Part shown: in pieces, positions 1 to 35,365 of the stretch | Position numbering within the stretch: position 1 is the first letter of the stretch | Layout of the letters: each line of letters begins with the position of its first letter | Source: a virus | Reading direction: 5' to 3' (one strand) | Length of the DNA: 35,365 nt | Virus genome (UHGV): UHGV-2010328 | Position numbers and translations under genes: made by a program | The notes under the pieces: generated by a model | Told to the model about the DNA's origin: nothing | What the model saw: only the letters and a program-made list of their open reading frames with translations | Database searches by the model: none

Positions 1-141
1 TTACTGCTTACACTGTAAGAACGCCGCAAACTCCGCTCCCCAGAAGCTCATCCGTATTTCGCACAGCGAACCGTGCAGCATCCAGATGATGAGGATTGCC
101 GTCACGCAGAACGTGATGGCCGTAAGCGATTTTTGCGACAT
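1..141 (-). CDS. Hok/Gef-family type I toxin (46-aa small membrane peptide)
   Basis: ATG at 141..139, stop TAA at 3..1. Translation MSQKSLTAITFCVTAILIIWMLHGSLCEIRMSFWGAEFAAFLQCKQ has an N-terminal TM helix and the Hok-like SLCEIR ... E(V/F)AAF motif. Below the ORF-track length cutoff. Confidence 0.6.
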   Translation of the reverse strand: MSQKSLTAITFCVTAILIIWMLHGSLCEIRMSFWGAEFAAFLQCKQ

Positions 142-331
142 AGCACTTGCTCCTTTTCCGGAGAGGCGCTAACCTTTCACTTGTCAAGGTAATGCGGTTA
201 GGGCCTCGGTTAAACAGAGATGTTTTCCGGGGCCTTTCCACATCTGGCCTTCGGGTATTCCCTCCGACCATCAGCCGAAAGGCACCCGCGCGTAATCTAT
301 CGCTTTTTTGTTGCTCCGGCAATTCTGCCTG
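142..331 (-). promoter_or_regulatory. putative hok leader / mok-sok-type control region (not resolved)
   Basis: Inference only: Hok-family genes are normally preceded by an overlapping mok frame and an antisense RNA. The 8..322 minus-strand ORF overlaps hok in another frame. Confidence 0.25.
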
Positions 332-592
332 TTAATTCTGAGGTAAAGGTAAACTCATCTGATTGTTTCCCCTGTGTGAAGCTGGCAGCTCATGCCACGG
401 GATACCATCTGAAGAGTGAACGCCGGAGGCGTGTTTCGATGTGAATTTATGGAAAGCTTCCAGTGTTGAGAAGCATACGCCGCATTCTAGGTTGTTACAT
501 TGGTAATACTTTTGCCGGACGGTGTTTGAATCATTTTCCGGACGACTTGTGCGGATACGGGCAGATGCGCCACAAAGCGGACAACGGAACAT
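332..592 (-). CDS. ogr: Ogr/Delta-family zinc-finger late-gene transcriptional activator
   Basis: 86-aa ORF beginning MFRCPLCGASARIRTSR ... YYQCNNLECG, a C-x2-C ... C-x4-C motif arrangement matching P2 Ogr (MFHCPLCQHAAHARTSR ... YHQCQNVNC). Confidence 0.8.
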   Translation of the reverse strand: MFRCPLCGASARIRTSRPENDSNTVRQKYYQCNNLECGVCFSTLEAFHKFTSKHASGVHSSDGIPWHELPASHRGNNQMSLPLPQN

Positions 593-916
593 TGCTACCC
601 CTCCATTTAACGTGATGCTTCCGTTATTTTTAGTTGCACTATGCAGATTCTAGCTGACTGAATCTTTGATTAAAAGTTCTTCTATGCTCATAACTCGATC
701 TCGTAAGAATCTCAACTTGTATAAATTTATTAACATAAATATATACTAATAATTAAAATAGTTGCGTTTGCTGCCATAATATGCAGTTAGCCATTACAGA
801 AGATGAATATTTAACCATAGGTAAGATATAAACTGGATGGTATAAAATACCTAGGTGAGTAACTAATTATATTTAATTATTTTGGATATTAGTCACTCAC
901 CGTGGTATTAGGGAAA

Positions 917-1321
917 CTAAATACTCTCTTGGTTCTTTTTGATTGTTTTTAGAGTTTTCAGATAATGGTTTTTCCTGTCAAAACTTTGTTTTACTAATTC
1001 TTTATCGGTTGGTGATAAATTTTCTATGTCATCCAATGTAAACTCATCTTTTATTTTTTCTTGTAGCATTCTCTCAAGCTTTTTATATTTCCTGATGGCG
1101 ATTTTGTTGTAAAACCAATTAACCATAAGAGGAAGAAATAAAGATATAAATACAGTCGACTTACTATAGTTTTCTATTCCTATTATATCCTTCACCCGCT
1201 CAGAAAAAGGCAGGGTGAGTATAATGCTGGCAATAATTGAAGCCAGAAAACCGTATGCCAATCTACGGACATCGTGGTTAGCCTCCTGGATTGCGGGAAT
1301 TGTGTCATTAGTTTTTGACAT
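917..1321 (-). CDS. hypothetical small membrane protein (two predicted TM helices, lysine/glutamate-rich C-terminal tail); cargo gene 2
   Basis: 134-aa ORF, ATG 1321..1319 preceded by GGAGG. Hydrophobic segments LAYGFLASIIASIILTLPF and STVFISLFLPLMVNWFY. AT-rich. Overlaps the upstream gene by 14 nt. Confidence 0.55.
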   Translation of the reverse strand: MSKTNDTIPAIQEANHDVRRLAYGFLASIIASIILTLPFSERVKDIIGIENYSKSTVFISLFLPLMVNWFYNKIAIRKYKKLERMLQEKIKDEFTLDDIENLSPTDKELVKQSFDRKNHYLKTLKTIKKNQESI

Positions 1322-1868
1322 GCCCCTTCTCCTCCGCGTTTTGTTTATCTATCATCTTTATAGAACTTTCATCTATAAACATACTGGCTTCCAGGAGGGC
1401 AATTATCATGCTTCCCAAAATAGAGGACAGTCTAATTGATGCTTTTTTTGAATCATCATTTTTTCCATCGTATTTTGAATAACCAAAATAATCTTCGAAT
1501 AGAAGGCTTTCAATGTCATCAAAGAAGAAAAAGGATGTAGTTGTAACAATTATTGGTTTTTTGTCTATTATCTGAAACTTTACATTTGTTTTATTGAATT
1601 TAATTGATGTGTCATTAACTATCTTAACTAGCTCCATCATGTTATTTGCTACTGGGCGATTAACTATACTCATTGTGAGTGATGGAGAAAATCCTGAATC
1701 ATCAAAATTCAAATAATACTGAATTACAGGTGATTCATCTTTGTCTTCTTTATCTATGAAACTTTGTATTATTTTTTTATTTAAAGTCGAGCCATCACTT
1801 TCATTATATAATTCAATATTATCATCATGTCTAAGGGCTACACTATCGCGAATCAAATCAATTAACAT
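1308..1868 (-). CDS. hypothetical protein, no recognisable motif; cargo gene 1
   Basis: ORF 1308..1874 begins with TTG; first ATG at 1868..1866 (MLIDLIRDSVAL...) with GAGG upstream. Very AT-rich, acidic, Asn/Lys/Ile-rich composition unlike the flanking phage genes. Confidence 0.5.
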   Translation of the reverse strand: MLIDLIRDSVALRHDDNIELYNESDGSTLNKKIIQSFIDKEDKDESPVIQYYLNFDDSGFSPSLTMSIVNRPVANNMMELVKIVNDTSIKFNKTNVKFQIIDKKPIIVTTTSFFFFDDIESLLFEDYFGYSKYDGKNDDSKKASIRLSSILGSMIIALLEASMFIDESSIKMIDKQNAEEKGHVKN

Positions 1869-2092
1869 TATCAAAAGACCTCAATTGTTATTTCATGCGT
1901 AATTATACTAAAAGTATCTTAAAAACAGCAACATTTTACATTGGTGATACCTATATGTTGATTGTCCCTCTGAAGAGGGGGGAGCTGCTTTTACAATAAT
2001 GAATGTAGGGCATTCTGGCGCAGAGCGGTCAGTCTGATAGGGTTGTGTCATAATCGTGTCAGTGCATGCCTGAACTAATACATCTAAGTTGC

Positions 2093-3193
2093 TCACTCTG
2101 TTTCTGCTATCCATTCCGGGATTTTTGCTTCAAGCTCAAGCTGTGTGGTAAAGCCACTGTTATCAATAGAATGCTCAACTTTTGCAATAATCCAGTCCTG
2201 ATTGTCGATGTCGCTTTTAAAGCCTGCCACCGTGCCATGCATTTCGGGGTAGAGTTCAGCGCGACCACGTGCCAGCGTGATGGAGAATGATGCGGCTCCG
2301 CGTTGTAGCTGTTGCCACTTTGCCGCCGCTGCGCGTCTTGCTGCCTGCTCGTTCTGATAAGTCTTGCGTAACACAAACACGTTGCCTTCCGCGCCTTCCA
2401 TATAGTCGCCTTCCCGGCTGCTGCTTTTCTCCTTTTTCGGTTTGCGGCGTTTCACGCTGACTTTTTTCTTTTTCCCGTAATTAAGATCAAGCCAGTAGGC
2501 GCGTACACCCGTATACGCCTCGCGGTCAGCAATGCGAAACTGATGGCGATCGCCGCTGCTGCGTGTGATGGCAAACGATGGCAATGGTTTTCCCTGCGCG
2601 TTCACGCCACCGCCTGGCATGATGAATAACAGATTACCGCTTTTTACCGTGGTGATTGCGCCCAGCATTTCCGCCATGCGCGTAAGGAAGGACATGTCAC
2701 TTTCTTCGGTCTGGTCGGCGTGGTCGATTTCGATATCCATCAGCATTTCGCTAATTTGCGGTTTCAGACCGTACCGATGAGCGATGGCGGATACCACACG
2801 CTCAACGGTCACATCATGCCAGGACACCTCACGTTTAACGTTAAATTCATCCCGAAAATCTGCGCTTCTGGCCGAAATGGTCAGCCTGTCCGGCGGTCCT
2901 TCGTGAGCGATTTCATCAACAATGTAAGTGCCTTTTTCTGTCAGCGGTTCTCCTTTCCAGCCAATGAGAACCGTCAGGCGCGCGCCCCGTGGCGGTAGCT
3001 GCAACTGACCATCCGCATCATCCAGCGTGATGGTGAGCTGGTCCGCCTCAAATCCCCGGTTGTCGGTCAGTGACAGGCTCATCAGGCGCTCTGCCACGCC
3101 TGACAGCGTTTTACCCTCCGCGAGAATATCAAAATCCGGCATTTTCACGGGGTCTGTGCCCTGACTGAGCAATTGCATGGTGGTGTCGGTCAT
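2093..3193 (-). CDS. D: tail protein D (P2 gpD-like)
   Basis: 366 aa from ATG 3193..3191 (MTDTTMQLLSQGTDP...) with GGGAGGG upstream. The in-frame upstream extension to 3325 is rejected. Length and position fit gpD. Confidence 0.8.
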   Translation of the reverse strand: MTDTTMQLLSQGTDPVKMPDFDILAEGKTLSGVAERLMSLSLTDNRGFEADQLTITLDDADGQLQLPPRGARLTVLIGWKGEPLTEKGTYIVDEIAHEGPPDRLTISARSADFRDEFNVKREVSWHDVTVERVVSAIAHRYGLKPQISEMLMDIEIDHADQTEESDMSFLTRMAEMLGAITTVKSGNLLFIMPGGGVNAQGKPLPSFAITRSSGDRHQFRIADREAYTGVRAYWLDLNYGKKKKVSVKRRKPKKEKSSSREGDYMEGAEGNVFVLRKTYQNEQAARRAAAAKWQQLQRGAASFSITLARGRAELYPEMHGTVAGFKSDIDNQDWIIAKVEHSIDNSGFTTQLELEAKIPEWIAETE

Positions 3194-3350
3194 CTGTTCC
3201 CTCCCTGTGCGGCATGGTCGCATGTGCGTGCGGAGGGGGTTACTGCTTTTTGTTGTCGCCGGGTCGGGAGAACGGCGCAGGGGTGAGATTACGCGCGTGG
3301 TGGGTGATGATTGTTGCCGAATCATTTAACGGATACAAGGGGCTGAAGCT

Positions 3351-4535
3351 ATGAGTGAAACTCGTTTTCATGGTGCCCGTGTTACGGAAAATACCGACCT
3401 GGTAACAGCGATTAACGATGTTGATTCCAGCGTTATCGGTATCGTGGCAACGGCGGATGATGCGGACGCGAAGCTGTTCCCGCTGAACAAGCCCACACTG
3501 CTGACCCGCGTCAATGACGTGCTGGGAAAATGCGGGACAACGGGGACGCTTTATCGTGCACTTAAGGCCATCGCAGACCAGGTGAGCACAAAGGTGATCG
3601 TCGTTCGCGTGGCTGAACACAAAGAAGAAGACGGAAAGACGCAGGATCAACTGGTTATCGGTGGTTCTGAGGATGACGGCAGCTATACGGGGATGTATGC
3701 GCTGCTTGTTGCAGAGCAGGATGAAAGCATCGGATACCGTCCGCGTATTCTGGCCGCGCCGGAGCTGGACACGGAGGCTGTAACAAAATCCCTGTGCGTG
3801 ATTGCAGGTAAACTGCGCGCGTTTGTGTATGCCTCATGTTACGGCTGTAACACGATGGCTGAGGCGATTACCTACCGCCAGAAATTCAACGAACGTGAGG
3901 TGATGCTCTTATGGCCGGACTTCATCGCCTACAACCCGAAAAGTGGCAAAAACGAAACGTTCCCCGCGCCTGCCTATGCGTGCGGCCTTCGTGCGTACAT
4001 TGACCATGAGCAGGGCTGGCACAAATCATTGTCCAACGTTCCGGTTAAAAATGTGCTGGGGATGTCGAGGCATGTGTTCTGGTCGTTGCAGGCCGAAGAC
4101 AGCGATGCCAACAGCCTCAACAACAAAGAAATCACGACCATTATTCGTCGCAACGGGTTCCGCTTCTGGGGCAACCGCACACCGGAAACGAACGCCTACA
4201 TCTTTGAGGTGTATACCCGAACCGCACAGGTGCTGGCTGATTCAATTGCGGAAGCGCAGTTTGAAACCATCGACAGTCCACTGACGCCTGCGAATGTGAA
4301 GGATGTTATCAGTGCCATCAGGGCAAAACTGGATTCGCTGGTTACTGCCGGGAAACTGATTGGTGCGGAGTGCTGGTATGACGTGGTGGATAACGGCACC
4401 ACGAATTTACGTCAGGGGCGTGTGCGTATTCGCTACAAATATACGCCCGTTCCGCCACTGGAAGACATGGAGCTTTACCAGACGTTTACTGATGAATACT
4501 TTGAACCCGCATTTGCGGTGCTGGGAGGTGCCTGA
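3351..4535 (+). CDS. FI: contractile tail sheath protein (gpFI-like)
   Basis: 394 aa, RBS AAGGGG before ATG 3351. Followed by tube, E/E', tape measure and U in canonical order. Confidence 0.85.
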   Translation: MSETRFHGARVTENTDLVTAINDVDSSVIGIVATADDADAKLFPLNKPTLLTRVNDVLGKCGTTGTLYRALKAIADQVSTKVIVVRVAEHKEEDGKTQDQLVIGGSEDDGSYTGMYALLVAEQDESIGYRPRILAAPELDTEAVTKSLCVIAGKLRAFVYASCYGCNTMAEAITYRQKFNEREVMLLWPDFIAYNPKSGKNETFPAPAYACGLRAYIDHEQGWHKSLSNVPVKNVLGMSRHVFWSLQAEDSDANSLNNKEITTIIRRNGFRFWGNRTPETNAYIFEVYTRTAQVLADSIAEAQFETIDSPLTPANVKDVISAIRAKLDSLVTAGKLIGAECWYDVVDNGTTNLRQGRVRIRYKYTPVPPLEDMELYQTFTDEYFEPAFAVLGGA

Positions 4536-5047
4536 TGGCTGTGCCAAAACATCTTCGCTTTTTTACGCTGTTTGTGGATGGTGAAAACGAAGTGGGTAAG
4601 GTGACGTCCGTCACTCTGCCTAAGCTGACGCGCAAAACCGACAGCTACCGGGGGGGCGGCATGATGGGTGCGGTAAGTATTGATCTCGGTCTGGAAGACT
4701 CCGCGCTTGATGCGAGCTTTGTCATGGGGGGCGCAGTTCGTGAGCTGTTCCTTAAGTATGGCGGCACGATTGACGGCACGCTGCTGCGTTTTGCGGGTGA
4801 ATACTACACCGATGCAGAAAGTGACCTGTATGAAGTCGAAATGCGCGGACGTGTGACGGAAATTGATATGGGGGAAGCCAAACAGGGCGAAGCCACATCA
4901 CACACTTACGCCATTAAAAACACCTACTACAAGCTGAGTGTTAACGATCGCCCGTTGTGGGAGATTGACCTGCTGAACTTCATTTACCGGAAGGACGGCA
5001 AGGACATTGTGCCCGATCGCATCCGTTCCGCGCTCGGGCTTGGCTGA
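4535..5047 (+). CDS. FII: tail tube protein (gpFII-like)
   Basis: 170 aa. ATG overlaps the FI stop (TGATG). Confidence 0.85.
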   Translation: MAVPKHLRFFTLFVDGENEVGKVTSVTLPKLTRKTDSYRGGGMMGAVSIDLGLEDSALDASFVMGGAVRELFLKYGGTIDGTLLRFAGEYYTDAESDLYEVEMRGRVTEIDMGEAKQGEATSHTYAIKNTYYKLSVNDRPLWEIDLLNFIYRKDGKDIVPDRIRSALGLG

Positions 5048-5101
5048 TAAGTAATATGCAGGCGGCGCAGTGCGTCGCCTCTGACTGAAAGGAGTTTCCT
5101 G

Positions 5102-5467
5102 ATGAAAGAGACGAAAAACATCGATACCGAAAACACGGTAGTTACTGACACTGTGAAAGAAACCAGTGAGCGTGGCGTAAAACTTACCCAACCAATTGAG
5201 CGAGGCGGCGAAAAAATCACGTATGTGGAGATCACCGGGGCTATTGAGCAGGCTGGATCTCTGCGAGATTTGTCGCTGTCTGATGTGCTGAATCTGAAAG
5301 CGGAATCCATGTTTACGCTGTTGTCGCGCGTGACATCACCGCGACTGGATGAAGTGATGATCAAAAAAATGGCATCCCGTGACTTTATTCAGTTATGTGT
5401 GGTTACCGTAAATTTTTTGAGCGGTGCGGACTCTGGCGGGAAGAACGAACAGGCGACGGAAGCCTGA
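5102..5467 (+). CDS. E: tail assembly chaperone E (zero-frame product)
   Basis: 121 aa, RBS AAAGGAG before ATG 5102. Contains the slippery site at 5413-5419. Confidence 0.75.
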   Translation: MKETKNIDTENTVVTDTVKETSERGVKLTQPIERGGEKITYVEITGAIEQAGSLRDLSLSDVLNLKAESMFTLLSRVTSPRLDEVMIKKMASRDFIQLCVVTVNFLSGADSGGKNEQATEA

Positions 5468-5631
5468 TCACGGTTGTGTGCTTTGAGCACATAGAAGACT
5501 TTGTGGCAGATATTGCCGTTATTTTTAACTGGTCGCCCGCCGAAATCTTCATGATGACGCCCGGCGAAGTGGTTAGCTGGCGTGAGCGGGCGGCACTTCG
5601 CAGCGGGAATGCAGACAATGAAGACTCTTGA
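5102..5631 (+). CDS. tail assembly chaperone E+E' (-1 programmed frameshift product)
   Basis: The -1 frame opened at heptamer T_TTT_TTG (5413-5419) continues ...FFERCGLWREERTGDG... to TGA 5629-5631 and overlaps the tape-measure start, as in P2 E/E' and lambda G/GT. Confidence 0.65.
5413..5419 (+). other. slippery heptanucleotide TTTTTTG for -1 ribosomal frameshift (E to E')
   Basis: Zero-frame codons aaT TTT TTG; the -1 frame is open for 72 further codons. Confidence 0.65.
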
Positions 5632-8425
5632 TATCCGGGTCGCTTTCAGCGCCGTTGACAGGCTGACCCGGCCTGCCGAAAACGCCCGCCGCCTGATGGG
5701 GCAGTTTGGTGACTCCATCCAGCGAACGCAGGGGGCGATTAAAAATCTCGAGCGTCAGGCGCGTTCATTTGAGCGCGCCCGCGACGCTGTCAGTAAAGCG
5801 GATGCGGGTATCGTGAAAGCACGACGCCAGCTTAACGCCCTTAATCAGTTACAACGCACGGGTGCAGTGCTCAGCGAAAAACAACAAAAGCTGATGCAGC
5901 AGTTAAGCACCCGGCTTGAACGCCTGAATGAATCGCGCGCACGGGAAATTCAGAAAATGCGGGAGCTTGGCGGAGAGCTGAAACGCCACGGCATTTCCCT
6001 GACAGGCAGCGATAACACCATCCAGCAGGCCATCAGACGCACCGAACAGTACAACAACCAGCTTGAACGCGAACGGCAGGCGCTTGCGCGTGTAACGCGG
6101 GCGCGTGAGCGGTATTCGCGCGCGCAGGAAACTGCGGGAAAACTGAAAACAGGTGGTGCGCTGGCAATTGGTGCGGCAGCGGCGGGCGGCTATGCTGCCG
6201 GGCGTTTTTTGCAGCCCGCGATCGGGTTCGGGAAAGAGATGTCCCGCGTTCAGGCACTGACGCGAATCGACAAAAACAGCCCGCAGTTTAAGGCGCTGCG
6301 TGAGCAGGCGTTAAAACTTGGCTCTGAAACGCAGTTCACCGCAGGCGATGCCGCCAGTGGACAGGCATTTCTTGCAATGGCTGGCTTCACTCCGCAGGCC
6401 ATTCAGGCTGCGCTTCCCGGCGTGCTGAGCATGGCAACGGCTGGCGGTATGGATCTCGGCGAGACGGCGGATATTGGCTCAAATATCCTGACGCAGTTCG
6501 GCCTTTCTGCTGACCAGATGGACCGGGTCGGTGACACACTCACCGCAGCGTTTACCCGTACCAACACTGACCTTCGCGCACTGGGCGAAACCATGAAATA
6601 TGCAGGTCCGGTGGCGGGTAAGCTGGGAATATCGCTGGAGCAGGCCGCAGCTATGGCGGGCGTGCTGGCGAATATGGGCATCAGGGGGAGTGATGCCGGG
6701 ACGGCAATGCGTGCCAGCCTGGCTCGTCTGGCATCACCGCCAAAGGCGGCGGCAGAAGCTCTGAAAGAGCTGGGCGTGTCTGTCTCGGATGCCGGGGGCA
6801 AAATGCGCCCGATGGAAGATCTGCTGGCTGACCTTTATAAAGCTACCCGCAAATACGGGGAAGTTGACCGGGTATCCTTCTTTAAGGACATCGCCGGGGA
6901 AGAGGCTTTCACATCGTTTATGGCGCTCGTTGATGCGGCGGGTGACGGTTCCTTACCCAAACTGAGAAAAGAACTTGAGGGCGCACGCGGTGAGGCTGAA
7001 CGCACAGCAAAGGTTATGGCCGACAACCTTGATGGCGACCTGAAAAATCTCGACAGCGCATGGGAAGGTCTTCGTATTCGCATCAGTGATCTGGTTGACG
7101 GTTCGCTGCGTTCTGTCACGCAGTGGCTAACGCGGGTGGTCTCAAAGGTGACGGCACTGGCGCAGGCCCATCCTGTACTGACGCGCCAGCTACTGATTGC
7201 AGGCGGTGCGCTGCTGGCAGTGACTGCAACCGTAGGCTCGTTGTCGCTTGCTCTTGGTGTGCTTGCTGGCCCACTGGCAAAACTGCGTCTTGGTTTTTCC
7301 CTCCTGACCGGATCAATGAATGCTGTCAGGCTCCTGCCAGCACTATGGGGAATGGTGACGGGTTCCGTTTCTTTGCTGGGAGGTGCTATCGGGGCGCTGT
7401 TCAGTCCGGTTGGTCTTATCGTGGCTGCGCTTGCCGGAGCTGCCATTCTTATCTGGAAATACTGGGATCCCATCAGGGCATTTTTTGCCGGGGTGTTCAG
7501 CGGGATTATGGAAAGGCTGACCCCGTTGCGCGAAACCTTTGAACGGTTTGGCCCTGTTTTTGACGTAATCGGAAGCGGGATCAGCCAGGTGTTTAACTGG
7601 TTTAAATCGCTGCTGTCACCGATGGAGTCCAGCAAGGAAACGCTGGATAAATGTGCCAGTGCTGGCGAGGTATTCGGTAACGTTCTTGGTGGTGCGTTAC
7701 AACTTGTTCTGACACCTGCAAAAATGTTGCTGGATACGCTGGCGTGGATACTTGAAAAGCTCGGTGTGCTTCCGGATGAAGCGGAAAGGGCGCGCAAGAA
7801 AATCGAAGACGCACAGCGTGCGGCCATTCTTCAGGACAAGGTTGCCTTGCTTCAGGGGGACTTGGCGAAAATCAATCCGCCGAAGCCTGTGGAAAATGGC
7901 AATGGCACCGGAAGCGATAAACCCAAAGACAACAAACCGCTCACAGACAGCAATACCGGTACGCTACGCAGACTCAGCAAGATTGCTGATAACACAGGTA
8001 AGCTGGTTGATGAGACGAAAAAACGCATTGGTCCTGGCGATATTGTCTTTAAGAACCTGCCCCGCGCACTTGCTGTTCGTGGGGAGTGGCAGGAGCGGAA
8101 GATTGCGCAGGTCAGTAAGCCTGCCCCCGCAATTAATATCACACCCGTAGTCCCGGCTCCGCTGCCTCCGGCGCTGGTCCCTGTTGTTGCGGCCAGCTCC
8201 CGCCCGGTGGCGGAGGCCATACGATCGCCAGTGGCATCAGTTCCTGCAACTTCCCGTAACCGGGAGCCTGCTGTCTCCGGATTTGGCGGTGAAATTCATG
8301 TTCATCTGCATAACGTTGTTACGCAGAATCCCAGCGAACTGGCGAAACTGGTCGGTGAAATGGTCAGGGCAGAAATGGAACGGCGCGCCCGTGCCGGGCG
8401 TGGCAGTTTTTACGATAAAGATTGA
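5609..8425 (+). CDS. T: tail tape measure protein (gpT-like)
   Basis: 938 aa from ATG 5609 (ORF frame opens at GTG 5582). Coiled-coil N-terminal half, Gly/Ala-rich hydrophobic middle. Position between E' and U. Confidence 0.85.
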   Translation: MQTMKTLDIRVAFSAVDRLTRPAENARRLMGQFGDSIQRTQGAIKNLERQARSFERARDAVSKADAGIVKARRQLNALNQLQRTGAVLSEKQQKLMQQLSTRLERLNESRAREIQKMRELGGELKRHGISLTGSDNTIQQAIRRTEQYNNQLERERQALARVTRARERYSRAQETAGKLKTGGALAIGAAAAGGYAAGRFLQPAIGFGKEMSRVQALTRIDKNSPQFKALREQALKLGSETQFTAGDAASGQAFLAMAGFTPQAIQAALPGVLSMATAGGMDLGETADIGSNILTQFGLSADQMDRVGDTLTAAFTRTNTDLRALGETMKYAGPVAGKLGISLEQAAAMAGVLANMGIRGSDAGTAMRASLARLASPPKAAAEALKELGVSVSDAGGKMRPMEDLLADLYKATRKYGEVDRVSFFKDIAGEEAFTSFMALVDAAGDGSLPKLRKELEGARGEAERTAKVMADNLDGDLKNLDSAWEGLRIRISDLVDGSLRSVTQWLTRVVSKVTALAQAHPVLTRQLLIAGGALLAVTATVGSLSLALGVLAGPLAKLRLGFSLLTGSMNAVRLLPALWGMVTGSVSLLGGAIGALFSPVGLIVAALAGAAILIWKYWDPIRAFFAGVFSGIMERLTPLRETFERFGPVFDVIGSGISQVFNWFKSLLSPMESSKETLDKCASAGEVFGNVLGGALQLVLTPAKMLLDTLAWILEKLGVLPDEAERARKKIEDAQRAAILQDKVALLQGDLAKINPPKPVENGNGTGSDKPKDNKPLTDSNTGTLRRLSKIADNTGKLVDETKKRIGPGDIVFKNLPRALAVRGEWQERKIAQVSKPAPAINITPVVPAPLPPALVPVVAASSRPVAEAIRSPVASVPATSRNREPAVSGFGGEIHVHLHNVVTQNPSELAKLVGEMVRAEMERRARAGRGSFYDKD

Positions 8426-8437
8426 GGAGTCATGGCC

Positions 8438-8926
8438 ATGATGATGATCTACGGCATGTTTGTTTTTGAGCTGCGCACGCTGCCGCATCAGCAGTTACAG
8501 CAAAACAAAAGCTGGCGGCATGTGAAAAATGAACGCGTTAACCGTTCAGCAAGCTGGCAGTATATCGGTGCAGGTGATGATCGCATCGTTCTTTCTGGTG
8601 TGCTTTATCCTGAAATTACAGGTGGCGAAGTGTCGCTGTCGCTGCTGACCACGCAGGCGTATACAGGACGACCCTGGCCTCTGATTGATGGCGTCGGGCA
8701 GATTTACGGCATGTATGTCCTGACCGGAACGAATACGACCCGTTCCGAGTTTGATCGCTACGGTAAGGCGAAAAAGATAGAATTTTCACTGACACTTGAA
8801 CGCTGTGATGAGGATTTGCGGGAGCGCCTGCAATCCTCATCATTCAGCGATATGCTGTCCGGCTTCAAAGATAAGGTGACATCATCTCTTAACAGCGCGG
8901 CCAGTTCAGTTAAAGGGCTGTTCTGA
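8438..8926 (+). CDS. U: tail protein U (gpU-like)
   Basis: MMMIYGMFVFELRTLPHQQLQ resembles the P2 gpU N-terminus. GAGGAG lies 8 nt upstream of ATG 8438 (ORF-track start 8432 is too close to the RBS). Confidence 0.8.
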   Translation: MMMIYGMFVFELRTLPHQQLQQNKSWRHVKNERVNRSASWQYIGAGDDRIVLSGVLYPEITGGEVSLSLLTTQAYTGRPWPLIDGVGQIYGMYVLTGTNTTRSEFDRYGKAKKIEFSLTLERCDEDLRERLQSSSFSDMLSGFKDKVTSSLNSAASSVKGLF

Positions 8927-8938
8927 TTTAACACAAAA

Positions 8939-8972
8939 ACCGCTAATGGTCAGATTAGCGGTTATTTTGTTT
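8939..8972. terminator. bidirectional intrinsic terminator between U (+) and invertase (-)
   Basis: Stem accgctaat / attagcggt with a 6-nt loop, flanked by an A-run upstream and T-run downstream, so it reads as a terminator on both strands. Confidence 0.6.
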
Positions 8973-9549
8973 CCTGACTCTTCTCAATTGTTCCGCTTGA
9001 TTCTCCTGCGGGGTGGTAACGATAAATCGTCGATATACCAATGCCGTAAATTATTGCCAGTTGTTTTCTGTCGTGCCCGTTTTTGATCAGCCTTGCTATT
9101 TGCTCATGCTGTTCTTTTGTCAGCTTCGGGCGACGTCCGCCTGTGCGCCCCCGTGCGCGCGCTGCCGCCAGTCCGGCCAGTGTGCGTTCAACAATTAATT
9201 CACGTTCCATTTCAGCCAGGGCATCCATCACGTGGAAGAAAAAACGCCCCATTGGAGAAGATGTATCTATGCTGTCGGTCAGACTGCGAAAATTAATTCC
9301 TCGCTCCCGTAGTTCCCCGACGAGAGAAATCAGATGTTTCATGCTTCGCCCGAGGCGATCCAGTTTCCAGACAACCAGCGTGTCACCTTTTTGAAGGCGC
9401 TTTAAAGCGCGTTTTAATCCCGGTCGGTCTGTCTTTGTCCCGCTTAATTTATCTTCAAATATTTGTTCGCATCCTGCACAAACAAGAGCGTTTCGTTGCA
9501 GGTCTGTATTCTGGTCATTTGTTGATACCCTTACATAGCCAATCAGCAC
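8962..9549 (-). CDS. serine recombinase, DNA invertase (Gin/Hin/Pin/Cin family)
   Basis: Likely GTG start 9549..9547 giving MLIGYVRVSTNDQNTDLQRNALVCAGCEQIFEDKLSG..., near-identical by recollection to the Mu Gin / Salmonella Hin N-terminus including the catalytic Ser in YVRVST. ORF-track start is TTG 9567. Confidence 0.9.
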   Translation of the reverse strand: MLIGYVRVSTNDQNTDLQRNALVCAGCEQIFEDKLSGTKTDRPGLKRALKRLQKGDTLVVWKLDRLGRSMKHLISLVGELRERGINFRSLTDSIDTSSPMGRFFFHVMDALAEMERELIVERTLAGLAAARARGRTGGRRPKLTKEQHEQIARLIKNGHDRKQLAIIYGIGISTIYRYHPAGESSGTIEKSQETK

Positions 9550-9603
9550 ACTGAATCTCCCGTCCAAAAGCGCAAATCATGCCATGCAGGCCAGAAACGG
9601 CCA

Positions 9604-9629
9604 TTATCTAAAACCTCGGTTTGCAGGAA
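9604..9629. other. gix/hix-like 26-bp inversion crossover site (site 1)
   Basis: ttatctaaaacctcggtttgcaggaa; its reverse complement ttcctgcaaaccgaggttttagataa matches the Gin/Hin pattern TTC..G.AAACC-GA-GGTTTT.GATAA. Lies between the invertase start and the promoterless fibre segment. Confidence 0.75.
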
Positions 9630-10490
9630 ACGATAAACAAGGCTTCTGGTGCATTGCAGAAAAACCAGAACGGTGCGGATATTCCAGGGAAAGATACTTT
9701 CACAAAAAATATTGGTGCAGCGAAAGCGGCCAGCGAAAGTATCAATATTGGAGGAGATAGCAGCAACTGGACGACAGCACAGTTTATTGCGTGGCTGGAG
9801 TCTCAGGGGGCATTTAATCACCCATACTGGATGTGCAAAGGTTCATGGTCTTACGCCAATAATAAAATTATTACAGATACAGGTTGCGGGAATATTCAAC
9901 TTGCTGGCTCGGTGGTTGAAGTTATGGGCACCAAGGGCGCAATGACTATTCGCGTCACTACTCCAACAACTGCAACAAACGGTACAGCAAAAGCGCAATT
10001 TACTTATATTAATCATGGTGACACCTACGCGCCTGGCTGGCGTCGCGACTGGAATCGTGCTGGCGATACCATGACTGGGGAACTGATAATCACATCACAG
10101 AATGCTTTAAGGATGATTGCAGGAAATTATGGTGCAATTCTGCGACAGGATGGTGGCAGCTTGTATCTGTTATTTACTGCCAGTGGTGACCAGTACGGTA
10201 GCTGGAATGGTCTTCGTCCATTCTATATCGCACTTAATACTGGCCTTGTTACCATGGGGCACGGTCTGAATGTTAACGGGCAGGTTGTCCCATCCAATTA
10301 CATTAATTTTGACTCGCGCTATATACGAGATATTCGTCTGGGTACGCGTGTTGTTCAGACCATGCAAAAAGGCGTGATGTATGAAAAATCAGGCCATGTA
10401 ATTACGGGGCTTGGCATTGTTGGTGAAGTTGATGGCGATGATCCGGCTGTTCAGGCCAATACAAAAATACATCAATGGCACATGGTATAA
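9612..10490 (+). CDS. promoterless alternative tail-fibre C-terminal variable segment (Sv'-type), expressed only after inversion
   Basis: Frame opens inside gix site 1 with no ATG (TTG at 9621). Ends ...SRYIRDIRLGTRVVQTMQKGVMYEKSGHVITGLGIVGE..., shared with the C-terminus of H. Followed by its own assembly gene. Confidence 0.7.
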   Translation, partial: NLGLQETINKASGALQKNQNGADIPGKDTFTKNIGAAKAASESINIGGDSSNWTTAQFIAWLESQGAFNHPYWMCKGSWSYANNKIITDTGCGNIQLAGSVVEVMGTKGAMTIRVTTPTTATNGTAKAQFTYINHGDTYAPGWRRDWNRAGDTMTGELIITSQNALRMIAGNYGAILRQDGGSLYLLFTASGDQYGSWNGLRPFYIALNTGLVTMGHGLNVNGQVVPSNYINFDSRYIRDIRLGTRVVQTMQKGVMYEKSGHVITGLGIVGEVDGDDPAVQANTKIHQWHMV

Positions 10491-10509
10491 CATTGCACAG
10501 GTATAAATC

Positions 10510-11037
10510 ATGCAGCATTTAAAAAACATCAATTCAGGAAACCCAAAAACTAAAGAGCAATATCAGCTAACAAAGAATTTTGATGTTATCTGGTTGTGGT
10601 CAGAAGAAGGAAAAAACTGGTACGAGGAATTAAAAAACTTCCAGGAAGACACAATAAAAATTCTTTATGACGAGAATAATATTATTGTCGCCATCACCAA
10701 AGATGCCTCCACGCTTAACCCTGAAGGTTATAGCGTCGTTGAAGTTCCTGATATTACAGCTAATCGTCGTGCCGATGATTCAGGGAATTGGATGTTTAAG
10801 GACGGAGCTGTAGTTAAGCGGATTTATACGGCAGACGAACAGCAACAACAGGCCAAATCGCAAAAGGCCGCGTTACTTTCCGAAGCTGAATCAGTTATCC
10901 AGCCACTGGAACGAGCTGTCAGGCTGAACATGGCGACGGATGCGGAACGCGCCCGACTGGAGTCATGGGAACGCTACAGCGTTCTGGTCAGTCGTGTGGA
11001 TACAACAAAGCCAGAATGGCCACAAAAGCCTGAGTAA
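10510..11037 (+). CDS. tail fibre assembly protein (gpG / Mu U-like), partner of the alternative fibre tip
   Basis: 175 aa, [41 protein letters not shown].... N-terminal ~100 aa about 80% identical to the convergent paralogue at 11066-11599. Confidence 0.8.
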
Positions 11038-11042
11038 AAATT

Positions 11043-11062
11043 AAGGCCCGATATCGGGCCTT
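11043..11062. terminator. bidirectional hairpin between the convergent tail-fibre assembly genes
   Basis: Perfect palindrome ggcccgatatcgggcc flanked by A/T-rich sequence. Confidence 0.6.
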
Positions 11063-11065
11063 CTC

Positions 11066-11599
11066 TCATTCTGGTTGTTCGGGAAACGTTACTGGCAGGC
11101 TGGAAGTGTCTGTCGATTCGACTTTCTGCGCATAGTGCATCCACTCGGTTAATTTTTGTTTATTCTCATCGGAAATGATGCCCAGCCGTAGCTGTGAGTC
11201 CCATAGCTGGGTTTTATCCCTGACGAGCTGTAGCAGGCTTTGCTTTTCATTTTCTGCTTGTTGCCTCTGCTCTTCCTCGGTATAAGTTCGCTTTATCACC
11301 ACGCCATCTTTGAACATCCAGTTGCCCGAAATATCAGCCCGGCGGTTTGCTGTAATATCAGGCAACTCAACGACACTTAAACCTTCTGGATTAATTGCCG
11401 ATACATCCTTATCCATAGCAACAATTATTCCCTCGACTGTGTAAGCTAGCTTTATTGTATCTTCCTGGAAGTTTTTTAATTCCTCGTACCAGTTTTTTCC
11501 TTCTTCTGACCACAACCAGATAACATCAAAATTCTTTGTTAGCTGATATTGCTCAACGGTCTTTGGATTACCTGCGACAATGTTCTTTAAATGCTGCAT
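11066..11599 (-). CDS. G: tail fibre assembly protein (gpG-like), partner of the currently expressed H tip
   Basis: 177 aa, [41 protein letters not shown].... Immediately downstream of H on the same strand. Confidence 0.8.
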
Positions 11600-11602
11600 A
11601 AA

Positions 11603-13579
11603 TTACACCTGCGATACGTTATACCATGTTCCGTTAATTAACTTTTGTATTGGTCTGAANNNNNNNNNNNNNNNNNNNNNTTCACCAACAATGCCAAGCC
11701 CCGTAATTACATGGCCTGATTTTTCATACATCACGCCTTTTTGCATGGTCTGAACAACACGTGTTCCTAGGCGAATATCTCGTACATAGCGAGAATCTGA
11801 TTCAGCTTTGGTATATGCACCAATATCTCCTGCTGATGGTTTGTGAGCGGTTGTATATAGTTGCGCCCATCCAGACCAATTAGCATCTGCTGTATCTCGT
11901 CGGGAACGAATATATGCCGGAGCATGGCCGCCGCTGGTCCCACTCCACCCAATAAATAACTCTCCTTCGCCAACTGCCGCTACGCCAGTAAGATGAAGAA
12001 CGTTACCATAAGTAAAAGGATATCCATTGTTGTACGCTTCATACATTTGGATACCTGGCGTACCCTTTGCGCTCCCACTTAATGCTGTAACACGGTTTCG
12101 GGATACTAACGTATTAATATTTATATCGCTGGAACCATCAAATTTAACGCCATTAATATTTCTTGCTGTTTTTAGCTTTGTTGCAGTAGCGGCATTGCCG
12201 GACAACTCCCCAGAAAGGCCACCGCTGAATGTTTGTCGATTGGTCCAAGTATTCGCTGTACTGAGTAACGGTATTTTTTCCCCGCTTGTGCCGAGTTCTC
12301 GTAAACCGAGGTATTCGATAACGGCGGCAACGGTCGATTTCGCAAGAATATCCCGCCCGACTTTTGTCAGAGTTGCCAGGCTGGCGACATCATTCCCCGT
12401 AAAATACGGAAACCTGTCTGCCGCAGTAGCAAGCCCCGCCAGCGCCGTCAGAGTGGCATCTTTCGGTTGCTTACCTGCAAGCGCGTTAGTCATGGTGGTC
12501 GCAAAATTCGGGTCGTTGCCCAGCGCCGCCGCTAACTCGTTCAGCGTATTCAGTGCGTCAGGCGACGAGTCTACAAGTGCGGCAATCGCGGCCATCACAT
12601 AAGCCGTGCTTGCGATCTGAGTATTATTAGTACCTTTTGGCGCAGTTGGCGTTGTTGGCGTTCCGGTCAGCGAAGGACTGTTTAAGGGCGCTTTCTTGTT
12701 CGTTTCATCCATTACCGCCTTAACAGCTTTTGGCGTCGCAGCCAGCGTTTCAGATGTGCTGTTAGTGGCGCTACTGAGCTGAACTATCCCTTTTCGTGCC
12801 GTCGTTGCGTCCTGAGCGGTATATTTTGCGTTAGCAAGGTCATATGCAGCCTTTACCGCCTTTGGCGTTGCCGCCAGCGTCTCAGAATCGCTGTTGGTGG
12901 CGCTACTGAGCTGAACTATCCCTTTCCGCGCAGTGGTAGCGTCCTGTGCGGTGTATTTGCTATTAGCCAGGTCATATGCCGCCTTAACAGCCTTTGGGGT
13001 TGCCGCAAGCGTTTCTGACGTGCTATTGGTGGCGCTGCTAAGTTGAACAAAACCTTTTGCGGTCAGCGAGGCGTCCGGGTGACGTCGTGACTGTTCATGC
13101 TCTTTCAGTTTGTCATCCACGTAATCCACTGTGGCCATCACCATGGTGTTATCCACGGTAAGCGCCACGGTGGCAGTGCTGGATACGGTCAGAATGGTGC
13201 GAAATGTTTGTGCACGTCCGGACCCTTCGGCAACGGCTGGCTTGTAACTTTCGGCAGTATTGCCTACCGCAATCAAATCGCCGTGCTCATCAAACACACC
13301 AATTTCCCGGATCCAGAATCCGCCCGTTTCAGGAGGAATAACCAGCTCCGCAATAATGCGGTTCTGATGTGTTGCGTCCAGGATGACGCGATTAACAGTA
13401 TGTCGCCACACCTCATGCACCAGACGGGTCTGCTTACTGTCTGGTGTGGGCAACGTGCCGTCACCCACGGCCATATGAGTCAGGCGGACAGGCTTACCAT
13501 CTGGCGCGGCTGCCTGAGCTAATTTTTTTGCACCCGTATTGGTGATAACGGTTTTAAATTTTCGTGTTGTGGTACTCAT
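11603..13579 (-). CDS. H: tail fibre protein H (constant N-terminal part 13579..12322; invertible variable part 12321..11603)
   Basis: 658-codon ORF from ATG 13579..13577, with three tandem fibre repeats and gix site 2 inside the coding sequence (..VIEYLGLRE..). The C-terminal 18 codons lie beyond a 21-nt N run, so their frame and the true stop are uncertain. Confidence 0.85.
   Translation of the reverse strand: MSTTTRKFKTVITNTGAKKLAQAAAPDGKPVRLTHMAVGDGTLPTPDSKQTRLVHEVWRHTVNRVILDATHQNRIIAELVIPPETGGFWIREIGVFDEHGDLIAVGNTAESYKPAVAEGSGRAQTFRTILTVSSTATVALTVDNTMVMATVDYVDDKLKEHEQSRRHPDASLTAKGFVQLSSATNSTSETLAATPKAVKAAYDLANSKYTAQDATTARKGIVQLSSATNSDSETLAATPKAVKAAYDLANAKYTAQDATTARKGIVQLSSATNSTSETLAATPKAVKAVMDETNKKAPLNSPSLTGTPTTPTAPKGTNNTQIASTAYVMAAIAALVDSSPDALNTLNELAAALGNDPNFATTMTNALAGKQPKDATLTALAGLATAADRFPYFTGNDVASLATLTKVGRDILAKSTVAAVIEYLGLRELGTSGEKIPLLSTANTWTNRQTFSGGLSGELSGNAATATKLKTARNINGVKFDGSSDININTLVSRNRVTALSGSAKGTPGIQMYEAYNNGYPFTYGNVLHLTGVAAVGEGELFIGWSGTSGGHAPAYIRSRRDTADANWSGWAQLYTTAHKPSAGDIGAYTKAESDSRYVRDIRLGTRVVQTMQKGVMYEKSGHVITGLGIVGEXXXXXXXFRPIQKLINGTWYNVSQV
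11660..11680. other. run of 21 N (assembly gap or masked bases) inside H
   Basis: Directly abuts the 81-bp perfect inverted repeat at 11681-11761. Confidence 0.95.
12296..12321. other. gix/hix-like 26-bp inversion crossover site (site 2), inside H
   Basis: ttctcgtaaaccgaggtattcgataa; 20 of 26 positions identical to the inverted site 1, with the same central GA dinucleotide. Encodes IEYLGLRE of H in frame. Confidence 0.75.
12713..13075 (-). repeat. three tandem 132-bp (44-aa) repeats within H (tail-fibre repeat motif)
   Basis: The string gctactgagctgaac recurs at 12770 and 12902, with a diverged copy near 13034. Protein repeats KG(F/I)VQLSSATNS.SETLAATPKAVKAAYDLAN.KYTAQDATTAR, twice plus one partial. 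Confidence 0.8.
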
Positions 13580-13581
13580 GC

Positions 13582-14112
13582 TTAATCGCCTGGATAAATG
13601 GTAATAACTTCACCGTCATAAGTTGCCGCCGCTGCGAAAATATCCCCCGGAATTTCCTGAATGATATTCAGCCCTGTCATGTGGCGGCTGACCGGGCGGG
13701 CATCAGCAATCAACCGCTCCATTTCCAGATACATTTCCTCCGTCACGCCACTGTCCAGCGTGCCGACTTCAACGGTAAATGTTCCCGGTTCTCCGCCGAA
13801 TTCCCACCACTCAGACACGCGAATGAGGTATCCCAGCGGCTCAATGGCCCGGCGCAGTGCGCTGATGGTCCCTTTGTGTCGGTGTATCAGCCATGCATCA
13901 CGAATAACCTGTCGCTTTGTCTCTTCCGGCCAGTTGCGATCCCAGCGGTCAACGGAAAATGCCCAGGCGAGATAAGGCAGCAGGTGCACCGGGCAGGTGT
14001 CCGGCGACCACAGCGTGTTGAGGTCTACCGGAATGTCTGTAATGCGCGTTCCGACGGCTTCGGCACAACGCATGAAATTGCTGGCTGATGGTGGTAACAG
14101 TGAATTACTCAT
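13582..14112 (-). CDS. I: baseplate/tail protein I (gpI-like)
   Basis: Likely start ATG 14112..14110 (MSNSLLPPSAS...), overlapping the J stop by 8 nt. ORF-track start is 14145. Confidence 0.75.
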   Translation of the reverse strand: MSNSLLPPSASNFMRCAEAVGTRITDIPVDLNTLWSPDTCPVHLLPYLAWAFSVDRWDRNWPEETKRQVIRDAWLIHRHKGTISALRRAIEPLGYLIRVSEWWEFGGEPGTFTVEVGTLDSGVTEEMYLEMERLIADARPVSRHMTGLNIIQEIPGDIFAAAATYDGEVITIYPGD

Positions 14113-15001
14113 TACGCCCACCTTCGCTGATGGTGAATGACTCACAGCGCGCCGCCTGTATGTCGCTGATGGCCATATTCTGTGTGGGTTCGATTATCTC
14201 CACGCGTTGCACACCGTGCACATGCAGTGCGGCAGCAATGGCGGACAACGCCACATCCTGACCGATAAGCCCCTGCTCAGCCAGCCACTTCCTGAACGAC
14301 GATTCAGCCGCAGCCAGAATAGGTTCGGATTCCGGGCCGGGGTAGAAGTACAGTTTTGCATTCAGCCGCCATGTCACGATTCTGGCGCTCTGTACCGTCA
14401 GGCGGTCGGCCACCGGGCGGGTATCCTCTGCATTCAGAACGGCGCGAACGGTATTAAGCAACGCCTCCGTTGCCGTGCCGTCGCCTTCAGTGGACAGGAT
14501 GGAAACCGTCACATTTGCCGGAGACGGACTGATAGCCCGCGCATCACGCACCAGACCGCTGGCGCTGCGGGCAAAATACTCGTATGCACCTGACGGGCCA
14601 GCAACACTCAGGCCGTCGTACGCCCGCTGCGCCCGCAGTCTCAGCGAGGTGTCGCTCTCCATCACCGCGTCGGTGGTATCCGTTGCCGGAGTGATAACCA
14701 GGCGCTTTGTGTTCATATTGCCCGCGAGGTTGTCCAAGTCTGTCCCGGCGCTGTGGCTTAACATGCAGGCGCGTGCACCCTCGTTAACCCGCTGGCGTAA
14801 CAGCATTTCACGAAACGACATGGTTTGAGCGATAACGTTAAGGGGTTCCGATTCCAGCTCCAGCGCGGCGGAAACGGCTTCACGCTGTTCGGCGGGATAA
14901 GCCGCAATCATCATGGCCTTTGTGTCAGCCAGAATTGCTTCAAAGTCAGGCTCCGCGATGATGGCGGGTTCCGGTAACTGGGAAAGGTCAACGGCGGGCA
15001 T
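14105..15001 (-). CDS. J: baseplate assembly protein J (gpJ-like)
   Basis: 298 aa, in synteny between W and I. Confidence 0.8.
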   Translation of the reverse strand: MPAVDLSQLPEPAIIAEPDFEAILADTKAMMIAAYPAEQREAVSAALELESEPLNVIAQTMSFREMLLRQRVNEGARACMLSHSAGTDLDNLAGNMNTKRLVITPATDTTDAVMESDTSLRLRAQRAYDGLSVAGPSGAYEYFARSASGLVRDARAISPSPANVTVSILSTEGDGTATEALLNTVRAVLNAEDTRPVADRLTVQSARIVTWRLNAKLYFYPGPESEPILAAAESSFRKWLAEQGLIGQDVALSAIAAALHVHGVQRVEIIEPTQNMAISDIQAARCESFTISEGGRNE

Positions 15002-15004
15002 GAT

Positions 15005-15355
15005 TTACTCCCTCAGCGTGATGGTTAATTCAACATTCTGCATGGTCTGCATGACAGTGCCCGACAGCGTCACCCCGGCGCGGCCTCCCGCTTTCCAGAC
15101 AACGTCGATGGCGTCCAGGGCAATGCGGGGTTCCCATCGTGTCAGCGCAATCACGGCAGCACTCATGCATTGCAGACGCGTGGTGTTATTCATGGGGTCG
15201 TCAATCAAATCAGGCACAAGGCTGCCATATTCCCGTCGCATAACCCGGCTTGCCAGCGGGGTGGTCAGGATGTCCCTGACTGACTGTTTCAGGTGCTCCA
15301 TATCGTTCAGGTTTCCCGTCCCGTCCGGGTTCATTCCTGTGTAGCGGGTTGTCAC
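15005..15355 (-). CDS. W: baseplate protein W (gp25/GPW family)
   Basis: 116 aa. Start overlaps the V stop (ATGA). Confidence 0.8.
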   Translation of the reverse strand: MTTRYTGMNPDGTGNLNDMEHLKQSVRDILTTPLASRVMRREYGSLVPDLIDDPMNNTTRLQCMSAAVIALTRWEPRIALDAIDVVWKAGGRAGVTLSGTVMQTMQNVELTITLRE

Positions 15356-15933
15356 TGCGGGCCTCCTGTCGAATCGCTGCCACCTTTAACGCCACCGTGT
15401 TTATGCGTATGCACTGTGATGCCGTTTGAGGTGAAGTCGCCGCCGCTGTGCGTGATATTGCCGCTCATCTTTCCCCCTTTTGTGACGTCAATCTCGGCTG
15501 TTTTCAGAAGGTTTGTGCATTCCACGACGGGCGTATCCAGTTTCACGCTGACGGATGCCTGCAAAGTGGCCGTTTTCATGCCGCTGGCACTCAGTGCGCC
15601 TGCGTCCGCGTCGTAGCGGAACACCGCGCCATCCGGCGCGCTGACCACGATTTCTTTCAGGCTTTTGCCGGGTGCCGGACTGGCATCACTCCACAGGCTG
15701 CCAATTATCATGGCGGTTTCCGGATTGCCGCCGATGCAGGCAATTACCACCTGTTCGCCGGGTGATGGCGGCAGCCACACATTGAAGGCTCCCGCGCGTG
15801 TGGTGTTCCAGCGCAACCAGCCTGTTTCCAGTTCGCCGCTGCGAACGCGCACGCGCCAGGACTTCTCATCAACTTCAGAGATGATCCCGGTGCGGATGAT
15901 GTTGCTCAGCAGTCGCATGAGTTCTGCGCTCAC
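15352..15933 (-). CDS. V: baseplate spike/assembly protein V (gpV-like)
   Basis: 193 aa with a Gly-rich C-terminal tip (...HTHKHGGVKGGSDSTGGPQ). Synteny. Confidence 0.8.
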   Translation of the reverse strand: MSAELMRLLSNIIRTGIISEVDEKSWRVRVRSGELETGWLRWNTTRAGAFNVWLPPSPGEQVVIACIGGNPETAMIIGSLWSDASPAPGKSLKEIVVSAPDGAVFRYDADAGALSASGMKTATLQASVSVKLDTPVVECTNLLKTAEIDVTKGGKMSGNITHSGGDFTSNGITVHTHKHGGVKGGSDSTGGPQ

Positions 15934-16574
15934 CGTACAGCCTCCGCAATCCGGCCCAGCACCGTGTTATAAATCAGGCGCTCATCTGCCTGGCTGATAC
16001 CCAGCAACTCACGTACCGGGTAATCGGTGAAAATGCCCGGCGCAACCTGATCGCGCTCACCGAACTGATGAACGCGTGCAATACGTGCGGCCACGCCGCT
16101 GTAACCCACCGTCACACCGGAAGCATCTGCACGGGCTTTCAGGTAGCGGGCGGTGCGCAGTTTTACGAACATGGGGACGCGCTTTGTGCTGTCCTGGTTG
16201 ATGCGCCGGGTGCGTATTTCCAGAAAGCGGTCGATGTCATCCCGGTAAAACGTGCGGATGCTGTTTTTATCCTCATCCCACCCGGTGATGGTTCGCCCGT
16301 ATTTCCCCGTGTCGTGATGCCAGTTTTTCAGCGTGCGTGCTTCGTTATTCCAGATAAAGCGAATGCGCTCCTGTATCCGGGTTACGCGGCGTCTGCGTGG
16401 TGTCCATGCGGTCCCGTCCGGCGCTTTCTGTGACCGGATGCGCGCCTGCTGGGCGCGGCGTAAATCCTGTGCCAGCTTTCTGGCGATGTTATTGATGGCC
16501 TGCTGATTCAGGCTGTCGCGGATGGCCTCAAAGGTTTCATCCACGCGGATGAATGCCTTATCCATCGCTTTCAC
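15930..16574 (-). CDS. S: tail completion / virion morphogenesis protein S (gpS-like)
   Basis: 214 aa. Synteny R-S-V. Confidence 0.75.
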   Translation of the reverse strand: MKAMDKAFIRVDETFEAIRDSLNQQAINNIARKLAQDLRRAQQARIRSQKAPDGTAWTPRRRRVTRIQERIRFIWNNEARTLKNWHHDTGKYGRTITGWDEDKNSIRTFYRDDIDRFLEIRTRRINQDSTKRVPMFVKLRTARYLKARADASGVTVGYSGVAARIARVHQFGERDQVAPGIFTDYPVRELLGISQADERLIYNTVLGRIAEAVR

Positions 16575-17025
16575 CCCACGTCACATCCTGGAATACATGC
16601 GACCAGTCGCCTTCGGAAGAGGGCAGACGGGGTTTTGGCTCCGGCAGGTGTTCTGCCTGCGGTGTGCCCTGACTGCTGCGCGTGATGCGAACGCGTTCCC
16701 GCAGGGGGAGCGTAAACAGGAGATCGGCGCTGTCATCGTCATTGATAACGGCGGAAAATTTGATGTCCTGATTACGCTCCGGATTGAGCAACAACTGTGG
16801 CTGATTTTCGGATAACCACGCCAGCAGCGGCAGCGTGAGGTCGTCCAGCTCTCCGGCGTAATCCATGACAAACATCACCATCTGATAGCGGTAAACAAAC
16901 GAGGGCGTTTCTCCGGTCGTTTCAATGTTGCCGCTCTCCACGAAAATGGTGAATTTTTCCGGGTTAGCCTGACACCATCGGCATGAACGGGTCATGGCTT
17001 CACGCAGGGAATCAGTTTTCAGCAT
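16558..17025 (-). CDS. R: tail completion protein R (gpR-like)
   Basis: 155 aa. Follows the lysis genes as in P2. Confidence 0.75.
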   Translation of the reverse strand: MLKTDSLREAMTRSCRWCQANPEKFTIFVESGNIETTGETPSFVYRYQMVMFVMDYAGELDDLTLPLLAWLSENQPQLLLNPERNQDIKFSAVINDDDSADLLFTLPLRERVRITRSSQGTPQAEHLPEPKPRLPSSEGDWSHVFQDVTWGESDG

Positions 17026-17302
17026 GGTTGTTGTCCTCGTTGTTCAGTCGTTGCAGCCTGCGCTGTTCCAGTAATTCAATGGCCCGTTTATCCGCGTTAC
17101 AGGTTTCCAGTGCATCCAGAAGGCGGTCGCCCCATATACCGAGATTTCCCCATGTGGGAGTGTCAGGGAAGGGGGGAGGCGTTACCGGTATGGTCAGCGT
17201 CTGCGGTATAAGCTGGACTGACGGCGCTGGCCGTGGCGCGTTCTGCGTGCCTGCGCAACCTGTCAGTAAAACGAGCGTCAGGCAAAGCGTGGGCGCATTC
17301 AT
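17012..17302 (-). CDS. lysC: o-spanin lipoprotein (Rz1/LysC-like), overlapping the 3' part of lysB in another frame
   Basis: ATG 17302..17300; MNAPTLCLTLVLLTGCAG has a signal peptide and lipobox LLTGC, followed by a Pro-rich region. Confidence 0.7.
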   Translation of the reverse strand: MNAPTLCLTLVLLTGCAGTQNAPRPAPSVQLIPQTLTIPVTPPPFPDTPTWGNLGIWGDRLLDALETCNADKRAIELLEQRRLQRLNNEDNNHAEN

Positions 17303-17570
17303 CTTTTGCAATATCGTTGCGTAGCTGTTCACGTCTGACCTCTCCGTCCTGATTTCTCTGTTGATTTTCCACGCGGAGTTGCGCCAGCACCTGCTGCATA
17401 TCCTGTACCCCGGTGCTGATGATATTCAGGGTGTCGACGGTACTTTTCAGGGTGCTGGCCTGCGCTTCGTTTCTGGCGTTCTCCCGGCCCAGCGACCACG
17501 ACAGACGCATGGATGTTCCCCATGCGGCAATCAGAAGAAAAGCGACGCCCAGAGAAGTCCATAACCTCAT
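17163..17570 (-). CDS. lysB: i-spanin (Rz/LysB-like)
   Basis: 135 aa with an N-terminal TM helix (LGVAFLLIAAWG) then a coiled-coil; the spanin gene overlaps it. Confidence 0.7.
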   Translation of the reverse strand: MRLWTSLGVAFLLIAAWGTSMRLSWSLGRENARNEAQASTLKSTVDTLNIISTGVQDMQQVLAQLRVENQQRNQDGEVRREQLRNDIAKDECAHALPDARFTDRLRRHAERATASAVSPAYTADADHTGNASPLP

Positions 17571-18112
17571 GCTGCCACGCGTTCCTTTATCCAGCCGTAG
17601 ACAAACGACTCGTTGGCTTCGCGTTTTTCCGCCAGCTCCAGATAGCGTTCACCCTGTGTACAGTTCAGTGCTGTTAACATCACCATCTCGCCGTCCCGAC
17701 CGCGTTTTTCCAGATATGCACGCAATGCATTAATCGTGCGTGGGCCAGTGCGTCCGTCTGTGTCCATATCGGGATACAGTTTCCCGCCCTGATTGAATAC
17801 GTTCAGCCAGCGCTGAAGCATTCTGGTTGCCACAGACGGCCCCATATTTACTCCGGTGTCACACAGTTCTGCGGCAATATCCGGGGACAGCTTCGCTATC
17901 TGATCAAAACGCGGTCCGTACCAGTAATCAGCTTCAAGGATTTCCAGTGCCTGTCCGCGCGTTAAATCACGCATATCGCCACGGTATCCGTGCGCCCGTG
18001 CCACCTTTTCAGTGATGCCCCATTTTGTCGGACCGCCTCTGTCATCCGGGTGATTGACGTAGCCGCCTTCTTTGCCAAGAACGACATCAAAAATTTCGTC
18101 TTTCGATTTCAT
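17567..18112 (-). CDS. endolysin, glycoside hydrolase family 108-type N-terminus with C-terminal peptidoglycan-binding region
   Basis: 181 aa, ...GKEGGYVNHPDDRGGPTKWGIT... (GH108-like motif). GAGGTG RBS. Occupies the P2 K position. Confidence 0.75.
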   Translation of the reverse strand: MKSKDEIFDVVLGKEGGYVNHPDDRGGPTKWGITEKVARAHGYRGDMRDLTRGQALEILEADYWYGPRFDQIAKLSPDIAAELCDTGVNMGPSVATRMLQRWLNVFNQGGKLYPDMDTDGRTGPRTINALRAYLEKRGRDGEMVMLTALNCTQGERYLELAEKREANESFVYGWIKERVAA

Positions 18113-18166
18113 TTCGTCACCTCTGTGAATGATTTTTATGGTGATTACCGGCTTTAAGCCTGCGAC

Positions 18167-18490
18167 TTATTCATCTCCCTTTTGGGTTATGCGGTTAAAG
18201 GCGGCAATGATCTTGTCGCGTGCTTTTTCTGCGCCCATAAAACCGATAGATGCGCCGAAAAACGTCACGGCATCTTCAGGAACTCCGAAGAAGCGCAACG
18301 ACCCGGCCACGGCCATGGCAAGAACGCCGCACGCCAGCGATCCCGTTACGGTTTGAACCAGCGTTCGTCCGTCATAAAGACTCATCAGCGCGGAAATGCT
18401 GACCGCCGCGCCTGCTGCATACACCGTTGGCAGGTGGTCAAAGAGCCACGCAATAACCTGCTCTGAGATCCCTGTTTGAATGGTGCTCAC
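18167..18490 (-). CDS. holin (gpY position), three predicted TM segments
   Basis: GTG 18490..18488 preceded by GGGGGGAG. The ORF-track 5' extension is rejected because it overlaps X. Confidence 0.6.
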   Translation of the reverse strand: MSTIQTGISEQVIAWLFDHLPTVYAAGAAVSISALMSLYDGRTLVQTVTGSLACGVLAMAVAGSLRFFGVPEDAVTFFGASIGFMGAEKARDKIIAAFNRITQKGDE

Positions 18491-18492
18491 TG

Positions 18493-18693
18493 CTACTCCC
18501 CCCACAACTGAATCATTTCTCGTTTCTTCTTCTCCGGCTCCGGCATCTCCACGTCCTGCCCGGCGTCCAGAAATACCTGCTGACAGAGTCCGGGGTTGGC
18601 ATCCAGAACCTTTTCGGTGACGCCCTGCGTCGTGCCGTAGTACCGGAAACAGAGCGAATCCACGGTGTCGCCTTCCAGTGCCTTCACTTTCAT
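18493..18693 (-). CDS. X: tail protein X (LysM-like, gpX)
   Basis: ATG 18693..18691 giving MKVKALEGDTVDSLCFRYYG..., resembling the P2 gpX N-terminus. Start overlaps the L stop. Confidence 0.8.
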   Translation of the reverse strand: MKVKALEGDTVDSLCFRYYGTTQGVTEKVLDANPGLCQQVFLDAGQDVEMPEPEKKKREMIQLWGE

Positions 18694-19196
18694 CAGCACA
18701 ACTCCGCAAAGATTCGCGGGCGGCACAGAATGTCAGAGATGGCCCAGCTCACATCGCGCCACAAATCCGATGTCTGTATATCCAGTGCGTCCGCCCGGCG
18801 GTCGCCCTTGTCCGTTGTGTCCGCATCGCGGTAACGCTCCAGAATCAGGGCGCGGGTGGCGGTGTAAACCGCATTGCGCCAGTGCCAGAGATTGACGCTT
18901 TCTCCGTTAATTACGGGTGCCGGAACATCGGCCAGCGTCTGATGGCCAGCCGCCTGCTGTTCCTGCTGCCATGTTTCCAGCTCGCGGGTAACGTGTGCCA
19001 CAGCTCCGGTGGCGGTATGCAGCAGGCGGGAGGTGGTCACGCGCCCCGGCAGTCGTACAGCCAGACGCAGCTCGCGCAGCACAATATCCGGCCAGAATGC
19101 ACCTGCTGAAATGCGAGTGTCGCCATCATCGGTATCGGTGATGTCGTCCTCTGCGGGTCCTGGTTCAGTTCTGGCAACCATACTCATGGGGTTCAC
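18693..19196 (-). CDS. L: capsid completion / head stabilisation protein L (gpL-like)
   Basis: 167 aa. Synteny M-L-X. Confidence 0.75.
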   Translation of the reverse strand: MNPMSMVARTEPGPAEDDITDTDDGDTRISAGAFWPDIVLRELRLAVRLPGRVTTSRLLHTATGAVAHVTRELETWQQEQQAAGHQTLADVPAPVINGESVNLWHWRNAVYTATRALILERYRDADTTDKGDRRADALDIQTSDLWRDVSWAISDILCRPRIFAELC

Positions 19197-19289
19197 TCCT
19201 GAAAAAAATCGGGCGGTGGGTGCGCGGTGTAAACGGTCACGGAGTCAAACCGGAACACCGAGCACGCCGCCCGCTGACGGGGTCAGTCG

Positions 19290-20090
19290 TTAACCGCGCT
19301 TCGCCTTCTGCGTCGCGGTGGTTTTTCGTGTTGCAGGCTTCCGCGTTGTCTTTTTACTTTTGCTGCTTTCGTCCTGCGCCTGCTGTGCGCTGGCGTCTTC
19401 TGGTGCGGCTGCGGAATCGGCTTTTTTCAGGGCGCGGGAAAGGGTTGCAATCTCGCGTTTCACACCTGCGTTCGGGTTCAGGTGCATTGCTTCGCGCAGC
19501 AGCTTCAGTGACAGGGCCATGCTGTCCGCATCACTCAGGCCACGGCGGGCAAAGGCGCACGCTTTGCATAATTTGGCGCGCACTTCGTCCGGCATGTCCT
19601 GGTCGGTGACAATCTCCCGGAGGGTGTCCAGTGGTTCGATAAAGGCGGACAAATCCGCGTCGGCATCCGTCCCGGCCTGCGTCAGTACCGGATTACAGAT
19701 TTCTTCGGTCAGTACCGTGGCAGCAGTACGTCCAAAGTTATCCGGCATGATGAGGTTGTGACGGACCACATACGCACCAATACGCAGCGCAAGCGGAAGA
19801 TCGCCGCAGTCAATCGCCCACACCATCAGCGTGGCAATCACTTCGTCCTGTTGCCCGCCGTCAGCCTCCAGCGTTCCCTCAATCCAGCCGGAAAAGTCCG
19901 GCAACAACTCTTTTTTGATGGCGGCTTTCGCGCTTCTGGCCTGTACGCCCTTAAGCCGGGCCTGTGCCAGACGCAGACGATACAGCACCTCTTCATGCGC
20001 GGTACGCGCGGCGTGGTCCACGCCTTCAGTCGACCGGCCTGCGCGCTGTGCCATCACGTTCTGCCAGTGTTGCTGTGCAGGAGTAATCAT
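19290..20090 (-). CDS. M: terminase endonuclease (small) subunit M (gpM-like)
   Basis: 266 aa with a basic Lys/Arg/Thr-rich C-terminal tail. Synteny N-M-L. Confidence 0.75.
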   Translation of the reverse strand: MITPAQQHWQNVMAQRAGRSTEGVDHAARTAHEEVLYRLRLAQARLKGVQARSAKAAIKKELLPDFSGWIEGTLEADGGQQDEVIATLMVWAIDCGDLPLALRIGAYVVRHNLIMPDNFGRTAATVLTEEICNPVLTQAGTDADADLSAFIEPLDTLREIVTDQDMPDEVRAKLCKACAFARRGLSDADSMALSLKLLREAMHLNPNAGVKREIATLSRALKKADSAAAPEDASAQQAQDESSKSKKTTRKPATRKTTATQKAKRG

Positions 20091-20135
20091 TTGTTCTCTC
20101 CGTTACAGGCGGGCATGATGCCCGCCGTGAGTTGA

Positions 20136-21188
20136 TTAGCTGTCGGCGAACTTCAGGCCAGTGACCATCGCGCACTTGCCATAGTCTTCAACGACATAAG
20201 CATCGTTGATGGACTGGTAGGTGGCGATGCGGTTGTATTCCGGCTCGTCTTTCATCAGGCGACGCATTGTTCCTTTCTGCCAGTAAATCGACAGGTTGTT
20301 GAACGAGGTGATCAGCATCGTTGAATCCGGGAAGAACGGCGCAAGGAATACATCCAGCCCGCCAATGGCGCGCGATGACAGGATGAGCTGTCCGGCAAGT
20401 AATTCCGCATTGGGATTCTGGCCGCTGATGCTGTTCAGCACGGGCAGACGCAGCGAGTTAAACAGGTTGCGCCCCATAATCACCACGAGGTCGTCAGCTT
20501 CCTTGTGCCATTCATCCAGCAGGGATGAGCGCGCGTCCTGTACCAGTGCATCAGCGTTCGCATACTTACCCGCGTGCGCCACGGTGTTGTCCATGTTGCG
20601 GGAGGTCAGCGTTACATCATTCATAACGCGCTCGCTGGCGTCGGTTCTGATGTGCTCCAGCCATCCCACGTTAACGTCCTGAAGCAGCTTGTTAGTGCTG
20701 AAGTTGGACTCATCTGCGTGAGACGTGCCGTTGAAACCGATCATGATGCGGTCAAGCGCCACCTGCCGGGCAATCTGTGTGCTGACGCGGGACTGAAAAT
20801 CAGGGTGTGCCGCCCAGGCATCAAGCTGCGGATACGAAATAAACGTGTCGTAGTTCACCTGTTCGCACTGGTATTTGCGGTTTTTCAGATCAACCACGTT
20901 ATTCGGGTTACGGCGTTTTGTGCCGTCATAACTGGTATTCGTGCGCGCAATCGGCCCGGTGGTATCCAGGAGGATTTTTTCGCCTTTCTGGTCGGTCACA
21001 CCGAATACGTTAATTTTTTTTGTAAATTCAGTGCTCTCCTTTACTGCGTTTTCAAAACGCTGCTGCACCGAGGGTTCTACGGTAAATCGCGATACCAGTG
21101 CAGAAACCGGGATATTGTTAAGCGACGCCTGCTGCGCCATATAGCAACCCAGTTTGTTGCGGGTAATATCTGACATCACCAGATTCAT
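20136..21188 (-). CDS. N: major capsid protein N (gpN-like)
   Basis: 350 aa, AAGGAG RBS; ...FTVEPSVQQ... resembles the P2 gpN N-terminal region. Confidence 0.85.
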   Translation of the reverse strand: MNLVMSDITRNKLGCYMAQQASLNNIPVSALVSRFTVEPSVQQRFENAVKESTEFTKKINVFGVTDQKGEKILLDTTGPIARTNTSYDGTKRRNPNNVVDLKNRKYQCEQVNYDTFISYPQLDAWAAHPDFQSRVSTQIARQVALDRIMIGFNGTSHADESNFSTNKLLQDVNVGWLEHIRTDASERVMNDVTLTSRNMDNTVAHAGKYANADALVQDARSSLLDEWHKEADDLVVIMGRNLFNSLRLPVLNSISGQNPNAELLAGQLILSSRAIGGLDVFLAPFFPDSTMLITSFNNLSIYWQKGTMRRLMKDEPEYNRIATYQSINDAYVVEDYGKCAMVTGLKFADS

Positions 21189-21211
21189 AAAAAATTTGCT
21201 CCTTTGTCTTG

Positions 21212-22081
21212 TCAGAAGTCAGCCAGTTGGTCGGAGGCTGCGCCCGTTGCGGTGAACCGGTTCTGCGGATCGCCGTCCTGCGTGCGCAGTTTTTCCTTCA
21301 GTGCTGCCAGCTCTGTGGTCAGTGATGTGATTTTCTGGCTGTCCTGCTGATGGCGGGTTTCCAGTGTATTAAAACGGTCGATAATGTCGGCCTGTGACGT
21401 TGCGACACCTTCCACCGCTTCCTTAATACGGGAGAAACTGGCGTCATCCGCTTTGCGGCCACGGCCAATAATCCCCATAACGCGGTTAAACCACTGGGTG
21501 CCTTCTTCCTGACGTTGTTCGGTGAGTTCGATAAGTTCTGACTCCATAGCGGCGGTAAACATCGCCACGTCTCCCTGCTGACAGTTGAATGTCATCAGTT
21601 GCATACGTTGTTGTGCCGCAAAGGCCAGACGTTCCGTGCCCAGGCTGGCGGGGGTGTCGGTCATTGCCAGCCCGCGCAGGTAAGGGCCTCCCGTGATGGT
21701 TGACTGTGGTTCCAGCTCAATACTGGAGTAAATTTTTTTACCATCGTTAAGCAGGGACATCATGCGAGCGGTCGGCTCAATTTCGGCATACAGTGCCGTG
21801 CGACCTGCCAGCGGGCCATCGGTTATGTCTTCGGTGCTCAACCCCACAACATCGCCCATAGCGGAAAACTCGCTACCGGGGAGTGGTGACAGGATGTGCT
21901 CAATATTCACACGTGCACCATAAACGGACGGGTTATAACTGGTGGCGGCAGCTTTCAGCATGTCGCCGTTGATTTCGCGCCCGTCTGCCGTTACACCGGA
22001 GACAGCCACGCGAAACTTTTTGCGGGATGTCTTTTTTTCATTAGCCATAGTTTTTGCCATCATGACTGGTTCTTCAGTCAT
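21212..22081 (-). CDS. O: capsid scaffolding protein O (gpO-like)
   Basis: 289 aa (internal starts at M7/M8 possible), ...FRVAVSGVTADGREI.... Divergent from P across a 121-bp intergenic region. Confidence 0.8.
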   Translation of the reverse strand: MTEEPVMMAKTMANEKKTSRKKFRVAVSGVTADGREINGDMLKAAATSYNPSVYGARVNIEHILSPLPGSEFSAMGDVVGLSTEDITDGPLAGRTALYAEIEPTARMMSLLNDGKKIYSSIELEPQSTITGGPYLRGLAMTDTPASLGTERLAFAAQQRMQLMTFNCQQGDVAMFTAAMESELIELTEQRQEEGTQWFNRVMGIIGRGRKADDASFSRIKEAVEGVATSQADIIDRFNTLETRHQQDSQKITSLTTELAALKEKLRTQDGDPQNRFTATGAASDQLADF

Positions 22082-22202
22082 GATGGCAAAGCGTAACAGG
22101 CTGATACAAAGGGCTTTTGTTGTAAGAAAACAGTCAGAACAGGGGGTTAAGGAGAACGGTTTCGCGCGCGGGTAATCTTCCTGTAATTACTCAGGGGGAG
22201 CA
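22082..22202. promoter_or_regulatory. divergent late promoter region (P_O / P_P equivalent)
   Basis: Intergenic between the divergent O and P starts. No Ogr site (TGT-N12-ACA) could be pinned down confidently. Confidence 0.4.
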
Positions 22203-23954
22203 ATGATTCAGGACGCTTTTGTGCGCCAGCGTGCGCGACAACTTTACTGGCAGGGTTATCCGCCCGCAGAAATATCACGTCTGATGGGAATAAACCCGAA
22301 CACGATTTATGCGTGGAAAAAACGCGACCAGTGGGATGAAACGCCACCCGTGCAGCGTGTCACGCAGTCCATTGATGCGCGCCTCATCCAGCTTACTGAA
22401 AAACAGAATAAAACAGGCGGTGACTTTAAGGAAATAGACCTGCTGACCCGGCAGCTTAAAAAGCTGCATGATGGCCAGCCGGATGTGATGGCCGCAGGAA
22501 AGAAAGGCCGGGCGAAAAAACTCAAAAATCATTTCACGCCGGAACAGATTGCTGCACTGCGGGAAAAAATCATCAGCAGGCTGGAGTGGCATCAGCGGGG
22601 CTGGTTTGACTCCCTGACCCTTTGCAGGGAAGCCGGGATACGTAACAGGATGATCCTGAAATCCCGACAGATTGGGGCGACCTGGTATTTTGCACAGGAA
22701 GCACTGCTGATGGCGCTGCGTGACGATGTGGCGCAACCTTACCAGCGTAACCAGATTTTTTTGTCTGCGTCGCGTCGTCAGGCGTTCCAGTTTAAAAGCA
22801 TTATTCAGAAGGCCGCGGCTGAAGTTGATGTGGAGCTGAAAGGGGGCGATAAAATCATCCTCTCCAACGGCGCAGAGCTGCATTTTCTCGGCACTTCTGC
22901 TGCGTCGGCACAGTCCTATACGGGCAATTTTTATTTTGATGAATTTTTCTGGGTCAGTCGCTTTGCTGAACTGCGCAAGGTGGCTGGCGCTATGGCAACC
23001 CTCAGCGGACTGCGGCGCACCTACTTCTCCACGCCATCCACCGAAACGCACGAGGCATACGCCTACTGGAACGGCGACCGCTGGAACGAGAAAAAGGCCT
23101 CGCATAAACGCCAGCGTTTTTCTGTGGACTGGAAAACGCTGCATAACGGGCTTATCTGCCCTGACCGGACGTGGCGGCAAATTGTCACGCTGGAAGATGT
23201 GGTTAATCACGGCTGGAAACACACCGATATTGACGAAATCCGTGATGAAAACACCGAAGACGAGTTCCTCAATCTCTATATGTGCGAGTTTGTTCGCGAA
23301 GGGGAATCGGCATTTAACCTGAATATCCTGATTGGCTGCGGTGTTGACGGATACGACGACTGGAAAGACTGGAAACCTTTTGCTCCCCGCCCGATGGGGA
23401 ATCGTTCGGTATGGATTGGGTATGACGCAAACGGCAGCAGTGGCAACGGCGACAGCGGCGCTGTGTCCGTGGTGGTTCCTCCGGCTGTTCCTGGTGGCCG
23501 TTTTCGAACGGTGGAGACGCGACGCGTTCAGGGGCTGGAGTTTGAAGAACAGGCCAGAGTCATTGAAGAGTTCACGTATCGCTACAACGTGGAACACATC
23601 GGCATTGATGTGACGGGCGGGAACGGGGAGGCTGTTTATCAGATAGTGAAACGGTTTTTCCCTGCTGCTATTCCGTACACCTTCACGCTGTCATCAAAAC
23701 GGTCGCTGGTACTGAAAATGCTGCAAATAATGCGTGCCGGGCGGTGGGAATACGATCGCGCCGAACGCGAGCTGGTCGCGGCCTTTAACGCCGTGCGTAA
23801 GGTGAAAACACCGGGCGGCTTTATCACTTACGAAACGGACCGCGCGAGGGGGATCAGCCACGGCGACCTTGCGTGGGCAACCATGCTTGCTGTCATTAAC
23901 GAACCGATTGGCGGCGAAGGAGAAAACGAGCGTTTCACGGTTATGGAGTTCTGA
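22203..23954 (+). CDS. P: terminase large (ATPase) subunit P (gpP-like)
   Basis: 583 aa, RBS GGGGGAG, Walker-A-like SRQIGAT. Followed by the portal gene with TGATG overlap. Confidence 0.85.
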   Translation: MIQDAFVRQRARQLYWQGYPPAEISRLMGINPNTIYAWKKRDQWDETPPVQRVTQSIDARLIQLTEKQNKTGGDFKEIDLLTRQLKKLHDGQPDVMAAGKKGRAKKLKNHFTPEQIAALREKIISRLEWHQRGWFDSLTLCREAGIRNRMILKSRQIGATWYFAQEALLMALRDDVAQPYQRNQIFLSASRRQAFQFKSIIQKAAAEVDVELKGGDKIILSNGAELHFLGTSAASAQSYTGNFYFDEFFWVSRFAELRKVAGAMATLSGLRRTYFSTPSTETHEAYAYWNGDRWNEKKASHKRQRFSVDWKTLHNGLICPDRTWRQIVTLEDVVNHGWKHTDIDEIRDENTEDEFLNLYMCEFVREGESAFNLNILIGCGVDGYDDWKDWKPFAPRPMGNRSVWIGYDANGSSGNGDSGAVSVVVPPAVPGGRFRTVETRRVQGLEFEEQARVIEEFTYRYNVEHIGIDVTGGNGEAVYQIVKRFFPAAIPYTFTLSSKRSLVLKMLQIMRAGRWEYDRAERELVAAFNAVRKVKTPGGFITYETDRARGISHGDLAWATMLAVINEPIGGEGENERFTVMEF

Positions 23955-25000
23955 TGAGCAGAAAAAATAAAAAAGTGCGCATGAGTTCACGCATTGATCT
24001 CGCTGATGCGCTCAGGAAAGAATCATCGCTCAGTGCATTCACATTTGATGGGCCTTATCGCCTGACCGGGCATGACCTGCTGGACAATATGTACTGTGCT
24101 GATAACGGGCGGTGGTATGAAACCCCGGTGGACTGGTACGGTCTGGCAAGAGCTGCCCGGCAAACGTCCTGGCATCAGTCTGCGCTTTACTTTAAGCGCA
24201 ATGTATTACTCGGTTGCTACATCCCGCACCCGCTGCTTTCCCGGCAGGATTTCTCGGCGCTGGCGCTGGACTGGTTTGTGTTCGGTAACGCATTCCTTGA
24301 GCTTCGGAGCAATATGCTCGGCGAACCGCTTAAATTACGGCACGCACTGGCGAAATACATGCGACGCGGAAGCGATCTTGAATCATGGTGGTATGTGCAG
24401 GATGGCAAGGACGCGTTCCAGTTTCGCCCTGGCAAAGTGTGCCACCTGATGAATCCGGACATTAACCAGGAAATTTACGGCATGCCGGAATATCTTGGCG
24501 CATTACTCTCGGCCAGCCTGTCTCATTCGGCGGACATGTTCAGAAAACTGTATTACGACAACGGATCCCACGCCGGGTGCATCATCTACATCGGTGCAGC
24601 GCAGGTAAACCGCGAAAGCATGGACTCCCTGAAAGAAACGTTACAGGGTGCGCGTGGTGGTGGTGCGTTTAAAAACGTGCTCATCCATGCGCCCAACGGG
24701 GGCAAAGAGGGGGTGCAAATTTTGCCGTTCCAGCAGATCACCGCAAAGGATGAGTTCATGAATGTTAAGGCGGCATCCCGTGATGATGTGCTGGCTGCGC
24801 ACCGCGTTCCGCCGCAACTGATGGGGGCGATGCCGGGCGAAAAAAGTGCGTTTGGTGATGTGGAGAAGGCCGCGCGGGTTTACGCAATTAACGAGCTGAT
24901 GCCCGTCATGGAGGCCATGAAGCACATCAATGACTGGCTTGGCGAAGAGGTGATCCGCTTTAACCCTTACGCACTGTTAGACACCCAGCCCACATCCTGA
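23954..25000 (+). CDS. Q: portal vertex protein Q (gpQ-like)
   Basis: 348 aa, downstream of P on the strand opposite to the capsid genes, as in P2. Confidence 0.85.
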   Translation: MSRKNKKVRMSSRIDLADALRKESSLSAFTFDGPYRLTGHDLLDNMYCADNGRWYETPVDWYGLARAARQTSWHQSALYFKRNVLLGCYIPHPLLSRQDFSALALDWFVFGNAFLELRSNMLGEPLKLRHALAKYMRRGSDLESWWYVQDGKDAFQFRPGKVCHLMNPDINQEIYGMPEYLGALLSASLSHSADMFRKLYYDNGSHAGCIIYIGAAQVNRESMDSLKETLQGARGGGAFKNVLIHAPNGGKEGVQILPFQQITAKDEFMNVKAASRDDVLAAHRVPPQLMGAMPGEKSAFGDVEKAARVYAINELMPVMEAMKHINDWLGEEVIRFNPYALLDTQPTS

Positions 25001-25424
25001 CGCGCTTCGCTTGTCTGCTGCTTCGCCGGGGCATAAAAAATTTATGCCCCGACTCTCCAGCTCCTGTATCAATCAGATAATTTCACGACGCTTTCCTGTT
25101 TATTACCATCATCGACGGTCAGACTCTTACGCAATCCCACCGCGCTGACTGCATGTTCTCACCGCCTCAGTGCGATTTTGACGGCCTTACCTTCCACCCC
25201 ATCAAATCAAAAGCCCTCACATCTTTTTCACGCTCAGCGTGAGAAATATGGCCATTCTGTTATGTCGCTGCGACATCGCTCAGGGAATACTATTTACCCC
25301 CTGAAACGCGGGCTGTTCCCCCGTCACCTGCGCGCAGAAAAAACGCGTTTTTTTGTGCACGCACGGATCCTTGACGGATCCAGCCGCCACGCGGGCTGGA
25401 AGGGCAAAAAGTCGTTCAAAAAAA

Positions 25425-25451
25425 TTGTGCAAGTTTGTGCACTATTGTGCA
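25425..25451. repeat. three phased 10-bp iterons (TTGTGCA at 25425, 25435, 25445) flanked by A-tracts
   Basis: attgtgcaag / tttgtgcact / attgtgcagt, exactly one helical turn apart, in a 650-bp noncoding region that also holds palindrome aaaaaacgcgtttttt (25338-25353) and duplicated ggatcc. Confidence 0.5.
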
Positions 25452-25744
25452 GTCAAAAAATTGCTACATGTTGAATATTGCAGGTTAGCTTTAAGTTAGT
25501 TTAACTAAAAATTTCAGTGAATCGGGCGAAGTGGAGCTGTGAGCATAAAATCCTTGTTCACTAAGCAACATCATCTCAGTACATATTTGAAGCTAGAGGG
25601 GGAGGTATAAAAAAGTGTTTGACGAATTTGATGGTTTCTGAATACGTTAATTTCTATGAGGCGGAGAGTGTATTTTTGCCTTTTTATGGGTGAGGGAAAG
25701 ATTACTCTGAATTCCGCATGTGGCGATTTTTATGCAGGTGCATG

Positions 25745-25780
25745 ATATAAGCAAAAGCCCGCCACATCTGGCGGGCTTCA
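25745..25780 (-). terminator. intrinsic terminator downstream of the ASCH-like gene
   Basis: Minus-strand hairpin agcccgcca / tggcgggct followed by a U-rich tract, about 55 nt past the stop at 25832. Confidence 0.6.
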
Positions 25781-25831
25781 GCGAAACGGTCCTTAAACGA
25801 TCATGCAGAACCATGCAGCAAAGTCATGCTC

Positions 25832-26209
25832 TTATCCGCGTATATACCTAAAGGACTGAGGTGGTACAGCGCCAGGTATCAATTCATTAAGTGGAATTGG
25901 AGTATCATAGCGCAGAGGGTTTTTTACTTCTATTGCGAATCCCTTGTCTCTTTCTGAAAAATATTCATCAAAAAAATCCCGCGTAATACCTGCATACTTT
26001 TTTGTCATATTCCATAATTCATCTGGCTGAGATGACAAAACCTTTTCAATTTCAAACTCACCAATTACCTTTCCGACGGGCATTGTTGCATAAATAATAA
26101 CCGCTCGGACTTCTTTGTTCCGAAAAATTGTCTTCCTGAATTCGAATTTTTTATATCCATTTAAAATGGATTCAGCGAACTCTGGTTTAATCGACAATAA
26201 AATTTTCAT
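25832..26209 (-). CDS. stand-alone ASCH/PUA-like domain protein (125 aa)
   Basis: MKILLSIKPEFAESILNGYKKFEFRK... matches the ASCH-type N-terminal motif. ATG 26209..26207 overlaps the upstream gene by 23 nt. AT-rich. Confidence 0.55.
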   Translation of the reverse strand: MKILLSIKPEFAESILNGYKKFEFRKTIFRNKEVRAVIIYATMPVGKVIGEFEIEKVLSSQPDELWNMTKKYAGITRDFFDEYFSERDKGFAIEVKNPLRYDTPIPLNELIPGAVPPQSFRYIRG

Positions 26210-27242
26210 TAACCTTTCCCGCGCTTAAAACAGCTTTGAAGTGAACATCACTTAACGTGAAGAACCCTGAATAGCTTGGAGTATAACCTAAAATACTCAA
26301 CAATTCATCTCTAATTATTCTTTTTTGCAAAGGGAAATTGTAAGTTAACTTAATTACATGTGGAGGATAACATCTGCTATAATAAGCATATAATTCTTCA
26401 TCAGAAAAAATACTGGCGCCTCCACAATAAGACTTAAACTCATCATATGATAAAAATTCTCGAATGTTTTTATACTCTTGTAATGTACAAACAGAAGTAA
26501 CCACCGACCGATATTTCGCCGCTCCCTGTCCATCTGTCGTTCGATAAATAATTATATTATCTCCTGGCTGAAGAAGCTCCATGCCTTTCATCGCGCCAAT
26601 ATATATCTTATGAATACTATTAGTATAAGTAACATCTTCTAAAATAGAATCATTTTCATTTTTTAAAATTGACTCCGGGAAAAGCCTTGAATGAAACTCA
26701 GGTTTAATGGCTAATAAAAAATTTCTTCCATTCATTTTTATCATAGGATAATTATTATAAAATGATGCTGCTGATGGCTTCCAGTTAAAATCCTTAAAGT
26801 AGACACCTTCACAACCGTTTTCCGTCTCAAGATTTTTTCTTGAACACAATTTAAAACCATAGCGTTCAAGTAAACGAATCAATCCTTGATGTTTGTCAAA
26901 GATAGTAACGTACACTTCCTGAATATCATGAGGCATTGCAAAGTCAAATATTTTTCTTACAAATCTCTCCCCCATTTTCGTTCCACGAGCATCAATTTTA
27001 AATGTTCCGCATTTAAGACGTTTTTTCATAGGGAAAGATGGGGTCATGTCATTTAATTCCTCATTTTCAATTTTGAGGTATAAAAAACCATCTATTTTCC
27101 CATAATCATCATAAGATACGTATGCTTTCTCATTTCTTTTCTTTAAGAACCAGCTTTCAAAAGTTGGGTAGTCATTTTTAAGCGAGTCAAAAAAAACATC
27201 TGAGAGGTCAACCTTCCCAAATTCGACATAACTAAGAGACAT
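26187..27242 (-). CDS. GNAT-like acetyltransferase fused to a C-terminal ASCH/PUA-like domain (351 aa)
   Basis: ATG 27242..27240 with AGGA RBS (ORF-track 5' extension rejected). N-terminal half has GNAT-like core motifs (ARGTKMGERFVRKIF ... EVYVTIFDKHQGLIRLLERYGFK); C-terminal half has ...FLLAIKPEFHSRLF... like the downstream ASCH-like protein. Domain assignment is by eye. Confidence 0.5.
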   Translation of the reverse strand: MSLSYVEFGKVDLSDVFFDSLKNDYPTFESWFLKKRNEKAYVSYDDYGKIDGFLYLKIENEELNDMTPSFPMKKRLKCGTFKIDARGTKMGERFVRKIFDFAMPHDIQEVYVTIFDKHQGLIRLLERYGFKLCSRKNLETENGCEGVYFKDFNWKPSAASFYNNYPMIKMNGRNFLLAIKPEFHSRLFPESILKNENDSILEDVTYTNSIHKIYIGAMKGMELLQPGDNIIIYRTTDGQGAAKYRSVVTSVCTLQEYKNIREFLSYDEFKSYCGGASIFSDEELYAYYSRCYPPHVIKLTYNFPLQKRIIRDELLSILGYTPSYSGFFTLSDVHFKAVLSAGKVNENFIVD

Positions 27243-27354
27243 TGTGCCATCCTTTTCAGTAGGTATTTTGCAAAAAACGTTACTGTATCTCAAAATATAT
27301 GTAAATAAACTTAGATCAAAAAAATGCTTACTAACGCTTTGTCTTACCGGGGCT

Positions 27355-27428
27355 GTGTGTGTCGAAATACTCGCTTAGTGGCAGGGTGTCAACTACATCT
27401 ACCTCTTCTGGTGCAATATCAGACTCTG
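27355..27428 (-). pseudogene. parM-derived remnant (about 72 bp, roughly 80% identical to parM 28399-28470)
   Basis: tgtgtcgaaatactcgct is identical to parM 28405-28422, with similarity continuing about 50 bp. Lies between parR and the GNAT gene with no intact reading frame. Confidence 0.5.
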
Positions 27429-27455
27429 CCCGGCGCAGAGTATTCCGACTGTTGG

Positions 27456-27767
27456 TCATTGAGGGAACATGGCCTGTATATTCTTTTTCATCTGTGTAAC
27501 GTTGTTATTCTCTGTATCCTGCTGTGGTGATTTATTTCGTGGCGTTGGTGTGAGCGGCTGACTGAATCCGCCTTCAGGCCATTCAGCCAGCCAGTAAGCA
27601 AAGGCAGGATCGGTTTTGATGAGTGCCAGTCCAGCCAGAAATGCCGCGCGTTGCGCGCGGCTGCGTTCGGAGGCTGGCAGGTTGTCGAGATAATTACACG
27701 CTTTCCGTTCACTCTTGACGGCTGCTGGCTTCAGATAGAAACTTATTCTTCTGGTTAATGTCGCCAT
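27456..27767 (-). CDS. parR: ParR/StbB-like partition adaptor protein
   Basis: ATG 27767..27765 with AGGAG RBS (ORF-track extension rejected); 103 aa, MATLTRRISFYLKPAAV...ERSRAQRAAFLAGLALI resembles R1 ParR. Immediately downstream of parM. Confidence 0.7.
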   Translation of the reverse strand: MATLTRRISFYLKPAAVKSERKACNYLDNLPASERSRAQRAAFLAGLALIKTDPAFAYWLAEWPEGGFSQPLTPTPRNKSPQQDTENNNVTQMKKNIQAMFPQ

Positions 27768-27771
27768 GGGG

Positions 27772-28731
27772 TTACTCCTTATCCATAGCGTACAGACCGT
27801 TAACCAGAGCAAACTGTGGCACCCCGTCCGCGATGAAAGTCGCATTAACTCCGCAGGCTTCGCGGATCGCGGGTGCCACAATCTCCGCCCCGCCACCGAC
27901 AACCATCACCCGCCCATACCCCGAAAAACCAGCCAGCGCGCGGATCACGCGTTGTTTCAGTGTTTCCTCCTTTTCACGAATAACTGCCATCAGGCTGGCG
28001 TAATGTGCGTTATTGTGGATGTGCTGGCGCAGCCAGGCTTCATCGTGGCGATGTTCGATAATGGTATTGGCGATGTGGTGGCTGGTACGCATACCGTTGG
28101 TGGCCATCACCGACAGAACGGCATCAGCCATCAGAGAAACGCCTACGTGTGGATCGCAAAACACCTGGCTGATACCTGCCAGTTGTCCCTGAACCTTTGC
28201 CACATCCAGCGTGGTTCCGCCTAAATCCACAATCAGCAGGGATTCAAACGGACTCATGTCAGCCAGTGCCTTAAAGCCAGCCGGAATGGATTCAGGCATA
28301 ACCCGTACGTTACGGATAGTGAATGCTTCGCCGTTCTGGTACTCCACCGGGCGTATGACGTTCGCTTTTTTGCGGTTGATGTTGGCCATGTCCGGTTGTG
28401 CGTTTGTGTCGAAATACTCGCTCAGTGGCAGGGTGACAACCACATCCACCTCCTGTGGCGTGATGCCTGATTTGACCAGCGCGTGATGAATGGCAATGAC
28501 ATTCACATCGCTGTACTGGTATTGCGTGTCGGTCGTCTGGACAAAGCGATCGCTGACCGGATCAAAACCATAGCGCACGCCATCAAGCATGTAGTTCGCG
28601 GGCTGCATGCCACCGAACGGCGCAGACCATTCCGATTTGAAGCTGTTCGGGCTGATGGCGTTGCGGCGTTCGCCGTTCTCAGTCCATGCCAGCTTGATGT
28701 TGGTGGAGCCGTCGTCGATACAAATTTTCAT
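27772..28731 (-). CDS. parM: ParM/StbA-like actin-type partition ATPase
   Basis: 319 aa, MKICIDDGSTNIKLAW...ISPNSFK...YSDVNVIAIHHAL...VMPESIPAG...DLGGTTLD...VVGGGAE; close to plasmid R1 ParM throughout by recollection. Confidence 0.85.
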   Translation of the reverse strand: MKICIDDGSTNIKLAWTENGERRNAISPNSFKSEWSAPFGGMQPANYMLDGVRYGFDPVSDRFVQTTDTQYQYSDVNVIAIHHALVKSGITPQEVDVVVTLPLSEYFDTNAQPDMANINRKKANVIRPVEYQNGEAFTIRNVRVMPESIPAGFKALADMSPFESLLIVDLGGTTLDVAKVQGQLAGISQVFCDPHVGVSLMADAVLSVMATNGMRTSHHIANTIIEHRHDEAWLRQHIHNNAHYASLMAVIREKEETLKQRVIRALAGFSGYGRVMVVGGGAEIVAPAIREACGVNATFIADGVPQFALVNGLYAMDKE

Positions 28732-28763
28732 GTCGATTTTCCTTATATTGATTAATTAATCGG

Positions 28764-28874
28764 TTACGGGATTTTTAAATCCCGCTTTTGCCTGTTTTGT
28801 GCGCGCTTCATATATCGCGGCGCGTTTTTTGCTCATTTACGGGTTTTGTGAATCCCGTTTCTGTCTGTTTTTTG
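28764..28874. repeat. two 38-bp direct repeats with internal dyad symmetry (ACGGGaTTTttAAATCCCG type) upstream of parM; candidate parC centromere/operator
   Basis: 28764-28801 ttacgggatttttaaatcccgcttttgcctgttttgtg and 28837-28874 ttacgggttttgtgaatcccgtttctgtctgttttttg, 73 bp apart. The first is intergenic; the second lies in the last codons of A. Confidence 0.45.
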
Positions 28875-31648
28875 TTTCCACTGGTCAGGCTACCCCGCAG
28901 CAGGTCTGCTTTGCGGCGGGCGCGTTCAGTGGTTTCACTGATTCTCTGTGCGTGCTCTGCGTCACGAATGGCGCGCAGCATGTCAGAAAGCACGGTAACG
29001 GGGGTTTTCATGGTGTTCTGGTCCTGCTGAAGTGTGGATGCCAGGTGTGCGGCGGCTTCGGGGTCTGATGCCCCCAGCTGTTCCAGATAGCTGGCGACCG
29101 GGTTATGGCGGATCTCCGTGCTGCTTACGCCGTGATTACGGCTCAGGCGCTGCCAGAGTTGCGTGATTCGGCTGTCCGGGCGGGTATCTGGTTTGCGTAC
29201 AATTTCAAATCCCTGCGGTGCAATGATGCTGCCGTCAACGTACAGACTGCCGCCCCGTAACAGGTGCAGCATCTGTTGTTCACCGATATGCAGGCCGAGA
29301 GATTCGGCAGACTCCCGCCATTCTTTAGCGAGTAACTCGTGGTTATCAGGCAAAGGTCGCGGCTGTTTGCGGCTCTGTGTCCAGTTCTGCATTTCATCGC
29401 TGCTGTTTTTTGCCTGTTTGTCACGAAGCGAACGCATCAGCGCCCGGCGTTCGTGCCGTTTCAGTGAGCGCATCCATTCATTTACTTCAACGCCGTCAGG
29501 AAGCTGCGGCCACGGTGCTGGCCGTTCTTCCGGCTGTTCTGTTCCGTTGTTGCTCGTTTCCTGTACACGGGGACAGTTATTGCCACGAGTCCAAGGGGCG
29601 GCAGGGCCGCCCTGAAGGTCAAAACCATTTTCGCGGGCGCCGTCTTCCGCTTCCGGTTTGCGTCTTACCAGCTTCCAGTTATCTGGATGCGTGCACACAC
29701 GGGAGGATTCCCCGATGAGCGGCGACCAGATCCCGTAAATCTGTACGCTCTGTTCGCCGTAATCATTCAGCTCATCTGCGAGGTCGTAGGCGGTGCGAAT
29801 CAGGTAGTCTTTGCGTGGAACAAGTACGCCACCCTGTTTCTCAATGTAGGTGGCAAAACATCCGGCATCAGCGGCAGCGAGTACCGCGTCCATTGCGTCA
29901 TCCTTCAGCCGTTGCGGACCTTCCGGGTTGCGTGCCATCTGGCTGGCAAGGCGGCGCAGTTCACGCCACACCTGACGGGAGGGGATACCAAAGAACTGGA
30001 ACTGGCGGACCCGGTGAAGGCGCGCCCAGCCGATGGCGCGTTCCACGCTCTCGGCCATTGATTTTCCGGTTTCGTGGTCAACGCGTGGCTTGCCCGTTTT
30101 CGGGTCGATGCCATCTACGGCGCGGCTGTCCAGGTTTTTTCCGATGTAGGTCGCGATATAGCTGGTTGGTGTGCCTTTTGAGCCGTCGACATACTCCGCC
30201 TTAAAGCGCGGAGTAATATCATTGCCCAGCTCGTGGCGGTCTTCCTGAATGGCAATATCGCGGGTGATGGCCACGATGCTGTCGATTTCTTCCGGATGAG
30301 CAAAGACCATCATATGCCAGTGCACGGTGCCGTCATGGTGAGGCTCCACCGTGCGGATGCCATACCAGCGAAGACCGTCGCGGTTCAGTTTTTTGCGGAC
30401 CGCCGCAAAAAACGTGTTAACCAGGTAATCGCTGGAGTCGCGCATGGTGGCCCCGTTCCATTTGGGGTTCGGATGACCGTTCTCTGTTGTGGCGTGGTAT
30501 TTTGACGGGCAGGTGACAGTCAGAAACACCGCTTTGTCACCACGGGCTTCGGCCAGAAGTTCCAGCCCCTTCATGGTGGCCATCATTTCTGCCTTACGGT
30601 GAACCGGGTTACTTACTCCCGCGTAATACACTGTCTCGAGATCAATCGTGAAGCCGTCTTCGTTTTCCAGTTCGAAGCTCTTCAGGAAGTCGCGGGTTTT
30701 CTCGCGCTGTGCGCGAAACTCGCTTAACGCGTCCTGGCTCAGATAGGGTGATGTTTTTCTGGAAACCAGACAGGCGGCACGGAGCTGTTCTTCCCGCCAC
30801 TCGCAACGTAACAGCCACAGTTTGTGTTTCCACCATTCCGCACAGGTCAGGCGAAGGATGGCCCCCGGCAGCAGCTCCGTATCCGGTGCGTTCTTCCGGT
30901 CTTTGTCCGTTCTCAGTGCTTCGTAATGCGGCGGCATGGTGTGCAGATGTAACGCCATGCGGGCCAGCATCTGATACGCCTTCAGCGCAATTTTCATGGT
31001 CAGCTCGCCATCGGTCGCGCCAAAGTTATCGCAGAGTTTTTCGAAGGTGCTGCTGAACATCGCCGCCGTCATGGTGGCCAGCGTCTGTATCTGGTGTTTG
31101 TTGAGCTGCGGCAGGTAAAGCAAATCGTCCAGGCGTTCGCGTCCGGCAAGGGAGCGATAACCCGGTGTCAGCCAGCGGTGATCGGTGCGGTCCAGACGTT
31201 CGAATATTTTGCGCAGGGTTCCGCGCGCGTAGCGTTCAGCCTGCCAGCTCTTTTTGCCTTTCTGGCGATCGGCTTCCTGTTTTTTGCGCAGGAAAGAGAG
31301 GTGGCGGCTCAGAGGTTCACGCAGATAAACGGGAAGCACCTTCAGTGTGGCAAAAGCACGGGCCACCGGGTCTTGTTCTGTTGCCTGACGCTTATTGATG
31401 ATGTTCTGTGCCAGCTTTTCACGCTGTCCGGCTTCCTCAAGGGATGCCATGAGTCTTTTACCCACGGTGGATTGTGCGAAAAAGGCTTCCTCCTTCGCTT
31501 CCTGTTCTTCCAGAGCCTTTTTGTCTGCCTCAAGGTAGTAACGGATGGCGCGTTGCAGGTCGGTTTCAGTTTCCTGCCTGTGCTCCGTAAATCTGGCCGG
31601 ATCAATGGCTGGTCGTGGTTCATTCCAGCTCCATGCAAACTCACTCAT
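28808..31648 (-). CDS. A: replication initiation protein A (rolling-circle nickase, gpA-like)
   Basis: ATG 31648..31646 overlaps the upstream stop (ATGA). 946 aa with HUH-type motif (GTVHWHMMVFAH) and paired tyrosines YIATY typical of P2 A. Longer than P2 A (about 760 aa). Confidence 0.85.
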   Translation of the reverse strand: MSEFAWSWNEPRPAIDPARFTEHRQETETDLQRAIRYYLEADKKALEEQEAKEEAFFAQSTVGKRLMASLEEAGQREKLAQNIINKRQATEQDPVARAFATLKVLPVYLREPLSRHLSFLRKKQEADRQKGKKSWQAERYARGTLRKIFERLDRTDHRWLTPGYRSLAGRERLDDLLYLPQLNKHQIQTLATMTAAMFSSTFEKLCDNFGATDGELTMKIALKAYQMLARMALHLHTMPPHYEALRTDKDRKNAPDTELLPGAILRLTCAEWWKHKLWLLRCEWREEQLRAACLVSRKTSPYLSQDALSEFRAQREKTRDFLKSFELENEDGFTIDLETVYYAGVSNPVHRKAEMMATMKGLELLAEARGDKAVFLTVTCPSKYHATTENGHPNPKWNGATMRDSSDYLVNTFFAAVRKKLNRDGLRWYGIRTVEPHHDGTVHWHMMVFAHPEEIDSIVAITRDIAIQEDRHELGNDITPRFKAEYVDGSKGTPTSYIATYIGKNLDSRAVDGIDPKTGKPRVDHETGKSMAESVERAIGWARLHRVRQFQFFGIPSRQVWRELRRLASQMARNPEGPQRLKDDAMDAVLAAADAGCFATYIEKQGGVLVPRKDYLIRTAYDLADELNDYGEQSVQIYGIWSPLIGESSRVCTHPDNWKLVRRKPEAEDGARENGFDLQGGPAAPWTRGNNCPRVQETSNNGTEQPEERPAPWPQLPDGVEVNEWMRSLKRHERRALMRSLRDKQAKNSSDEMQNWTQSRKQPRPLPDNHELLAKEWRESAESLGLHIGEQQMLHLLRGGSLYVDGSIIAPQGFEIVRKPDTRPDSRITQLWQRLSRNHGVSSTEIRHNPVASYLEQLGASDPEAAAHLASTLQQDQNTMKTPVTVLSDMLRAIRDAEHAQRISETTERARRKADLLRGSLTSGNKKQTETGFTKPVNEQKTRRDI

Positions 31649-32034
31649 GGCTGGTATCCCGTCACGCGCTGCCACTCCTGCAAGAAGATGGTGGAAAGGC
31701 GGTTAAATTCAGCGGTGTATTCACTCAGCGAGGCACACCCGCCAGCAGTGCGATGCGCCAGCATTGCCGCAAATACGGAGGCCGGGGAGTCGTAATACGC
31801 CAGCAGTGATTCGCCGTGCGGTGTCAGGCAGTGCAACGCCAGTCCGTGTGGTGTGAAGTCCACGCGGTAGCAGTCGTCTACTGTGAAATAAAGGGTATCC
31901 ACATTCTCCGGTTTTGTAGTGCGTGCTCTGTTGTCACGACCACGGATGTAAAGATCAAATAATCCTTGGAGAACGGGAGCCAGACGGGTGTCCTGTGTGC
32001 GCACCCATCTTGTGAAGTCATGAGCGTCAATCAT
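31645..32034 (-). CDS. hypothetical early protein (immediately upstream of A)
   Basis: 129-aa ORF translationally coupled to A. No recognisable motif. Confidence 0.5.
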   Translation of the reverse strand: MIDAHDFTRWVRTQDTRLAPVLQGLFDLYIRGRDNRARTTKPENVDTLYFTVDDCYRVDFTPHGLALHCLTPHGESLLAYYDSPASVFAAMLAHRTAGGCASLSEYTAEFNRLSTIFLQEWQRVTGYQP

Positions 32035-32142
32035 GCTGCAATTCTCTCTACTAAGGATGTGCGAAGGCTTCCTGCCAAAAAACTCAGAAGCGGTCGGTTA
32101 CAGAAATTGGCGTTCTACGAGTAGTTATTGCTGGCTTGAGGT

Positions 32143-32361
32143 TCATTTCTGTTTAATTCCGTGCATGCTGTAGAAGAAATCAAAAGTGTTATCTATGCGT
32201 ATCATGAGCTCACGCTGCATCGCTTCTGGTGTTTCTGGTTCACCTGGTGAGCCAACTCCCGCGAAGAAATCACCGATCTCGCTTTGAATAAGTGCCTTTA
32301 GCGTTGCTGAGGAATTCAGGTGTGTGCGGTGATGTCTGCGAGTGATTCTTCTCCTGCTCAT
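32143..32361 (-). CDS. hypothetical early protein
   Basis: 72-aa ORF, co-directional. Stop overlaps the upstream gene's region. Confidence 0.4.
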   Translation of the reverse strand: MSRRRITRRHHRTHLNSSATLKALIQSEIGDFFAGVGSPGEPETPEAMQRELMIRIDNTFDFFYSMHGIKQK

Positions 32362-32561
32362 TTACGTGGATCCTGTACCTGTCGGATAAGATTCACCCGC
32401 GCCACATTAGTGGCGCAGAAGTAAGTACCGTCAGTGAGATAGATGTGGTGTGCATCCTTTTCTGAGCGGTGTTTGTCGATTGTGGTAATCAGGCGTTCGT
32501 CGACTTCGTATTCACGTCCTCTGGAAGTGAAACGAACGACAGGAAAATGCTTAATTGCCAT
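32358..32561 (-). CDS. hypothetical early protein
   Basis: 67-aa ORF in the early operon. Confidence 0.4.
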   Translation of the reverse strand: MAIKHFPVVRFTSRGREYEVDERLITTIDKHRSEKDAHHIYLTDGTYFCATNVARVNLIRQVQDPRK

Positions 32562-32649
32562 TACGCCTCCTGGGCGTGTGCGAATACCTCCGCGAATGCG
32601 GATTGTTTTTACATTTTCTTATTTAACCTAGGGTTTTTATTTGCGCTGT

Positions 32650-32762
32650 TATTCGCCAGTGAAAAAGCGTTCAATCTTTTTTACTGAATGAATAATTTGC
32701 ATAATCCCAATGGCGCAGACCACCGAAATAATCAGAACAAACCATGAGATAAATATACTCAT
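32650..32762 (-). CDS. possible small hydrophobic peptide (37 aa)
   Basis: ATG 32762..32760 overlaps the upstream stop (ATGA); MSIFISWFVLIISVVCAIGIMQIIHSVKKIERFFTGE is one TM helix. Not in the ORF track (too short). Confidence 0.3.
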
Positions 32763-33001
32763 GCAATATTCCCCAGCTTATACGGTTCAATATGCTCCCC
32801 GCATTCTGCGGCACAGATCAGCTCGGAAAGTTCGTTAAGTGCATCCAGATCATCAGCGTAAAAAGCCACGTCATACAGACTCCGGATTGCCCTGGTCAAT
32901 GAGTCACGGGCTGCACGTTCAGCATGAGCACCTGATGCACTTAAGCGAAAATAAAAACGCTCAAGTGCTTTGTTAATGAGAGTTTTATATTCTTTGCCCA
33001 T
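32759..33001 (-). CDS. hypothetical early protein
   Basis: 80-aa ORF in the early operon. Confidence 0.45.
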   Translation of the reverse strand: MGKEYKTLINKALERFYFRLSASGAHAERAARDSLTRAIRSLYDVAFYADDLDALNELSELICAAECGEHIEPYKLGNIA

Positions 33002-33012
33002 CGCAACGCCCT

Positions 33013-33291
33013 TTAATCTGCTTTCTGAATTTCAGCTTCTGAATCCATACAAATAATTTCGATATAGGGTTCATCGCCATTAATCTTACGTGCTTTTTCA
33101 GCTTCGCTAATGATTCCGTGTACAGTCTGGTACGGAAGTTCTACGGTCAGGCGCGTGCCGTTCAGATAAACGTAAGTAGCTGCATTTTTTTCTGATGGGA
33201 CAACTCCATCAATAGCTGATGCGCGCAATAACAGTTCACCGCGAAAATCAATAAAACGGATAAATACACCTTGTGCATGCTCTTTGATCAT
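33013..33291 (-). CDS. hypothetical early protein
   Basis: ATG 33291..33289 (MIKEHAQGVFIRF...); the longer track ORF would overlap the upstream gene. Confidence 0.45.
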   Translation of the reverse strand: MIKEHAQGVFIRFIDFRGELLLRASAIDGVVPSEKNAATYVYLNGTRLTVELPYQTVHGIISEAEKARKINGDEPYIEIICMDSEAEIQKAD

Positions 33292-33301
33292 AACGCACCT
33301 G

Positions 33302-33640
33302 TTATAAATCAGTCTGTTTAATAAAACTTTGCCCGCGAAGCAGACGATCAACCGTGCGAAGTGCTTCGTATAATGTGAAATCCTGTCCGAACTGATTGTC
33401 GCCGCTGCTTAGTGCAAAAATGCGGTTTCCGGTAAACGGATTGCGTGGGCATCTGTGAACCACGATTCCAGCTTTTTCAATTAGCCAGGTGTGTTCGCCA
33501 ATTTGTTTTACTGTGTGGCCATCAGGTGTTGCGTGCGTCTCGCTCAGGCTGTAGCGGATGTTGCTGCGTGATGCGTTGGTAGCGAAATGGTTAGCGTGGC
33601 GTTCTGTTCCGGTACGAAAATTACGGCGTTGCTTCAGCAT
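33302..33640 (-). CDS. hypothetical early protein
   Basis: 112-aa ORF, second gene of the early operon after the cox-like gene. Confidence 0.45.
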   Translation of the reverse strand: MLKQRRNFRTGTERHANHFATNASRSNIRYSLSETHATPDGHTVKQIGEHTWLIEKAGIVVHRCPRNPFTGNRIFALSSGDNQFGQDFTLYEALRTVDRLLRGQSFIKQTDL

Positions 33641-33654
33641 AAAATGACACCTCG

Positions 33655-33933
33655 TTATTTTGTCATCTGCACGTATTTCTCTGCGCTCCTGATTGTTTTC
33701 AGGAAAAGAGCGAAAAGATTTACTGTGCGTCTTGAGTTCTTTTCATCTTGGTTGATGGGAATTGAACCTCTGTCAGCCTGTCTTTTCACTGTGTTAACAG
33801 CTTGGTTGGTACGCTTTGCGTAATCTTTCAGGCTTTCTTCAAGTACTGGTAACCCATGCTCATCGCGGTAGGGATAGAACGCTGCTAAACGCTCGAAGTC
33901 TGCCTGTTCGTGTGTGTTCAGGACTTTTGCCAT
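33655..33933 (-). CDS. putative Cox/Apl-like early regulator-excisionase (by position only)
   Basis: 92-aa first gene of the early operon, divergent from C. No sequence-level match to P2 Cox recognised. Confidence 0.4.
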   Translation of the reverse strand: MAKVLNTHEQADFERLAAFYPYRDEHGLPVLEESLKDYAKRTNQAVNTVKRQADRGSIPINQDEKNSRRTVNLFALFLKTIRSAEKYVQMTK

Positions 33934-33972
33934 GTGTGATAACCTGCGCTATCTGTGGTTGTTTGTGACTTG

Positions 33973-34017
33973 GTGTACTTATAAGTACACCTTATGCGCA
34001 AGCTTAGTGTACTTATA
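33973..34017. promoter_or_regulatory. immunity switch region: perfect 18-bp palindrome gtgtacttataagtacac (33973-33990) plus direct repeat gtgtacttata (34007-34017)
   Basis: Between the divergent cox-like and C genes. Half-site repeats 34 bp apart, typical of repressor operators overlapping early/repressor promoters. Confidence 0.55.
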
Positions 34018-34029
34018 GGAACACTGTCA

Positions 34030-34338
34030 ATGCTTATCGGTGAAAAAATTAGAGTGATTCGTGAATCAGAGGATTTAACGCGCGAAGAATTTTGCGGCCT
34101 GATTGATGTGCCTGTCGGCACTTTGCGTCGTTATGAAACGGGGCGGATTGAAAACATAGGGGGCGAAGTGCTTATCAAGATTGTTAATCACCCTCGCTTT
34201 TTTAAGTACATGAATTGGCTTATGACAGGAAAAACGAATGAGGCTGCTGGGCAGATCAGTCCCTCTCTCTCCCCTGATGGGCCAGAAAACACATCGTCTT
34301 CTCAAAAGCCCCGCAAGACTGGTACACAGCCCGGCTAA
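34030..34338 (+). CDS. C: immunity repressor C (HTH, P2 C-like)
   Basis: 102 aa from ATG 34030 (MLIGEKIRVIRESEDLTREEF...GTLRRYETG...), similar in length and C-terminal region to P2 C. An alternative ATG at 33994 would overlap the operators. Confidence 0.75.
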   Translation: MLIGEKIRVIRESEDLTREEFCGLIDVPVGTLRRYETGRIENIGGEVLIKIVNHPRFFKYMNWLMTGKTNEAAGQISPSLSPDGPENTSSSQKPRKTGTQPG

Positions 34339-34387
34339 TCATGGAACGCTGGGGGCATGGTGGTCTTGTAACGCTGGGGTTTCACGA

Positions 34388-35365
34388 ATGAGCATAAAAT
34401 CAATTCCGGGAGGGTATCTTCTTGACATGCGCCCGGAGGGGCGTAAAGGCAAACGCATTCGTAAAAAATTTAAAACGAAATCGGATGCAGTTTTATATGA
34501 GCGGTGGGTGCTGGCGCAACAGCATAACAATGAGTGGAAAGGAAACTCTATTGATCGCCGTCCTCTGTCAGTGCTTATTGACTTGTGGTGGAAATACCAC
34601 GGCCAGCTAATGAAGTCAGGGCATAACACGCGCCTTAAATTGCTGCGCTTGAGTGAGGCAATGGATGACCCGTGCGTGCATAAACTTAATACAACGATGC
34701 TCACCGAGCTACGTGTGTCCAGGATAGAGCAGGGGATACAGCCCAGCACCATAAATCGAGAGATTGGGGCGTTAAGCGCGATGTTTACCGCACTCATCTC
34801 ATCCGGCCATTTTCTTAACGATAACCCCGTTCAAGGCCTTAAAGGAATGAAGGTTAACGAGCGCGAAATGGGATATCTGAGTAAGTCTGAATGTGTTCAG
34901 TTGCTGGATGCACTGGCTGAAAATCCCGATGAGCGGCTGGCTGTCGAAATCCTTCTGTCGACCGGGGCGCGATGGGGCGAGGTAGCGGCACTGGAGCAAC
35001 GCCGCGTTCTGCATTGTCGAATCACTTTTTCAAAAACGAAGAACAGCAAAAACCGTACCGTTCCTATTTCTGAAAGCCTGTTTGAAAAGATCAAAAAACG
35101 GGGCGGGAAACTGGTGTTTCCGACGCTGGATTATTCATTGGTTCGCGATGTCATCAAAACGGTCGCACCTGATGTTCCTGACGGCCAGGCTGTTCATGCG
35201 CTGCGCCACACCTTCGCCAGTCATTTCATGATGAACGGTGGCAATATTCTGACGCTCCAGAAAATTCTGGGGCACGCAAAGATTCAGACAACGATGATTT
35301 ATGCCCATCTTGCGCCGGATTACCTGCAGGATGCGGTGAGGTTTAATCCACTAGGAGGTGCTTAA
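34388..35365 (+). CDS. int: tyrosine integrase (P2 Int-like)
   Basis: 325 aa from ATG 34388, with catalytic-region motifs ...GARWGE..., HALRHTFASH and ...IYAHL.... Last gene of the element, downstream of C as in P2. Confidence 0.9.
   Translation: MSIKSIPGGYLLDMRPEGRKGKRIRKKFKTKSDAVLYERWVLAQQHNNEWKGNSIDRRPLSVLIDLWWKYHGQLMKSGHNTRLKLLRLSEAMDDPCVHKLNTTMLTELRVSRIEQGIQPSTINREIGALSAMFTALISSGHFLNDNPVQGLKGMKVNEREMGYLSKSECVQLLDALAENPDERLAVEILLSTGARWGEVAALEQRRVLHCRITFSKTKNSKNRTVPISESLFEKIKKRGGKLVFPTLDYSLVRDVIKTVAPDVPDGQAVHALRHTFASHFMMNGGNILTLQKILGHAKIQTTMIYAHLAPDYLQDAVRFNPLGGA

What the first reader, a model, noticed from the sequence alone, without database searches (positions are those of the whole stretch)
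1..331. Hok/Gef-family toxin gene at the ogr-distal edge of the element
A 46-aa ORF missed by the ORF track encodes a TM helix plus the Hok-like SLCEIR...EFAAF motif. It lies 190 bp beyond the ogr stop on the same strand. Hok loci are post-segregational killing or stress-toxin modules normally controlled by an overlapping mok frame and an antisense RNA, and the 8..322 ORF overlaps in a second frame. Together with parMR this gives the region a plasmid-like maintenance toolkit, though hok may lie outside the prophage boundary.
Basis: partly seen in the sequence, partly recalled or inferred. Interest (0 to 1): 0.5.

Follow-up and report, generated by a model that had tools for sequence, protein, structure and literature searches.

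The report
Prophage-borne hok/sok toxin–antitoxin locus
The 46-codon gene is a real Hok-family membrane toxin with its antisense-RNA antidote, carried as cargo just inside the end of a P2-like E. coli prophage; it is already annotated and catalogued, so it is ordinary.

Summary
Confirmed, but already known. ORF 1..141(-) encodes a 46-aa peptide that passes Pfam HOK_GEF (29.9 bits, cut-off 22) and PHROG 251 (E 1e-22). RefSeq annotates it as "Hok/Gef family protein". The identical peptide is entry 72_1621 in a 2026 Hok catalogue, which cloned it for toxicity assays.

The RNA architecture of a hok/sok locus is present. There is a 146-nt leader (Rfam RF01794, E 2e-9, below gathering). The 5' end pairs with a 3' element 59-65 nt outside the window, supported by compensatory changes. 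A Sok-like antisense gene (promoter 147-175, RNA about 183-243, + strand) aligns with the annotated K-12 sokB and sokC.

First, the overlapping ORF 8..322 is not a conserved mok: in 19 of the 23 other homologues I could not find a leader ORF covering the hok ribosome-binding site, while hok itself is under purifying selection (dN/dS 0-0.37). Second, hok is not outside the element. In the near-identical E. coli M10 lysogen the 25-bp att core, which is the ihfA terminator, lies 264-288 nt beyond the hok stop, and P88-type phage genomes carry the locus.

The window cuts off the hok 3' UTR.

The parts
1..141 (-). hok coding sequence: 46 aa, Hok cluster '72', stop codon at 1-3
   Evidence: ORF list. 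Pfam PF01848 29.9 bits against cut-off 22. PHROG 251 E 1e-22. RefSeq WP_000078916.1 'Hok/Gef family protein' at the 100% identical M10 locus. dN/dS 0-0.37. Identical to 72_1621 in bioRxiv 10.1101/2025.08.07.668861 Table S2.
150..155 (-). Shine-Dalgarno AAGGAG, 8 nt upstream of the hok AUG
   Evidence: Read from the sequence. GGAG is kept in 23 of 24 homologues.
142..287 (-). hok mRNA 5' leader; predicted transcription start at G287
   Evidence: Rfam RF01794 full-length hit 287..128(-), 48.4 bits, E 2e-9, below the gathering score of 59. The same model hits the sense strand of the K-12 hokC and hokB leaders.
273..287 (-). tac-like 5' element GGGUGCCUUUCGGCU; it pairs with the fbi-like 3' element that lies 49-65 nt outside the window
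   Evidence: MFE fold of the M10-extended transcript. RNAalifold consensus, and 4 of 4 pairs in helix 43-46:385-388 show compensatory changes.
163..207 (-). Sok-target hairpin: arms 197-207 and 163-175, variable loop 176-196 complementary to the Sok 5' tail
   Evidence: Consensus helix, alignment columns 117-129:152-163, 98.5% of cells paired. Coordinates.
126..141 (-). hok AUG and first codons; upstream half of a long-range helix that sequesters the start codon
   Evidence: Helix columns 186-201:291-306, 14 pairs, 99.7% paired, changes on one side only such as U-G to C-G.
21..36 (-). Downstream half of that helix (dcb-like), inside the AEFAAF codons
   Evidence: Same helix. This explains the near-invariant nucleotides of this coding stretch.
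294..322 (-). Predicted hok promoter: -35 TTGCCG (322-317), 17-nt spacer, -10 TAGATT (299-294), 6 nt, then G287
   Evidence: Read from the sequence. A -10 of TAGATT, TAGAAT or TAAATT is kept at the same distance in 20 of 22 loci from different genomic contexts. The stringent consensus scan did not find it.
147..175 (+). Predicted Sok promoter: -35 TTGCTC (147-152), 17-nt spacer, -10 TAACCT (170-175)
   Evidence: Aligns column for column with the promoters upstream of the annotated K-12 sokB and sokC. The consensus scan did not find it.
183..243 (+). Predicted Sok-like antisense RNA, about 61 nt, complementary to hok mRNA nt 45-105
   Evidence: The 5' and 3' ends are inferred from the alignment with the annotated sokB and sokC. 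It has the same architecture: a free 5' tail, a GGCCUCGG...CCGGGGCC hairpin and a U-containing tail. The inner stem changes compensatorily between alleles.
8..322 (-). Overlapping 104-codon open frame. It is specific to this allele and is not a conserved mok.
   Evidence: The frame is closed by TAA or TAG at -46 and by TGA at +80 in most homologues. No Pfam, PHROG or NCBIfam hit.
332..592 (-). ogr/delta-type zinc-finger late activator: the upstream neighbour, given for context
   Evidence: Pfam PF04606 E 5e-14. RefSeq annotation.

Best explanation
Window 1-322, plus about 125 nt beyond the window's left end, is a hok/sok-type type I toxin-antitoxin module. It is carried as cargo by a P88-like (P2-like, Peduoviridae) prophage, between ogr and the att site at the ihfA terminator. 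A promoter just downstream of the ogr stop makes an mRNA of about 410 nt from G287 on the minus strand. In the full-length RNA the 5' end pairs with a 3' element, and the hok AUG pairs with the AEFAAF codons, so the toxin is not translated. A constitutive antisense RNA of about 61 nt (Sok-like, + strand, about 183-243) pairs with leader nt 45-105, starting at the loop of a conserved hairpin, and keeps the mRNA silent or degraded. If Sok is depleted, the 46-aa Hok peptide is made, inserts in the inner membrane and kills or lyses the cell. Sok depletion could follow loss of the prophage, transcription shut-off by an infecting phage, or prophage induction. Shown here: family membership of the peptide, conservation and covariation of the mRNA structure, homology of the Sok promoter and hairpin to annotated sokB and sokC, location inside the prophage, and purifying selection on hok. 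Inferred: transcript ends, 3' processing, the mode of Sok action, and the biological role. Unlike the R1 paradigm, this Hok cluster seems to work without a mok leader ORF. hok has its own AAGGAG ribosome-binding site.
For: Peptide: Pfam HOK_GEF above cut-off. PHROG 251. 67 homologue clusters, and every source-given name among them is Hok. C27, E28, E37 and C44 are invariant in the protein alignment. The nearest K-12 paralogue is HokA, 17 of 40 identical. RNA: Rfam hit on the leader. Fold z = -7.2 with 5'-3' closure. The consensus structure is 98% paired against 38-43% when partners are slid, with 15 covarying pairs including all 4 pairs of the tac/fbi extension. Sequence homology between loci in unrelated contexts ends a few nt beyond the fbi element. 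Sok: promoter and hairpin align with the annotated sokB and sokC. Selection: dN/dS 0-0.37, for example 8 synonymous and 0 nonsynonymous differences against L012. Cargo status: the 25-bp att repeat lies 264-288 nt beyond the hok stop in M10. The locus is present in phage genome records such as P88, PhiR44_2 and Chuche. The same ogr-hok-ihfA order occurs in Salmonella. [quoted passage not shown]
Against: There is no expression data for this locus. The Rfam score is below the curated gathering threshold (48.4 against 59). The NCBIfam Hok models score far below their cut-offs. Both promoters are too weak for the stringent consensus scan. A fold of a 3'-truncated mRNA did not show opening of the hok start region, so activation by 3' processing is not supported in silico. 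[quoted passage not shown] If that requirement held, most alleles would be silent. Several chromosomal hok loci were reported not to mediate post-segregational killing (cited in the preprint's introduction). The 3' UTR was studied in the M10 lysogen (100% identical over window 1-700), not in the window's own genome.
Confidence: 0.92

Rival explanations
1. The locus is an inactive relic. The sequence is hok-like but translationally silent, because the mok leader ORF on which hok translation depends in plasmid R1 is missing. It would be carried passively by the phage, like several chromosomal hok loci of E. coli K-12.
For: No conserved mok in any frame. In R1, mok translation up to the hok SD is mandatory (PMC9841398). 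Chromosomal hokA, hokB and hokC loci were reported unable to mediate post-segregational killing. The truncated-mRNA fold keeps the AUG paired.
Against: The hok frame is under purifying selection in alleles that carry a stop at the mok position (L012 and L056: 7-8 synonymous and 0 nonsynonymous changes). The promoter -10, tac/fbi, Sok promoter and hairpin are all conserved with compensatory changes. There is a strong AAGGAG SD 8 nt from the AUG. No IS disruption is present, unlike K-12 hokA.
Confidence: 0.1
2. The conserved element is only an RNA, for example an ogr 3' UTR, a terminator or an sRNA, and the 46-codon frame is incidental.
For: The RNA structure is strongly conserved. The locus directly follows ogr, and no terminator was predicted between them.
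Against: Pfam and PHROG hits to the peptide. The excess of synonymous change is the opposite of what RNA-only constraint would give. The same module occurs without ogr, next to lom, tail-fibre genes, yafO or fic. The identical peptide was cloned as a toxin representative.
Confidence: 0.02
3. This is an alternative on role, not on identity. The module mainly serves the phage's lytic cycle or excludes other phages, rather than stabilising the prophage. Hok would be made after induction or superinfection and would speed lysis or abort infection.
For: The different, 51-aa hokW-sokW locus of Stx prophage Sp5 increases phage release about two-fold after mitomycin C (PMC8621323). That paper also cites phage defence by plasmid hok/sok.
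Against: Nothing in the sequence discriminates between these roles. The Hok survey found no enrichment of hok near defence systems (section title seen). An integrated prophage is seldom lost, so an addiction role is also unproven.
Confidence: 0.4

Closest known systems
hok/sok/mok of plasmid R1 (parB), the paradigm type I toxin-antitoxin system
   Same: A small membrane toxin of the Pfam HOK_GEF family. A long structured mRNA closed by 5'-3' (tac/fbi-like) pairing. A cis-encoded antisense RNA of about 60 nt, transcribed from inside the leader, with a free 5' tail and one hairpin. A target hairpin whose loop meets the Sok tail.
   Different: The peptide is 46 aa rather than 52. There is no conserved mok leader ORF. 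The Rfam leader model scores 48 bits, against 110-118 for K-12 loci. The locus sits on an integrated P2-like prophage, not a plasmid.
HokA (hokA/sokA) of the E. coli chromosome
   Same: It is the closest characterised paralogue: 17 of 40 identical, sharing WM..SLCE and AAFL.CK. It gives the best NCBIfam hit. JGI names one close homologue 'HokA'.
   Different: The score is far below the HokA equivalog cut-off (34 against 89 bits). The peptide is four residues shorter. K-12 hokA has an annotated mokA pseudogene and is disrupted by IS150.
Hok 60%-identity cluster '72' (sequences 72_1621 and 72_1589) in Escalera-Maurer et al., bioRxiv 10.1101/2025.08.07.668861
   Same: 72_1621 is residue-for-residue the window's peptide. 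72_1589 is the variant found next to lom in Stx phages. Both were cloned for toxicity assays as representatives of a highly abundant cluster.
   Different: That study analysed only the coding sequences. Sok, mok, mRNA structure and the P2-like ogr-att context were not described.
hokW-sokW of Stx2 prophage Sp5/933W (Takada et al. 2021, PMC8621323)
   Same: A prophage-borne hok/sok locus. It shows that such loci can be functional TA systems and can affect phage release. PHROG 251, which the window peptide matches, is labelled 'MokW-like host killing'.
   Different: HokW is a different, 51-aa HokC/D-like peptide (primer sequence MKQQKAM). The 933W relative of the window's locus is a second locus next to lom that is unannotated in AF125520.

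Membership tests
Hok/Gef toxin family (Pfam PF01848) | Match to the family HMM above the curated gathering score | tested here: met
   29.9 bits against a cut-off of 22, E 4.1e-7, residues 7-44 on profile positions 5-42 of 42. PHROG 251 E 1.3e-22.
Hok/Gef toxin family (Pfam PF01848) | A peptide of about 50 aa with one N-terminal transmembrane helix | tested here: met
   46 aa. Residues 9-27 have mean hydropathy 2.02. This is a sequence property only; membrane insertion was not tested.
Hok/Gef toxin family (Pfam PF01848) | Conserved L-C-E motif, a downstream Glu and a C-terminal Cys or Tyr (logo positions C31, E32, E41 and 48 in the 2026 survey) | tested here: met
   C27, E28, E37 and C44 are invariant in 20 subfamily members. 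Logo description.
Hok/Gef toxin family (Pfam PF01848) | Toxic when expressed | not testable with these tools
   The identical peptide 72_1621 was cloned for the assay. The text names only 19_179, 60_1482 and 69_1540 as non-toxic out of 45 tested. Toxicity of this peptide is therefore inferred by exclusion.
HokA equivalog (NCBIfam NF007290) | Score above the curated equivalog cut-off | tested here: not met
   34 bits against a cut-off of 89. The Hok subfamily model NF007279 gives 21.6 against 73. It is therefore a distinct Hok cluster and not HokA.
hok/sok/mok type I TA locus (R1 paradigm) | Long-range 5' (tac) to 3' (fbi) pairing that closes the full-length mRNA | tested here: met
   Present in the MFE fold and in the consensus of 24 sequences. 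Helix 34-40:392-398 is 97.5% paired. Helix 43-46:385-388 has compensatory changes in all 4 pairs. The 3' partner lies outside the window and was read from the M10 flank.
hok/sok/mok type I TA locus (R1 paradigm) | A cis-encoded antisense Sok RNA with its own promoter inside the leader | tested here: inconclusive
   Promoter, start, hairpin and tail align with the annotated K-12 sokB and sokC. Transcription itself was not observed, and the consensus promoter scan found nothing.
hok/sok/mok type I TA locus (R1 paradigm) | An overlapping mok leader ORF whose translation is coupled to hok | tested here: not met
   ORF 8..322 is open only in this allele group. 19 of the 23 other homologues have no ATG, GTG or TTG ORF covering the hok SD in the +2 frame, and the hok frame has none in any sequence.
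hok/sok/mok type I TA locus (R1 paradigm) | Match to Rfam RF01794 (hok leader / Sok region) at the gathering score | tested here: not met
   48.4 bits against 59, although full-length with E 2e-9. K-12 hokC and hokB score 118 and 110.
hok/sok/mok type I TA locus (R1 paradigm) | 3' processing that activates the mRNA, and RNase III cleavage of the Sok-mRNA duplex | not testable with these tools
   The fold of a 3'-truncated RNA shows the 5' end re-pairing with nt 48-59, but the AUG stays paired. This is not informative either way.
Cargo (moron) of a P2-like / P88-like prophage | Lies between the att repeats and is present in phage genome records | tested here: met
   The 25-bp repeat GGCCGCTCTGCGGCCTTTTTTCTTT flanks the M10 prophage, and the hok stop is 263 nt inside it. 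The locus is found in P88, P884B11, PhiR44_2, Chuche and 500465-2.

The most novel reading that the evidence does not exclude
Hok cluster 72, including this locus, is a naturally mok-independent hok/sok variant. hok would be translated from its own AAGGAG site, and Sok would control it without any leader-peptide coupling. Possible routes are RNase III-dependent decay, or freeing the CCUCUCC anti-SD arm of the target hairpin to occlude the ribosome-binding site. The hypervariable Sok 5' tail and target loop would then define non-cross-reacting specificity classes that let several copies coexist in one genome.
Probability: 0.45. Interest if true: 0.35.

Novelty: already known. Interest (0 to 1): 0.15.

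Why it matters
It matters little beyond correct annotation. The gene is already named in RefSeq and PHROGs, and the identical peptide is in a published catalogue. There are three practical points. (1) Prophage boundary callers, including whatever produced this window, cut at the hok stop codon. They therefore drop the hok 3' UTR, which carries an essential regulatory element, and about 290 bp of phage DNA. (2) This abundant Hok cluster occurs next to ogr in roughly a fifth of complete E. coli genomes and appears to lack mok. That would make it a convenient natural system for asking whether leader-peptide coupling is dispensable in hok/sok regulation. (3) The label 'MokW-like' and the Rfam family name 'sok' are both misleading for this locus.

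Tried and rejected
I used an alignment instead.
- The genome-contig scan gave only 6 loci. The 80 best viral loci all encode the identical peptide, so divergent loci had to be fetched protein by protein.
- The consensus promoter scan found no promoter on either strand. The promoters were placed by homology to K-12 sokB and sokC and by conservation.
- I first assumed this was the published hokW-sokW. I rejected that because HokW is a different 51-aa peptide.
- I considered an in-frame Mok, as annotated for MokC. I rejected it because the hok frame is closed 6-27 nt upstream of the AUG, with no start codon, in all 24 sequences.
- The fold of a 3'-truncated mRNA did not reveal an activation switch.
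- Literature searches for hokX/hokS/hokG/hokH, Peduoviridae plus hok, and Xuanwuvirus/P88 plus hok gave nothing useful.
- I looked at a YUNR U-turn motif in the target loop by eye. I did not use it, because a 4-nt degenerate motif is expected by chance in a 21-nt loop.

Full report
**Observation**

The minus-strand ORF 1..141 is present exactly as described. It encodes MSQKSLTAITFCVTAILIIWMLHGSLCEIRMSFWGAEFAAFLQCKQ. The Ogr/Delta zinc-finger gene is at 332..592 on the same strand, which leaves a 190-bp spacer. A 104-codon ORF, 8..322, overlaps in another frame. The window begins precisely at the hok stop codon.

**Identity of the peptide**

- It passes Pfam HOK_GEF: 29.9 bits against a curated cut-off of 22, E 4e-7.
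- It matches PHROG 251 'MokW-like host killing' at E 1e-22.
- A search of 5.8 billion proteins returned 67 clusters. Every name that a source gives for them is a Hok name ('Hok/Gef family protein', once 'protein HokA'). Most are 46 aa, from Escherichia, Shigella, Salmonella and Klebsiella.
- In an alignment of 20 of them, M1, Q3, K4, G24, C27, E28, A36, E37, A39, A40, L42, Q43, C44 and K45 are invariant.
- The nearest K-12 paralogue is HokA, with 17 of 40 residues identical. The NCBIfam HokA equivalog model scores only 34 bits against a cut-off of 89. This is therefore a separate Hok cluster.
- Residues 9-27 form the hydrophobic helix.
- Across homologues dN/dS is 0-0.37. Against L012 there are 8 synonymous and 0 nonsynonymous differences. 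The frame is therefore selected as a protein.

**Source and annotation**

Window 1-700 is 100% identical to E. coli M10 (NZ_CP010200.1). There RefSeq annotates 'Hok/Gef family protein' WP_000078916.1 next to an 'ogr/Delta-like zinc finger family protein'. Of 5,426 complete E. coli genomes, 1,553 have a match, and 1,159 have a match covering at least 80% of the ogr-plus-hok query. The window as a whole is not M10: identity is 99.5% over positions 1-4700.

Phage genome records of the P88 type carry the same ogr-hok segment at 94-96% identity. These include P88, P884B11, PhiR44_2, Chuche, 500465-2 and Citrobacter phage Shae_phiSM; the P88 record is classified as Peduoviridae, genus Xuanwuvirus. 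Stx phages such as 933W carry the hok module alone at 82% identity. IMG/VR holds 310 contigs that encode a relative.

**Prophage boundary**

In M10 the prophage sits between ihfA and btuC, which are adjacent in K-12. Homology to the empty K-12 site ends at L001 position 3737 on one side and resumes on the other with a 25-bp overlap, GGCCGCTCTGCGGCCTTTTTTCTTT. This is the ihfA terminator, and it is present at both junctions.

Window position 1 corresponds to L001 position 4001. The att core therefore lies 264-288 nt to the left of the window, and hok is inside the element. A Salmonella prophage has the same order, GpD-ogr-hok-ihfA.

**The hok mRNA**

- *Leader.* Rfam model RF01794 matches 287..128(-) over its full length at 48.4 bits, E 2e-9. 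This is below the gathering score of 59. Although the family is named 'sok', the model is sense to the hok leader. In K-12 it hits the hokC and hokB strand, while the annotated sokC and sokB are on the opposite strand.
- *Promoter.* A hok promoter can be read directly after the ogr stop: TTGCCG (322-317), 17 nt, TAGATT (299-294), 6 nt, then G287. The -10 box is kept at the same distance in loci from unrelated contexts.
- *Fold.* Extending the transcript with the M10 flank gives a 413-nt RNA that folds at -180 kcal/mol, z = -7.2. The first 15 nt (GGGUGCCUUUCGGCU) pair with ...GGUCGAUAAGGCACCC, which lies 49-65 nt beyond the window. A terminator hairpin follows at L001 3914..3887.
- *Covariation.* I aligned 24 sequences at 74-98% identity, taken from P2-like, lambdoid and other contexts. 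RNAalifold keeps the 5'-3' closure. All four pairs of its extension covary: UA/CG, CG/GC, GC/AU, and GU/CG/GC. For the whole consensus structure 98.0% of cells are paired, against 38-43% when partners are slid. There are 15 pairs with changes on both sides, and 0 of 500 shuffles reach the observed values. The structure was derived from these same sequences, so the slid control is favourable by construction. The compensatory changes are not affected by that.
- *Start-codon helix.* A second long-range helix pairs the hok AUG region (141-126) with the AEFAAF codons (36-21). This explains their near-invariant nucleotides.
- *Module boundary.* Similarity between loci in different contexts ends a few nucleotides after GGCACCC. 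The mobile module therefore runs from the promoter to the fbi element.

**Sok**

On the plus strand, TTGCTC (147-152), 17 nt, TAACCT (170-175), 7 nt, then G183 aligns with the promoters and start sites of the annotated K-12 sokB and sokC. The predicted 61-nt RNA (183-243) has a free 5' tail, a GGCCUCGG...CCGGGGCC hairpin and a U-containing tail, like SokB and SokC. The inner stem differs compensatorily between alleles (UUAAACA/UGUUUU against GUUAAC/GUUGAC).

Sok is complementary to leader nt 45-105. Its 5' tail meets the loop (176-196) of a conserved hairpin with arms at 197-207 and 163-175. That loop and tail form the most variable stretch of the module. The tandem copies in Salmonella differ there.

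**mok**

In that frame, 11 of the 24 sequences have TAA or TAG at position -46 relative to the hok AUG and no start codon until +77, which is the position of TTG in the window allele. Eight more likewise lack a start codon upstream of the hok AUG. Most sequences also terminate at +80, where the window has TGC instead of TGT. The other overlapping frame and the hok frame itself contain no conserved start upstream. The ORF has no family hit.

In R1, mok translation up to the hok SD is required for hok translation (PMC9841398). Here hok has AAGGAG 8 nt from its AUG, and it is under purifying selection even in alleles with a stop at the mok position. I infer that this cluster does not use mok. The 2026 Hok survey explicitly did not analyse Mok.

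**Comparison with what is known**

The published hokW-sokW of prophage Sp5/933W is a different, 51-aa Hok. The 933W relative of this locus lies next to lom and is unannotated in AF125520.

The survey by Escalera-Maurer et al. (bioRxiv 10.1101/2025.08.07.668861) reports the following:
- It catalogues 32,532 loci and 1,264 distinct peptides.
- It finds 6,290 homologues in IMG/VR, and Hok in 9.3% of Escherichia phages.
- It finds 23% of chromosomal hok genes in prophages, against 5% expected.
- Its Table S2 lists 72_1621, identical to the window's peptide, as a cloned representative of a high-abundance cluster. Of the 45 clones tested, 42 were toxic, and 72_1621 is not among the three named non-toxic ones.

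**Mechanism and role**

The best-supported reading is a functional hok/sok-type type I TA module. It is silent while Sok is made and lethal when Sok decays. Whether it stabilises the prophage, aborts superinfection or assists lysis after induction cannot be decided from sequence. Lysis assistance has been shown for the different hokW-sokW locus (PMC8621323). A fold of a 3'-truncated mRNA re-pairs the 5' end with nt 48-59 but does not open the AUG, so the activation step remains inferred.

**Verdict**

This is a correct and careful first-stage call of something that is already annotated and catalogued. The only mildly new point is the apparent absence of mok in this abundant cluster.

Noticed in passing
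window 636-2082: An AT-rich island (GC about 29%, against about 53% on either side) holds two overlapping minus-strand ORFs, 917-1321 (134 aa) and 1308-1874 (188 aa). Neither has a Pfam or PADLOC hit. The island is absent from phage P88, where window positions 635 and 2083 are contiguous. It is probably an inserted cargo or moron between ogr and gpD.
   Followed up: partly
window 25832-28731: ORF 26187-27293(-) matches the PADLOC candidate defence protein PDC-M11A (E 5e-131). It is flanked by an ASCH-domain gene (25832-26209) and a full ParM actin-like segregation ATPase (27772-28731; StbA_N and ParM_N, E 1e-81 and 2e-69). A plasmid-type segregation gene in an integrated P2-like prophage is unusual. 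I did not search for parR.
   Followed up: partly
window position 1; loci L015, L017, L021 and others (length 1641): Many IMG/VR prophage contigs end exactly at the hok stop codon, as this window does. Boundary calling at gene ends drops the hok 3' UTR (fbi element and terminator) and about 290 bp of phage DNA, including the att core.
   Followed up: yes
L104 902-1054 and L105 3067-3218; window 128-287: Rfam RF01794, named 'sok antitoxin', matches the strand of the hok mRNA leader and not the strand of the annotated sokC and sokB RNAs. Strand calls made from this family are therefore inverted.
   Followed up: yes
L098 1501-1641 and 1991-2131; L099 1501-1641 and 1995-2135: Salmonella contigs carry two tandem copies of this Hok cluster about 490 bp apart, next to a YafO-toxin gene. 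The copies differ mainly in the Sok 5' tail and target loop, which is consistent with diverged antisense specificity.
   Followed up: partly
L005, L006, L009: Near-identical hok loci (72-98% peptide identity) occur in assemblies labelled Planococcaceae MAG, Vagococcus sp. and Xanthomonas pisi. Part of L005 is masked with N. Enterobacterial contamination of those assemblies is the most likely explanation.
   Followed up: no
L102 1500-1800 (phage 933W, AF125520 about 45.5 kb): Stx phages carry a second hok-type locus of this 46-aa cluster, immediately upstream of lom. It is unannotated in the 933W record and distinct from the published hokW-sokW.
   Followed up: partly
L001 3738-3930 (left of the window): Between the hok terminator and the att core there are about 150 nt of phage DNA with a further hairpin (L001 3816-3837). 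The corresponding stretch of P88 is longer and carries an annotated 80-aa hypothetical ORF. Function unknown.
   Followed up: no

Follow-up and report, generated by a model that had tools for sequence, protein, structure and literature searches.

An AT-rich two-gene cassette at a D-ogr cargo slot of a P88-like prophage: a candidate membrane-acting defence module

Gene content and composition between D and ogr

The window analysed here is the whole 35,365-nucleotide stretch of the virus genome UHGV-2010328, and all positions refer to it. Two overlapping genes on the minus strand, designated A and B, occupy AT-rich DNA at 593–2092, between tail gene D and ogr. Gene A (1308–1868, minus strand) encodes an acidic soluble protein of 186 aa counted from its ATG, or of 188 aa if an upstream TTG is taken as the start, as in the ORF listing. 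Gene B (917–1321, minus strand) encodes a predicted inner-membrane protein of 134 aa. The ATG of B sits 14 nt within the end of A (ATGTCAAAAACTAA), and a GGAGGAGAAGGGG stretch precedes the start of B.

The conserved left flank of this cargo slot is tail gene D (2093–3193, minus strand; Pfam Phage_GPD, E 1e-17), and the conserved right flank is ogr, the late-gene activator (332–592, minus strand; Pfam Ogr_Delta, E 5e-14). D is 366 aa long according to the gene callers in identical loci, and the 410-aa ORF of the ORF listing uses an upstream ATG. A truncated hok/gef gene lies at the start of the window (1–141, minus strand); the hok/sok membrane-toxin module is located at the same prophage end as A-B.

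The segment 593–2092 has a G+C content of 0.327, whereas the other 1.5-kb windows of the whole stretch average 0.523 (sd 0.056; z = -3.5); over 600–1950 the values range from 0.29 to 0.38. This sliding-window comparison, which had been proposed in the first-pass annotation, bears out its description of an AT-rich two-gene cargo between D and ogr, with A and B on the minus strand at 917–1868. Only one other island in the whole stretch is equally AT-rich, namely the classical gpA-portal hotspot at about 25.5–27.3 kb. No RNA families were found within the cargo (Rfam and a tRNA scan of 1–3400).

Possible regulatory signals flank the two genes. A promoter-like site 5' of A (TTGCTG, 18 nt, TATAAT; 1902–1931, minus strand) was read from the sequence and is a consensus match only; a promoter scan also gave TCAACA-17-TAAAAT at 1961–1933, with 9 sites seen against 7.1 expected. 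Just 3' of the B stop codon lies a terminator-like hairpin (846–909, minus strand), which has a 14-bp stem and a 20-nt loop, followed by a U-rich stretch. Its RNA fold reached -25 kcal/mol, compared with -12.2 ± 2.6 for shuffles (z -4.9). A G+C-rich hairpin in the gap from D to A (CCCTCT-TCAG-AGAGGG type; 1965–1982) is a terminator-like match on the plus strand only and has no T-run on the coding (minus) strand.

Judged by its sequence, the prophage that hosts the cargo is P88-like (Xuanwuvirus), a member of the P2 family distinct from P2 itself. The flanks are 94–96% identical to Escherichia phage P88, Xuanwuvirus and related prophages. In the P88-like lineage the FI-FII-E-T-U tail block is inverted relative to D and adjoins a DNA invertase, and such inversions have been noted in P2-like phages (bioRxiv 10.1101/2024.10.15.618418). 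ParM/StbB partition genes are carried by the same prophage. The cargo is 99.9–100% identical to that of a prophage in E. coli M10 (GCF_001901125.1), sited between btuC and ihfA, and the A-B pair was found in P88-like prophages at no fewer than three attachment sites (at least ihfA, greA and ytfP).

The D-ogr slot and its repeat frame

In P2 the spacer between D and ogr is 81 nt long and contains only the annotated ogr promoter, and in P88 it is 42 nt long. Occupancy of the site was estimated from two evenly spaced samples of the flank-match lists, comprising 38 and 40 loci. D and ogr were adjacent, with the 42-nt spacer, in 27 of 38 loci in the first sample and about 29 of 40 in the second (approximately 70–75% of the sampled relatives), as had been anticipated for related prophages. 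The remaining 25–29% of the sampled loci carried inserts of 1–4 kb at the same nucleotide position. The G+C content of all measured inserts was 33–42%, versus 52%.

At least 12 cargo types were found at the slot, including three known defence systems and at least eight uncharacterised cargos. The known systems are Thoeris type I (ThsA 2.7e-202, ThsB 3e-70), SIR2-HerA (2.7e-155 and 8.5e-253) and GAPS6, comprising GapS6a and a partner of 930 aa (NCBIfam antiphage_GapS6a at 136 bits, cut-off 90). Other cargos were a DUF3800 protein (Pfam), PIN-domain proteins of 500 aa (Pfam PIN_4) and 356 aa (RefSeq annotation) and three hypothetical proteins of 221, 295 and 489 aa, all without a PADLOC match, and a SEC-C/YecA-type protein (Pfam) with no full-length PADLOC match. 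A prophage defence hotspot, as defined for P2 and P4, holds alternative cargos, including validated defence, between conserved flanks (PMC9122126). Since the alternative cargos found here include Thoeris, SIR2-HerA and GapS6a, as recognised by PADLOC or NCBIfam, D-ogr is a true defence-carrying hotspot in the P88-like lineage.

The hotspots named for P2 and P4 are gpA-portal and tail-fibre/FI (PMC9122126, PMC9519451). Minor hotspots have been placed at int-att, int-primase and 'within the tail genes' (PMC13586616), and a 'third hotspot between a tail protein and CI' is mentioned for P2-like phages (bioRxiv 10.1101/2024.10.15.618418). An explicit description of a D-ogr hotspot is absent from PMC9122126, PMC9519451 and PMC13586616. 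The first-pass annotation had stated that the site is not the classical P2 cargo position. This holds in so far as the insertion lies outside the two classical hotspots, but in the P88-like lineage D-ogr is itself a recurrent hotspot, filled in about one quarter of the sampled prophages.

Cargo of the P2/P4 hotspots includes old, tin, Z/fun and an RT-nitrilase with a TM effector, and several of these systems combine soluble and TM components (PMC9122126, PMC9519451, PMC13586616). Both this cargo and A-B are AT-rich, swappable and prophage-encoded, and lie between conserved P2-family genes; many of the P2/P4 cargos were unannotated before testing. A-B differs in its slot, D-ogr instead of gpA-portal or tail-fibre/FI, and in having no match in PADLOC v2. 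With Thoeris, SIR2-HerA and GAPS6 at the same slot, A-B shares the identical insertion point, the flanking frame, and a comparable size and AT bias, although the proteins of those three are unrelated to A and B and belong to recognised defence systems.

A moron, as defined by Hendrix and others, sits between genes that are adjacent in relatives, has a distinct base composition, and carries its own promoter and terminator. A-B agrees with the first two points, being inserted between normally adjacent genes and distinct in G+C content. For the third it shows sequence matches only (TTGCTG-18-TATAAT and the hairpin with z -4.9). On these features of the DNA, 593–2092 appears to be a self-contained accessory cassette ('moron') in the D-ogr cargo slot.

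The slot is bordered by a frame of repeats. On the D side of the present cargo, the 9-bp direct repeat CAACTTAGA (2083–2091, minus strand) is situated directly after the D stop codon, next to the left arm TGTATTAGTTCAGGCATGCACTGAC (2058–2082, minus strand); both elements are intact. The left and right arms are imperfect inverted copies of each other. The right arm GTCAGCTAGAATCTGCATAGTG (637–658, minus strand) is degenerate relative to the consensus GTCAGTTGGAATCTGAGCTAGTA, and the right direct repeat CAACTAAAA (628–636, minus strand) is also degenerate, with 7/9 matches. The left arm was conserved on the D side in 12 of 12 filled sites, with any cargo and in either orientation.

A filled site reads, on the D side, D stop codon, G + CAACTTAGA + TGTATTAGYTCAGAC...CTGAC and then cargo, and on the ogr side cargo, a small hairpin, and CTGTCAGTTGGAATCTGAGCTAGTA + CAACTTAGA + ATAGCGG...ATG(ogr). 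The empty site (L020) has a single CAACTTAGA, and this repeat is duplicated around the cargo when the site is filled. The inverted arms, TAGCTCAGA-N6-CTGAC, pair at 16–17 of 23 positions and are the same around 11 unrelated cargos. The consensus right arm together with the repeat reads TTGGAA-17-TAGAAT, a sigma-70-like sequence 5' of ogr that is plausibly the ogr promoter.

No frame was present around the A-B homologues in other phages, indicating that it is a property of the slot rather than of the A-B module. The frame could have been left behind by a transposon-like insertion, with target duplication and terminal repeats; alternatively it may represent the ancestral spacer, in which case empty sites would have arisen by repeat-mediated deletion. 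It was also considered that the inverted arms might be the halves of an ancestral D-ogr terminator hairpin that was split by insertion; the P2 spacer is unrelated in sequence, and a cargo-free framed site was not seen in the samples.

Distribution, homologous pairs and selection

The A-B pair was present in only two of 5426 complete E. coli genomes, M10 and BEC1-S17-ESBL-09 (93% identity), compared with about 1640 of the same 5426 that carry the hok-ogr/D flanks, showing that the pair is accessory and not core. Loci with the full flanks number roughly 1100. It is not a core gene pair of P2-like phages, and no clear homology to a non-defence function was found, these being the two outcomes that the first-pass annotation had said would speak against its reading.

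A word-indexed search of 5.8 billion proteins returned only near-identical E. coli copies and the proteins P0006, P0012 and P0013. With A as the query, HMMER run over all 1.84 billion representatives gave only P0007 and P0009, together with P0008 and P0011; the latter two are repetitive proteins, and their matches were dismissed as compositional. No relatives of A or B were detected in the GTDB species representatives, and IMG/VR and the JGI metagenomes held nothing beyond near-identical copies. Searches of 50,697 phage records and 72,556 plasmids (blastn, tblastn) gave no match to A-B, and a literature search by the RefSeq protein accessions of the pair found no mention.

Homologous pairs were found in other phages. 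One lies in a siphovirus-like contig of 41% G+C (L034/L024; DUF927 primase, ProQ, lambda-type tape measure), where an A homologue of 190 aa (49% identity) and a B homologue of 138 aa (53% identity) show the same 14-nt overlap. Another is located between S and V of a different P2-like phage (L021–L023; A homologue 31% and B homologue 28% identity). A third contig (L003) carries a B homologue of 50% identity, convergent with a divergent D gene, and is too short to show A. The order A then B is kept in the L034 and L021 pairs at 28–53% identity, and in every context the G+C content of the module (26–36%) is far below that of the surroundings. The 14-nt overlap and the conservation of the pair in other phages at 28–53% identity uphold the earlier proposal that the two genes are coupled. 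Conservation of order, pairing and overlap over such distances argues for A and B being a single functional unit.

Comparison of the two E. coli variants gave dN/dS values of 0.19 for A and 0.35 for B. A and B are real genes under purifying selection. That they are instead non-functional remnant ORFs in foreign AT-rich DNA is barely credible: the pair has no family membership and is very rare, as a remnant might be, but the dN/dS values (0.19 and 0.35), the intact ORFs in unchanged order and with the same overlap in three other phage backgrounds at 28–53% identity, and a confident AF2 model of A obtained from only four sequences all speak against it. On the conservation seen in these sequences, this reading appears already largely refuted.

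Between the two carrier lineages the dS of A and B was 0.15–0.21, similar to that of ogr (0.16), suggesting that the cargo probably travelled with its flanks while those prophages diverged. This is evidence against a very recent acquisition. The first-pass annotation had proposed recent horizontal transfer from the base composition; AT-rich foreign DNA is supported, but 'recent' is not, with A/B dS values (0.15–0.21) like that of ogr (0.16).

The same distribution bears on a possible role in the phage's own lytic cycle. A-B is oriented as D and ogr, and could be read through from the D transcript to act in lysis timing, membrane remodelling, counter-defence or P4 satellite exclusion. The hairpin after D has no coding-strand T-run, so late transcripts may enter A-B, and the homologous pairs sit in late tail or baseplate regions of other phages. 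However, about 99.9% of related prophages lack the pair, as do all 50,697 deposited phage genomes, and the pair is flanked by promoter-like and terminator-like signals of its own. Absence from nearly all relatives indicates that A-B is dispensable, and a lytic-cycle role is considered unlikely.

The two proteins and their proposed function

The acidic 186-aa protein and the 134-aa protein with two TM helices and a charged tail, as described in the first-pass annotation, were recovered here with pI values of 4.75 and 9.4 and hydrophobic segments of B at residues ~21–40 and ~56–75. Neither A nor B had a match above threshold in Pfam, PADLOC, PHROGs or NCBIfam, in agreement with the earlier statement that A has no recognised motif, and PADLOC-DB v2.0.0 returned 0 families at E<=1 for either protein.

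Protein A (pI 4.75) contains 31 D+E against 22 K+R. Its AF2 model, built from a four-sequence alignment, is fairly confident (pLDDT 79.3, pTM 0.77) and shows an alpha/beta sandwich at residues 1–124, a disordered acidic loop and a long helix at 138–182; this helix is among the best-conserved and most confidently modelled parts. No catalytic-type motif was found among the invariant residues, and no DNA-binding domain was recognisable. From the model, A is tentatively taken to be no enzyme but a small acidic protein that binds a partner. A search of PDB sequences with A gave no match, and the Foldseek matches to histidine-kinase CA domains, biotin ligase and tail completion proteins (PDB, BFVD) had low TM-scores and were set aside as non-specific.

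At the fold level A may resemble the YbjN family and CesT-type class I secretion chaperones, with an identity of only 6–11%; it differs in an extra helix between strands 1 and 2 and in the 45-residue C-terminal helix, and the Foldseek TM-scores are <=0.37. A and its homologues had no match in Pfam/NCBIfam, including the YbjN and CesT-type families. This possible resemblance raises the idea that A is a CesT-like type III secretion chaperone and B its small TM effector, similar to non-LEE effectors. YbjN-family proteins, which are not secretion chaperones, match A equally well or better, and A has the extra 45-residue helix. The N-terminus of B is unconserved, and in the homologue P0013 it is highly charged. 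Homologous pairs are also carried by unrelated phages from metagenomes, whose hosts are unknown, and strain M10, a commensal of mice, has an espL1 pseudogene. A secretion role is very unlikely.

Protein B (pI 9.4) has, beyond its two hydrophobic segments (~21–40 and ~56–75), a tail of ~60 aa rich in K/R/E. Positive charge flanks both helices on the same side, which by the positive-inside rule would place both termini in the cytoplasm; the predicted topology is N-in/C-in, two TM helices being followed by a charged helical tail in the cytoplasm. AF2 modelled B as all-helical at low confidence (pLDDT 55), and only the helix boundaries were taken from that model. TM2 (TVFISLFLPL-VNW-YN) is near-invariant, and several tail positions are also conserved, down to 28% identity. 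A PDB sequence search with B gave coiled-coil noise only.

The best Pfam match of B was SieB (PF14163, 14.2 bits), as it was of the homologue P0006 (50% identical to B; 15.4 bits). Both matches are far below the gathering score of 26 bits and span TM2 and the following basic stretch, and they may be compositional, as a TM-plus-basic stretch is what they cover. At these scores the SieB resemblance is a lead, not family membership. SieB of lambda and P22 is, like B, a small prophage membrane protein, but it acts alone, whereas B is paired with A.

The RexA/RexB pair of lambda is a prophage-borne, dispensable abortive-infection system in which a soluble protein is encoded upstream of a small inner-membrane protein and the two are co-expressed. 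A-B has the same layout of soluble and membrane protein, with the roles of sensor or regulator and membrane effector proposed here, and would be a functional analogue; homology to RexA or RexB was not found in A-B.

Together, these data suggest that A-B is a lysogen-expressed two-component module for membrane-acting exclusion or abortive infection, a reading to which somewhat less than an even chance is given. B would be the effector, a small inner-membrane hairpin with a conserved TM2 and cytoplasmic tail, which may perturb the membrane or stop an incoming phage during entry or assembly. A would be a non-enzymatic, chaperone-like cytoplasmic partner held at a fixed ratio to B by translational coupling. 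It may keep B inactive until infection, like an antitoxin, or it may sense a phage product and then activate B, like RexA. The reading is supported by the variable nature of the slot, the known defence systems found there, the AT-richness of all its cargos, the conservation of the pair, purifying selection, the moron-like anatomy (a promoter-like site and a strong hairpin), the predicted topology of B and the weak SieB match seen twice. An anti-phage role, an interaction of A with B and the direction of regulation are plausible from context and layout.

On the other side, neither protein matches a defence family in PADLOC, Pfam, PHROGs or NCBIfam, the SieB scores are low, and B is modelled with low confidence. 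The extreme rarity of A-B indicates that selection has not amplified it strongly. Cargo unrelated to defence is also found in P2-family hotspots, which counts against a defence reading: this very prophage has the ParM/StbB partition genes, and partition genes and a cytolethal distending toxin are reported from P2 hotspots (PMC9122126).

The layout of the pair would also suit an addiction or stress module of toxin-antitoxin type that plays no part against phages. B would then be a small membrane toxin neutralised by A, an acidic antitoxin or chaperone, and the module would stabilise the prophage or confer another lysogenic-conversion trait. In type II toxin-antitoxin modules, overlapping and translationally coupled genes encode an acidic product upstream of a basic one, and A-B is arranged in a similar way (14-nt overlap, pI 4.75 and 9.4). 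The chaperone-like binding fold modelled for A and the hok/sok membrane-toxin module at the same prophage end would also fit. However, no toxin or antitoxin family membership of A or B was found in Pfam or NCBIfam, A has no recognisable DNA-binding domain, unlike most type II antitoxins, and the context of the slot is enriched for defence. An addiction module of this type is regarded as rather improbable. Many toxin-antitoxin modules act in phage defence, so that this explanation overlaps with that of an exclusion or abortive-infection module.

In summary, the two-gene AT-rich insertion described in the first-pass annotation is confirmed, its reading as cargo is supported and sharpened to a hotspot, and a defence role is plausible by strong context.

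Prophage hotspots with swappable defence cassettes are well known in P2 and P4. Roughly 30% of complete E. coli genomes carry the D-ogr flanks of the common P88-like lineage, and about one quarter of the sampled loci are filled. The hotspot is readily recognised. Since most of the cargos have no PADLOC match, surveys keyed to known systems see little of this site. A-B itself is a near-orphan among 5.8 billion clustered proteins, yet it is paired across unrelated phages, and at 1.5 kb it is a compact candidate for a defence mechanism of a new, membrane-acting kind. The repeat frame is constant whatever the cargo, which suggests that cargos are exchanged by a specific mechanism.

In its most far-reaching form, A-B would represent a previously unrecognised family of two-component anti-phage systems whose membrane effector, the two-TM protein B, is gated by the YbjN/CesT-like protein A, and D-ogr would be a framed cassette site (9-bp direct repeat, ~23-bp inverted arms) with cargo exchanged by a dedicated site-specific or transposon-like process, not by homologous recombination alone. 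This combined proposal is a long shot. If the readings of A-B and of the frame are true, the unannotated cargos of the slot, at least eight in number, would form a discovery set.

The repeat frame around the D-ogr cargo

All filled sites between tail gene D and ogr, in the window and in the other E. coli P88-like prophages (L014-L019 and L030-L033), shared a constant frame at their D and ogr junctions, which in the window lies at 2058-2091 on the D side and 628-658 on the ogr side. Its components are a pair of inverted arms, each about 23 bp long (TAGCTCAGA-N6-CTGAC), and a 9-bp direct repeat, CAACTTAGA, which is single-copy in empty sites. The frame was unchanged across cargos in either orientation. 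It may have been left by a transposon-like insertion, or it may be a site on which repeat-mediated deletion acts. Together, the right arm and the repeat form TTGGAA-17-TAGAAT, which would read as an ogr promoter.

In the metagenomic P2-like phage L021, a distant A-B pair is flanked by S and V. There, the first residues of the ORF with the S-family domain at its end almost repeat the N-terminus of V (IPNNDIPRLL versus IPKNDIPRLL; features 22-354 and 1559-2200), which points to a duplicated stretch at the insertion junction.

Genes flanking the slot and the gpA-portal hotspot

In the window, D on the minus strand diverges from the plus-strand tail sheath gene FI (2093-3350 and 3351-4535, respectively). 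The FI-FII-E-T-U block has the opposite orientation to that in P2; the M10 annotation places a DNA invertase beyond U. Judged from this arrangement, D must have its own late promoter, predicted to lie in the roughly 160-bp interval between D and FI. RefSeq often truncates D in these prophages to a "VgrG/Pvc8 family" protein of 263-266 aa, with an opposite-strand 93-nt pseudogene beside it (region 21501-22345 of locus L001). As the full 366-aa D ORF is present despite this annotation (2093-3193 in the window), the shortened D and its pseudogene are probably an annotation artefact.

Between ogr and the prophage end lies a hok/gef toxin gene with a sok-like antisense RNA region (window 1-287, minus strand; hok/gef is cut by the window edge). 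The RNA matched Rfam RF01794 with 48 bits (E 5e-9), under the gathering score of 59. Nearly all P88-like prophages keep this region. In one A-B carrier variant (L036), an N6/N4 DNA methyltransferase gene (2784-3569) occupies the usual position of hok/gef downstream of ogr, so the ogr-att interval is also variable.

A second AT-rich island of the window prophage is the classical gpA-portal hotspot (25832-27293 and 27456-28731, minus strand). It carries the PADLOC candidate system PDC-M11 (M11A, 4.8e-131; M11B, 5.7e-51, with an ASCH domain), adjoined by ParM/StbB-type partition genes. Strain M10 has an Ea22-like gene in place of this content, and thus the window and M10 differ in sequence beyond the A-B cargo.

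Other cargos of the D-ogr slot

Thoeris I, SIR2-HerA and GapS6a with a 930-aa partner were found among the D-ogr cargos of the other E. coli P88-like prophages (L014-L019, L030-L033). At least eight cargos at these loci had no full-length PADLOC match; they include a DUF3800 protein, two proteins with PIN domains, one of SEC-C/YecA type, and three hypothetical proteins (221, 295 and 489 aa). These cargos constitute a ready-made list of candidates.

Follow-up and report, generated by a model that had tools for sequence, protein, structure and literature searches.

Tail genes and neighbouring features

The window considered here is the full 35,365-nucleotide stretch of viral DNA designated UHGV-2010328. 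It contains the components of a P2-like contractile-tail module, namely FI, FII, E/E′ with a −1 frameshift, T, U and D. D (2093–3193, minus strand; Pfam PF05954) encodes a tail/baseplate hub protein of 366 amino acids; its ATG at 3193 is preceded by GGGAGGG. Downstream on the same strand lies ogr (332–592), encoding a late activator of the Ogr/Delta zinc-finger type (CX2C-X24-CX4C; PF04606, E = 5e-14). A 157-bp spacer (3194–3350) separates D from FI, the tail sheath gene (3351–4535, plus strand; PF04984, PF22671, PF17482), which is followed by FII, the tail tube gene (4535–5047, plus strand; PF04985, E = 7e-47).

Next on the plus strand is E (5102–5467), a tail assembly chaperone gene assigned from its sequence and a weak match to PF10109 (Phage_TAC_7). 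Its product is extended to E+E′ (5102–5631) through a shift into the −1 frame at the slippery sequence T TTT TTG (5413–5419); the −1-frame ORF at 5395–5631 is open, in support of E′, and a 'GpE family' protein is annotated at the equivalent place in P88 and IHE3034. The tape measure gene T (about 5618–8425, plus strand; PF10145, E = 7e-58) lies in an ORF open from 5582, with its start taken from the P88 annotation. U (8432–8926, plus strand; PF06995, E = 1.5e-38), a tail protein gene, is the last of the block.

The right end of the block is a two-way hairpin terminator (8938–8963, both strands), recovered by the terminator scan and as inverted repeat I17, at the point where U converges with an invertase gene; in relatives without the invertase, similarity ends at about 8932. 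The invertase, of the Gin/Hin serine type (8962–9549, minus strand; PF00239, PF02796), is cargo in the G-to-tail 'moron' position and about 91–95% identical in nucleotide sequence to the gin genes of Mu and D108. Its ORF was listed as 8962–9567; the GVG start at 9549 was read from the sequence. Beyond it lies an invertible tail-fibre segment of 2.7 kb (9600–12325), bounded by gix-like inverted repeats at 9600–9629 and 12296–12325 (I1–I3) and holding a pair of alternative C-termini for H along with two genes for tail-fibre assembly (Pfam Caudo_TAP twice). H (11603–13579) and the baseplate genes are on the minus strand.

Identity of the prophage

The window is a P88-like prophage (Xuanwuvirus, Peduoviridae), a placement based on both similarity to and collinearity with P88. 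P88 matches positions 1900–9700 at 97.1% identity over 98% of their length and positions 10366–35365 at 95.1% over 71%; members of Xuanwuvirus as a group match the latter part at 94–95% over 71–75%. The genus level corresponds to about 70% genome-wide similarity, and the overall similarity product with P88 is, approximately, near or above 70%. FI is 99% identical to its P88 counterpart and D 98.4% identical to gpD of P88.

In megablast comparisons, D, the spacer, the FI-to-U block and the invertase form a single collinear piece in Xuanwuvirus relatives, at 95–97% nucleotide identity, and P88, P884B11, 500465-2, Shae_phiSM and others span both junctions. Gene order and strands are the same as in the window in P88, P884B11, 500465-2, 520873, Shae_phiSM, PhiR44_2 and Chuche, as the annotation of close phage relatives confirms. 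The window differs from P88-like members in its cargo: the variable parts of the tail fibre, a candidate defence pair (PDC-M11, 25.8–27.3 kb), and about 1.5 kb of low-GC ORFs between D and ogr, which are 43 nt apart in P88. These D–ogr cargo ORFs gave no significant match in Pfam, PADLOC or PHROGs; one has weak PHROG matches (E about 0.005).

Orientation relative to P2

In the P2 record, FI-FII-E-E′-T-U-D-ogr run in the same direction as V-W-J-I-H-G, and the pF operon ends with D, which abuts U. The window departs from this canonical order. FI to U lie on the plus strand, whereas D, H and J lie on the minus strand, and D begins a unit of its own. Because the P2 record shows all of these genes co-directional, it is the window's FI-to-U block, about 5.7 kb, that is inverted relative to P2. 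Otherwise the two share the genes themselves, the internal FI-to-U order, the E/E′ frameshift heptamer, ogr after D, an Ogr-family late activator and a TGT-N12-ACA-type site; P2 gpD and the window's D are only about 53% identical. The sequence-only reading had described just this layout, with the block opposite in strand to D, H and the baseplate genes, diverging from D across 157 bp and converging with the invertase. The ORF map and Pfam assignments bear out the strands and all of its coordinates, and its account of the P2 operon, co-directional with H and with D last, agrees with the P2 record.

The inverted layout is widespread. It occurs in five ICTV genera of the Peduoviridae (Xuanwu-, Novem-, Reginaelena-, Reipi- and Senquatrovirus), which makes the canonical order typical of P2 rather than family-defining, and also in Serratia phage KSP20. 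Novemvirus phiT5282H, Senquatrovirus SEN4/SEN5, Reginaelenavirus 3LV2017, Reipivirus ST16-OXA48phi5.4 and KSP20 all have FI to U inverted and divergent from D, with ogr after D and a conserved dyad in the spacer; they differ from the window in lacking the invertase, in having other cargo after U, and in protein sequence (identity 56–76% for FI and 63–76% for D). When each species is represented by one genome, 61 of the 80 D loci are inverted (60 clear cases plus L050, in which FI is truncated), and they come from more than 25 genera of Enterobacterales; the compared sequences are related, so that such counts exaggerate how many observations are independent. The D proteins of inverted loci are 61–97% identical to that of the window, those of the 19 canonical loci 48–53%. 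A neighbour-joining tree of D separates 60 inverted from 21 canonical sequences by a single branch, a split consistent with one old inversion event. No explicit account of the inversion was found in the searchable literature, and the papers on P88, SEN4/5 and Serratia PP4 are silent on it.

A fixed arrangement

The departure from P2 had been put down to either a lineage-specific rearrangement or a misassembly. The former is upheld by collinear relatives and genome counts. As for the latter, the idea that assembly set the 5.7-kb block in the wrong orientation draws on prior expectation from P2 synteny only, and is exceedingly improbable: independent phage genomes run unbroken across both junctions, 1355 of 5426 complete E. 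coli genomes have the D/FI junction in one piece and 621 have the U/invertase junction, and the inverted-repeat search found at the ends of the block no repeats able to confuse an assembler. A synthetic P2-like U|D junction, representing the alternative order, was present in none of the 1415 genomes holding the pieces. Misassembly is rejected on these grounds, the recurrence of the junctions in independent genomes and the absence of the alternative one.

A programmed inversion would make the window one of two states, with the Gin-type invertase or another recombinase flipping FI to U. The thought is prompted by the invertase gene that abuts the block and by the genuine invertible segment next door; the evidence reduces it to a negligible chance. 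The inverted-repeat search of the window found none pairing 3194–3350 with 8927–8961, so that the block (3194–8961) has no flanking inverted repeats, and a scan for the gix core, AAACCNNGGTTT, found no sites flanking it: the cores at 9611 and 12303 bound the tail-fibre segment, and a further match with one mismatch, at 26694, lies in unrelated cargo. Crossover sites of the Gin/Hin type are thus missing from both ends of the block. Nor do the copies show both orientations, as the junction counts given above make plain, and prophages without the invertase still have FI to U opposite to H and D. A flip would, in addition, part both operons from their shared promoter region. The orientation of the block is not due to the Gin-type invertase; the inversion is neither switchable nor an assembly error, and is fixed across a clade of Enterobacterales P2-related phages. 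Close relatives routinely carry the arrangement, an outcome that the sequence-only reading had foreseen as making it ordinary for the lineage; its observation is therefore correct but not remarkable. As the normal order of a large P2-related group, the layout is neither an error nor unusual.

The D–FI spacer

The 157-bp spacer is a putative bidirectional late promoter region, with PD directed leftwards and PF rightwards. It contains a candidate Ogr-type activator site, the dyad TGTCGCCGGGTCGGGAGA (TGT-N12-AGA; 3254–3271, centre 3262.5), whose extended conserved form, TTGTTGTC...AGAAC, covers 3250–3273. The P2 late-promoter consensus has been published as TGT-N12-ACA, and in Smp131 PP′ and PO′ have been described on the same 18 bp (PMC3931495). 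Thus a dyad of this type lies upstream of the late operon, with one mismatch in the window: its right half-site is AGA instead of ACA, which counts against the assignment. The O–P spacer of the window (22117–22140) has the identical TTGTTGT-N12-AGAAC. A possible third dyad, at 17478–17501 on the minus strand, lacks a −10-like element where one would be expected.

The site becomes visible only through comparative alignment, since within one genome the motif by itself does not discriminate. In the window, a scan for exact TGT-N12-ACA gave 6 matches against 8.7 expected, none of them in the spacer, and allowing one mismatch gave 170 against 163. Among related loci, by comparison, TGT-N12-A(C/G)A is present in the spacer in 56 of 61, with a variable 12-nt inner sequence and, in nearly all matching loci, at about 75–88 nt upstream of FI; a footprint alignment of five genera shows exact TGT-N12-ACA in the spacers of KSP20, 3LV2017 and SEN4. 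Some loci do not conform: 5 of the 61 have no match to the search pattern, and L051 matches only at an aberrant position. The search of the spacer for Ogr-type elements on both strands that the earlier reading had proposed has in this way yielded a conserved dyad. A generic sigma-70 scan found no convincing promoter in the spacer, and is uninformative here because late promoters are activator-dependent.

Conservation extends to both sides of the dyad. To its right, the putative −10 hexamer of PF is GATGAT (3306–3311, plus strand; consensus gA..AT), at 44–49 bases from the dyad centre. To its left, a putative extended −10 element of PD, TG-C-GACCAT (3214–3222, minus strand; TGnAAnCAT in relatives), has its hexamer at the same 44–49 bases. 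In a dyad-centred profile of 56 distinct sequences, the conserved columns on the D side, At..Tt.Ca, mirror those on the FI side. These hexamer positions imply predicted starts about 55–56 nt from the dyad centre, at about 3318 (plus strand) for FI and about 3207 (minus strand) for D. All of these promoter positions are predicted from sequence conservation and the geometry of the P2 promoters, and the predicted PD start speaks against the model in that it leaves a leader of 14 nt only.

A proposed shared activator site

P2 offers a close parallel. At pF, pO and pP the activator site lies about 55 nt from the start, equal to the geometry predicted for the window, and the P2 record gives one 'activator binding site; pO, pP promoters' (3057–3087) between starts at 3016 and 3127, 111 bp apart. 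P2 pO/pP and the window's D/FI both involve divergent late units about 150–170 bp apart with a single dyad midway; the pair concerned is P/O in P2 and D/FI in the window, where the starts are predicted.

Modelled on this precedent of one activator site for two divergent promoters, a single dyad-symmetric Ogr-type site, with each predicted start about 55 nt downstream of it, would serve PD and PF, so that D and FI would be read divergently from the 157-bp spacer. The breakpoints of the inversion were at the U–D boundary and within the variable stretch that separates the tail-fibre genes from the pF promoter. As a result of the inversion, the tail genes fall into three units, not two: (R-S-)V-W-J-I-H-tfa; FI to U, ending at the two-way terminator that faces the tail-fibre/invertase cargo; and D followed by ogr. 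The expectation that D would need its own promoter is supported by the conserved dyad and by the −10-like elements facing both ways. Taken as a whole, the reading as a P88-like prophage with an old, clade-fixed inversion of FI to U, in which D and FI would diverge from one shared Ogr-type site, is given a probability of about 0.8, its promoter step being the part that is deduced.

An unlikely, though not far-fetched, alternative accepts the inversion as real and lineage-wide and assigns the dyad to pF only, with D (and ogr) expressed from an activator-independent sigma-70 promoter of the extended −10 type or from a start within the 5′-terminal part of FI. The D-side element is indeed TGn plus a hexamer and could work without an activator. 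In P2, moreover, late promoters cannot fire until ogr has been made, and ogr is expressed from a sigma-70 promoter of its own; a D–ogr unit may therefore need activator-independent expression. Against this, the D-side hexamer keeps the exact mirror distance from the dyad centre across diverse relatives, a constraint to be expected only where the dyad has a role in that promoter. No −35-like block is conserved either, and P2 pO/pP is a direct precedent for sharing.

Under the shared-site model, late activation of PD would also reinforce expression of ogr, as ogr lies behind D; it follows D in almost every relative, with a gap of about 40–100 nt. For the window itself, co-transcription of D and ogr is uncertain because 1.5 kb of foreign low-GC DNA intervenes, and its ogr probably also has its own promoter, by analogy with P2.

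Implications

The main message is one of caution: not all Peduoviridae share the synteny of P2. One in four complete E. coli genomes harbours a prophage with the inverted block, and automated 'synteny break' flags at this place are therefore false alarms. The D–ogr gap and the region after U are cargo insertion points.

A further proposition, about as likely as not to hold, is that the inversion turned an ancestral one-way pF into a second bidirectional late promoter through the dyad symmetry of the Ogr site, bringing D and ogr jointly under Ogr control; no description of this idea, or of D–ogr feedback, was found in the searchable literature. If true, D–ogr would be a late unit with positive feedback, a state that P2 reaches only when transcription reads through the long F operon, and the locus would exemplify how a symmetric activator site can make operon inversions tolerable. 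The one dyad conserved between D and FI offers a concrete, testable prediction: a very common prophage lineage would have a D–ogr unit and a second late promoter that is shared and bidirectional.

Gene Order of the Tail Module

The left part of the window holds the P2 tail-module gene set. The minus strand carries ogr (332-592; PF04606, CX2C-X24-CX4C), about 1.5 kb of low-GC ORFs (917-2114) and D (2093-3193), with GGGAGGG in front of its ATG at 3193. Beyond a 157-bp spacer (3194-3350), the plus strand carries the sheath gene FI (3351-4535), the tube gene FII (4535-5047), E (5102-5467), the extension E′, entered through a −1 frameshift at T TTT TTG (5413-5419) and running to 5631, T (~5618-8425) and U (8432-8926). 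A hairpin (8938-8963), a terminator in both strand directions, leads to a Gin-type invertase (8962-9549, minus), an invertible tail-fibre segment of 2.7 kb that has gix-like repeats at its ends (9600-9629 and 12296-12325), and H (11603-13579, minus), with minus-strand baseplate genes beyond. The ORF map defines these low-GC ORFs and, together with Pfam, D and the FI-U genes; E′ was placed from the sequence and the ORF map. In the P2 record, FI-FII-E-E′-T-U-D-ogr are all co-directional with V-W-J-I-H-G, whereas FI-U of the window points the opposite way. A sequence-only reading had described the block as inverted relative to P2; its observation and coordinates agree fully with the P2 record and the ORF/Pfam map.

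Artefact, Switch or Lineage Feature

That reading left a choice between misassembly and a lineage-specific rearrangement. Misassembly, or a peculiarity of this genome, is ruled out. Phage P88 matches 1900-9700 at 97.1% identity in one collinear piece spanning both junctions; 12 more phage records match the same region at 94-96%, and their annotated strands are those of the window. The remainder of the window also matches these phages (94-95%), which identifies it as a P88-like (Xuanwuvirus) prophage. A query of 1.2 kb spanning the D/FI junction aligns unbroken in 1355 of the 5426 complete E. coli genomes examined; the U/invertase junction is present in 621. As a negative control, a synthetic P2-like junction was made by joining this lineage's U stop to its D start; the halves are joined in 0 of the 1415 genomes that contain both. 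The synteny comparison with close relatives that had been proposed thus returns the same order, routinely. Partial D/FI matches in O157 genomes come from a degraded prophage of this lineage, as in E. coli O157:H7 PV15-279, where IS30 and IS1203 replace FI, FII, E and parts of D and T (3824-9026 of locus L004).

A switchable FI-U block is likewise rejected. An inverted-repeat search found no repeats flanking it, relatives that lack an invertase keep this FI-U orientation, and the opposite orientation is that of the 0/1415 control. An O157:H7 prophage lacking the invertase has other cargo after U, with FI-U still opposed to H and D. The gix core occurs at both ends of the tail-fibre segment, with one extra one-mismatch match at 26694 in unrelated cargo. 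This segment (9600-12325) is Mu-like and contains the gix-like site TTATCTAAAACCTCGGTTTGCAGGAA; gin is 91-95% identical in DNA to gin of Mu and D108. As now oriented, the segment expresses the H C-terminus (11603-12296) and an assembly gene (11066-11599), and the alternative set (9621-11037) is silent.

The inverted order is therefore ordinary and lineage-typical. It is the order of P88 and of four other Peduoviridae genera; it has been visible in public records for years, and no comment on it was found in the searchable literature on these phages.

Distribution of the Inverted Order

A tblastn comparison of D and FI with a phage collection, followed by inspection of annotated regions, shows D and FI as divergent neighbours in Enterobacter phage phiT5282H (Novemvirus), Salmonella SEN4/SEN5 (Senquatrovirus), Klebsiella 3LV2017 (Reginaelenavirus), Klebsiella ST16-OXA48phi5.4 (Reipivirus) and Serratia KSP20 (fragment, AB452988). 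Unlike these and the window, Klebsiella KP12, with a D 52% identical, and P2 follow the canonical T-U-D-ogr order.

Scanning a D alignment against one genome per bacterial species gave 80 loci: local tblastn finds 60 inverted, L050 is inverted with a disrupted FI, and the remaining 19 are canonical. Because the sequences compared, here and for the promoter, share kinship, their counts do not represent independent trials. D is 61-97% identical to that of the window in all inverted loci and 48-53% in all canonical ones. Inverted-type hosts include Escherichia, Salmonella, Citrobacter, Klebsiella, Enterobacter, Kosakonia, Serratia, Pectobacterium, Brenneria, Erwinia, Pantoea, Edwardsiella, Hafnia, Yersinia, Xenorhabdus, Photorhabdus, Providencia and Morganella. 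One locus (L013, NZ_JBQPOM010000071.1), 97% identical to this E. coli prophage at D-FI and on a 226-kb contig, is labelled as from a Firmicute, 'Vagococcus sp. WN89Y', likely through contamination or mislabelling of the assembly. In a neighbour-joining tree of D, a single branch puts all 60 inverted sequences on one side and all 21 canonical ones on the other. This is most simply read as one ancient inversion, now the marker of a large clade of P2-related phages.

Cargo Genes and Reference Annotation

In almost all relatives, ogr lies ~40-100 nt after D, and the two probably form one unit. Foreign DNA splits them in the window, where ogr may rely on its own promoter; the P2 record also gives ogr one. 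The inserted DNA (917-2114, minus) has 32-35% GC and ORFs of 134, 188 and 68 aa. None has a Pfam or PADLOC match, and PHROG gives weak matches (E ~0.005) for the 134-aa ORF only. Just 2 of the 5426 E. coli genomes contain it (strain M10, 99.9%). Elsewhere the gap is 43 nt (P88), or is occupied by a gene of the YecA family (O157) or a different hypothetical gene (IHE3034); since relatives have nothing or different genes here, the gap is a cargo insertion point, filled in the window by uncharacterised genes.

The classic P2 cargo position lies between the portal gene and the genes for replication. Here it holds a low-GC (33-37%) pair (25832-27293, minus) matching the PADLOC candidate defence system PDC-M11 (A component, 368 aa, E 5e-131; B component, a 125-aa ASCH-domain protein, E 6e-51).

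Reference records contain errors. P88 (NC_026014) leaves ogr, 98% identical to that of the window, unannotated and has a 43-aa 'hypothetical protein', gp50, called over the putative D-FI promoter spacer (problem regions 34476-34733 and 33155-33286). In Shae_phiSM (OR565851) product names are shifted, with D labelled ogr and the sheath labelled D.

A Probable Shared Late Promoter in the D-FI Spacer

The inversion leaves D without a co-directional gene upstream, so that D must have its own promoter, as the sequence-only reading had anticipated for a real rearrangement; this promoter must lie within the 157-bp spacer or close to it. Aligning the spacers of five genera reveals one conserved dyad, TTGTTGT...ACAAC. 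TGT-N12-ACA is the consensus of Ogr-dependent P2 late promoters (PMC3931495). The dyad has exactly this form in KSP20, 3LV2017 and SEN4, and reads TGT-N12-AGA in the window (3254-3271; one half-site mismatch), phiT5282H and ST16-OXA48phi5.4. The spacer matches TGT-N12-A(C/G)A in 56 of 61 related loci, in nearly all of these 75-88 nt upstream of the FI start, with the 12 inner bases freely variable.

When 56 distinct spacers are aligned on the dyad centre, conserved elements flank it at mirror-image distances. Towards FI these are GCGTG, a −10-like gA..AT at bases 44-49 (GATGAT, 3306-3311, in the window) and cgAACTCA; towards D they are GTT, a CGCGCGC run and TGn plus a hexamer at bases 44-49 (TG-C-GACCAT, 3222-3214, minus strand). 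The starts predicted from this layout, at ~3318 (plus, PF) and ~3207 (minus, PD), are separated by 111 bp, and each lies ~55-56 nt from the centre of the dyad; the D leader would then be only 14 nt long. It is rather improbable that the D-side extended −10 works without Ogr.

The P2 record annotates the design predicted here for its other divergent pair, pO/pP: a single 'activator binding site; pO, pP promoters' (3057-3087) lies between starts at 3016 and 3127, which are also 111 bp apart. The O-P spacer of the window (22049-22202) has the D-FI spacer's TTGTTGT-N12-AGAAC at 22117-22140, with CGCGCGCG and then TAATCT on the side of P; pO and pP of this phage presumably share this activator site. 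Together with the spacer alignments, these parallels make it most likely that D and FI share a second bidirectional late promoter in the inverted lineage. Inside a DUF2570/LysB-like gene, TCGTGGTCGCTGGGCCGGGAGAAC (17478-17501, minus) shares 20 of 24 positions, spacer included, with the D-FI dyad. It might serve the R-S-V... tail genes as an internal late promoter, an idea that arises because this lineage has no gap before V; no −10-like element stands at the expected distance from it.

The putative PD/PF design would match that of P2 pO/pP. A symmetric activator site would allow the inversion to be easily tolerated, the D side needing no more than a −10 element correctly spaced from the dyad. 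The mildly new part of the finding is confined to the putative shared PD/PF promoter and the D-ogr unit, both of which would be easily testable.

Follow-up and report, generated by a model that had tools for sequence, protein, structure and literature searches.

Inversion switches that act on tail fibres and host range belong to the textbook repertoire of phage biology, the G segment of Mu, the C segment of P1 and the P segment of e14 being the standard examples, and the invertase genes of Mu, P1 and Salmonella carry, in their 5' portion, a recombinational enhancer with Fis sites. Among P2-like phages, tail-fibre inversion has been demonstrated by sequencing and PCR for prophages of EPEC (E2348/69) (PMC4272514). 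The biochemistry of the invertases themselves is best illustrated by Hin, in which K47, R48 and K51 of helix B and the motif Q-x-x-R-L (Hin 151-155) are specific to Fis/enhancer-dependent invertases, contacts with Fis and the enhancer being made by the basic helix-B positions 47, 48 and 51 together with Gln151, Arg154 and Leu155 (PMC3798978). The proximal Fis site of the Hin system lies about 100 bp from hixL (PMC3798978).

The window considered here is the whole 35,365-nucleotide stretch of virus genome UHGV-2010328 that was analysed. Its tail-fibre region is very probably an inversion switch of the Mu G-segment type within gene H of a P2-like (Xuanwuvirus/P88-like) temperate phage. As a device it is of an ordinary, well-understood phage kind, a Mu G-type switch grafted onto a P2-like tail-fibre gene. 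An earlier note, made from the letters alone, had recognized a Gin/Hin-type invertible tail-fibre segment; this first reading is supported, and every testable element of it held. The features of the region are listed in Table 1.

Table 1. Features of the invertible tail-fibre region, in window coordinates.
Feature	Position	Strand	Remarks
DNA invertase, Gin/Hin/Cin/Pin family serine recombinase, 195 aa	8962-9549	-	Resolvase + HTH_7
5' coding part of invertase gene, homologous to the enhancer-bearing (sis) part of Mu gin	9380-9549	-	alignment to Mu gin
Candidate proximal Fis-type 15-mer, GTATCAACAAATGAC	9514-9528		G-N13-C; centre 95.5 bp from crossover point
Left 26-bp crossover site, gix-like, TTATCTAAAACCTCGGTTTGCAGGAA	9604-9629	+	central TC at 9616-9617 (GA on other strand)
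Silent alternative fibre C-terminus, Sv'-like	9612-10506	+	Gp34_trimer 5e-21; without start codon or promoter
Tail-fibre assembly chaperone of silent fibre, Mu U / P2 G type	10510-11037	+	Caudo_TAP 3e-35
Inverted repeat inside segment, about 348 bp	10311-10658 (left arm), 11451-11797 (partner)	.	87-94% identity (repeat search)
GC-rich palindromic hairpin, AAGGCCCGATATCGGGCCTT	11043-11062	.	between the two convergent chaperone genes
Tail-fibre assembly chaperone of currently expressed fibre, Mu U' type	11066-11599	-	Caudo_TAP 4e-34
Currently expressed variable C-terminal part of H, Sv-like	11603-12308	-	contains 21-N run
Right 26-bp crossover site, within H, TTATCGAATACCTCGGTTTACGAGAA	12296-12321	-	central GA at 12308-12309 on + strand
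Constant N-terminal part of tail fibre H, P2 gpH type	12309-13579	-	Phage_tail_fib + Phage_fiber_2

The two crossover sites are in inverted orientation and share the central GA/TC, as the earlier note had stated, although its figure of 20 identical positions was one too low (21 of 26 were counted). The fit to the Gin/Hin recombination-site pattern that it had proposed is borne out by alignment to the authentic gix of Mu (NC_000929), to which the left site is identical at 24/26 positions and the right site at 22/26, with the same central GA; homology to gix is thereby established. A scan of the full 35-kb window for the gix consensus, with up to 3 mismatches allowed, returned exactly two matches, namely these two sites and no others, while 100 shuffled sequences serving as a chance control returned none (0 expected by chance). 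The right site is read in frame as part of H, where it encodes IEYLGLRE (aa 421-428), and the left site holds a TAA at 9609-9611, directly after which a fibre frame opens that reads N-L-G-L-Q-E and has no ATG. Both placements had been described in the earlier note, and the second, including the lack of a promoter for the frame, was verified from the ORF and its translation.

The invertase gene is intact and adjoins the segment on the silent-fibre side, outside the segment itself. Its assignment as Gin-like, also proposed earlier, is confirmed by the Pfam domains Resolvase (4e-50) and HTH_7 (2e-13), by the match of residues 1-182 to the solved Gin structures 4M6F and 3UJ3 (E=1e-99), and by 80.5% identity to Gin of Mu. 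Substitutions number four in the first 132 or so amino acids, so that the catalytic domain is near-identical, and the stretch with the Ser-nucleophile YVRVST motif, LIGYVRVSTNDQ, shows no difference from Gin. The start codon is placed at GTG 9549, giving 195 aa, the length at which related contigs likewise call the gene; the mechanical ORF list instead uses TTG at 9567. The residues associated with Fis and the enhancer are kept, in the aligned stretches RPGLKRALKRL and EQIARL, with the numbering taken from the Hin protein sequence. Two features of the invertase gene count against the G-segment reading: position 109 (Gin numbering) is Asp here, Gly in Gin and Ser in Hin, and a consensus scan found no sigma-70-like promoter for the invertase.

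Homology to Mu extends, and is equally well established, into the enhancer-bearing region. The 5' part of the invertase gene differs from Mu gin at 3 of 169 aligned coding columns (98% identity), the intergenic spacer is about 80% identical, and the crossover centre lies 67 nt from the invertase start codon, as in Mu. These sequence features suggest that the 5' region may function as a Fis-dependent recombinational enhancer with the 15-mer of Table 1 as its candidate proximal site, although no clean second Fis-type site was identified 48 bp away from it. We infer both the Fis dependence and the rate of inversion.

Between the crossover sites the earlier note had described a 2.7-kb segment with two fibre C-termini, each with its own assembly gene, converging on a palindrome, and ORFs, Pfam domains and a terminator scan all agree with this description. 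The constant N-terminus lies outside the segment, and inside it two promoterless C-termini with their cognate chaperones are opposed, the arrangement that defines a switch of the Mu G-segment type. The silent-side chaperone is 91% identical to U of Mu and 90% to G of P2; the expressed-side chaperone is 84% identical to U' of Mu and 61% to the other chaperone. In the hairpin between them, 6 of the 8 stem pairs are GC, a T-run follows on the - strand and the + strand has a weak T tract, which makes it terminator-like for the currently expressed (-) operon. H itself is one continuous ORF (11603-13579). The expressed and silent variable parts have only their last 65 aa in common (94%) and are otherwise unrelated. 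An internal inverted repeat takes in the ends of both fibres, about 65 codons each, and the beginnings of both chaperones, about 50 codons each.

When the segment is inverted in silico, the second C-terminus follows the constant part of H in frame, with the ORF uninterrupted, and the flipped form is also found in nature. In L008, a metagenome scaffold from another public assembly, the segment is inverted relative to the window; the scaffold matches window positions 15413-12303 and 9622-6891 at 100%, flank identity covers 5.8 kb, and the constant part of H is 100% identical despite the flip. Its H of 720 aa includes Gp34_trimer, the silent C-terminus being fused in frame, and together with the simulated fusion this substantiates the claim that inversion swaps the fibre tip, the reading frame being kept in both orientations. 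The L008 junction sites, TTATCGAATACCTCGGTTTGCAGGAA and TTCTCGTAAACCGAGGTTTTAGATAA, equal the predicted hybrid sites exactly, and the outer and inner halves of the left site are parted just as predicted; the exchange thus lies between site positions 9 and 20, within 10 bp that contain the GA. A near-identical cassette (97.8%) occurs in a Mu-like prophage, where the isolate assemblies L007 and L009 show it in opposite orientations with the outer half-sites swapped, and one contig of 2718 nt (L012) consists of just the segment. Evidence from these other assemblies (L008, L007/L009) shows that the segment inverts in nature and that the exchange takes place in the middle of the sites.

The alternative that survives best, though it is improbable, is a frozen or decaying switch, in which an invertase impaired by G109D or a silent fibre reduced to a pseudogene would lock the phage in its present orientation. 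Besides the Asp residue described above, it draws on a 2-nt deletion at 10447/10448 in the window's silent fibre copy, which shifts the frame of the last 18 codons, exchanges the conserved C-terminal FRPIQKYINGTWYNIAQV for QANTKIHQWHMV in alignments and ends the ORF as read at 10490, the intact frame of L006 and L008 ending at 10506. If this frameshift were real, the flipped state would give a defective fibre. However, the flipped L008 carries the same Asp109 allele in a 100% identical invertase, and five related contigs lack the deletion, among them L006 and L011, both otherwise identical to the window. The expressed variable part of H contains a run of 21 N at 11660-11680, where L006 has the 24 nt TACAGCCGGATCATCGCCATCAAC, so that H would be 659 aa and not 658. 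Within the internal inverted repeat the positions of the N-run and the deletion mirror each other exactly, and it is here too that L005 is interrupted by 66 N. Since the deletion is absent from five contigs and mirrors the N-run, and since the gap in L005 coincides with them, both irregularities of the window are probably assembly artefacts.

It is far less credible that the inversion is made by general RecA-dependent homologous recombination between inverted repeats and not by the invertase. The segment does contain inverted repeats, including the internal 348-bp pair at about 90% identity, and L008 bears a gene-conversion-like patch at this internal repeat; at the breakpoints, however, the repeats measure just 26-30 bp with about 80% identity, a length and a similarity far below what RecA needs, the point of exchange maps within the 26-bp sites at positions 9-20 in both L008 and L007/L009, and recombination at the internal repeat would invert 10659-11450 alone, a pattern that was not seen. 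Equally implausible is the proposal that the two orientations are artefacts of metagenome or draft assembly at inverted repeats, with no real molecules behind them: the flipped form is indeed known from assembled contigs and the region does give assembly gaps, but the outer repeats, being imperfect and 26 bp long, are well under assembler k-mer size (L006 is named k119), so that an assembler cannot switch paths there unless reads span the hybrid junctions, the L008 hybrids are exactly those predicted, an independent pair of isolate assemblies (L007/L009) agrees, and inversions of this kind have been confirmed by PCR (PMC4272514).

In the proposed Mu G-type switch, dimers of the Gin-like invertase would bind the two inverted gix-like sites, which would come together in a synapse on an enhancer occupied by Fis, within the 5' portion of the gene that encodes the invertase; both sites would then be cut at the central GA, one pair of half-sites turned by 180 degrees and the ends religated, so that the 2,692 bp lying between the two points of crossover would be flipped. 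The late operon V-W-J-I-H is predicted to read across the right-hand site, and for this reason the C-terminus and chaperone next to that site would be expressed, the other fibre/chaperone pair remaining silent because it has neither promoter nor start codon. The window orientation would thus yield H of 658 aa as read with a chaperone of the Mu U' type, and the flipped orientation H of 720 aa with a Gp34_trimer tip and a chaperone of the Mu U/P2 G type, so that a lysogen population would release two types of virion with different receptor-binding tips. By analogy with Mu and P1, inversion would be expected to change host range, the size of the difference being uncertain because the last 65 aa are common to both variable parts (94%).

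A further possibility, doubtful though not far-fetched, is that gix sites serve as portable module boundaries as well as flip points, whole receptor-binding cassettes being exchanged between unrelated co-resident prophages through invertase-mediated intermolecular or site-anchored events, with the 348-bp internal repeat additionally permitting a second, RecA-dependent shuffle of tips and chaperones. Such a role would fit the occurrence of a 97.8% identical cassette in a Mu-like prophage and a P2-like phage, the end of fibre-side similarity exactly at the crossover site, and the retention by P2 H of a single relic site in the equivalent codons. That fibre modules are exchanged horizontally at such sites is reportedly an old idea, said to go back to Haggard-Ljungquist in 1992 and Sandmeier in 1992-94, and if the possibility were true its novelty would lie in demonstrating the mechanism only.

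Among P2-like phages, P88, 503458 and 520873 carry the same annotated layout, as does the UMNF18 prophage. The EPEC P2-like loci and Xuanwuvirus P88, 503458 and 520873 share with the window the order tape measure, gpU, invertase, silent fibre and chaperone, then chaperone, H, I and J, with gix-like site pairs at equal positions and about 90% DNA identity over 60-74% of the region. One of the EPEC loci is a three-site shufflon, whereas the window has two sites. The P88 paper makes no mention of an invertase or of inversion, and the window's combination of variable parts did not turn up among 5,426 complete E. coli genomes (none covers at least 80% of 9300-12600).

P2 itself is collinear with and highly similar to the window over the constant part of H, up to ...AAVIEYLGL, and diverges after the right site; its G is 90% identical to the silent-side chaperone. 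The earlier note's remark that P2 lacks the system is correct for the invertase and the second site, and P2 also has no alternative C-terminus, fun(Z) following G; it needs amending in that P2 H retains a lone gix-like relic, TTATCGAATATCTCGGTTTACAGGAA, at homologous codons. The FI-U tail operon is co-directional with H in P2 but convergent with it in the window.

Hin/hix, Cin/C of P1 and Pin/P of e14 are likewise serine invertase systems of the Fis/enhancer-dependent family, with 26-bp sites, and the residues specific to this subclass (PMC3798978) are conserved in the window invertase, as judged by comparison with the Hin protein sequence. Unlike the window, the Hin system flips a promoter and carries hin within its own segment.

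A further close counterpart is the G segment of Mu, with which the window shares 26-bp sites (24/26 and 22/26 to gix) with the same central GA, an invertase (80.5% to Gin) that lies outside the segment by its silent end and is transcribed away from it, a 98% identical enhancer-bearing 5' coding region with 67 nt separating the start codon and the centre of the crossover, a fibre whose constant N-terminus lies outside the segment and whose two variable C-termini lie inside it with two convergent chaperones, and chaperones 91% (U) and 84% (U') identical. The differences are that the constant part is P2 gpH in the window and S in Mu, that 2,692 bp separate the crossover points as against 3,059 bp in Mu, and that the window invertase resembles Hin more than Gin in its C-terminal DNA-binding domain. 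The variable parts, moreover, are mosaic: the N-terminal portion of the silent part resembles S' of Mu (about 85% at the DNA level) yet is paired with a U-type chaperone, and both fibre tips finish in a P2-H-like tail of 65 aa.

The invertible tail-fiber segment of this phage is a switch of the textbook kind, belonging to the type known from the Mu G, P1 C and e14 P segments. Such cassettes are already annotated in this P2-like lineage and inversion is experimentally established in relatives, having been shown by sequencing and PCR in two P2-like EPEC prophages (Goldberg et al., PMC4272514). The segment is bounded by two 26-bp sites in inverted orientation. According to the earlier note these shared 20 of 26 positions and a central GA dinucleotide; the orientation and the GA stand, and the count is corrected to 21 of 26, the differences falling at positions 6, 9, 20, 22 and 23. 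A repeat search recovers the pair as a 30-nt inverted repeat, 80% complementary, with 2,666 nt between its arms. Kinship of both sites with known crossover sites is borne out by identities of 24/26 and 22/26 to the Mu gix sequence. A degenerate gix pattern allowing three mismatches or fewer matches only these two sites in the 35-kb window, including no third crossover site of the kind expected in a shufflon, and matches none of 100 dinucleotide-preserving shuffles. A looser core motif of gix yields one additional match, at 26694, which is unrelated to the switch and within chance expectation. The system has two sites, and a shufflon of the kind seen in p15B Min and one EPEC prophage was rejected, the window having no third.

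Features of the invertible segment and its surroundings (window coordinates)
Feature	Coordinates	Strand	Remarks
Serine recombinase ORF	8962-9567	-	Resolvase (4e-50) and HTH_7 domains (Pfam)
Left 26-bp site	9604-9629	+	TTATCTAAAACCTCGGTTTGCAGGAA
Internal inverted repeat, ~348 bp	10311-10658 and 11451-11797		Arms 87-94% identical
Caudo_TAP chaperone, silent side	10510-11037	+	91% identical to Mu U, 90% to P2 G
Hairpin between convergent chaperone genes	11043-11062		Scores as minus-strand terminator
Caudo_TAP chaperone, expressed side	11066-11599	-	84% identical to Mu U'
Tail fiber H, P2 type	11603-13579	-	Phage_tail_fib and three Phage_fiber_2 repeats (Pfam)
Right 26-bp site	12296-12321	-	TTATCGAATACCTCGGTTTACGAGAA

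As had been claimed, the right site lies in frame inside H, where it encodes residues 421-428 (IEYLGLRE). The left site contains a TAA codon (9609-9611), directly 3' of which opens the silent fiber frame, NLGLQETINK..., with a Gp34_trimer fiber domain. This frame proves, as described, to lack an ATG and any promoter-like site; a consensus scan of 9547-9640 found no promoter for either the invertase or the silent fiber. Also upheld are two fiber C-termini, each with its own assembly gene, converging on a palindromic terminator, which correspond to the Caudo_TAP pair and the intervening hairpin. The variable fiber parts are unrelated except over the C-terminal 65 aa, which are 94% identical; between the two chaperones the identity is 61%.

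Two defects fall within the segment. Positions 11660-11680 of the window are 21 N, in place of which two related contigs, L006 and L011, carry 24 nt (TACAGCCGGATCATCGCCATCAAC), and the window lacks a TG after 10447 that is kept in these and three further contigs (L007, L008 and L012); with the TG restored, the silent side at 10420-10460 would read GGCTGTGTTCAGG. This 2-nt deletion, at 10447/10448, puts the final 18 codons of the silent fiber out of frame, and the silent copy may through it be a real pseudogene. Against this stands the placement of the N-run and the TG loss at mirror positions of the internal inverted repeat, which extends over the end of each fiber gene and the start of each chaperone gene. 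In another related contig, L005, a gap of 66 N falls at the position matching these defects, and in L008 a patch of about 100 nt (matching window 11555-11654) is identical to the repeat's other arm, through either gene conversion or assembly collapse. The N-run and the deletion are probably assembly trouble at the repeat and not biology, and the second 'tail fiber protein' by the invertase should be annotated as H's silent alternative C-terminus, neither a pseudogene nor an independent gene. A RecA-dependent flip of the chaperone block between the arms of the internal repeat is conceivable.

Simulated exchange at the central GA yields an in-frame fusion of H's constant part with the second C-terminus and predicts the hybrid junctions TTATCTAAAACCTCGGTTTACGAGAA and TTATCGAATACCTCGGTTTGCAGGAA. 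Junction queries for the two orientations retrieved 158 and 123 complete E. coli genomes at a threshold of at least 80% query coverage. With the 3.3-kb query for the exact cassette, no locus in any complete E. coli genome reached 80% coverage, and the census is therefore indecisive on the flipping of one element. The question was settled instead by looking for exact matches to the silent-side chaperone protein. L006 and L011 have the orientation of the window and are identical to it apart from the N-run and the deletion. The metagenome contig L008 (ENA ERZ28564962) matches window 15413-12303 and 9622-6891 at 100% and carries the segment reversed; its H gene encodes 720 aa, Gp34_trimer domain included, and its sites, TTATCGAATACCTCGGTTTGCAGGAA and TTCTCGTAAACCGAGGTTTTAGATAA, are exactly the hybrids predicted from the window. 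This flipped form supports the proposed Gin/Hin-type inversion. Given the positions at which the parental sites differ, the exchange occurred between positions 9 and 20, with the central GA inside these limits. A Mu-like prophage behaves in the same way: two isolate assemblies (L007 and L009) have identical flanks, opposite orientations and swapped outer half-sites, and in a third the 2,718-nt contig is the segment alone (L012). Two orientations might also arise from RecA recombination between the sites or from assembly error at inverted repeats; both are rejected, since imperfect 26-bp repeats are too short to support the one or to mislead an assembler into the other.

The invertase beside the segment is Gin-like, as the earlier note had it, with 80.5% identity to Gin overall and only four of its first ~132 residues substituted; in the DNA-binding domain it is nearer to Hin. 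Solved structures of Gin (4M6F and 3UJ3) match the enzyme at E=1e-99. Its start is likely the GTG at 9549, giving 195 aa, the length annotated in related contigs. Basic residues of helix B and Gln151/Arg154/Leu155 (Hin numbering) are described as specific to Fis/enhancer-dependent invertases (PMC3798978), and both sets are found in the window invertase. At Gin position 109 it has Asp (Gly in Gin, Ser in Hin), an allele also present in the flipped contig; a search for literature on this residue (Hin residue 110), PMC4513852 included, found nothing. The first ~170 nt of the gene show three differences from Mu gin, and the intergenic spacer is about 80% identical. The Mu enhancer sits inside the invertase gene (Kahmann et al., 1985, as cited in PMC3798978), and a putative recombinational enhancer is suggested here by homology, the 5' part of the gene being 98% identical to that of Mu gin. 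A candidate Fis-type 15-mer, GTATCAACAAATGAC, is centered 95.5 bp from the crossover point, the corresponding distance in Hin being ~100 bp (PMC3798978); no strict pair of G-N13-C sites with a 48-bp separation was found where one was expected. The gpU and invertase genes converge on a near-perfect palindrome, AACCGCTAAT...ATTAGCGGTT (8930-8971), which scored as a terminator on both strands.

Elsewhere in the window, the P2 gpA-type replication gene, whose 955-aa product is presumably longer than P2 A, has as neighbors a Plasmid_stab_B protein and an actin-like partition ATPase of the ParM/StbA type (1e-81). A tyrosine integrase is also carried, its stop codon being the window's end; the partition-like genes and the integrase occupy 27456-28731 (-) and 34238-35365 (+). 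Partition-like genes are thus carried by a P2-like phage that integrates. At 25832-26209 (-), a small protein with an ASCH domain (1e-06) adjoins a 368-aa ORF (26187-27293) with no Pfam match, and the two are possible accessory (moron) genes.

Host-range prediction for this phage must reckon with two fiber forms, which are likewise to be considered where P88-like phages are used in host-range engineering. Metagenome and draft assemblies break, or choose one orientation, at such loci. Beyond these points of annotation, host range and assembly, the locus adds nothing new on DNA inversion systems.

The closest named phages, the Xuanwuvirus members 503458, 520873 and P88, together with the UMNF18 prophage, are ~90% identical over 60-74% of the region and have the layout of the window, with a DNA invertase annotated in each and pairs of gix-like sites in corresponding positions; the P88 paper contains no description of a switch. 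P2, in contrast, lacks both an invertase and a second site, and its G gene is followed by fun(Z). The claim that P2 lacks the switch is thus correct as to these two components and incomplete in that P2 H keeps a single gix-like sequence, TTATCGAATATCTCGGTTTACAGGAA (3713-3738, minus strand), with codons for VIEYLGLQE. P2 H and window H stop being collinear exactly there, and the sequence looks like a relic crossover site in an invertase-free phage. Gene order differs as well. Genes for tail sheath, tube, E, tape measure and U form a block (3351-8926, +) transcribed convergently with H, and gpD (2093-3325, -) diverges from FI; compared with the P2 order H-G-FI-FII-E-T-U-D, the block is thus in reverse. 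The FI-U block is flanked by neither inverted repeats nor gix-like sites. P88 and 503458 share the tape measure-gpU-invertase order by the switch, so this arrangement looks like a lineage trait.

In Mu (G region of NC_000929), both annotated G-segment boundaries fall on TTATCCAAAACCTCGGTTTACAGGAA. As in the window, the invertase lies outside the segment, adjacent to its silent end and with transcription directed away from it, and the start codon is 67 nt from the crossover center. In the Mu-like prophage the cassette lies between gp45-48/S and gin-com-mom (L007, L009, L010 and L012; NCBI GCA_9028376xx/78xx assemblies). Similarity to the window stops at the fiber-side crossover site; the cassette itself, flanked by gin, com and mom, is 97.8% identical and is therefore common to Mu-like and P2-like phages.

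Follow-up and report, generated by a model that had tools for sequence, protein, structure and literature searches.

The 110-nt interval between parR and a two-gene GNAT/ASCH cassette in the virus genome UHGV-2010328 probably holds a non-functional relic of a second, divergent parM copy, left as a recombination scar in the gpA-gpQ region of a P2-family prophage. The window analysed here is the whole 35,365-nt stretch of this genome. A sequence-only reading had described the segment as an orphan parM fragment, a scar of recombination beside the GNAT/ASCH cassette, and this description was borne out: the similarity to parM lies far above chance, parMR loci do not share the segment as a conserved element, and the mosaic breakpoints agree with it.

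Genetic context

Judged by its closest phages, the window is a prophage of the P88 / Xuanwuvirus type in the P2 family (family Peduoviridae). The nearest records are relatives of phage P88 and Citrobacter phage Shae_phiSM, and a near-identical prophage was found in E. coli 2015C-3121 and STEC2018-553. The order of genes on the minus strand is gpA-like, parM, parR, the relic, a gene for a 351-aa protein and a gene for a 125-aa ASCH protein, and the relic is located between the gpA-like gene and the portal gene, as follows.

28808-31675, minus strand: gpA-like replication endonuclease
27772-28731, minus strand: resident parM, intact, 319 aa; sampled alleles of the family share 94.5-100% DNA identity
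27456-27767, minus strand: parR, intact, 103 aa, Plasmid_stab_B (Pfam E 1.8e-26)
27346-27455, minus strand: interval holding the parM' relic, 110 nt, from the parR stop to the cassette boundary
25718-27345, minus strand: imported two-gene cassette with its own promoter region, 91% identity to SopEPhi orf12/orf13
26187-27242, minus strand: cassette gene A, 351 aa, GNAT-like N-terminus
25832-26209, minus strand: cassette gene B, ASCH, 125 aa
23954-25000, plus strand: portal gene (gpQ)

In P2-like phages the interval from gpA to the portal gene is a hotspot for variable cargo, which is often anti-phage (Rousset et al. 2022, PMC9122126). Pseudogenes are present in nearly all P2-like prophages, about 90% of them being very small intergenic sequences (NAR 2026, PMC13586616), and the small intergenic pseudogenes of the P2 and P4 defence loci have been read as 'remnants of an intense process of recombination' (PMC13586616).

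Some further properties of the prophage were recorded. Immediately downstream of the portal gene (24975-24993) the window lacks about 630 bp that include a gene for a 174-aa hypothetical protein; this segment is kept in 2015C-3121 and in several other prophage copies (L004 3068-3699, L008 3895-4526), which makes it a second presence/absence polymorphism in the hotspot. The locus L006 (NZ_JBQPOM010000071.1), labelled Vagococcus sp. WN89Y, is a P88-like prophage with 92-93% identity to the window over more than 9 kb; the assembly behind this Gram-positive assignment probably contains contamination or bears a wrong label. An approximate P2 cos sequence gave no match in the window; the phage's own cos may differ from it.

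Similarity to parM and the two pieces of the relic

Local alignment of 27300-27470 against parM placed 27355-27436 on resident parM positions 28402-28482 with a score of 46, compared with a mean of 10.1 (sd 1.3) and a maximum of 17 in 500 shuffles. At a z-score of about 27 chance similarity is ruled out, and the parM-like similarity noticed earlier from the sequence is real. Over the span first proposed, 27355-27428, the ungapped identity is 57/74 (77%), and it rises to 83% to resident parM in a 64-nt core. The 18-bp perfect match was likewise recovered, the longest exact run being 18 nt, TGTGTCGAAATACTCGCT, at 27358-27375. The offset between relic and parM is 1047 nt, or 349 codons, and the two share strand and codon phase.

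While the similarity stood, its extent had been underestimated, since a second piece at 27431-27448 is also derived from parM. The two pieces are numbered in the order of the parM codons to which they correspond.

27431-27448, minus strand: piece 1, TCGGAATACTCTGCGCCG, parM codons 33-38 (resident 28618-28635)
27352-27436, minus strand: piece 2, parM codons about 84-111 (resident 28399-28483), including the 18-bp run

Together, recognisable parM-like sequence extends over 27352-27449, about 98 of the 110 nt, and the end bases 27346-27351 and 27450-27455 are weakly parM-like. Piece 2 has 72% identity over ParM residues 87-111 (tblastn). Piece 1 agrees with resident parM in 16/18 nt and with several other alleles in 17-18/20 nt; its score was reached in 2/5000 shuffles, and in 1/5000 when the target was limited to the collinear part of parM. 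The pieces are collinear and share a strand, and they are joined through a GCGCYG microhomology (GCGCCG/GCGCTG) that is found at both places in parM. On the simplest reading, the joint would have arisen by a microhomology-mediated internal deletion that took out about 47 codons. The Salmonella copy L009 has the two pieces in one frame, SEYSAPGRSDIAPEEVDVVATLPLSEYFDTH, which follows ParM 33-39 and 84-110 codon for codon, and the window differs from it by one extra base located exactly at the gap in the alignment of the window with parM. The single-frame reading of L009 confirms that the relic consists of two pieces with an internal deletion between them.

As is characteristic of a gene remnant, the significant similarity is to a small fraction of an otherwise full-length gene. 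The relic retains at most 34 of the 319 ParM codons and none of the actin-fold ATP-binding motifs, and the resident ParM's N-terminal DDGSTNIK, DLGGTT and GGGAE have no counterpart in it. Nor was a second complete type II par locus (parC-parM-parR) present: the relic is without a parR or parC of its own and is flanked directly by the stop codon of the resident parR and by the cassette. A tblastn search disclosed no further ParM-like sequence at the loci examined. With the defining features that were tested absent, the relic does not qualify as a functional member of the ParM family.

Source and age of the relic

Eight distinct parM alleles were compared with the 64-nt core, and its identity to every one of them is 80-84%; among themselves these alleles share 92-98% over those 64 nt and 94.5-100% over the whole gene. 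As the relic is equidistant from all of these alleles, it is not a recent copy of the resident parM. The differences between relic and resident gene fall 3/2/8 on codon positions 1/2/3 (p = 0.035), and this bias to the third position indicates that most of the divergence arose while the source was still protein-coding. We infer that the source was a parM outside the sampled allele range and not the resident gene.

The alternative of a recent local duplicate of resident parM that has since decayed would account for the distance of 1047 nt from the homologous part of that gene on the same strand and in the same phase. It is nonetheless highly improbable. A recent duplicate is not expected to be 80-84% identical to every sampled allele when the alleles themselves differ by 2-8% in the same 64 nt, and the placement of 8 of the 13 differences at third codon positions is unexpected for a dead copy. 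Moreover, relics that lie on backbones with different parM alleles resemble each other and not the parM of their own backbone.

Among the best 120 ParM clusters from a set of 5.8 billion proteins, none came nearer to the relic than the P88-like family does (18/24 residues). For the parM of E. coli locus L032, a divergent allele (81% aa identity), DNA identity to the relic is only 72%. Exact-pattern scans of IMG/VR for a donor or a less-eroded relic returned only one near-identical prophage copy, and pattern scans of the JGI metagenomes returned none.

The cassette and the mosaic breakpoints

The cassette next to the relic corresponds over the full profile length to the PADLOC candidate system PDC-M11 (component A, E 7.8e-131; component B, E 5.7e-51), and with A and B adjacent it is regarded as a putative defence system. 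At the Pfam cut-offs, the GNAT match falls below and the ASCH match above. From published work on the P2 hotspot, candidate defence cargo would be expected there. A promoter scan gave a single promoter-like site on the minus strand, at 27293-27265, in the cassette's own upstream region.

Homology to the SopEPhi-type cassette ends exactly at 27345 in 4/4 independent loci (L002, L022-L024), 6 nt from the last clearly parM-like base of the relic. Its other end is at 25718 in L002 and L022-L023; L024 is cut by a contig end, its cassette homology spanning 26749-27345. Homology to Shae_phiSM stops at 25714, which is 29 nt into the gene that occupies this position in that phage. On the par side, six par-bearing comparators were mapped (L001, L003, L005-L007, L009), and in all of them backbone homology resumes only at 27569-27574, inside parR. 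The lineage-specific stretch therefore extends over 27346-27573 (228 nt) and comprises the relic together with the 3' allele of parR.

27456-27573, minus strand: lineage-specific 3' half of parR, ending ...NIQAMFPQ-stop, always linked to the relic and the cassette

Neither other E. coli genomes nor phages or plasmids gave a DNA match to this parR 3' allele, and in a survey of ParR it was confined to the P0004 cluster. The parR of the window ends in FPQ-TGA and the other full-length alleles retrieved end in FPE; the 5' joint of the relic may lie in the last codon of parR. Both ends of the relic fall at mosaic breakpoints, and it occurs in a single cargo configuration. A mosaic map that places the relic between two breakpoints agrees with its interpretation as a scar.

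Several observations were made on the neighbouring genes. In P88-like prophages ParR is hypervariable in its C-terminal linker (about residues 65-95), of which there are dozens of unrelated alleles (clusters P0004-P0060), and conserved in its N-terminal DNA-binding part and in its last 8 residues (KKNIQxxFPE); ParM is 97-99% identical, and the break in DNA homology is at one point (27574) common to all comparators. The PDC-M11 cassette itself occurs in two genera of P2-family phages with differing flanks. In L011 (6218-7272, E. coli GCA_002459075.1) the 351-aa PDC-M11A gene is split into ORFs of 32 and 286 aa, by which the cassette is apparently inactivated, and the relic is unchanged there. 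A weak Rfam match to the Pseudomonas rnk leader at 25745-25837 on the minus strand (35 bits against a gathering score of 55, E 0.002) is most likely the hairpin after the ASCH gene (AAAGCCCGCCA...TGGCGGGCT).

Distribution and linkage

The relic was present in 21/21 loci that carry both parR and the cassette; these loci come from E. coli, Salmonella Enteritidis, metagenome assemblies and read-archive assemblies. It was found in 0/8 par loci with other cargo in place of the cassette and in 0/4 loci that have the cassette but no par genes. A role as a conserved element of parMR loci, which would have spoken against a scar, is thereby ruled out, as among the loci examined the relic is confined to those with parR and the cassette.

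Among 5426 complete E. coli genomes, 1280 matched the 307-nt query, and in two of them the match covered at least 80% of it; both of these carry the relic. These same two are also the only ones of the 5426 to carry the cassette, and the other best matches listed were all inside annotated parM genes. Two matches named 'ParM domain-containing protein' (H67 and H65) are actually full-length parM genes. A ParR-based search of GTDB genomes gave only three loci, none of them with the relic. In the survey of ParR, the parR 3' allele was accompanied on every contig by the relic and by at least the beginning of the first cassette gene; two such contigs end inside that gene.

The module formed by the 3' half of parR, the relic and the cassette is 96.5-100% identical among L009, L010, L018 and the window, whereas the 5' half of parR, parM and gpA of the same backbones differ from the window by 1.5-9%. 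Near identity of the module on differing backbones indicates that it spreads among prophages as a unit, by homologous recombination in its flanks, and the relic can be used as a marker for tracing it.

The 42-codon open reading frame

The segment had been described as having no intact reading frame. This is not correct, as it sits inside an ORF of 42 codons that reads ParM in frame.

27331-27459, minus strand: 42-codon ORF, read here as accidental, its ATG overlapping the parR stop (ATGA)

The middle of this ORF follows ParM from about residue 88 to 110 (DIAPEEVDVVDTLPLSEYFDTH against GITPQEVDVVVTLPLSEYFDTN), its N-terminal 12 codons are piece 1 read out of frame, and its last 5 codons and the stop are supplied by the cassette. 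By its composition the ORF is a chimera of three unrelated joints. In public databases it stands as protein cluster P0001, called on 314 contigs and named 'ParM domain-containing' in nr. The match to Pfam StbA_N (PF06406) covers profile positions 87-111 of 158 and is below the cut-off of 24.6 both for the ORF of the window (22.9 bits) and for that of the Salmonella copy (24.1 bits). The ATG lacks an upstream Shine-Dalgarno sequence. Five variants of the relic were distinguished.

Window type: codon 99 GAC
L009 (Salmonella): -1 nt, codon 99 GCT
L025-L031: codon 93 GTA, codon 99 ATC, C-to-T in piece 1
L027: as the L025-L031 type, with one further substitution
L010: +6 nt tandem duplication

In L009 no ORF of at least 20 codons with an ATG, GTG or TTG start covers the relic, and the ORF given for it in the database begins at a non-canonical codon within parR. 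Thus no reading frame is conserved among the copies of the relic, and in the window itself pieces 1 and 2 are in different frames. The cassette genes are free of indels relative to the window over about 1.4 kb (L009, L010, L018 and L004/L013 compared). In these respects the relic copies behave like non-coding DNA, and we take the 42-codon ORF to be an accident of the joints. Against a scar it may be held that 4/5 variants keep an ORF of 42-44 codons coupled to parR and that the indel of 6 nt preserves the frame. Between copies the relic has also not diverged more than the genes beside it, although the count of mismatches, 2 in 113 nt of the relic compared with 27 in 1056 nt of the neighbouring genes, is too small to show either decay or constraint.

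It has also to be weighed whether the ORF is translated, by coupling to parR via the ATGA, into a ParM-derived micro-protein that modulates ParM filaments or ParR. The overlap of its start with the parR stop is of the kind that such coupling would use, the ORF has been called widely under a ParM name, the 6-nt insertion keeps it in frame, and codon 99 differs in three lineages (GAC, GCT, ATC) from the GTC of parM. A product of this kind is however very unlikely. The shift of -1 nt in the Salmonella copy leaves the ParM-like frame without a canonical start, both termini of the putative protein have an origin other than in-frame ParM, a Shine-Dalgarno sequence is missing, and the Pfam score remains under the cut-off. 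The stretch retained corresponds to one buried beta-strand and a turn of the actin fold and is unlikely to fold alone, and the V99D exchange of the window places a charge in this buried strand. For annotation purposes, the 42-codon 'ParM domain-containing protein' is to be treated as a pseudogene fragment and not as a gene.

Two side observations concern this region. Codon 99 (27384-27386) is GAC in the window, GCT in L009 and ATC in L010 and L025-L031, where every functional parM has GTC, and the base substitutions between the main relic lineages all pile up in this codon; the change creates the palindrome GTTGAC in the window and GTAGTTGCTAC in L009. This concentration may reflect a template-switch hotspot or selection on the residue. 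In L004 (NZ_CP027340.1) the RefSeq locus tags run from C6N25_RS22495 to RS22485, RS22490 being skipped exactly at the relic; it seems that a feature was called there earlier and then withdrawn, and the 42-aa ORF is still listed by other sources.

Inverted repeat and predicted stem-loop

The relic contains an inverted repeat, whose arms are named in gene orientation.

27438-27449: 5' arm, GTCGGAATACTC on the minus strand, overlapping piece 1
27361-27372: 3' arm, GAGTATTTCGAC on the minus strand, inside piece 2

The 12-nt arms lie 65 nt apart and are complementary at 11/12 positions (92%), with one G.U pair in addition, a complementarity reached in 0/300 shuffles. The corresponding arms of resident parM pair at 8/12 positions, and the three differences of piece 1 from parM all create pairing with the other arm. 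The minimum-energy RNA fold uses this stem and two inner helices, with a z-score of only -2.0; a fold as good was reached by 9/200 shuffles. The five variants retain all 19 predicted pairs, the single change in a paired column being C-G to U.G (the C-to-T of the L025-L031 type). The indels and the changes in codons 93 and 99 are in the apical part, and the extra substitution of L027 is outside the structure. Compensatory double changes do not occur among these five near-identical variants. The relic gave no match in Rfam, a scan of 27100-27900 for intrinsic terminators found none, and the stem (27361-27449) is followed by ACACACAGCCCC and by no U-tract. When six comparators lacking the cassette were folded, five had a strong hairpin within about 10-60 nt of the parR stop.

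These data bear on the proposal that the relic has been co-opted as an RNA element, in which the 12-bp stem, of 19 pairs with the inner helices, lies at the 3' end of the parMR transcript in place of the GC-rich hairpin found after parR in other P88-like phages and acts as a stabiliser or as a partial barrier to read-through before the defence cassette. The proposal would draw on the inverted repeat unmatched in shuffled sequences, on the three differences of piece 1 that all add pairing, on the retention of every pair in the five variants and on the post-parR hairpin of most comparators. Still, it is considered unlikely, given that the fold as a whole is equalled by some shuffles, that the U-tract and a predicted terminator are lacking, that no covariation is seen in so narrow a set of variants, and that template switching in replication could perfect a quasi-palindrome without selection. 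The inverted repeat would fit mutational perfecting of a quasi-palindrome after the deletion had brought the arms closer, and it would also fit selection for a 3' stem-loop. A full scenario of a new job for the relic, which we hold to be quite improbable, would be that the native parR hairpin was lost in the cargo swap and that the weak 8/12 quasi-palindrome inherited from parM became, through three substitutions, the 12-bp stem of a 19-pair stem-loop, by which the 3' end of the parMR mRNA is defined or protected and PDC-M11 is insulated from par transcription. If true, a gene remnant at a phage defence hotspot would have been turned into a regulatory RNA.

Proposed origin of the scar

Of the two origins offered by the sequence-only reading, truncation of a second par locus fits the data, as does a variant in which short stretches of parM were copied in. 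The other, in which the cassette arrived by recombination within parM-like sequence, does not: it would place the cassette inside parM and not after an intact parR. With the upstream parM and parR intact, recombination of this kind is rejected as the sole origin, and it would fit only if the second copy already existed.

For the relic as the remains of a second, divergent parM, the following course is proposed. A 5'-truncated parM' could have been placed after parR by unequal or illegitimate exchange, or the parM stretches could have entered as templated filler at the junction by template switching; the two are nearly balanced, the exchange being slightly favoured. Later the microhomology-mediated deletion would have removed the internal codons, and arrival of the cassette would have cut the parM' copy at about codon 111-114. 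The relic would then have no part in partition or defence. This order of events, and the preference for a truncated second copy over copied-in filler, is what we infer from the arrangement of the joints.

Comparison with known systems

The type II partition locus parMRC of plasmid R1 is the reference for the resident genes, with the Pfam families StbA_N/ParM_N and Plasmid_stab_B. The resident parM-parR pair shares its architecture and domains, and the relic is homologous to ParM 33-38 and 84-111. Unlike the R1 locus, the relic lacks the ATP-binding motifs and has neither a parC nor its own parR.

Templated filler or template-switch junctions, and the correction of quasi-palindromes, are mechanisms of replication-based rearrangement. 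In common with templated filler, the relic is made of short collinear stretches from a gene about 1 kb away, placed exactly at an illegitimate junction, and in common with template switching it has the GCGCYG microhomology at the switch point and an inverted repeat that has gone from 8/12 in parM to 11/12. It differs from recent templated filler in that the stretches are 16-20% diverged from every known template, and this divergence excludes a recent copy from the resident gene.

The closest counterpart of the cassette is orf12/orf13 of SopEPhi, a Salmonella Felsduovirus (AY319521), where the same cassette and its promoter-proximal sequence are found with 91% identity over 25718-27345. Unlike in the window, the SopEPhi-type cassette comes after a DinI-like gene with its hairpin, and both par genes and relic are absent.

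The relic is a small intergenic remnant of a kind already known at the P2-family hotspot. Like the pseudogene remnants of P2-like prophages (PMC9122126, PMC13586616), it is a very short piece of a gene at the gpA-gpQ site, beside a swapped-in candidate defence cassette and bounded by mosaic breakpoints. It differs from the remnants of PMC13586616 in its source, the adjacent partition gene parM, which belongs neither to the defence genes nor to the P2 core genes that this paper names, and ParM is mentioned neither in PMC9122126 nor in PMC13586616. It further differs in consisting of two pieces with an internal deletion and in belonging to a fixed module with one parR 3' allele and PDC-M11. By itself the relic matters little, but it represents a clean and fully mapped case in which turnover of gpA-gpQ cargo leaves short remnants, and it shows that such a remnant can become fused with one parR 3' allele and PDC-M11 into a module that moves between prophages of E. 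coli and Salmonella.

Follow-up and report, generated by a model that had tools for sequence, protein, structure and literature searches.

The virus genome UHGV-2010328, a stretch of 35,365 nucleotides that is called the window below, raises the question of what an actin-type segregation cassette does in a virus that integrates. The cassette is under strong purifying selection and occurs in 24% of complete E. coli genomes. A preliminary description of the window had placed a ParM-ParR pair inside an integrase-bearing P2-like prophage, and the pair was borne out on every sequence-level test that we ran. Our preferred reading, to which we assign a probability of about 0.5, is that parM and parR belong to an intact type II ParMRC-like cassette, which is an own module of a clade of P2-like phages and segregates the transient phage circle. 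The features concerned are listed in Table 1.

Table 1 Features of the parMR region and of the phage genes around it, in positions of the window.
Feature	Position	Strand	Remarks
Relic of a second parM copy	27355..27448	minus	3' of parR, at the edge of the cargo
parR (stbB-type)	27456..27767	minus	103 aa, predicted ribbon-helix-helix (RHH) adaptor; ATG at 27767
parM	27772..28731	minus	319-aa actin-fold ATPase; stop codon 27772-27774 included
Shine-Dalgarno sequence and ATTAAT(T/C)AA box	28740..28760	minus	Ahead of parM; AAGGA at 28740-28744, box at about 28747-28760
Proximal 38-bp repeat, candidate ParR-binding site	28764..28801	minus	Dyad core GGG-N10-CCC at 28768-28783
Distal 38-bp repeat, second candidate ParR site	28837..28874	minus	Dyad core GGG-N10-CCC at 28841-28856
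gpA, P2-type rolling-circle replication endonuclease	28808..31630	minus	Phage_GPA 4.6e-130 (Pfam); stop codon 28808-28810
HTH repressor-like gene	33994..34338		
Integrase gene	34238..35365		Pfam Phage_integrase and Int_N

The parM-parR pair and its selection

The window was assigned to Xuanwuvirus (P88-like), an integrating P2-like prophage. The integrase that the preliminary description had named was located, as was an HTH repressor-like gene, and hok is also carried. The gene directly upstream of parM on the same strand is gpA, whose relatives are annotated as a 940-aa replication endonuclease. A ParM-type locus, an integrase, and an HUH rolling-circle enzyme, a combination known from integrative elements of the SXT/R391 srpMRC type, are found here together, with gpA adjacent to the locus.

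The 319-aa protein had been described as ParM-like, and this identification stood. Its Pfam matches ran from end to end, with 1.3e-81 (272.7 bits) for StbA_N and 1.6e-68 (230.2 bits) for the ParM C-terminal domain, both far over the cut-offs. The structure of R1 ParM (PDB 1mwk) was aligned to residues 2-316 with an E-value of 3.5e-92, and the identity with R1-type plasmid ParM was 47% over the full length (BLASTP). Both phosphate-binding motifs (IDDGSTNIK and LIVDLGGTTLD) are preserved. The protein is an ATPase of the ParM/StbA family, as found in type II partition systems.

A ParR-like adaptor had also been proposed to follow ParM in the order of plasmid R1, and it was found there, with its ATG placed 4 nt past the parM stop codon. 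ParR matched Pfam Plasmid_stab_B at 1.8e-26 (92.2 bits, cut-off 25) and PHROG 2515 'partition protein' over 103 of 103 positions. The alignment with R1-type ParR gave 42% identity over the N-terminal 67 aa, which is the RHH region (BLASTP), and the match to the structure of pB171 ParR (PDB 2jd3) was weak (E=0.006). Across alleles and clades, ParR has kept its N-terminal strand TRRISFYLKP and its C-terminal tail KKNIQAMFPQ, with a variable linker between these two ends; the C-terminus of R1 ParR, KKNAMKLIN, shares the KKN-hydrophobic character of the tail. A small adaptor of the StbB type thus lies directly 3' of parM, and its fold and its binding to ParM are predicted from these similarities. 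One feature counts against the partition model: with its 103 aa, ParR of the E. coli clade falls 13-31 aa short of plasmid ParRs, including those of the R1 type (116-117 aa), and of other phage ParRs, and is devoid of part of the region past the RHH.

In gene order (cis site, parM, and parR), Pfam domains, nucleotide-binding motifs, and the presence of repeats upstream of parM, the cassette resembles R1 ParMRC (the parA locus, equivalent to stbAB of NR1/R100). The R1 replicon, however, is a low-copy theta plasmid, whereas the host of the cassette is an integrating P2-like phage with rolling-circle replication. PGAP names the two products ParM and 'plasmid partitioning/stability family protein', and the cassette is also named in PHROGs; the NCBIfam matches were sub-threshold only.

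We next considered whether the genes are maintained. Comparison with nine related loci gave dN/dS values of 0.03-0.11 for parM, which is under strong purifying selection; those for parR were 0.14-0.36. A plasmid-derived passenger in decay, functional for neither phage nor host, would be an extremely improbable explanation of these values. Hitch-hiking cargo had been one suggestion of the preliminary description, and a few observations agree with it: ParR is short, one prophage has lost the cassette by a natural clean deletion, and a parM relic lies next door. Within the relic, positions 27355-27411 are 88% identical to 28402-28458, and positions 27431-27448 are 89% identical to 28618-28635; blastn and blastx agreed with the repeat search, and the relic is outside the working system. 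However, the reading frames are intact in 12 of 12 close loci and in five distant loci, parM is kept in more than about 96% of the E. coli matches (rank-spread over complete genomes), and the phage-specific ParM clade is monophyletic across several enterobacterial genera and Plesiomonas. Because of the selection data the hitch-hiking reading is largely refuted, and it is disfavored further because the cassette holds the same position in divergent P2-like phages.

Upstream dyads and expression

Two 38-bp direct repeats with internal dyads, 73 bp apart, had been reported upstream of parM. Both are present, but the distal one is not intergenic, as it lies within the last 22 codons of gpA. A brute-force comparison showed that the repeats share 31 of 38 positions; a seeded repeat search at default settings overlooked them, since they have no exact match of 9 nt in common. 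The similarity is non-random, as no pair exceeded 25 of 38 positions when the 350 bp concerned were shuffled 60 times. The proximal dyad is perfect, CGGGATTT-TT-AAATCCCG.

The arrangement of the dyads is conserved beyond the close relatives. Measured from the parM ATG, the pair lies at -125/-52 in the window, at -131/-59 in the Plesiomonas locus, and at -128/-55 in the Hafnia locus. The spacing of 72-73 bp and the distance to parM are therefore kept in loci whose ParM is only 62% identical, and the sequence between the two dyads has diverged there. In L014 and L015, a dyad occupies the relative position of the distal dyad of the window (-125 to -131 from the parM ATG). The half-sites are nearly invariant in the 12 loci of the E. 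coli clade, and the dyad spacers vary. Furthermore, the cis region accompanies parMR next to a different upstream gene (L017 compared with L018 and L025), and in the natural deletion L006 the cis region, with the proximal repeat, was lost along with parMR. Since the pair, its spacing, and its position are conserved and the intervening sequence is not, the GGG-N10-CCC dyads are the best candidate for a parC site or operator. The suggested role of the repeats as centromere or operator was thereby strengthened, on the basis of sequence conservation.

This candidate site differs from that of R1, which consists of 2 x 5 direct 11-bp iterons of the AAACCC type around a clear promoter; the phage has two dyads, one of them inside gpA. 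The 11-bp parC iterons expected in the preliminary description were not found: TRF detected no tandem or iteron array in 27300-29300, and a direct comparison with the DNA ahead of parM in three plasmid loci revealed neither R1-type AAACCC iterons nor the TGTATTTTTC iterons of L009/L010. A parC made of direct iterons (10-11 bp or 20 bp, typically 2 x 5, flanking the promoter) is accordingly absent from the region. Characterized parC sites comprise 8-10 ParR-binding repeats. As only two dyads are present here, a full ParR ring or helix may not form.

The repeats might instead be transcription terminators, RNA hairpins, or gpA-related sites to which ParR does not bind, which we regard as unlikely. 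Seen on the plus strand, each copy resembles a hairpin with a T-rich run after it, and positions 28767-28784 were flagged as terminator-like. In the mRNA sense, a folding energy of -11.7 kcal/mol was obtained for the proximal copy. In addition, the natural deletion in L006 removed the proximal repeat together with parMR and left the distal copy in gpA. However, the terminator-like orientation is antisense to every neighboring gene, and the number of terminator-like hits in the region, all on the antisense strand, is not above the expectation from shuffles (4 versus 2.7). Plesiomonas and Hafnia have neither the T-run nor the strong stem; their stems have 3-4 bp and a 10-nt loop, some z-scores are near background, and all that persists is GGG/CCC with 10-nt spacing, at a conserved position relative to the parM ATG. 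When eight dyad segments were folded (the two of the window on both strands, and both dyads of L014 and L015), a strong RNA hairpin was obtained for only one, the proximal copy of the window. Therefore, a protein site is favored over an RNA structure, and the latter was rejected as a conserved feature of the dyads. Rfam gave no match at the gathering threshold over the whole window.

As for expression, a consensus scan of the minus strand detected no sigma-70 promoter upstream of parM. An ATTAAT(T/C)AA box follows the proximal dyad, and its ATTAAT is invariant in the alignment of the window, P88, Plesiomonas, and Hafnia; it may be a weak -10 element. Given that no sigma-70 promoter was detectable, parMR may be expressed by mere read-through from gpA, and only in lytic development. 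Segregation to daughter cells would then matter little, which may count against the partition model.

This possibility leads to a different role, in which parMR is co-transcribed with gpA from the early operon and its filaments position or spread the replicating circles for replication or packaging, as a DNA organizer of the lytic cycle. We consider such a role somewhat unlikely, but several observations are in line with it. parM starts only 76 bp after gpA on the same strand, with neither a consensus promoter nor a convincing mRNA-sense terminator between them, and the distal dyad is inside gpA. In the phage collection, the C-terminal 250 aa of gpA were confined to the 14 records with parMR. 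P2-type replication also counts for this role, since its products are monomeric circles and thus a plasmid-like substrate.

By analogy, the role could resemble that of AlpC/AlpA of the Corynebacterium glutamicum prophage CGP3, which is needed for efficient viral DNA replication (PMC4446434, PMC5539076). AlpA binds sites upstream of its own operon, and the system acts on excised replicating phage DNA (PMC4446434, PMC5539076). Compared by description, the AlpC/AlpA/alpS system and the phage cassette each combine an actin-like filament with a DNA-binding adaptor in an integrated prophage. AlpC, however, is a distant actin-like protein of an actinobacterial prophage with an adaptor of a different fold or family, and what AlpAC has been shown to serve is efficient replication and transport upon induction rather than inheritance. 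Unlike AlpC, the phage ParM is closely related to a genuine segregation motor, with 47% identity to R1 ParM. In L018 and L025, moreover, parMR is separated from gpA by other genes and has kept its own upstream cis region, and autonomous expression is therefore suggested. To our knowledge, all characterized ParMRC systems are autoregulated from parC, which also argues against dependence on gpA.

Distribution and physical state

The cassette was found in 1304 of 5426 complete E. coli genomes, and about a quarter of the E. coli P2-like prophages carry it. The layout gpA, parM, parR, cargo, and ogr/portal is shared by P88 and by P2-like prophages of E. coli, E. albertii, Salmonella, Citrobacter, Plesiomonas, Hafnia, Serratia, and Enterobacter. 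A scan of genome contigs with ParM gave three near-identical loci; the diverged relatives were reached via protein search and contig look-ups. Between these phages ParM is 54-62% identical, compared with 32-57% for gpA and 30-47% for portal. In the NJ tree, the ParMs from phage context formed one clade (16 of 107 sequences), outside which R1, one plasmid-like locus, and one ICE-like locus were placed; the phage clade is distinct from plasmid ParMs and shares at most about 52% identity with any of them. The cassette is common and already annotated, and it is a member of a recognized family. It had been noted by Pfeifer 2021 (PMC7969092), where an episomal state was proposed, and by Rousset 2022 (PMC9122126), where the same episome hypothesis was raised. 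Hence, a segregation system that had been called unexpected in an integrating phage is in fact standard in P88-like phages.

It could be supposed, as in Pfeifer 2021 and Rousset 2022, that P88-like phages alternate between integration and a stable plasmid prophage, for which ParMRC would be the partition system. In PLSDB, one complete circular 'plasmid' record of phage size (34,461 bp) is indeed the whole phage, integrase included, and hok is an addiction gene of the plasmid type. Phage-plasmid D6 encodes a ParM homologue (47.5% identity). However, we give this lifestyle little credence. Among the 1444 matches in the complete E. coli genomes, 1442 are chromosomal. The phage of the circular record was found integrated, in identical form, in a sister isolate, and the circular contig is equally explicable by spontaneous induction; spontaneous activity has been reported for phiSM (PMC6456863). 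The other matching 'plasmid' records are mostly 227 kb to 1.4 Mb in size, and the remaining one (26.8 kb) covers only part of the query. In every relative examined with the lysogeny end in view, an integrase was present, and gpA is a rolling-circle initiator without the copy-number control typical of theta plasmids. Extrachromosomal maintenance as known for phage-plasmids of the P1, N15, SSU5, and D6 type was thus not observed.

The location of the cassette also invites a reading as hotspot cargo that acts by exclusion or incompatibility against related phages, P4-like satellites, or ParMRC plasmids. ParR might, for instance, titrate or mis-segregate incoming DNA bearing the same dyads, and the cassette would then not serve phage inheritance. 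Anti-phage systems occur in the gpA-gpQ hotspot (PMC9122126), where the cassette also lies, and the two genes 3' of parMR match PDC-M11A and PDC-M11B, a candidate system of PADLOC. Up to three copies occur per E. coli genome. In addition, parR falls into old, strongly diverged allele classes (dS 0.45-0.89; the window has 'SERKACNYLDNLPASERSRAQRAAF' and P88 has 'NEGEACAWLDSLTPEARKSGQRVAF') beside a nearly invariant parM (dS 0.06-0.21), which is reminiscent of diversification of specificity or incompatibility. Nevertheless, such a conflict function appears improbable. Neither ParM nor ParR matched any PADLOC family, whether of known or candidate defense proteins. The content of the cassette is constant, and it abuts gpA or lies at the gpA-proximal edge, whereas the downstream cargo varies. 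Among close relatives, the dyad sequence showed no covariation with the parR allele.

Proposed role on the transient phage circle

We therefore return to the segregation of the phage circle as the preferred reading, for which the following course of events can be proposed. Dimers of ParR would bind the two GGG-N10-CCC dyads via the N-terminal beta-strand, and the dyads, 73 bp or seven helical turns apart, would form a minimal centromere that probably doubles as operator of the cassette. The C-terminal tail of ParR would capture the ends of ATP-ParM filaments, and the growing filament would push two circular phage genomes away from each other. The system would act on the non-integrated circle, not on the integrated prophage. 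Such a circle should be present after infection before Int-mediated integration, or after excision by Cox/Int, and also while gpA replicates the genome by the rolling-circle mode into monomer circles. The probable advantage is that a copy would pass to each daughter cell until integration or re-integration, with no loss in the transient episomal phase; the Hok toxin of the phage would penalize loss. One non-replicating circle cannot go to two daughters, and the benefit would therefore depend on replication before integration. The clean natural loss of the cassette in at least one prophage (L006) indicates that a prophage can be carried without it. The literature searched contained no experiment on this cassette.

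A comparable solution is known from the SXT/R391 ICEs, whose excised form is protected against loss by srpMRC, by rolling-circle replication that a relaxase drives, and by a toxin-antitoxin system (Carraro et al. 2015, PMC4489591). Their srpC is made up of four short repeats, bound in pairs (PMC4489591). The likeness, drawn from that description, would be a functional one: a ParM-type locus in a usually integrated element with a tyrosine recombinase, an HUH-type rolling-circle enzyme that copies the excised circle, and a toxin-antitoxin that adds stability. srpC and the candidate site of the phage also have in common a few short direct or inverted repeats, bound in pairs in srpC, instead of a long iteron array. 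On the other hand, SrpM/SrpR are only distantly related to R1 ParMR, to which the phage proteins are closely homologous; srpMR shares an operon with int, controlled by SetCD; and SXT/R391 is conjugative and not a virus.

From this comparison a more specific version of the proposal can be put forward, which we offer tentatively as possible rather than probable. With its two-dyad centromere, the cassette might be a phage-adapted insurance of the excised state, a viral counterpart of SXT/R391 srpMRC and not a relic of plasmid maintenance. Together with gpA replication and hok, it might provide a short, actively segregated episomal phase before integration or after reversible excision, raising the yield of lysogens and preventing curing. 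The parR alleles might then represent specificity or incompatibility groups among co-resident prophages. If the cassette acts on a transient circle, the dichotomy between integrated and plasmid states would become less sharp for temperate phages, as it has through srpMRC for ICEs. Such an action could also account for the efficient lysogenization and the very low loss of these prophages. The conserved two-dyad candidate site offers a small and concrete experimental target.

The closest counterparts of the locus are those of P88 and other Xuanwuvirus (Peduoviridae), which are essentially the same locus, with ParM 98-99% identical. P88 shares with the window the upstream repeats and the order of gpA, parM, parR, cargo, and portal, and differs in its parR allele and in its downstream cargo, which in the window consists of the PDC-M11 pair and the parM relic.

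Identity and layout of the parMR cassette

The 319-aa protein matched both Pfam ParM domains over their full span (StbA_N, 1.3e-81; ParM C-terminal domain, 1.6e-68), and the sequences of R1 ParM crystal structures aligned with its residues 2–316 (E = 3.5e-92). Its phosphate-binding motifs, IDDGSTNIK and LIVDLGGTTLD, were intact. The 103-aa protein matched Pfam Plasmid_stab_B, the StbB/ParR family (1.8e-26), covered 103 of 103 positions of PHROG 2515 ("partition protein"), and gave a weak match with the pB171 ParR structure 2jd3. In the alignment with R1 that the preliminary description had proposed, the identity to the R1-type proteins was 47% for ParM and 42% for ParR (N-terminal 67 residues). 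In addition, the C-terminal tail of the window ParR, KKNIQAMFPQ, was similar to KKNAMKLIN of R1 ParR, where the tail is the ParM-binding peptide. Because both proteins matched Pfam and R1 entries in this way, the reading of the locus as a ParM-like protein followed by a ParR-like adaptor was correct; the observation is confirmed and its interpretation supported.

Every relevant gene of the cassette region is on the minus strand. The portal and terminase genes come next after PDC-M11A/B on the opposite strand, and an HTH repressor-like gene lies with the integrase at the far end, in agreement with the integrase and immunity repressor attributed to this phage. The region was 94–96% identical to P88 and other Xuanwuvirus (Peduoviridae) genomes, which have the same gpA-parM-parR-cargo-portal order.

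Features of the cassette region and of both ends of the window
Feature	Position	Strand	Remarks
Hok/Gef toxin gene, 46 aa	1-141	-	Pfam HOK_GEF 4e-7; ogr/att end
PDC-M11A/B, two-gene candidate defence system	25832-27293	-	PADLOC
Relic of second parM copy	27355-27448	-	directly downstream of parR
parR, 103-aa ORF	27456-27767	-	ATG at 27767, 4 nt past parM stop
parM, 319-aa ORF	27772-28731	-	76-bp gap separates it from gpA
Proximal repeat	28764-28801
Distal repeat	28837-28874
gpA, P2-type replication endonuclease, 940-955 aa	28808-31630/31675	-	Pfam Phage_GPA 4.6e-130
gpA C-terminal 250 aa	28811-29560	-	extension encoding distal dyad
Integrase	34238-35365		far end of window

Candidate cis site upstream of parM

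The two 38-bp direct repeats, each with an inverted repeat, were recovered by brute-force comparison: 31 of 38 positions were identical and the starts were 73 bp apart, versus 25 of 38 for the top-scoring pair when the same 350 bp were shuffled 60 times. The dyad of the proximal copy is a perfect CGGGATTT-TT-AAATCCCG. Both copies lie upstream of parM as described, but the distal one sits within the last gpA codons (stop, 28808–28810) and is not intergenic. The C-terminal 250 aa of gpA contained no Pfam domain and, in the phage collection, were restricted to 14 records, all parMR-bearing. The search for 11-bp parC iterons was negative, as TRF found no iteron array at the window cassette; three plasmid parM loci, unlike the window, have 10–11-bp iterons around a clear promoter upstream.

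The motif GGG-N10-CCC stands at −125 (distal) and −52 (proximal) from the parM ATG in the window, at −131 and −59 in the Plesiomonas locus, and at −128 and −55 in the Hafnia locus, with spacings of 73, 72 and 73 bp, respectively, and it is almost absent elsewhere in the 2.4 kb around each of these loci. In a four-way alignment, the invariant columns were concentrated on GGGA, CCC, CGGG, CCC and an ATTAAT box ahead of the Shine-Dalgarno, and the 50 bp separating the dyads were unconserved. The dyad spacers varied among 12 close relatives, whereas the half-sites and the 5' A-rich block AACAGNCANAANCGGGA were nearly invariant. Only the proximal copy of the window formed a strong RNA hairpin, the other dyads being 3–5-bp stems with a 10-nt loop. 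Since the half-sites are kept, the spacers vary and a strong hairpin occurs in a single copy, the conserved feature is two half-sites in inverted orientation, separated by one helical turn, with the look of a protein site.

The three dyad-bearing lineages have a common ParR N-terminal strand, TRR(I/V)SFYL. In the Serratia/Enterobacter subclade (L017, L018 and L025), this strand is NRKISFYL, and a different conserved arrangement, spanning about −135 to −1 upstream of parM, consists of 19-bp inverted arms (GGGAAC...AGAAAAAT / ATTTTTCT...GTTCCC) about 27 bp apart and includes a GCCGTTTAAACGGC-type palindrome; the inverted-arm arrangement was kept between loci with differing upstream genes. This strand-to-site pattern fits recognition of these sites by ParR, from which we infer that ParR may bind them.

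Selection, ancestry and proposed role

Compared with nine related loci, parM showed dN/dS of 0.03–0.11 and dS of 0.06–0.21; neutral decay of the cassette is very improbable. parR was much more diverged than its neighbouring genes: over codons 1–62 (window against L001–L023), its dS was 0.45–0.89 and its dN 0.06–0.28, versus the parM dS range. The alleles fall into at least two old classes, with the break starting near codon 18 (in the window, 27456–27713 is the part from there onward), and the linker region is hypervariable and variable in length. The DNA-binding N-terminal strand, the ParM-binding C-terminal tail and the upstream dyads were unchanged across the alleles.

In a wider protein search, E. 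coli-clade ParMs were 91–99% identical, versus about 52% or less for plasmid ParMs. The gap is occupied by proteins of 54–62% identity, and all of those whose context was examined (Plesiomonas, Hafnia, Serratia, Enterobacter and a metagenomic contig) held the same P2-like prophage position; two ParMs at 49–50% had plasmid-like and ICE-like contexts. In a neighbour-joining tree, the phage-context ParMs formed a single clade (16 of 107 sequences) with R1 outside. Between these phages, ParM identity (54–62%) exceeded that of gpA (32–57%) and portal (30–47%), and the identity ranking of the loci differed from gene to gene. Given this single clade and the gene-specific conservation and ranking, the cassette acts as a module adapted to phages, one that P2-like phages exchange among themselves and that has no recent plasmid origin.

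One otherwise L004-like prophage, L006 (NZ_CP115358.1 1608055-1618152), has precisely lost the proximal repeat, parM and parR (1394 bp versus its closest relative; junction at locus ~4985–5006). It keeps gpA and the distal repeat, with an ead/Ea22-like gene fused directly past the gpA stop. Such losses were rare in a rank-spread of complete E. coli genome matches. The alternative of hitch-hiking cargo is thus disfavoured by the selection on parM, the phage-specific behaviour of the module in its kept position and the rarity of loss.

Of 5426 complete E. coli genomes, 1304 carried the cassette, with 1442 of its 1444 places chromosomal and two on plasmid records; chromosomal carriage is by far the usual state. 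PGAP labels the proteins ParM and "plasmid partitioning/stability family protein". A 226-kb contig labelled Vagococcus sp. WN89Y (NZ_JBQPOM010000071.1) carries an E. coli-type gpA-parM-parR with a 97% identical ParM, and its Firmicute label most likely reflects assembly contamination or mislabelling. In PLSDB, the circular 34,461-bp replicon NZ_CP148288.1 (L007 and L021) is the entire P88-like phage, integrase included. This "plasmid" comes from an E. coli isolated from a cat and has parMR, hok and a com/methyltransferase pair; a chromosomal copy in the sister human isolate Z1323HEC0067 matched it at 100% identity across the 4.5 kb that were compared. The circle is compatible with spontaneous induction or a carrier state and does not establish plasmid maintenance; stable plasmid carriage is improbable, and a conflict or incompatibility role similarly so.

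The hok gene of the window is the one annotated in NZ_CP148288.1; Rfam gave no Sok RNA at the gathering threshold. With parMR and a Hok/Gef gene in one phage, each of the two R1 stability loci, parMRC and hok/sok, has a homologue here. Monomeric circles are the product of P2-type replication, and by analogy with the srpMRC system described below we judge as most likely, at a probability of about 0.5, a role in which dyad-bound ParR links sister circular genomes to ParM filaments so that both daughters inherit a copy. ParR on the two dyads would couple the copies to the filaments, which would secure one for each daughter cell; the substrate would be the circular genome before integration, after excision or in gpA replication, and hok would penalise loss of the phage. 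Prophages are enriched in Hok genes (bioRxiv 10.1101/2025.08.07.668861). In function, the nearest precedent is srpMRC of SXT/R391 ICEs, a ParM-type system of an integrated element that avoids loss of the excised circle; four short, pairwise-bound repeats make up its centromere, and these elements also rely on a toxin-antitoxin system and on rolling-circle replication driven by a relaxase (PMC4489591).

No sigma-70 consensus promoter was found for parM; a weak promoter overlapping the proximal dyad, or read-through from gpA, may drive its expression. If read-through were the sole source, the main rival, in which the cassette would organise replication in the lytic cycle in the manner of AlpAC (PMC4446434), would gain; at present it seems doubtful.

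The cassette in P88-like phages was already recorded by Pfeifer et al. (PMC7969092) and Rousset et al. (PMC9122126), both of whom put forward an episomal state, and the phiSM paper entered it merely as a "fitness" gene (PMC6456863); the literature searched contained no experimental test of the phage cassette. As systems of this kind are known and the locus has been annotated and discussed before, there is little new in the locus itself. Added here are the candidate centromere/operator, evidence of selection and of a ParM clade particular to phages, and a more precise hypothesis, in which the cassette would serve as transient-episome insurance.

Cargo and parM relic downstream of parR

PDC-M11A (368 aa; PADLOC, 4.8e-131) and PDC-M11B (a 125-aa ASCH domain; 5.7e-51) are hotspot cargo positioned between parR and the portal gene, also seen in E. 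coli 2015C-3121. The second-parM relic contains a 54–57-nt piece with 88–89% identity to parM nt 274–330 and an 18-nt piece corresponding to parM nt 97–114. Among the loci seen, it was confined to those bearing PDC-M11 cargo, and it is probably a trace of the recombination event that delivered this cargo.
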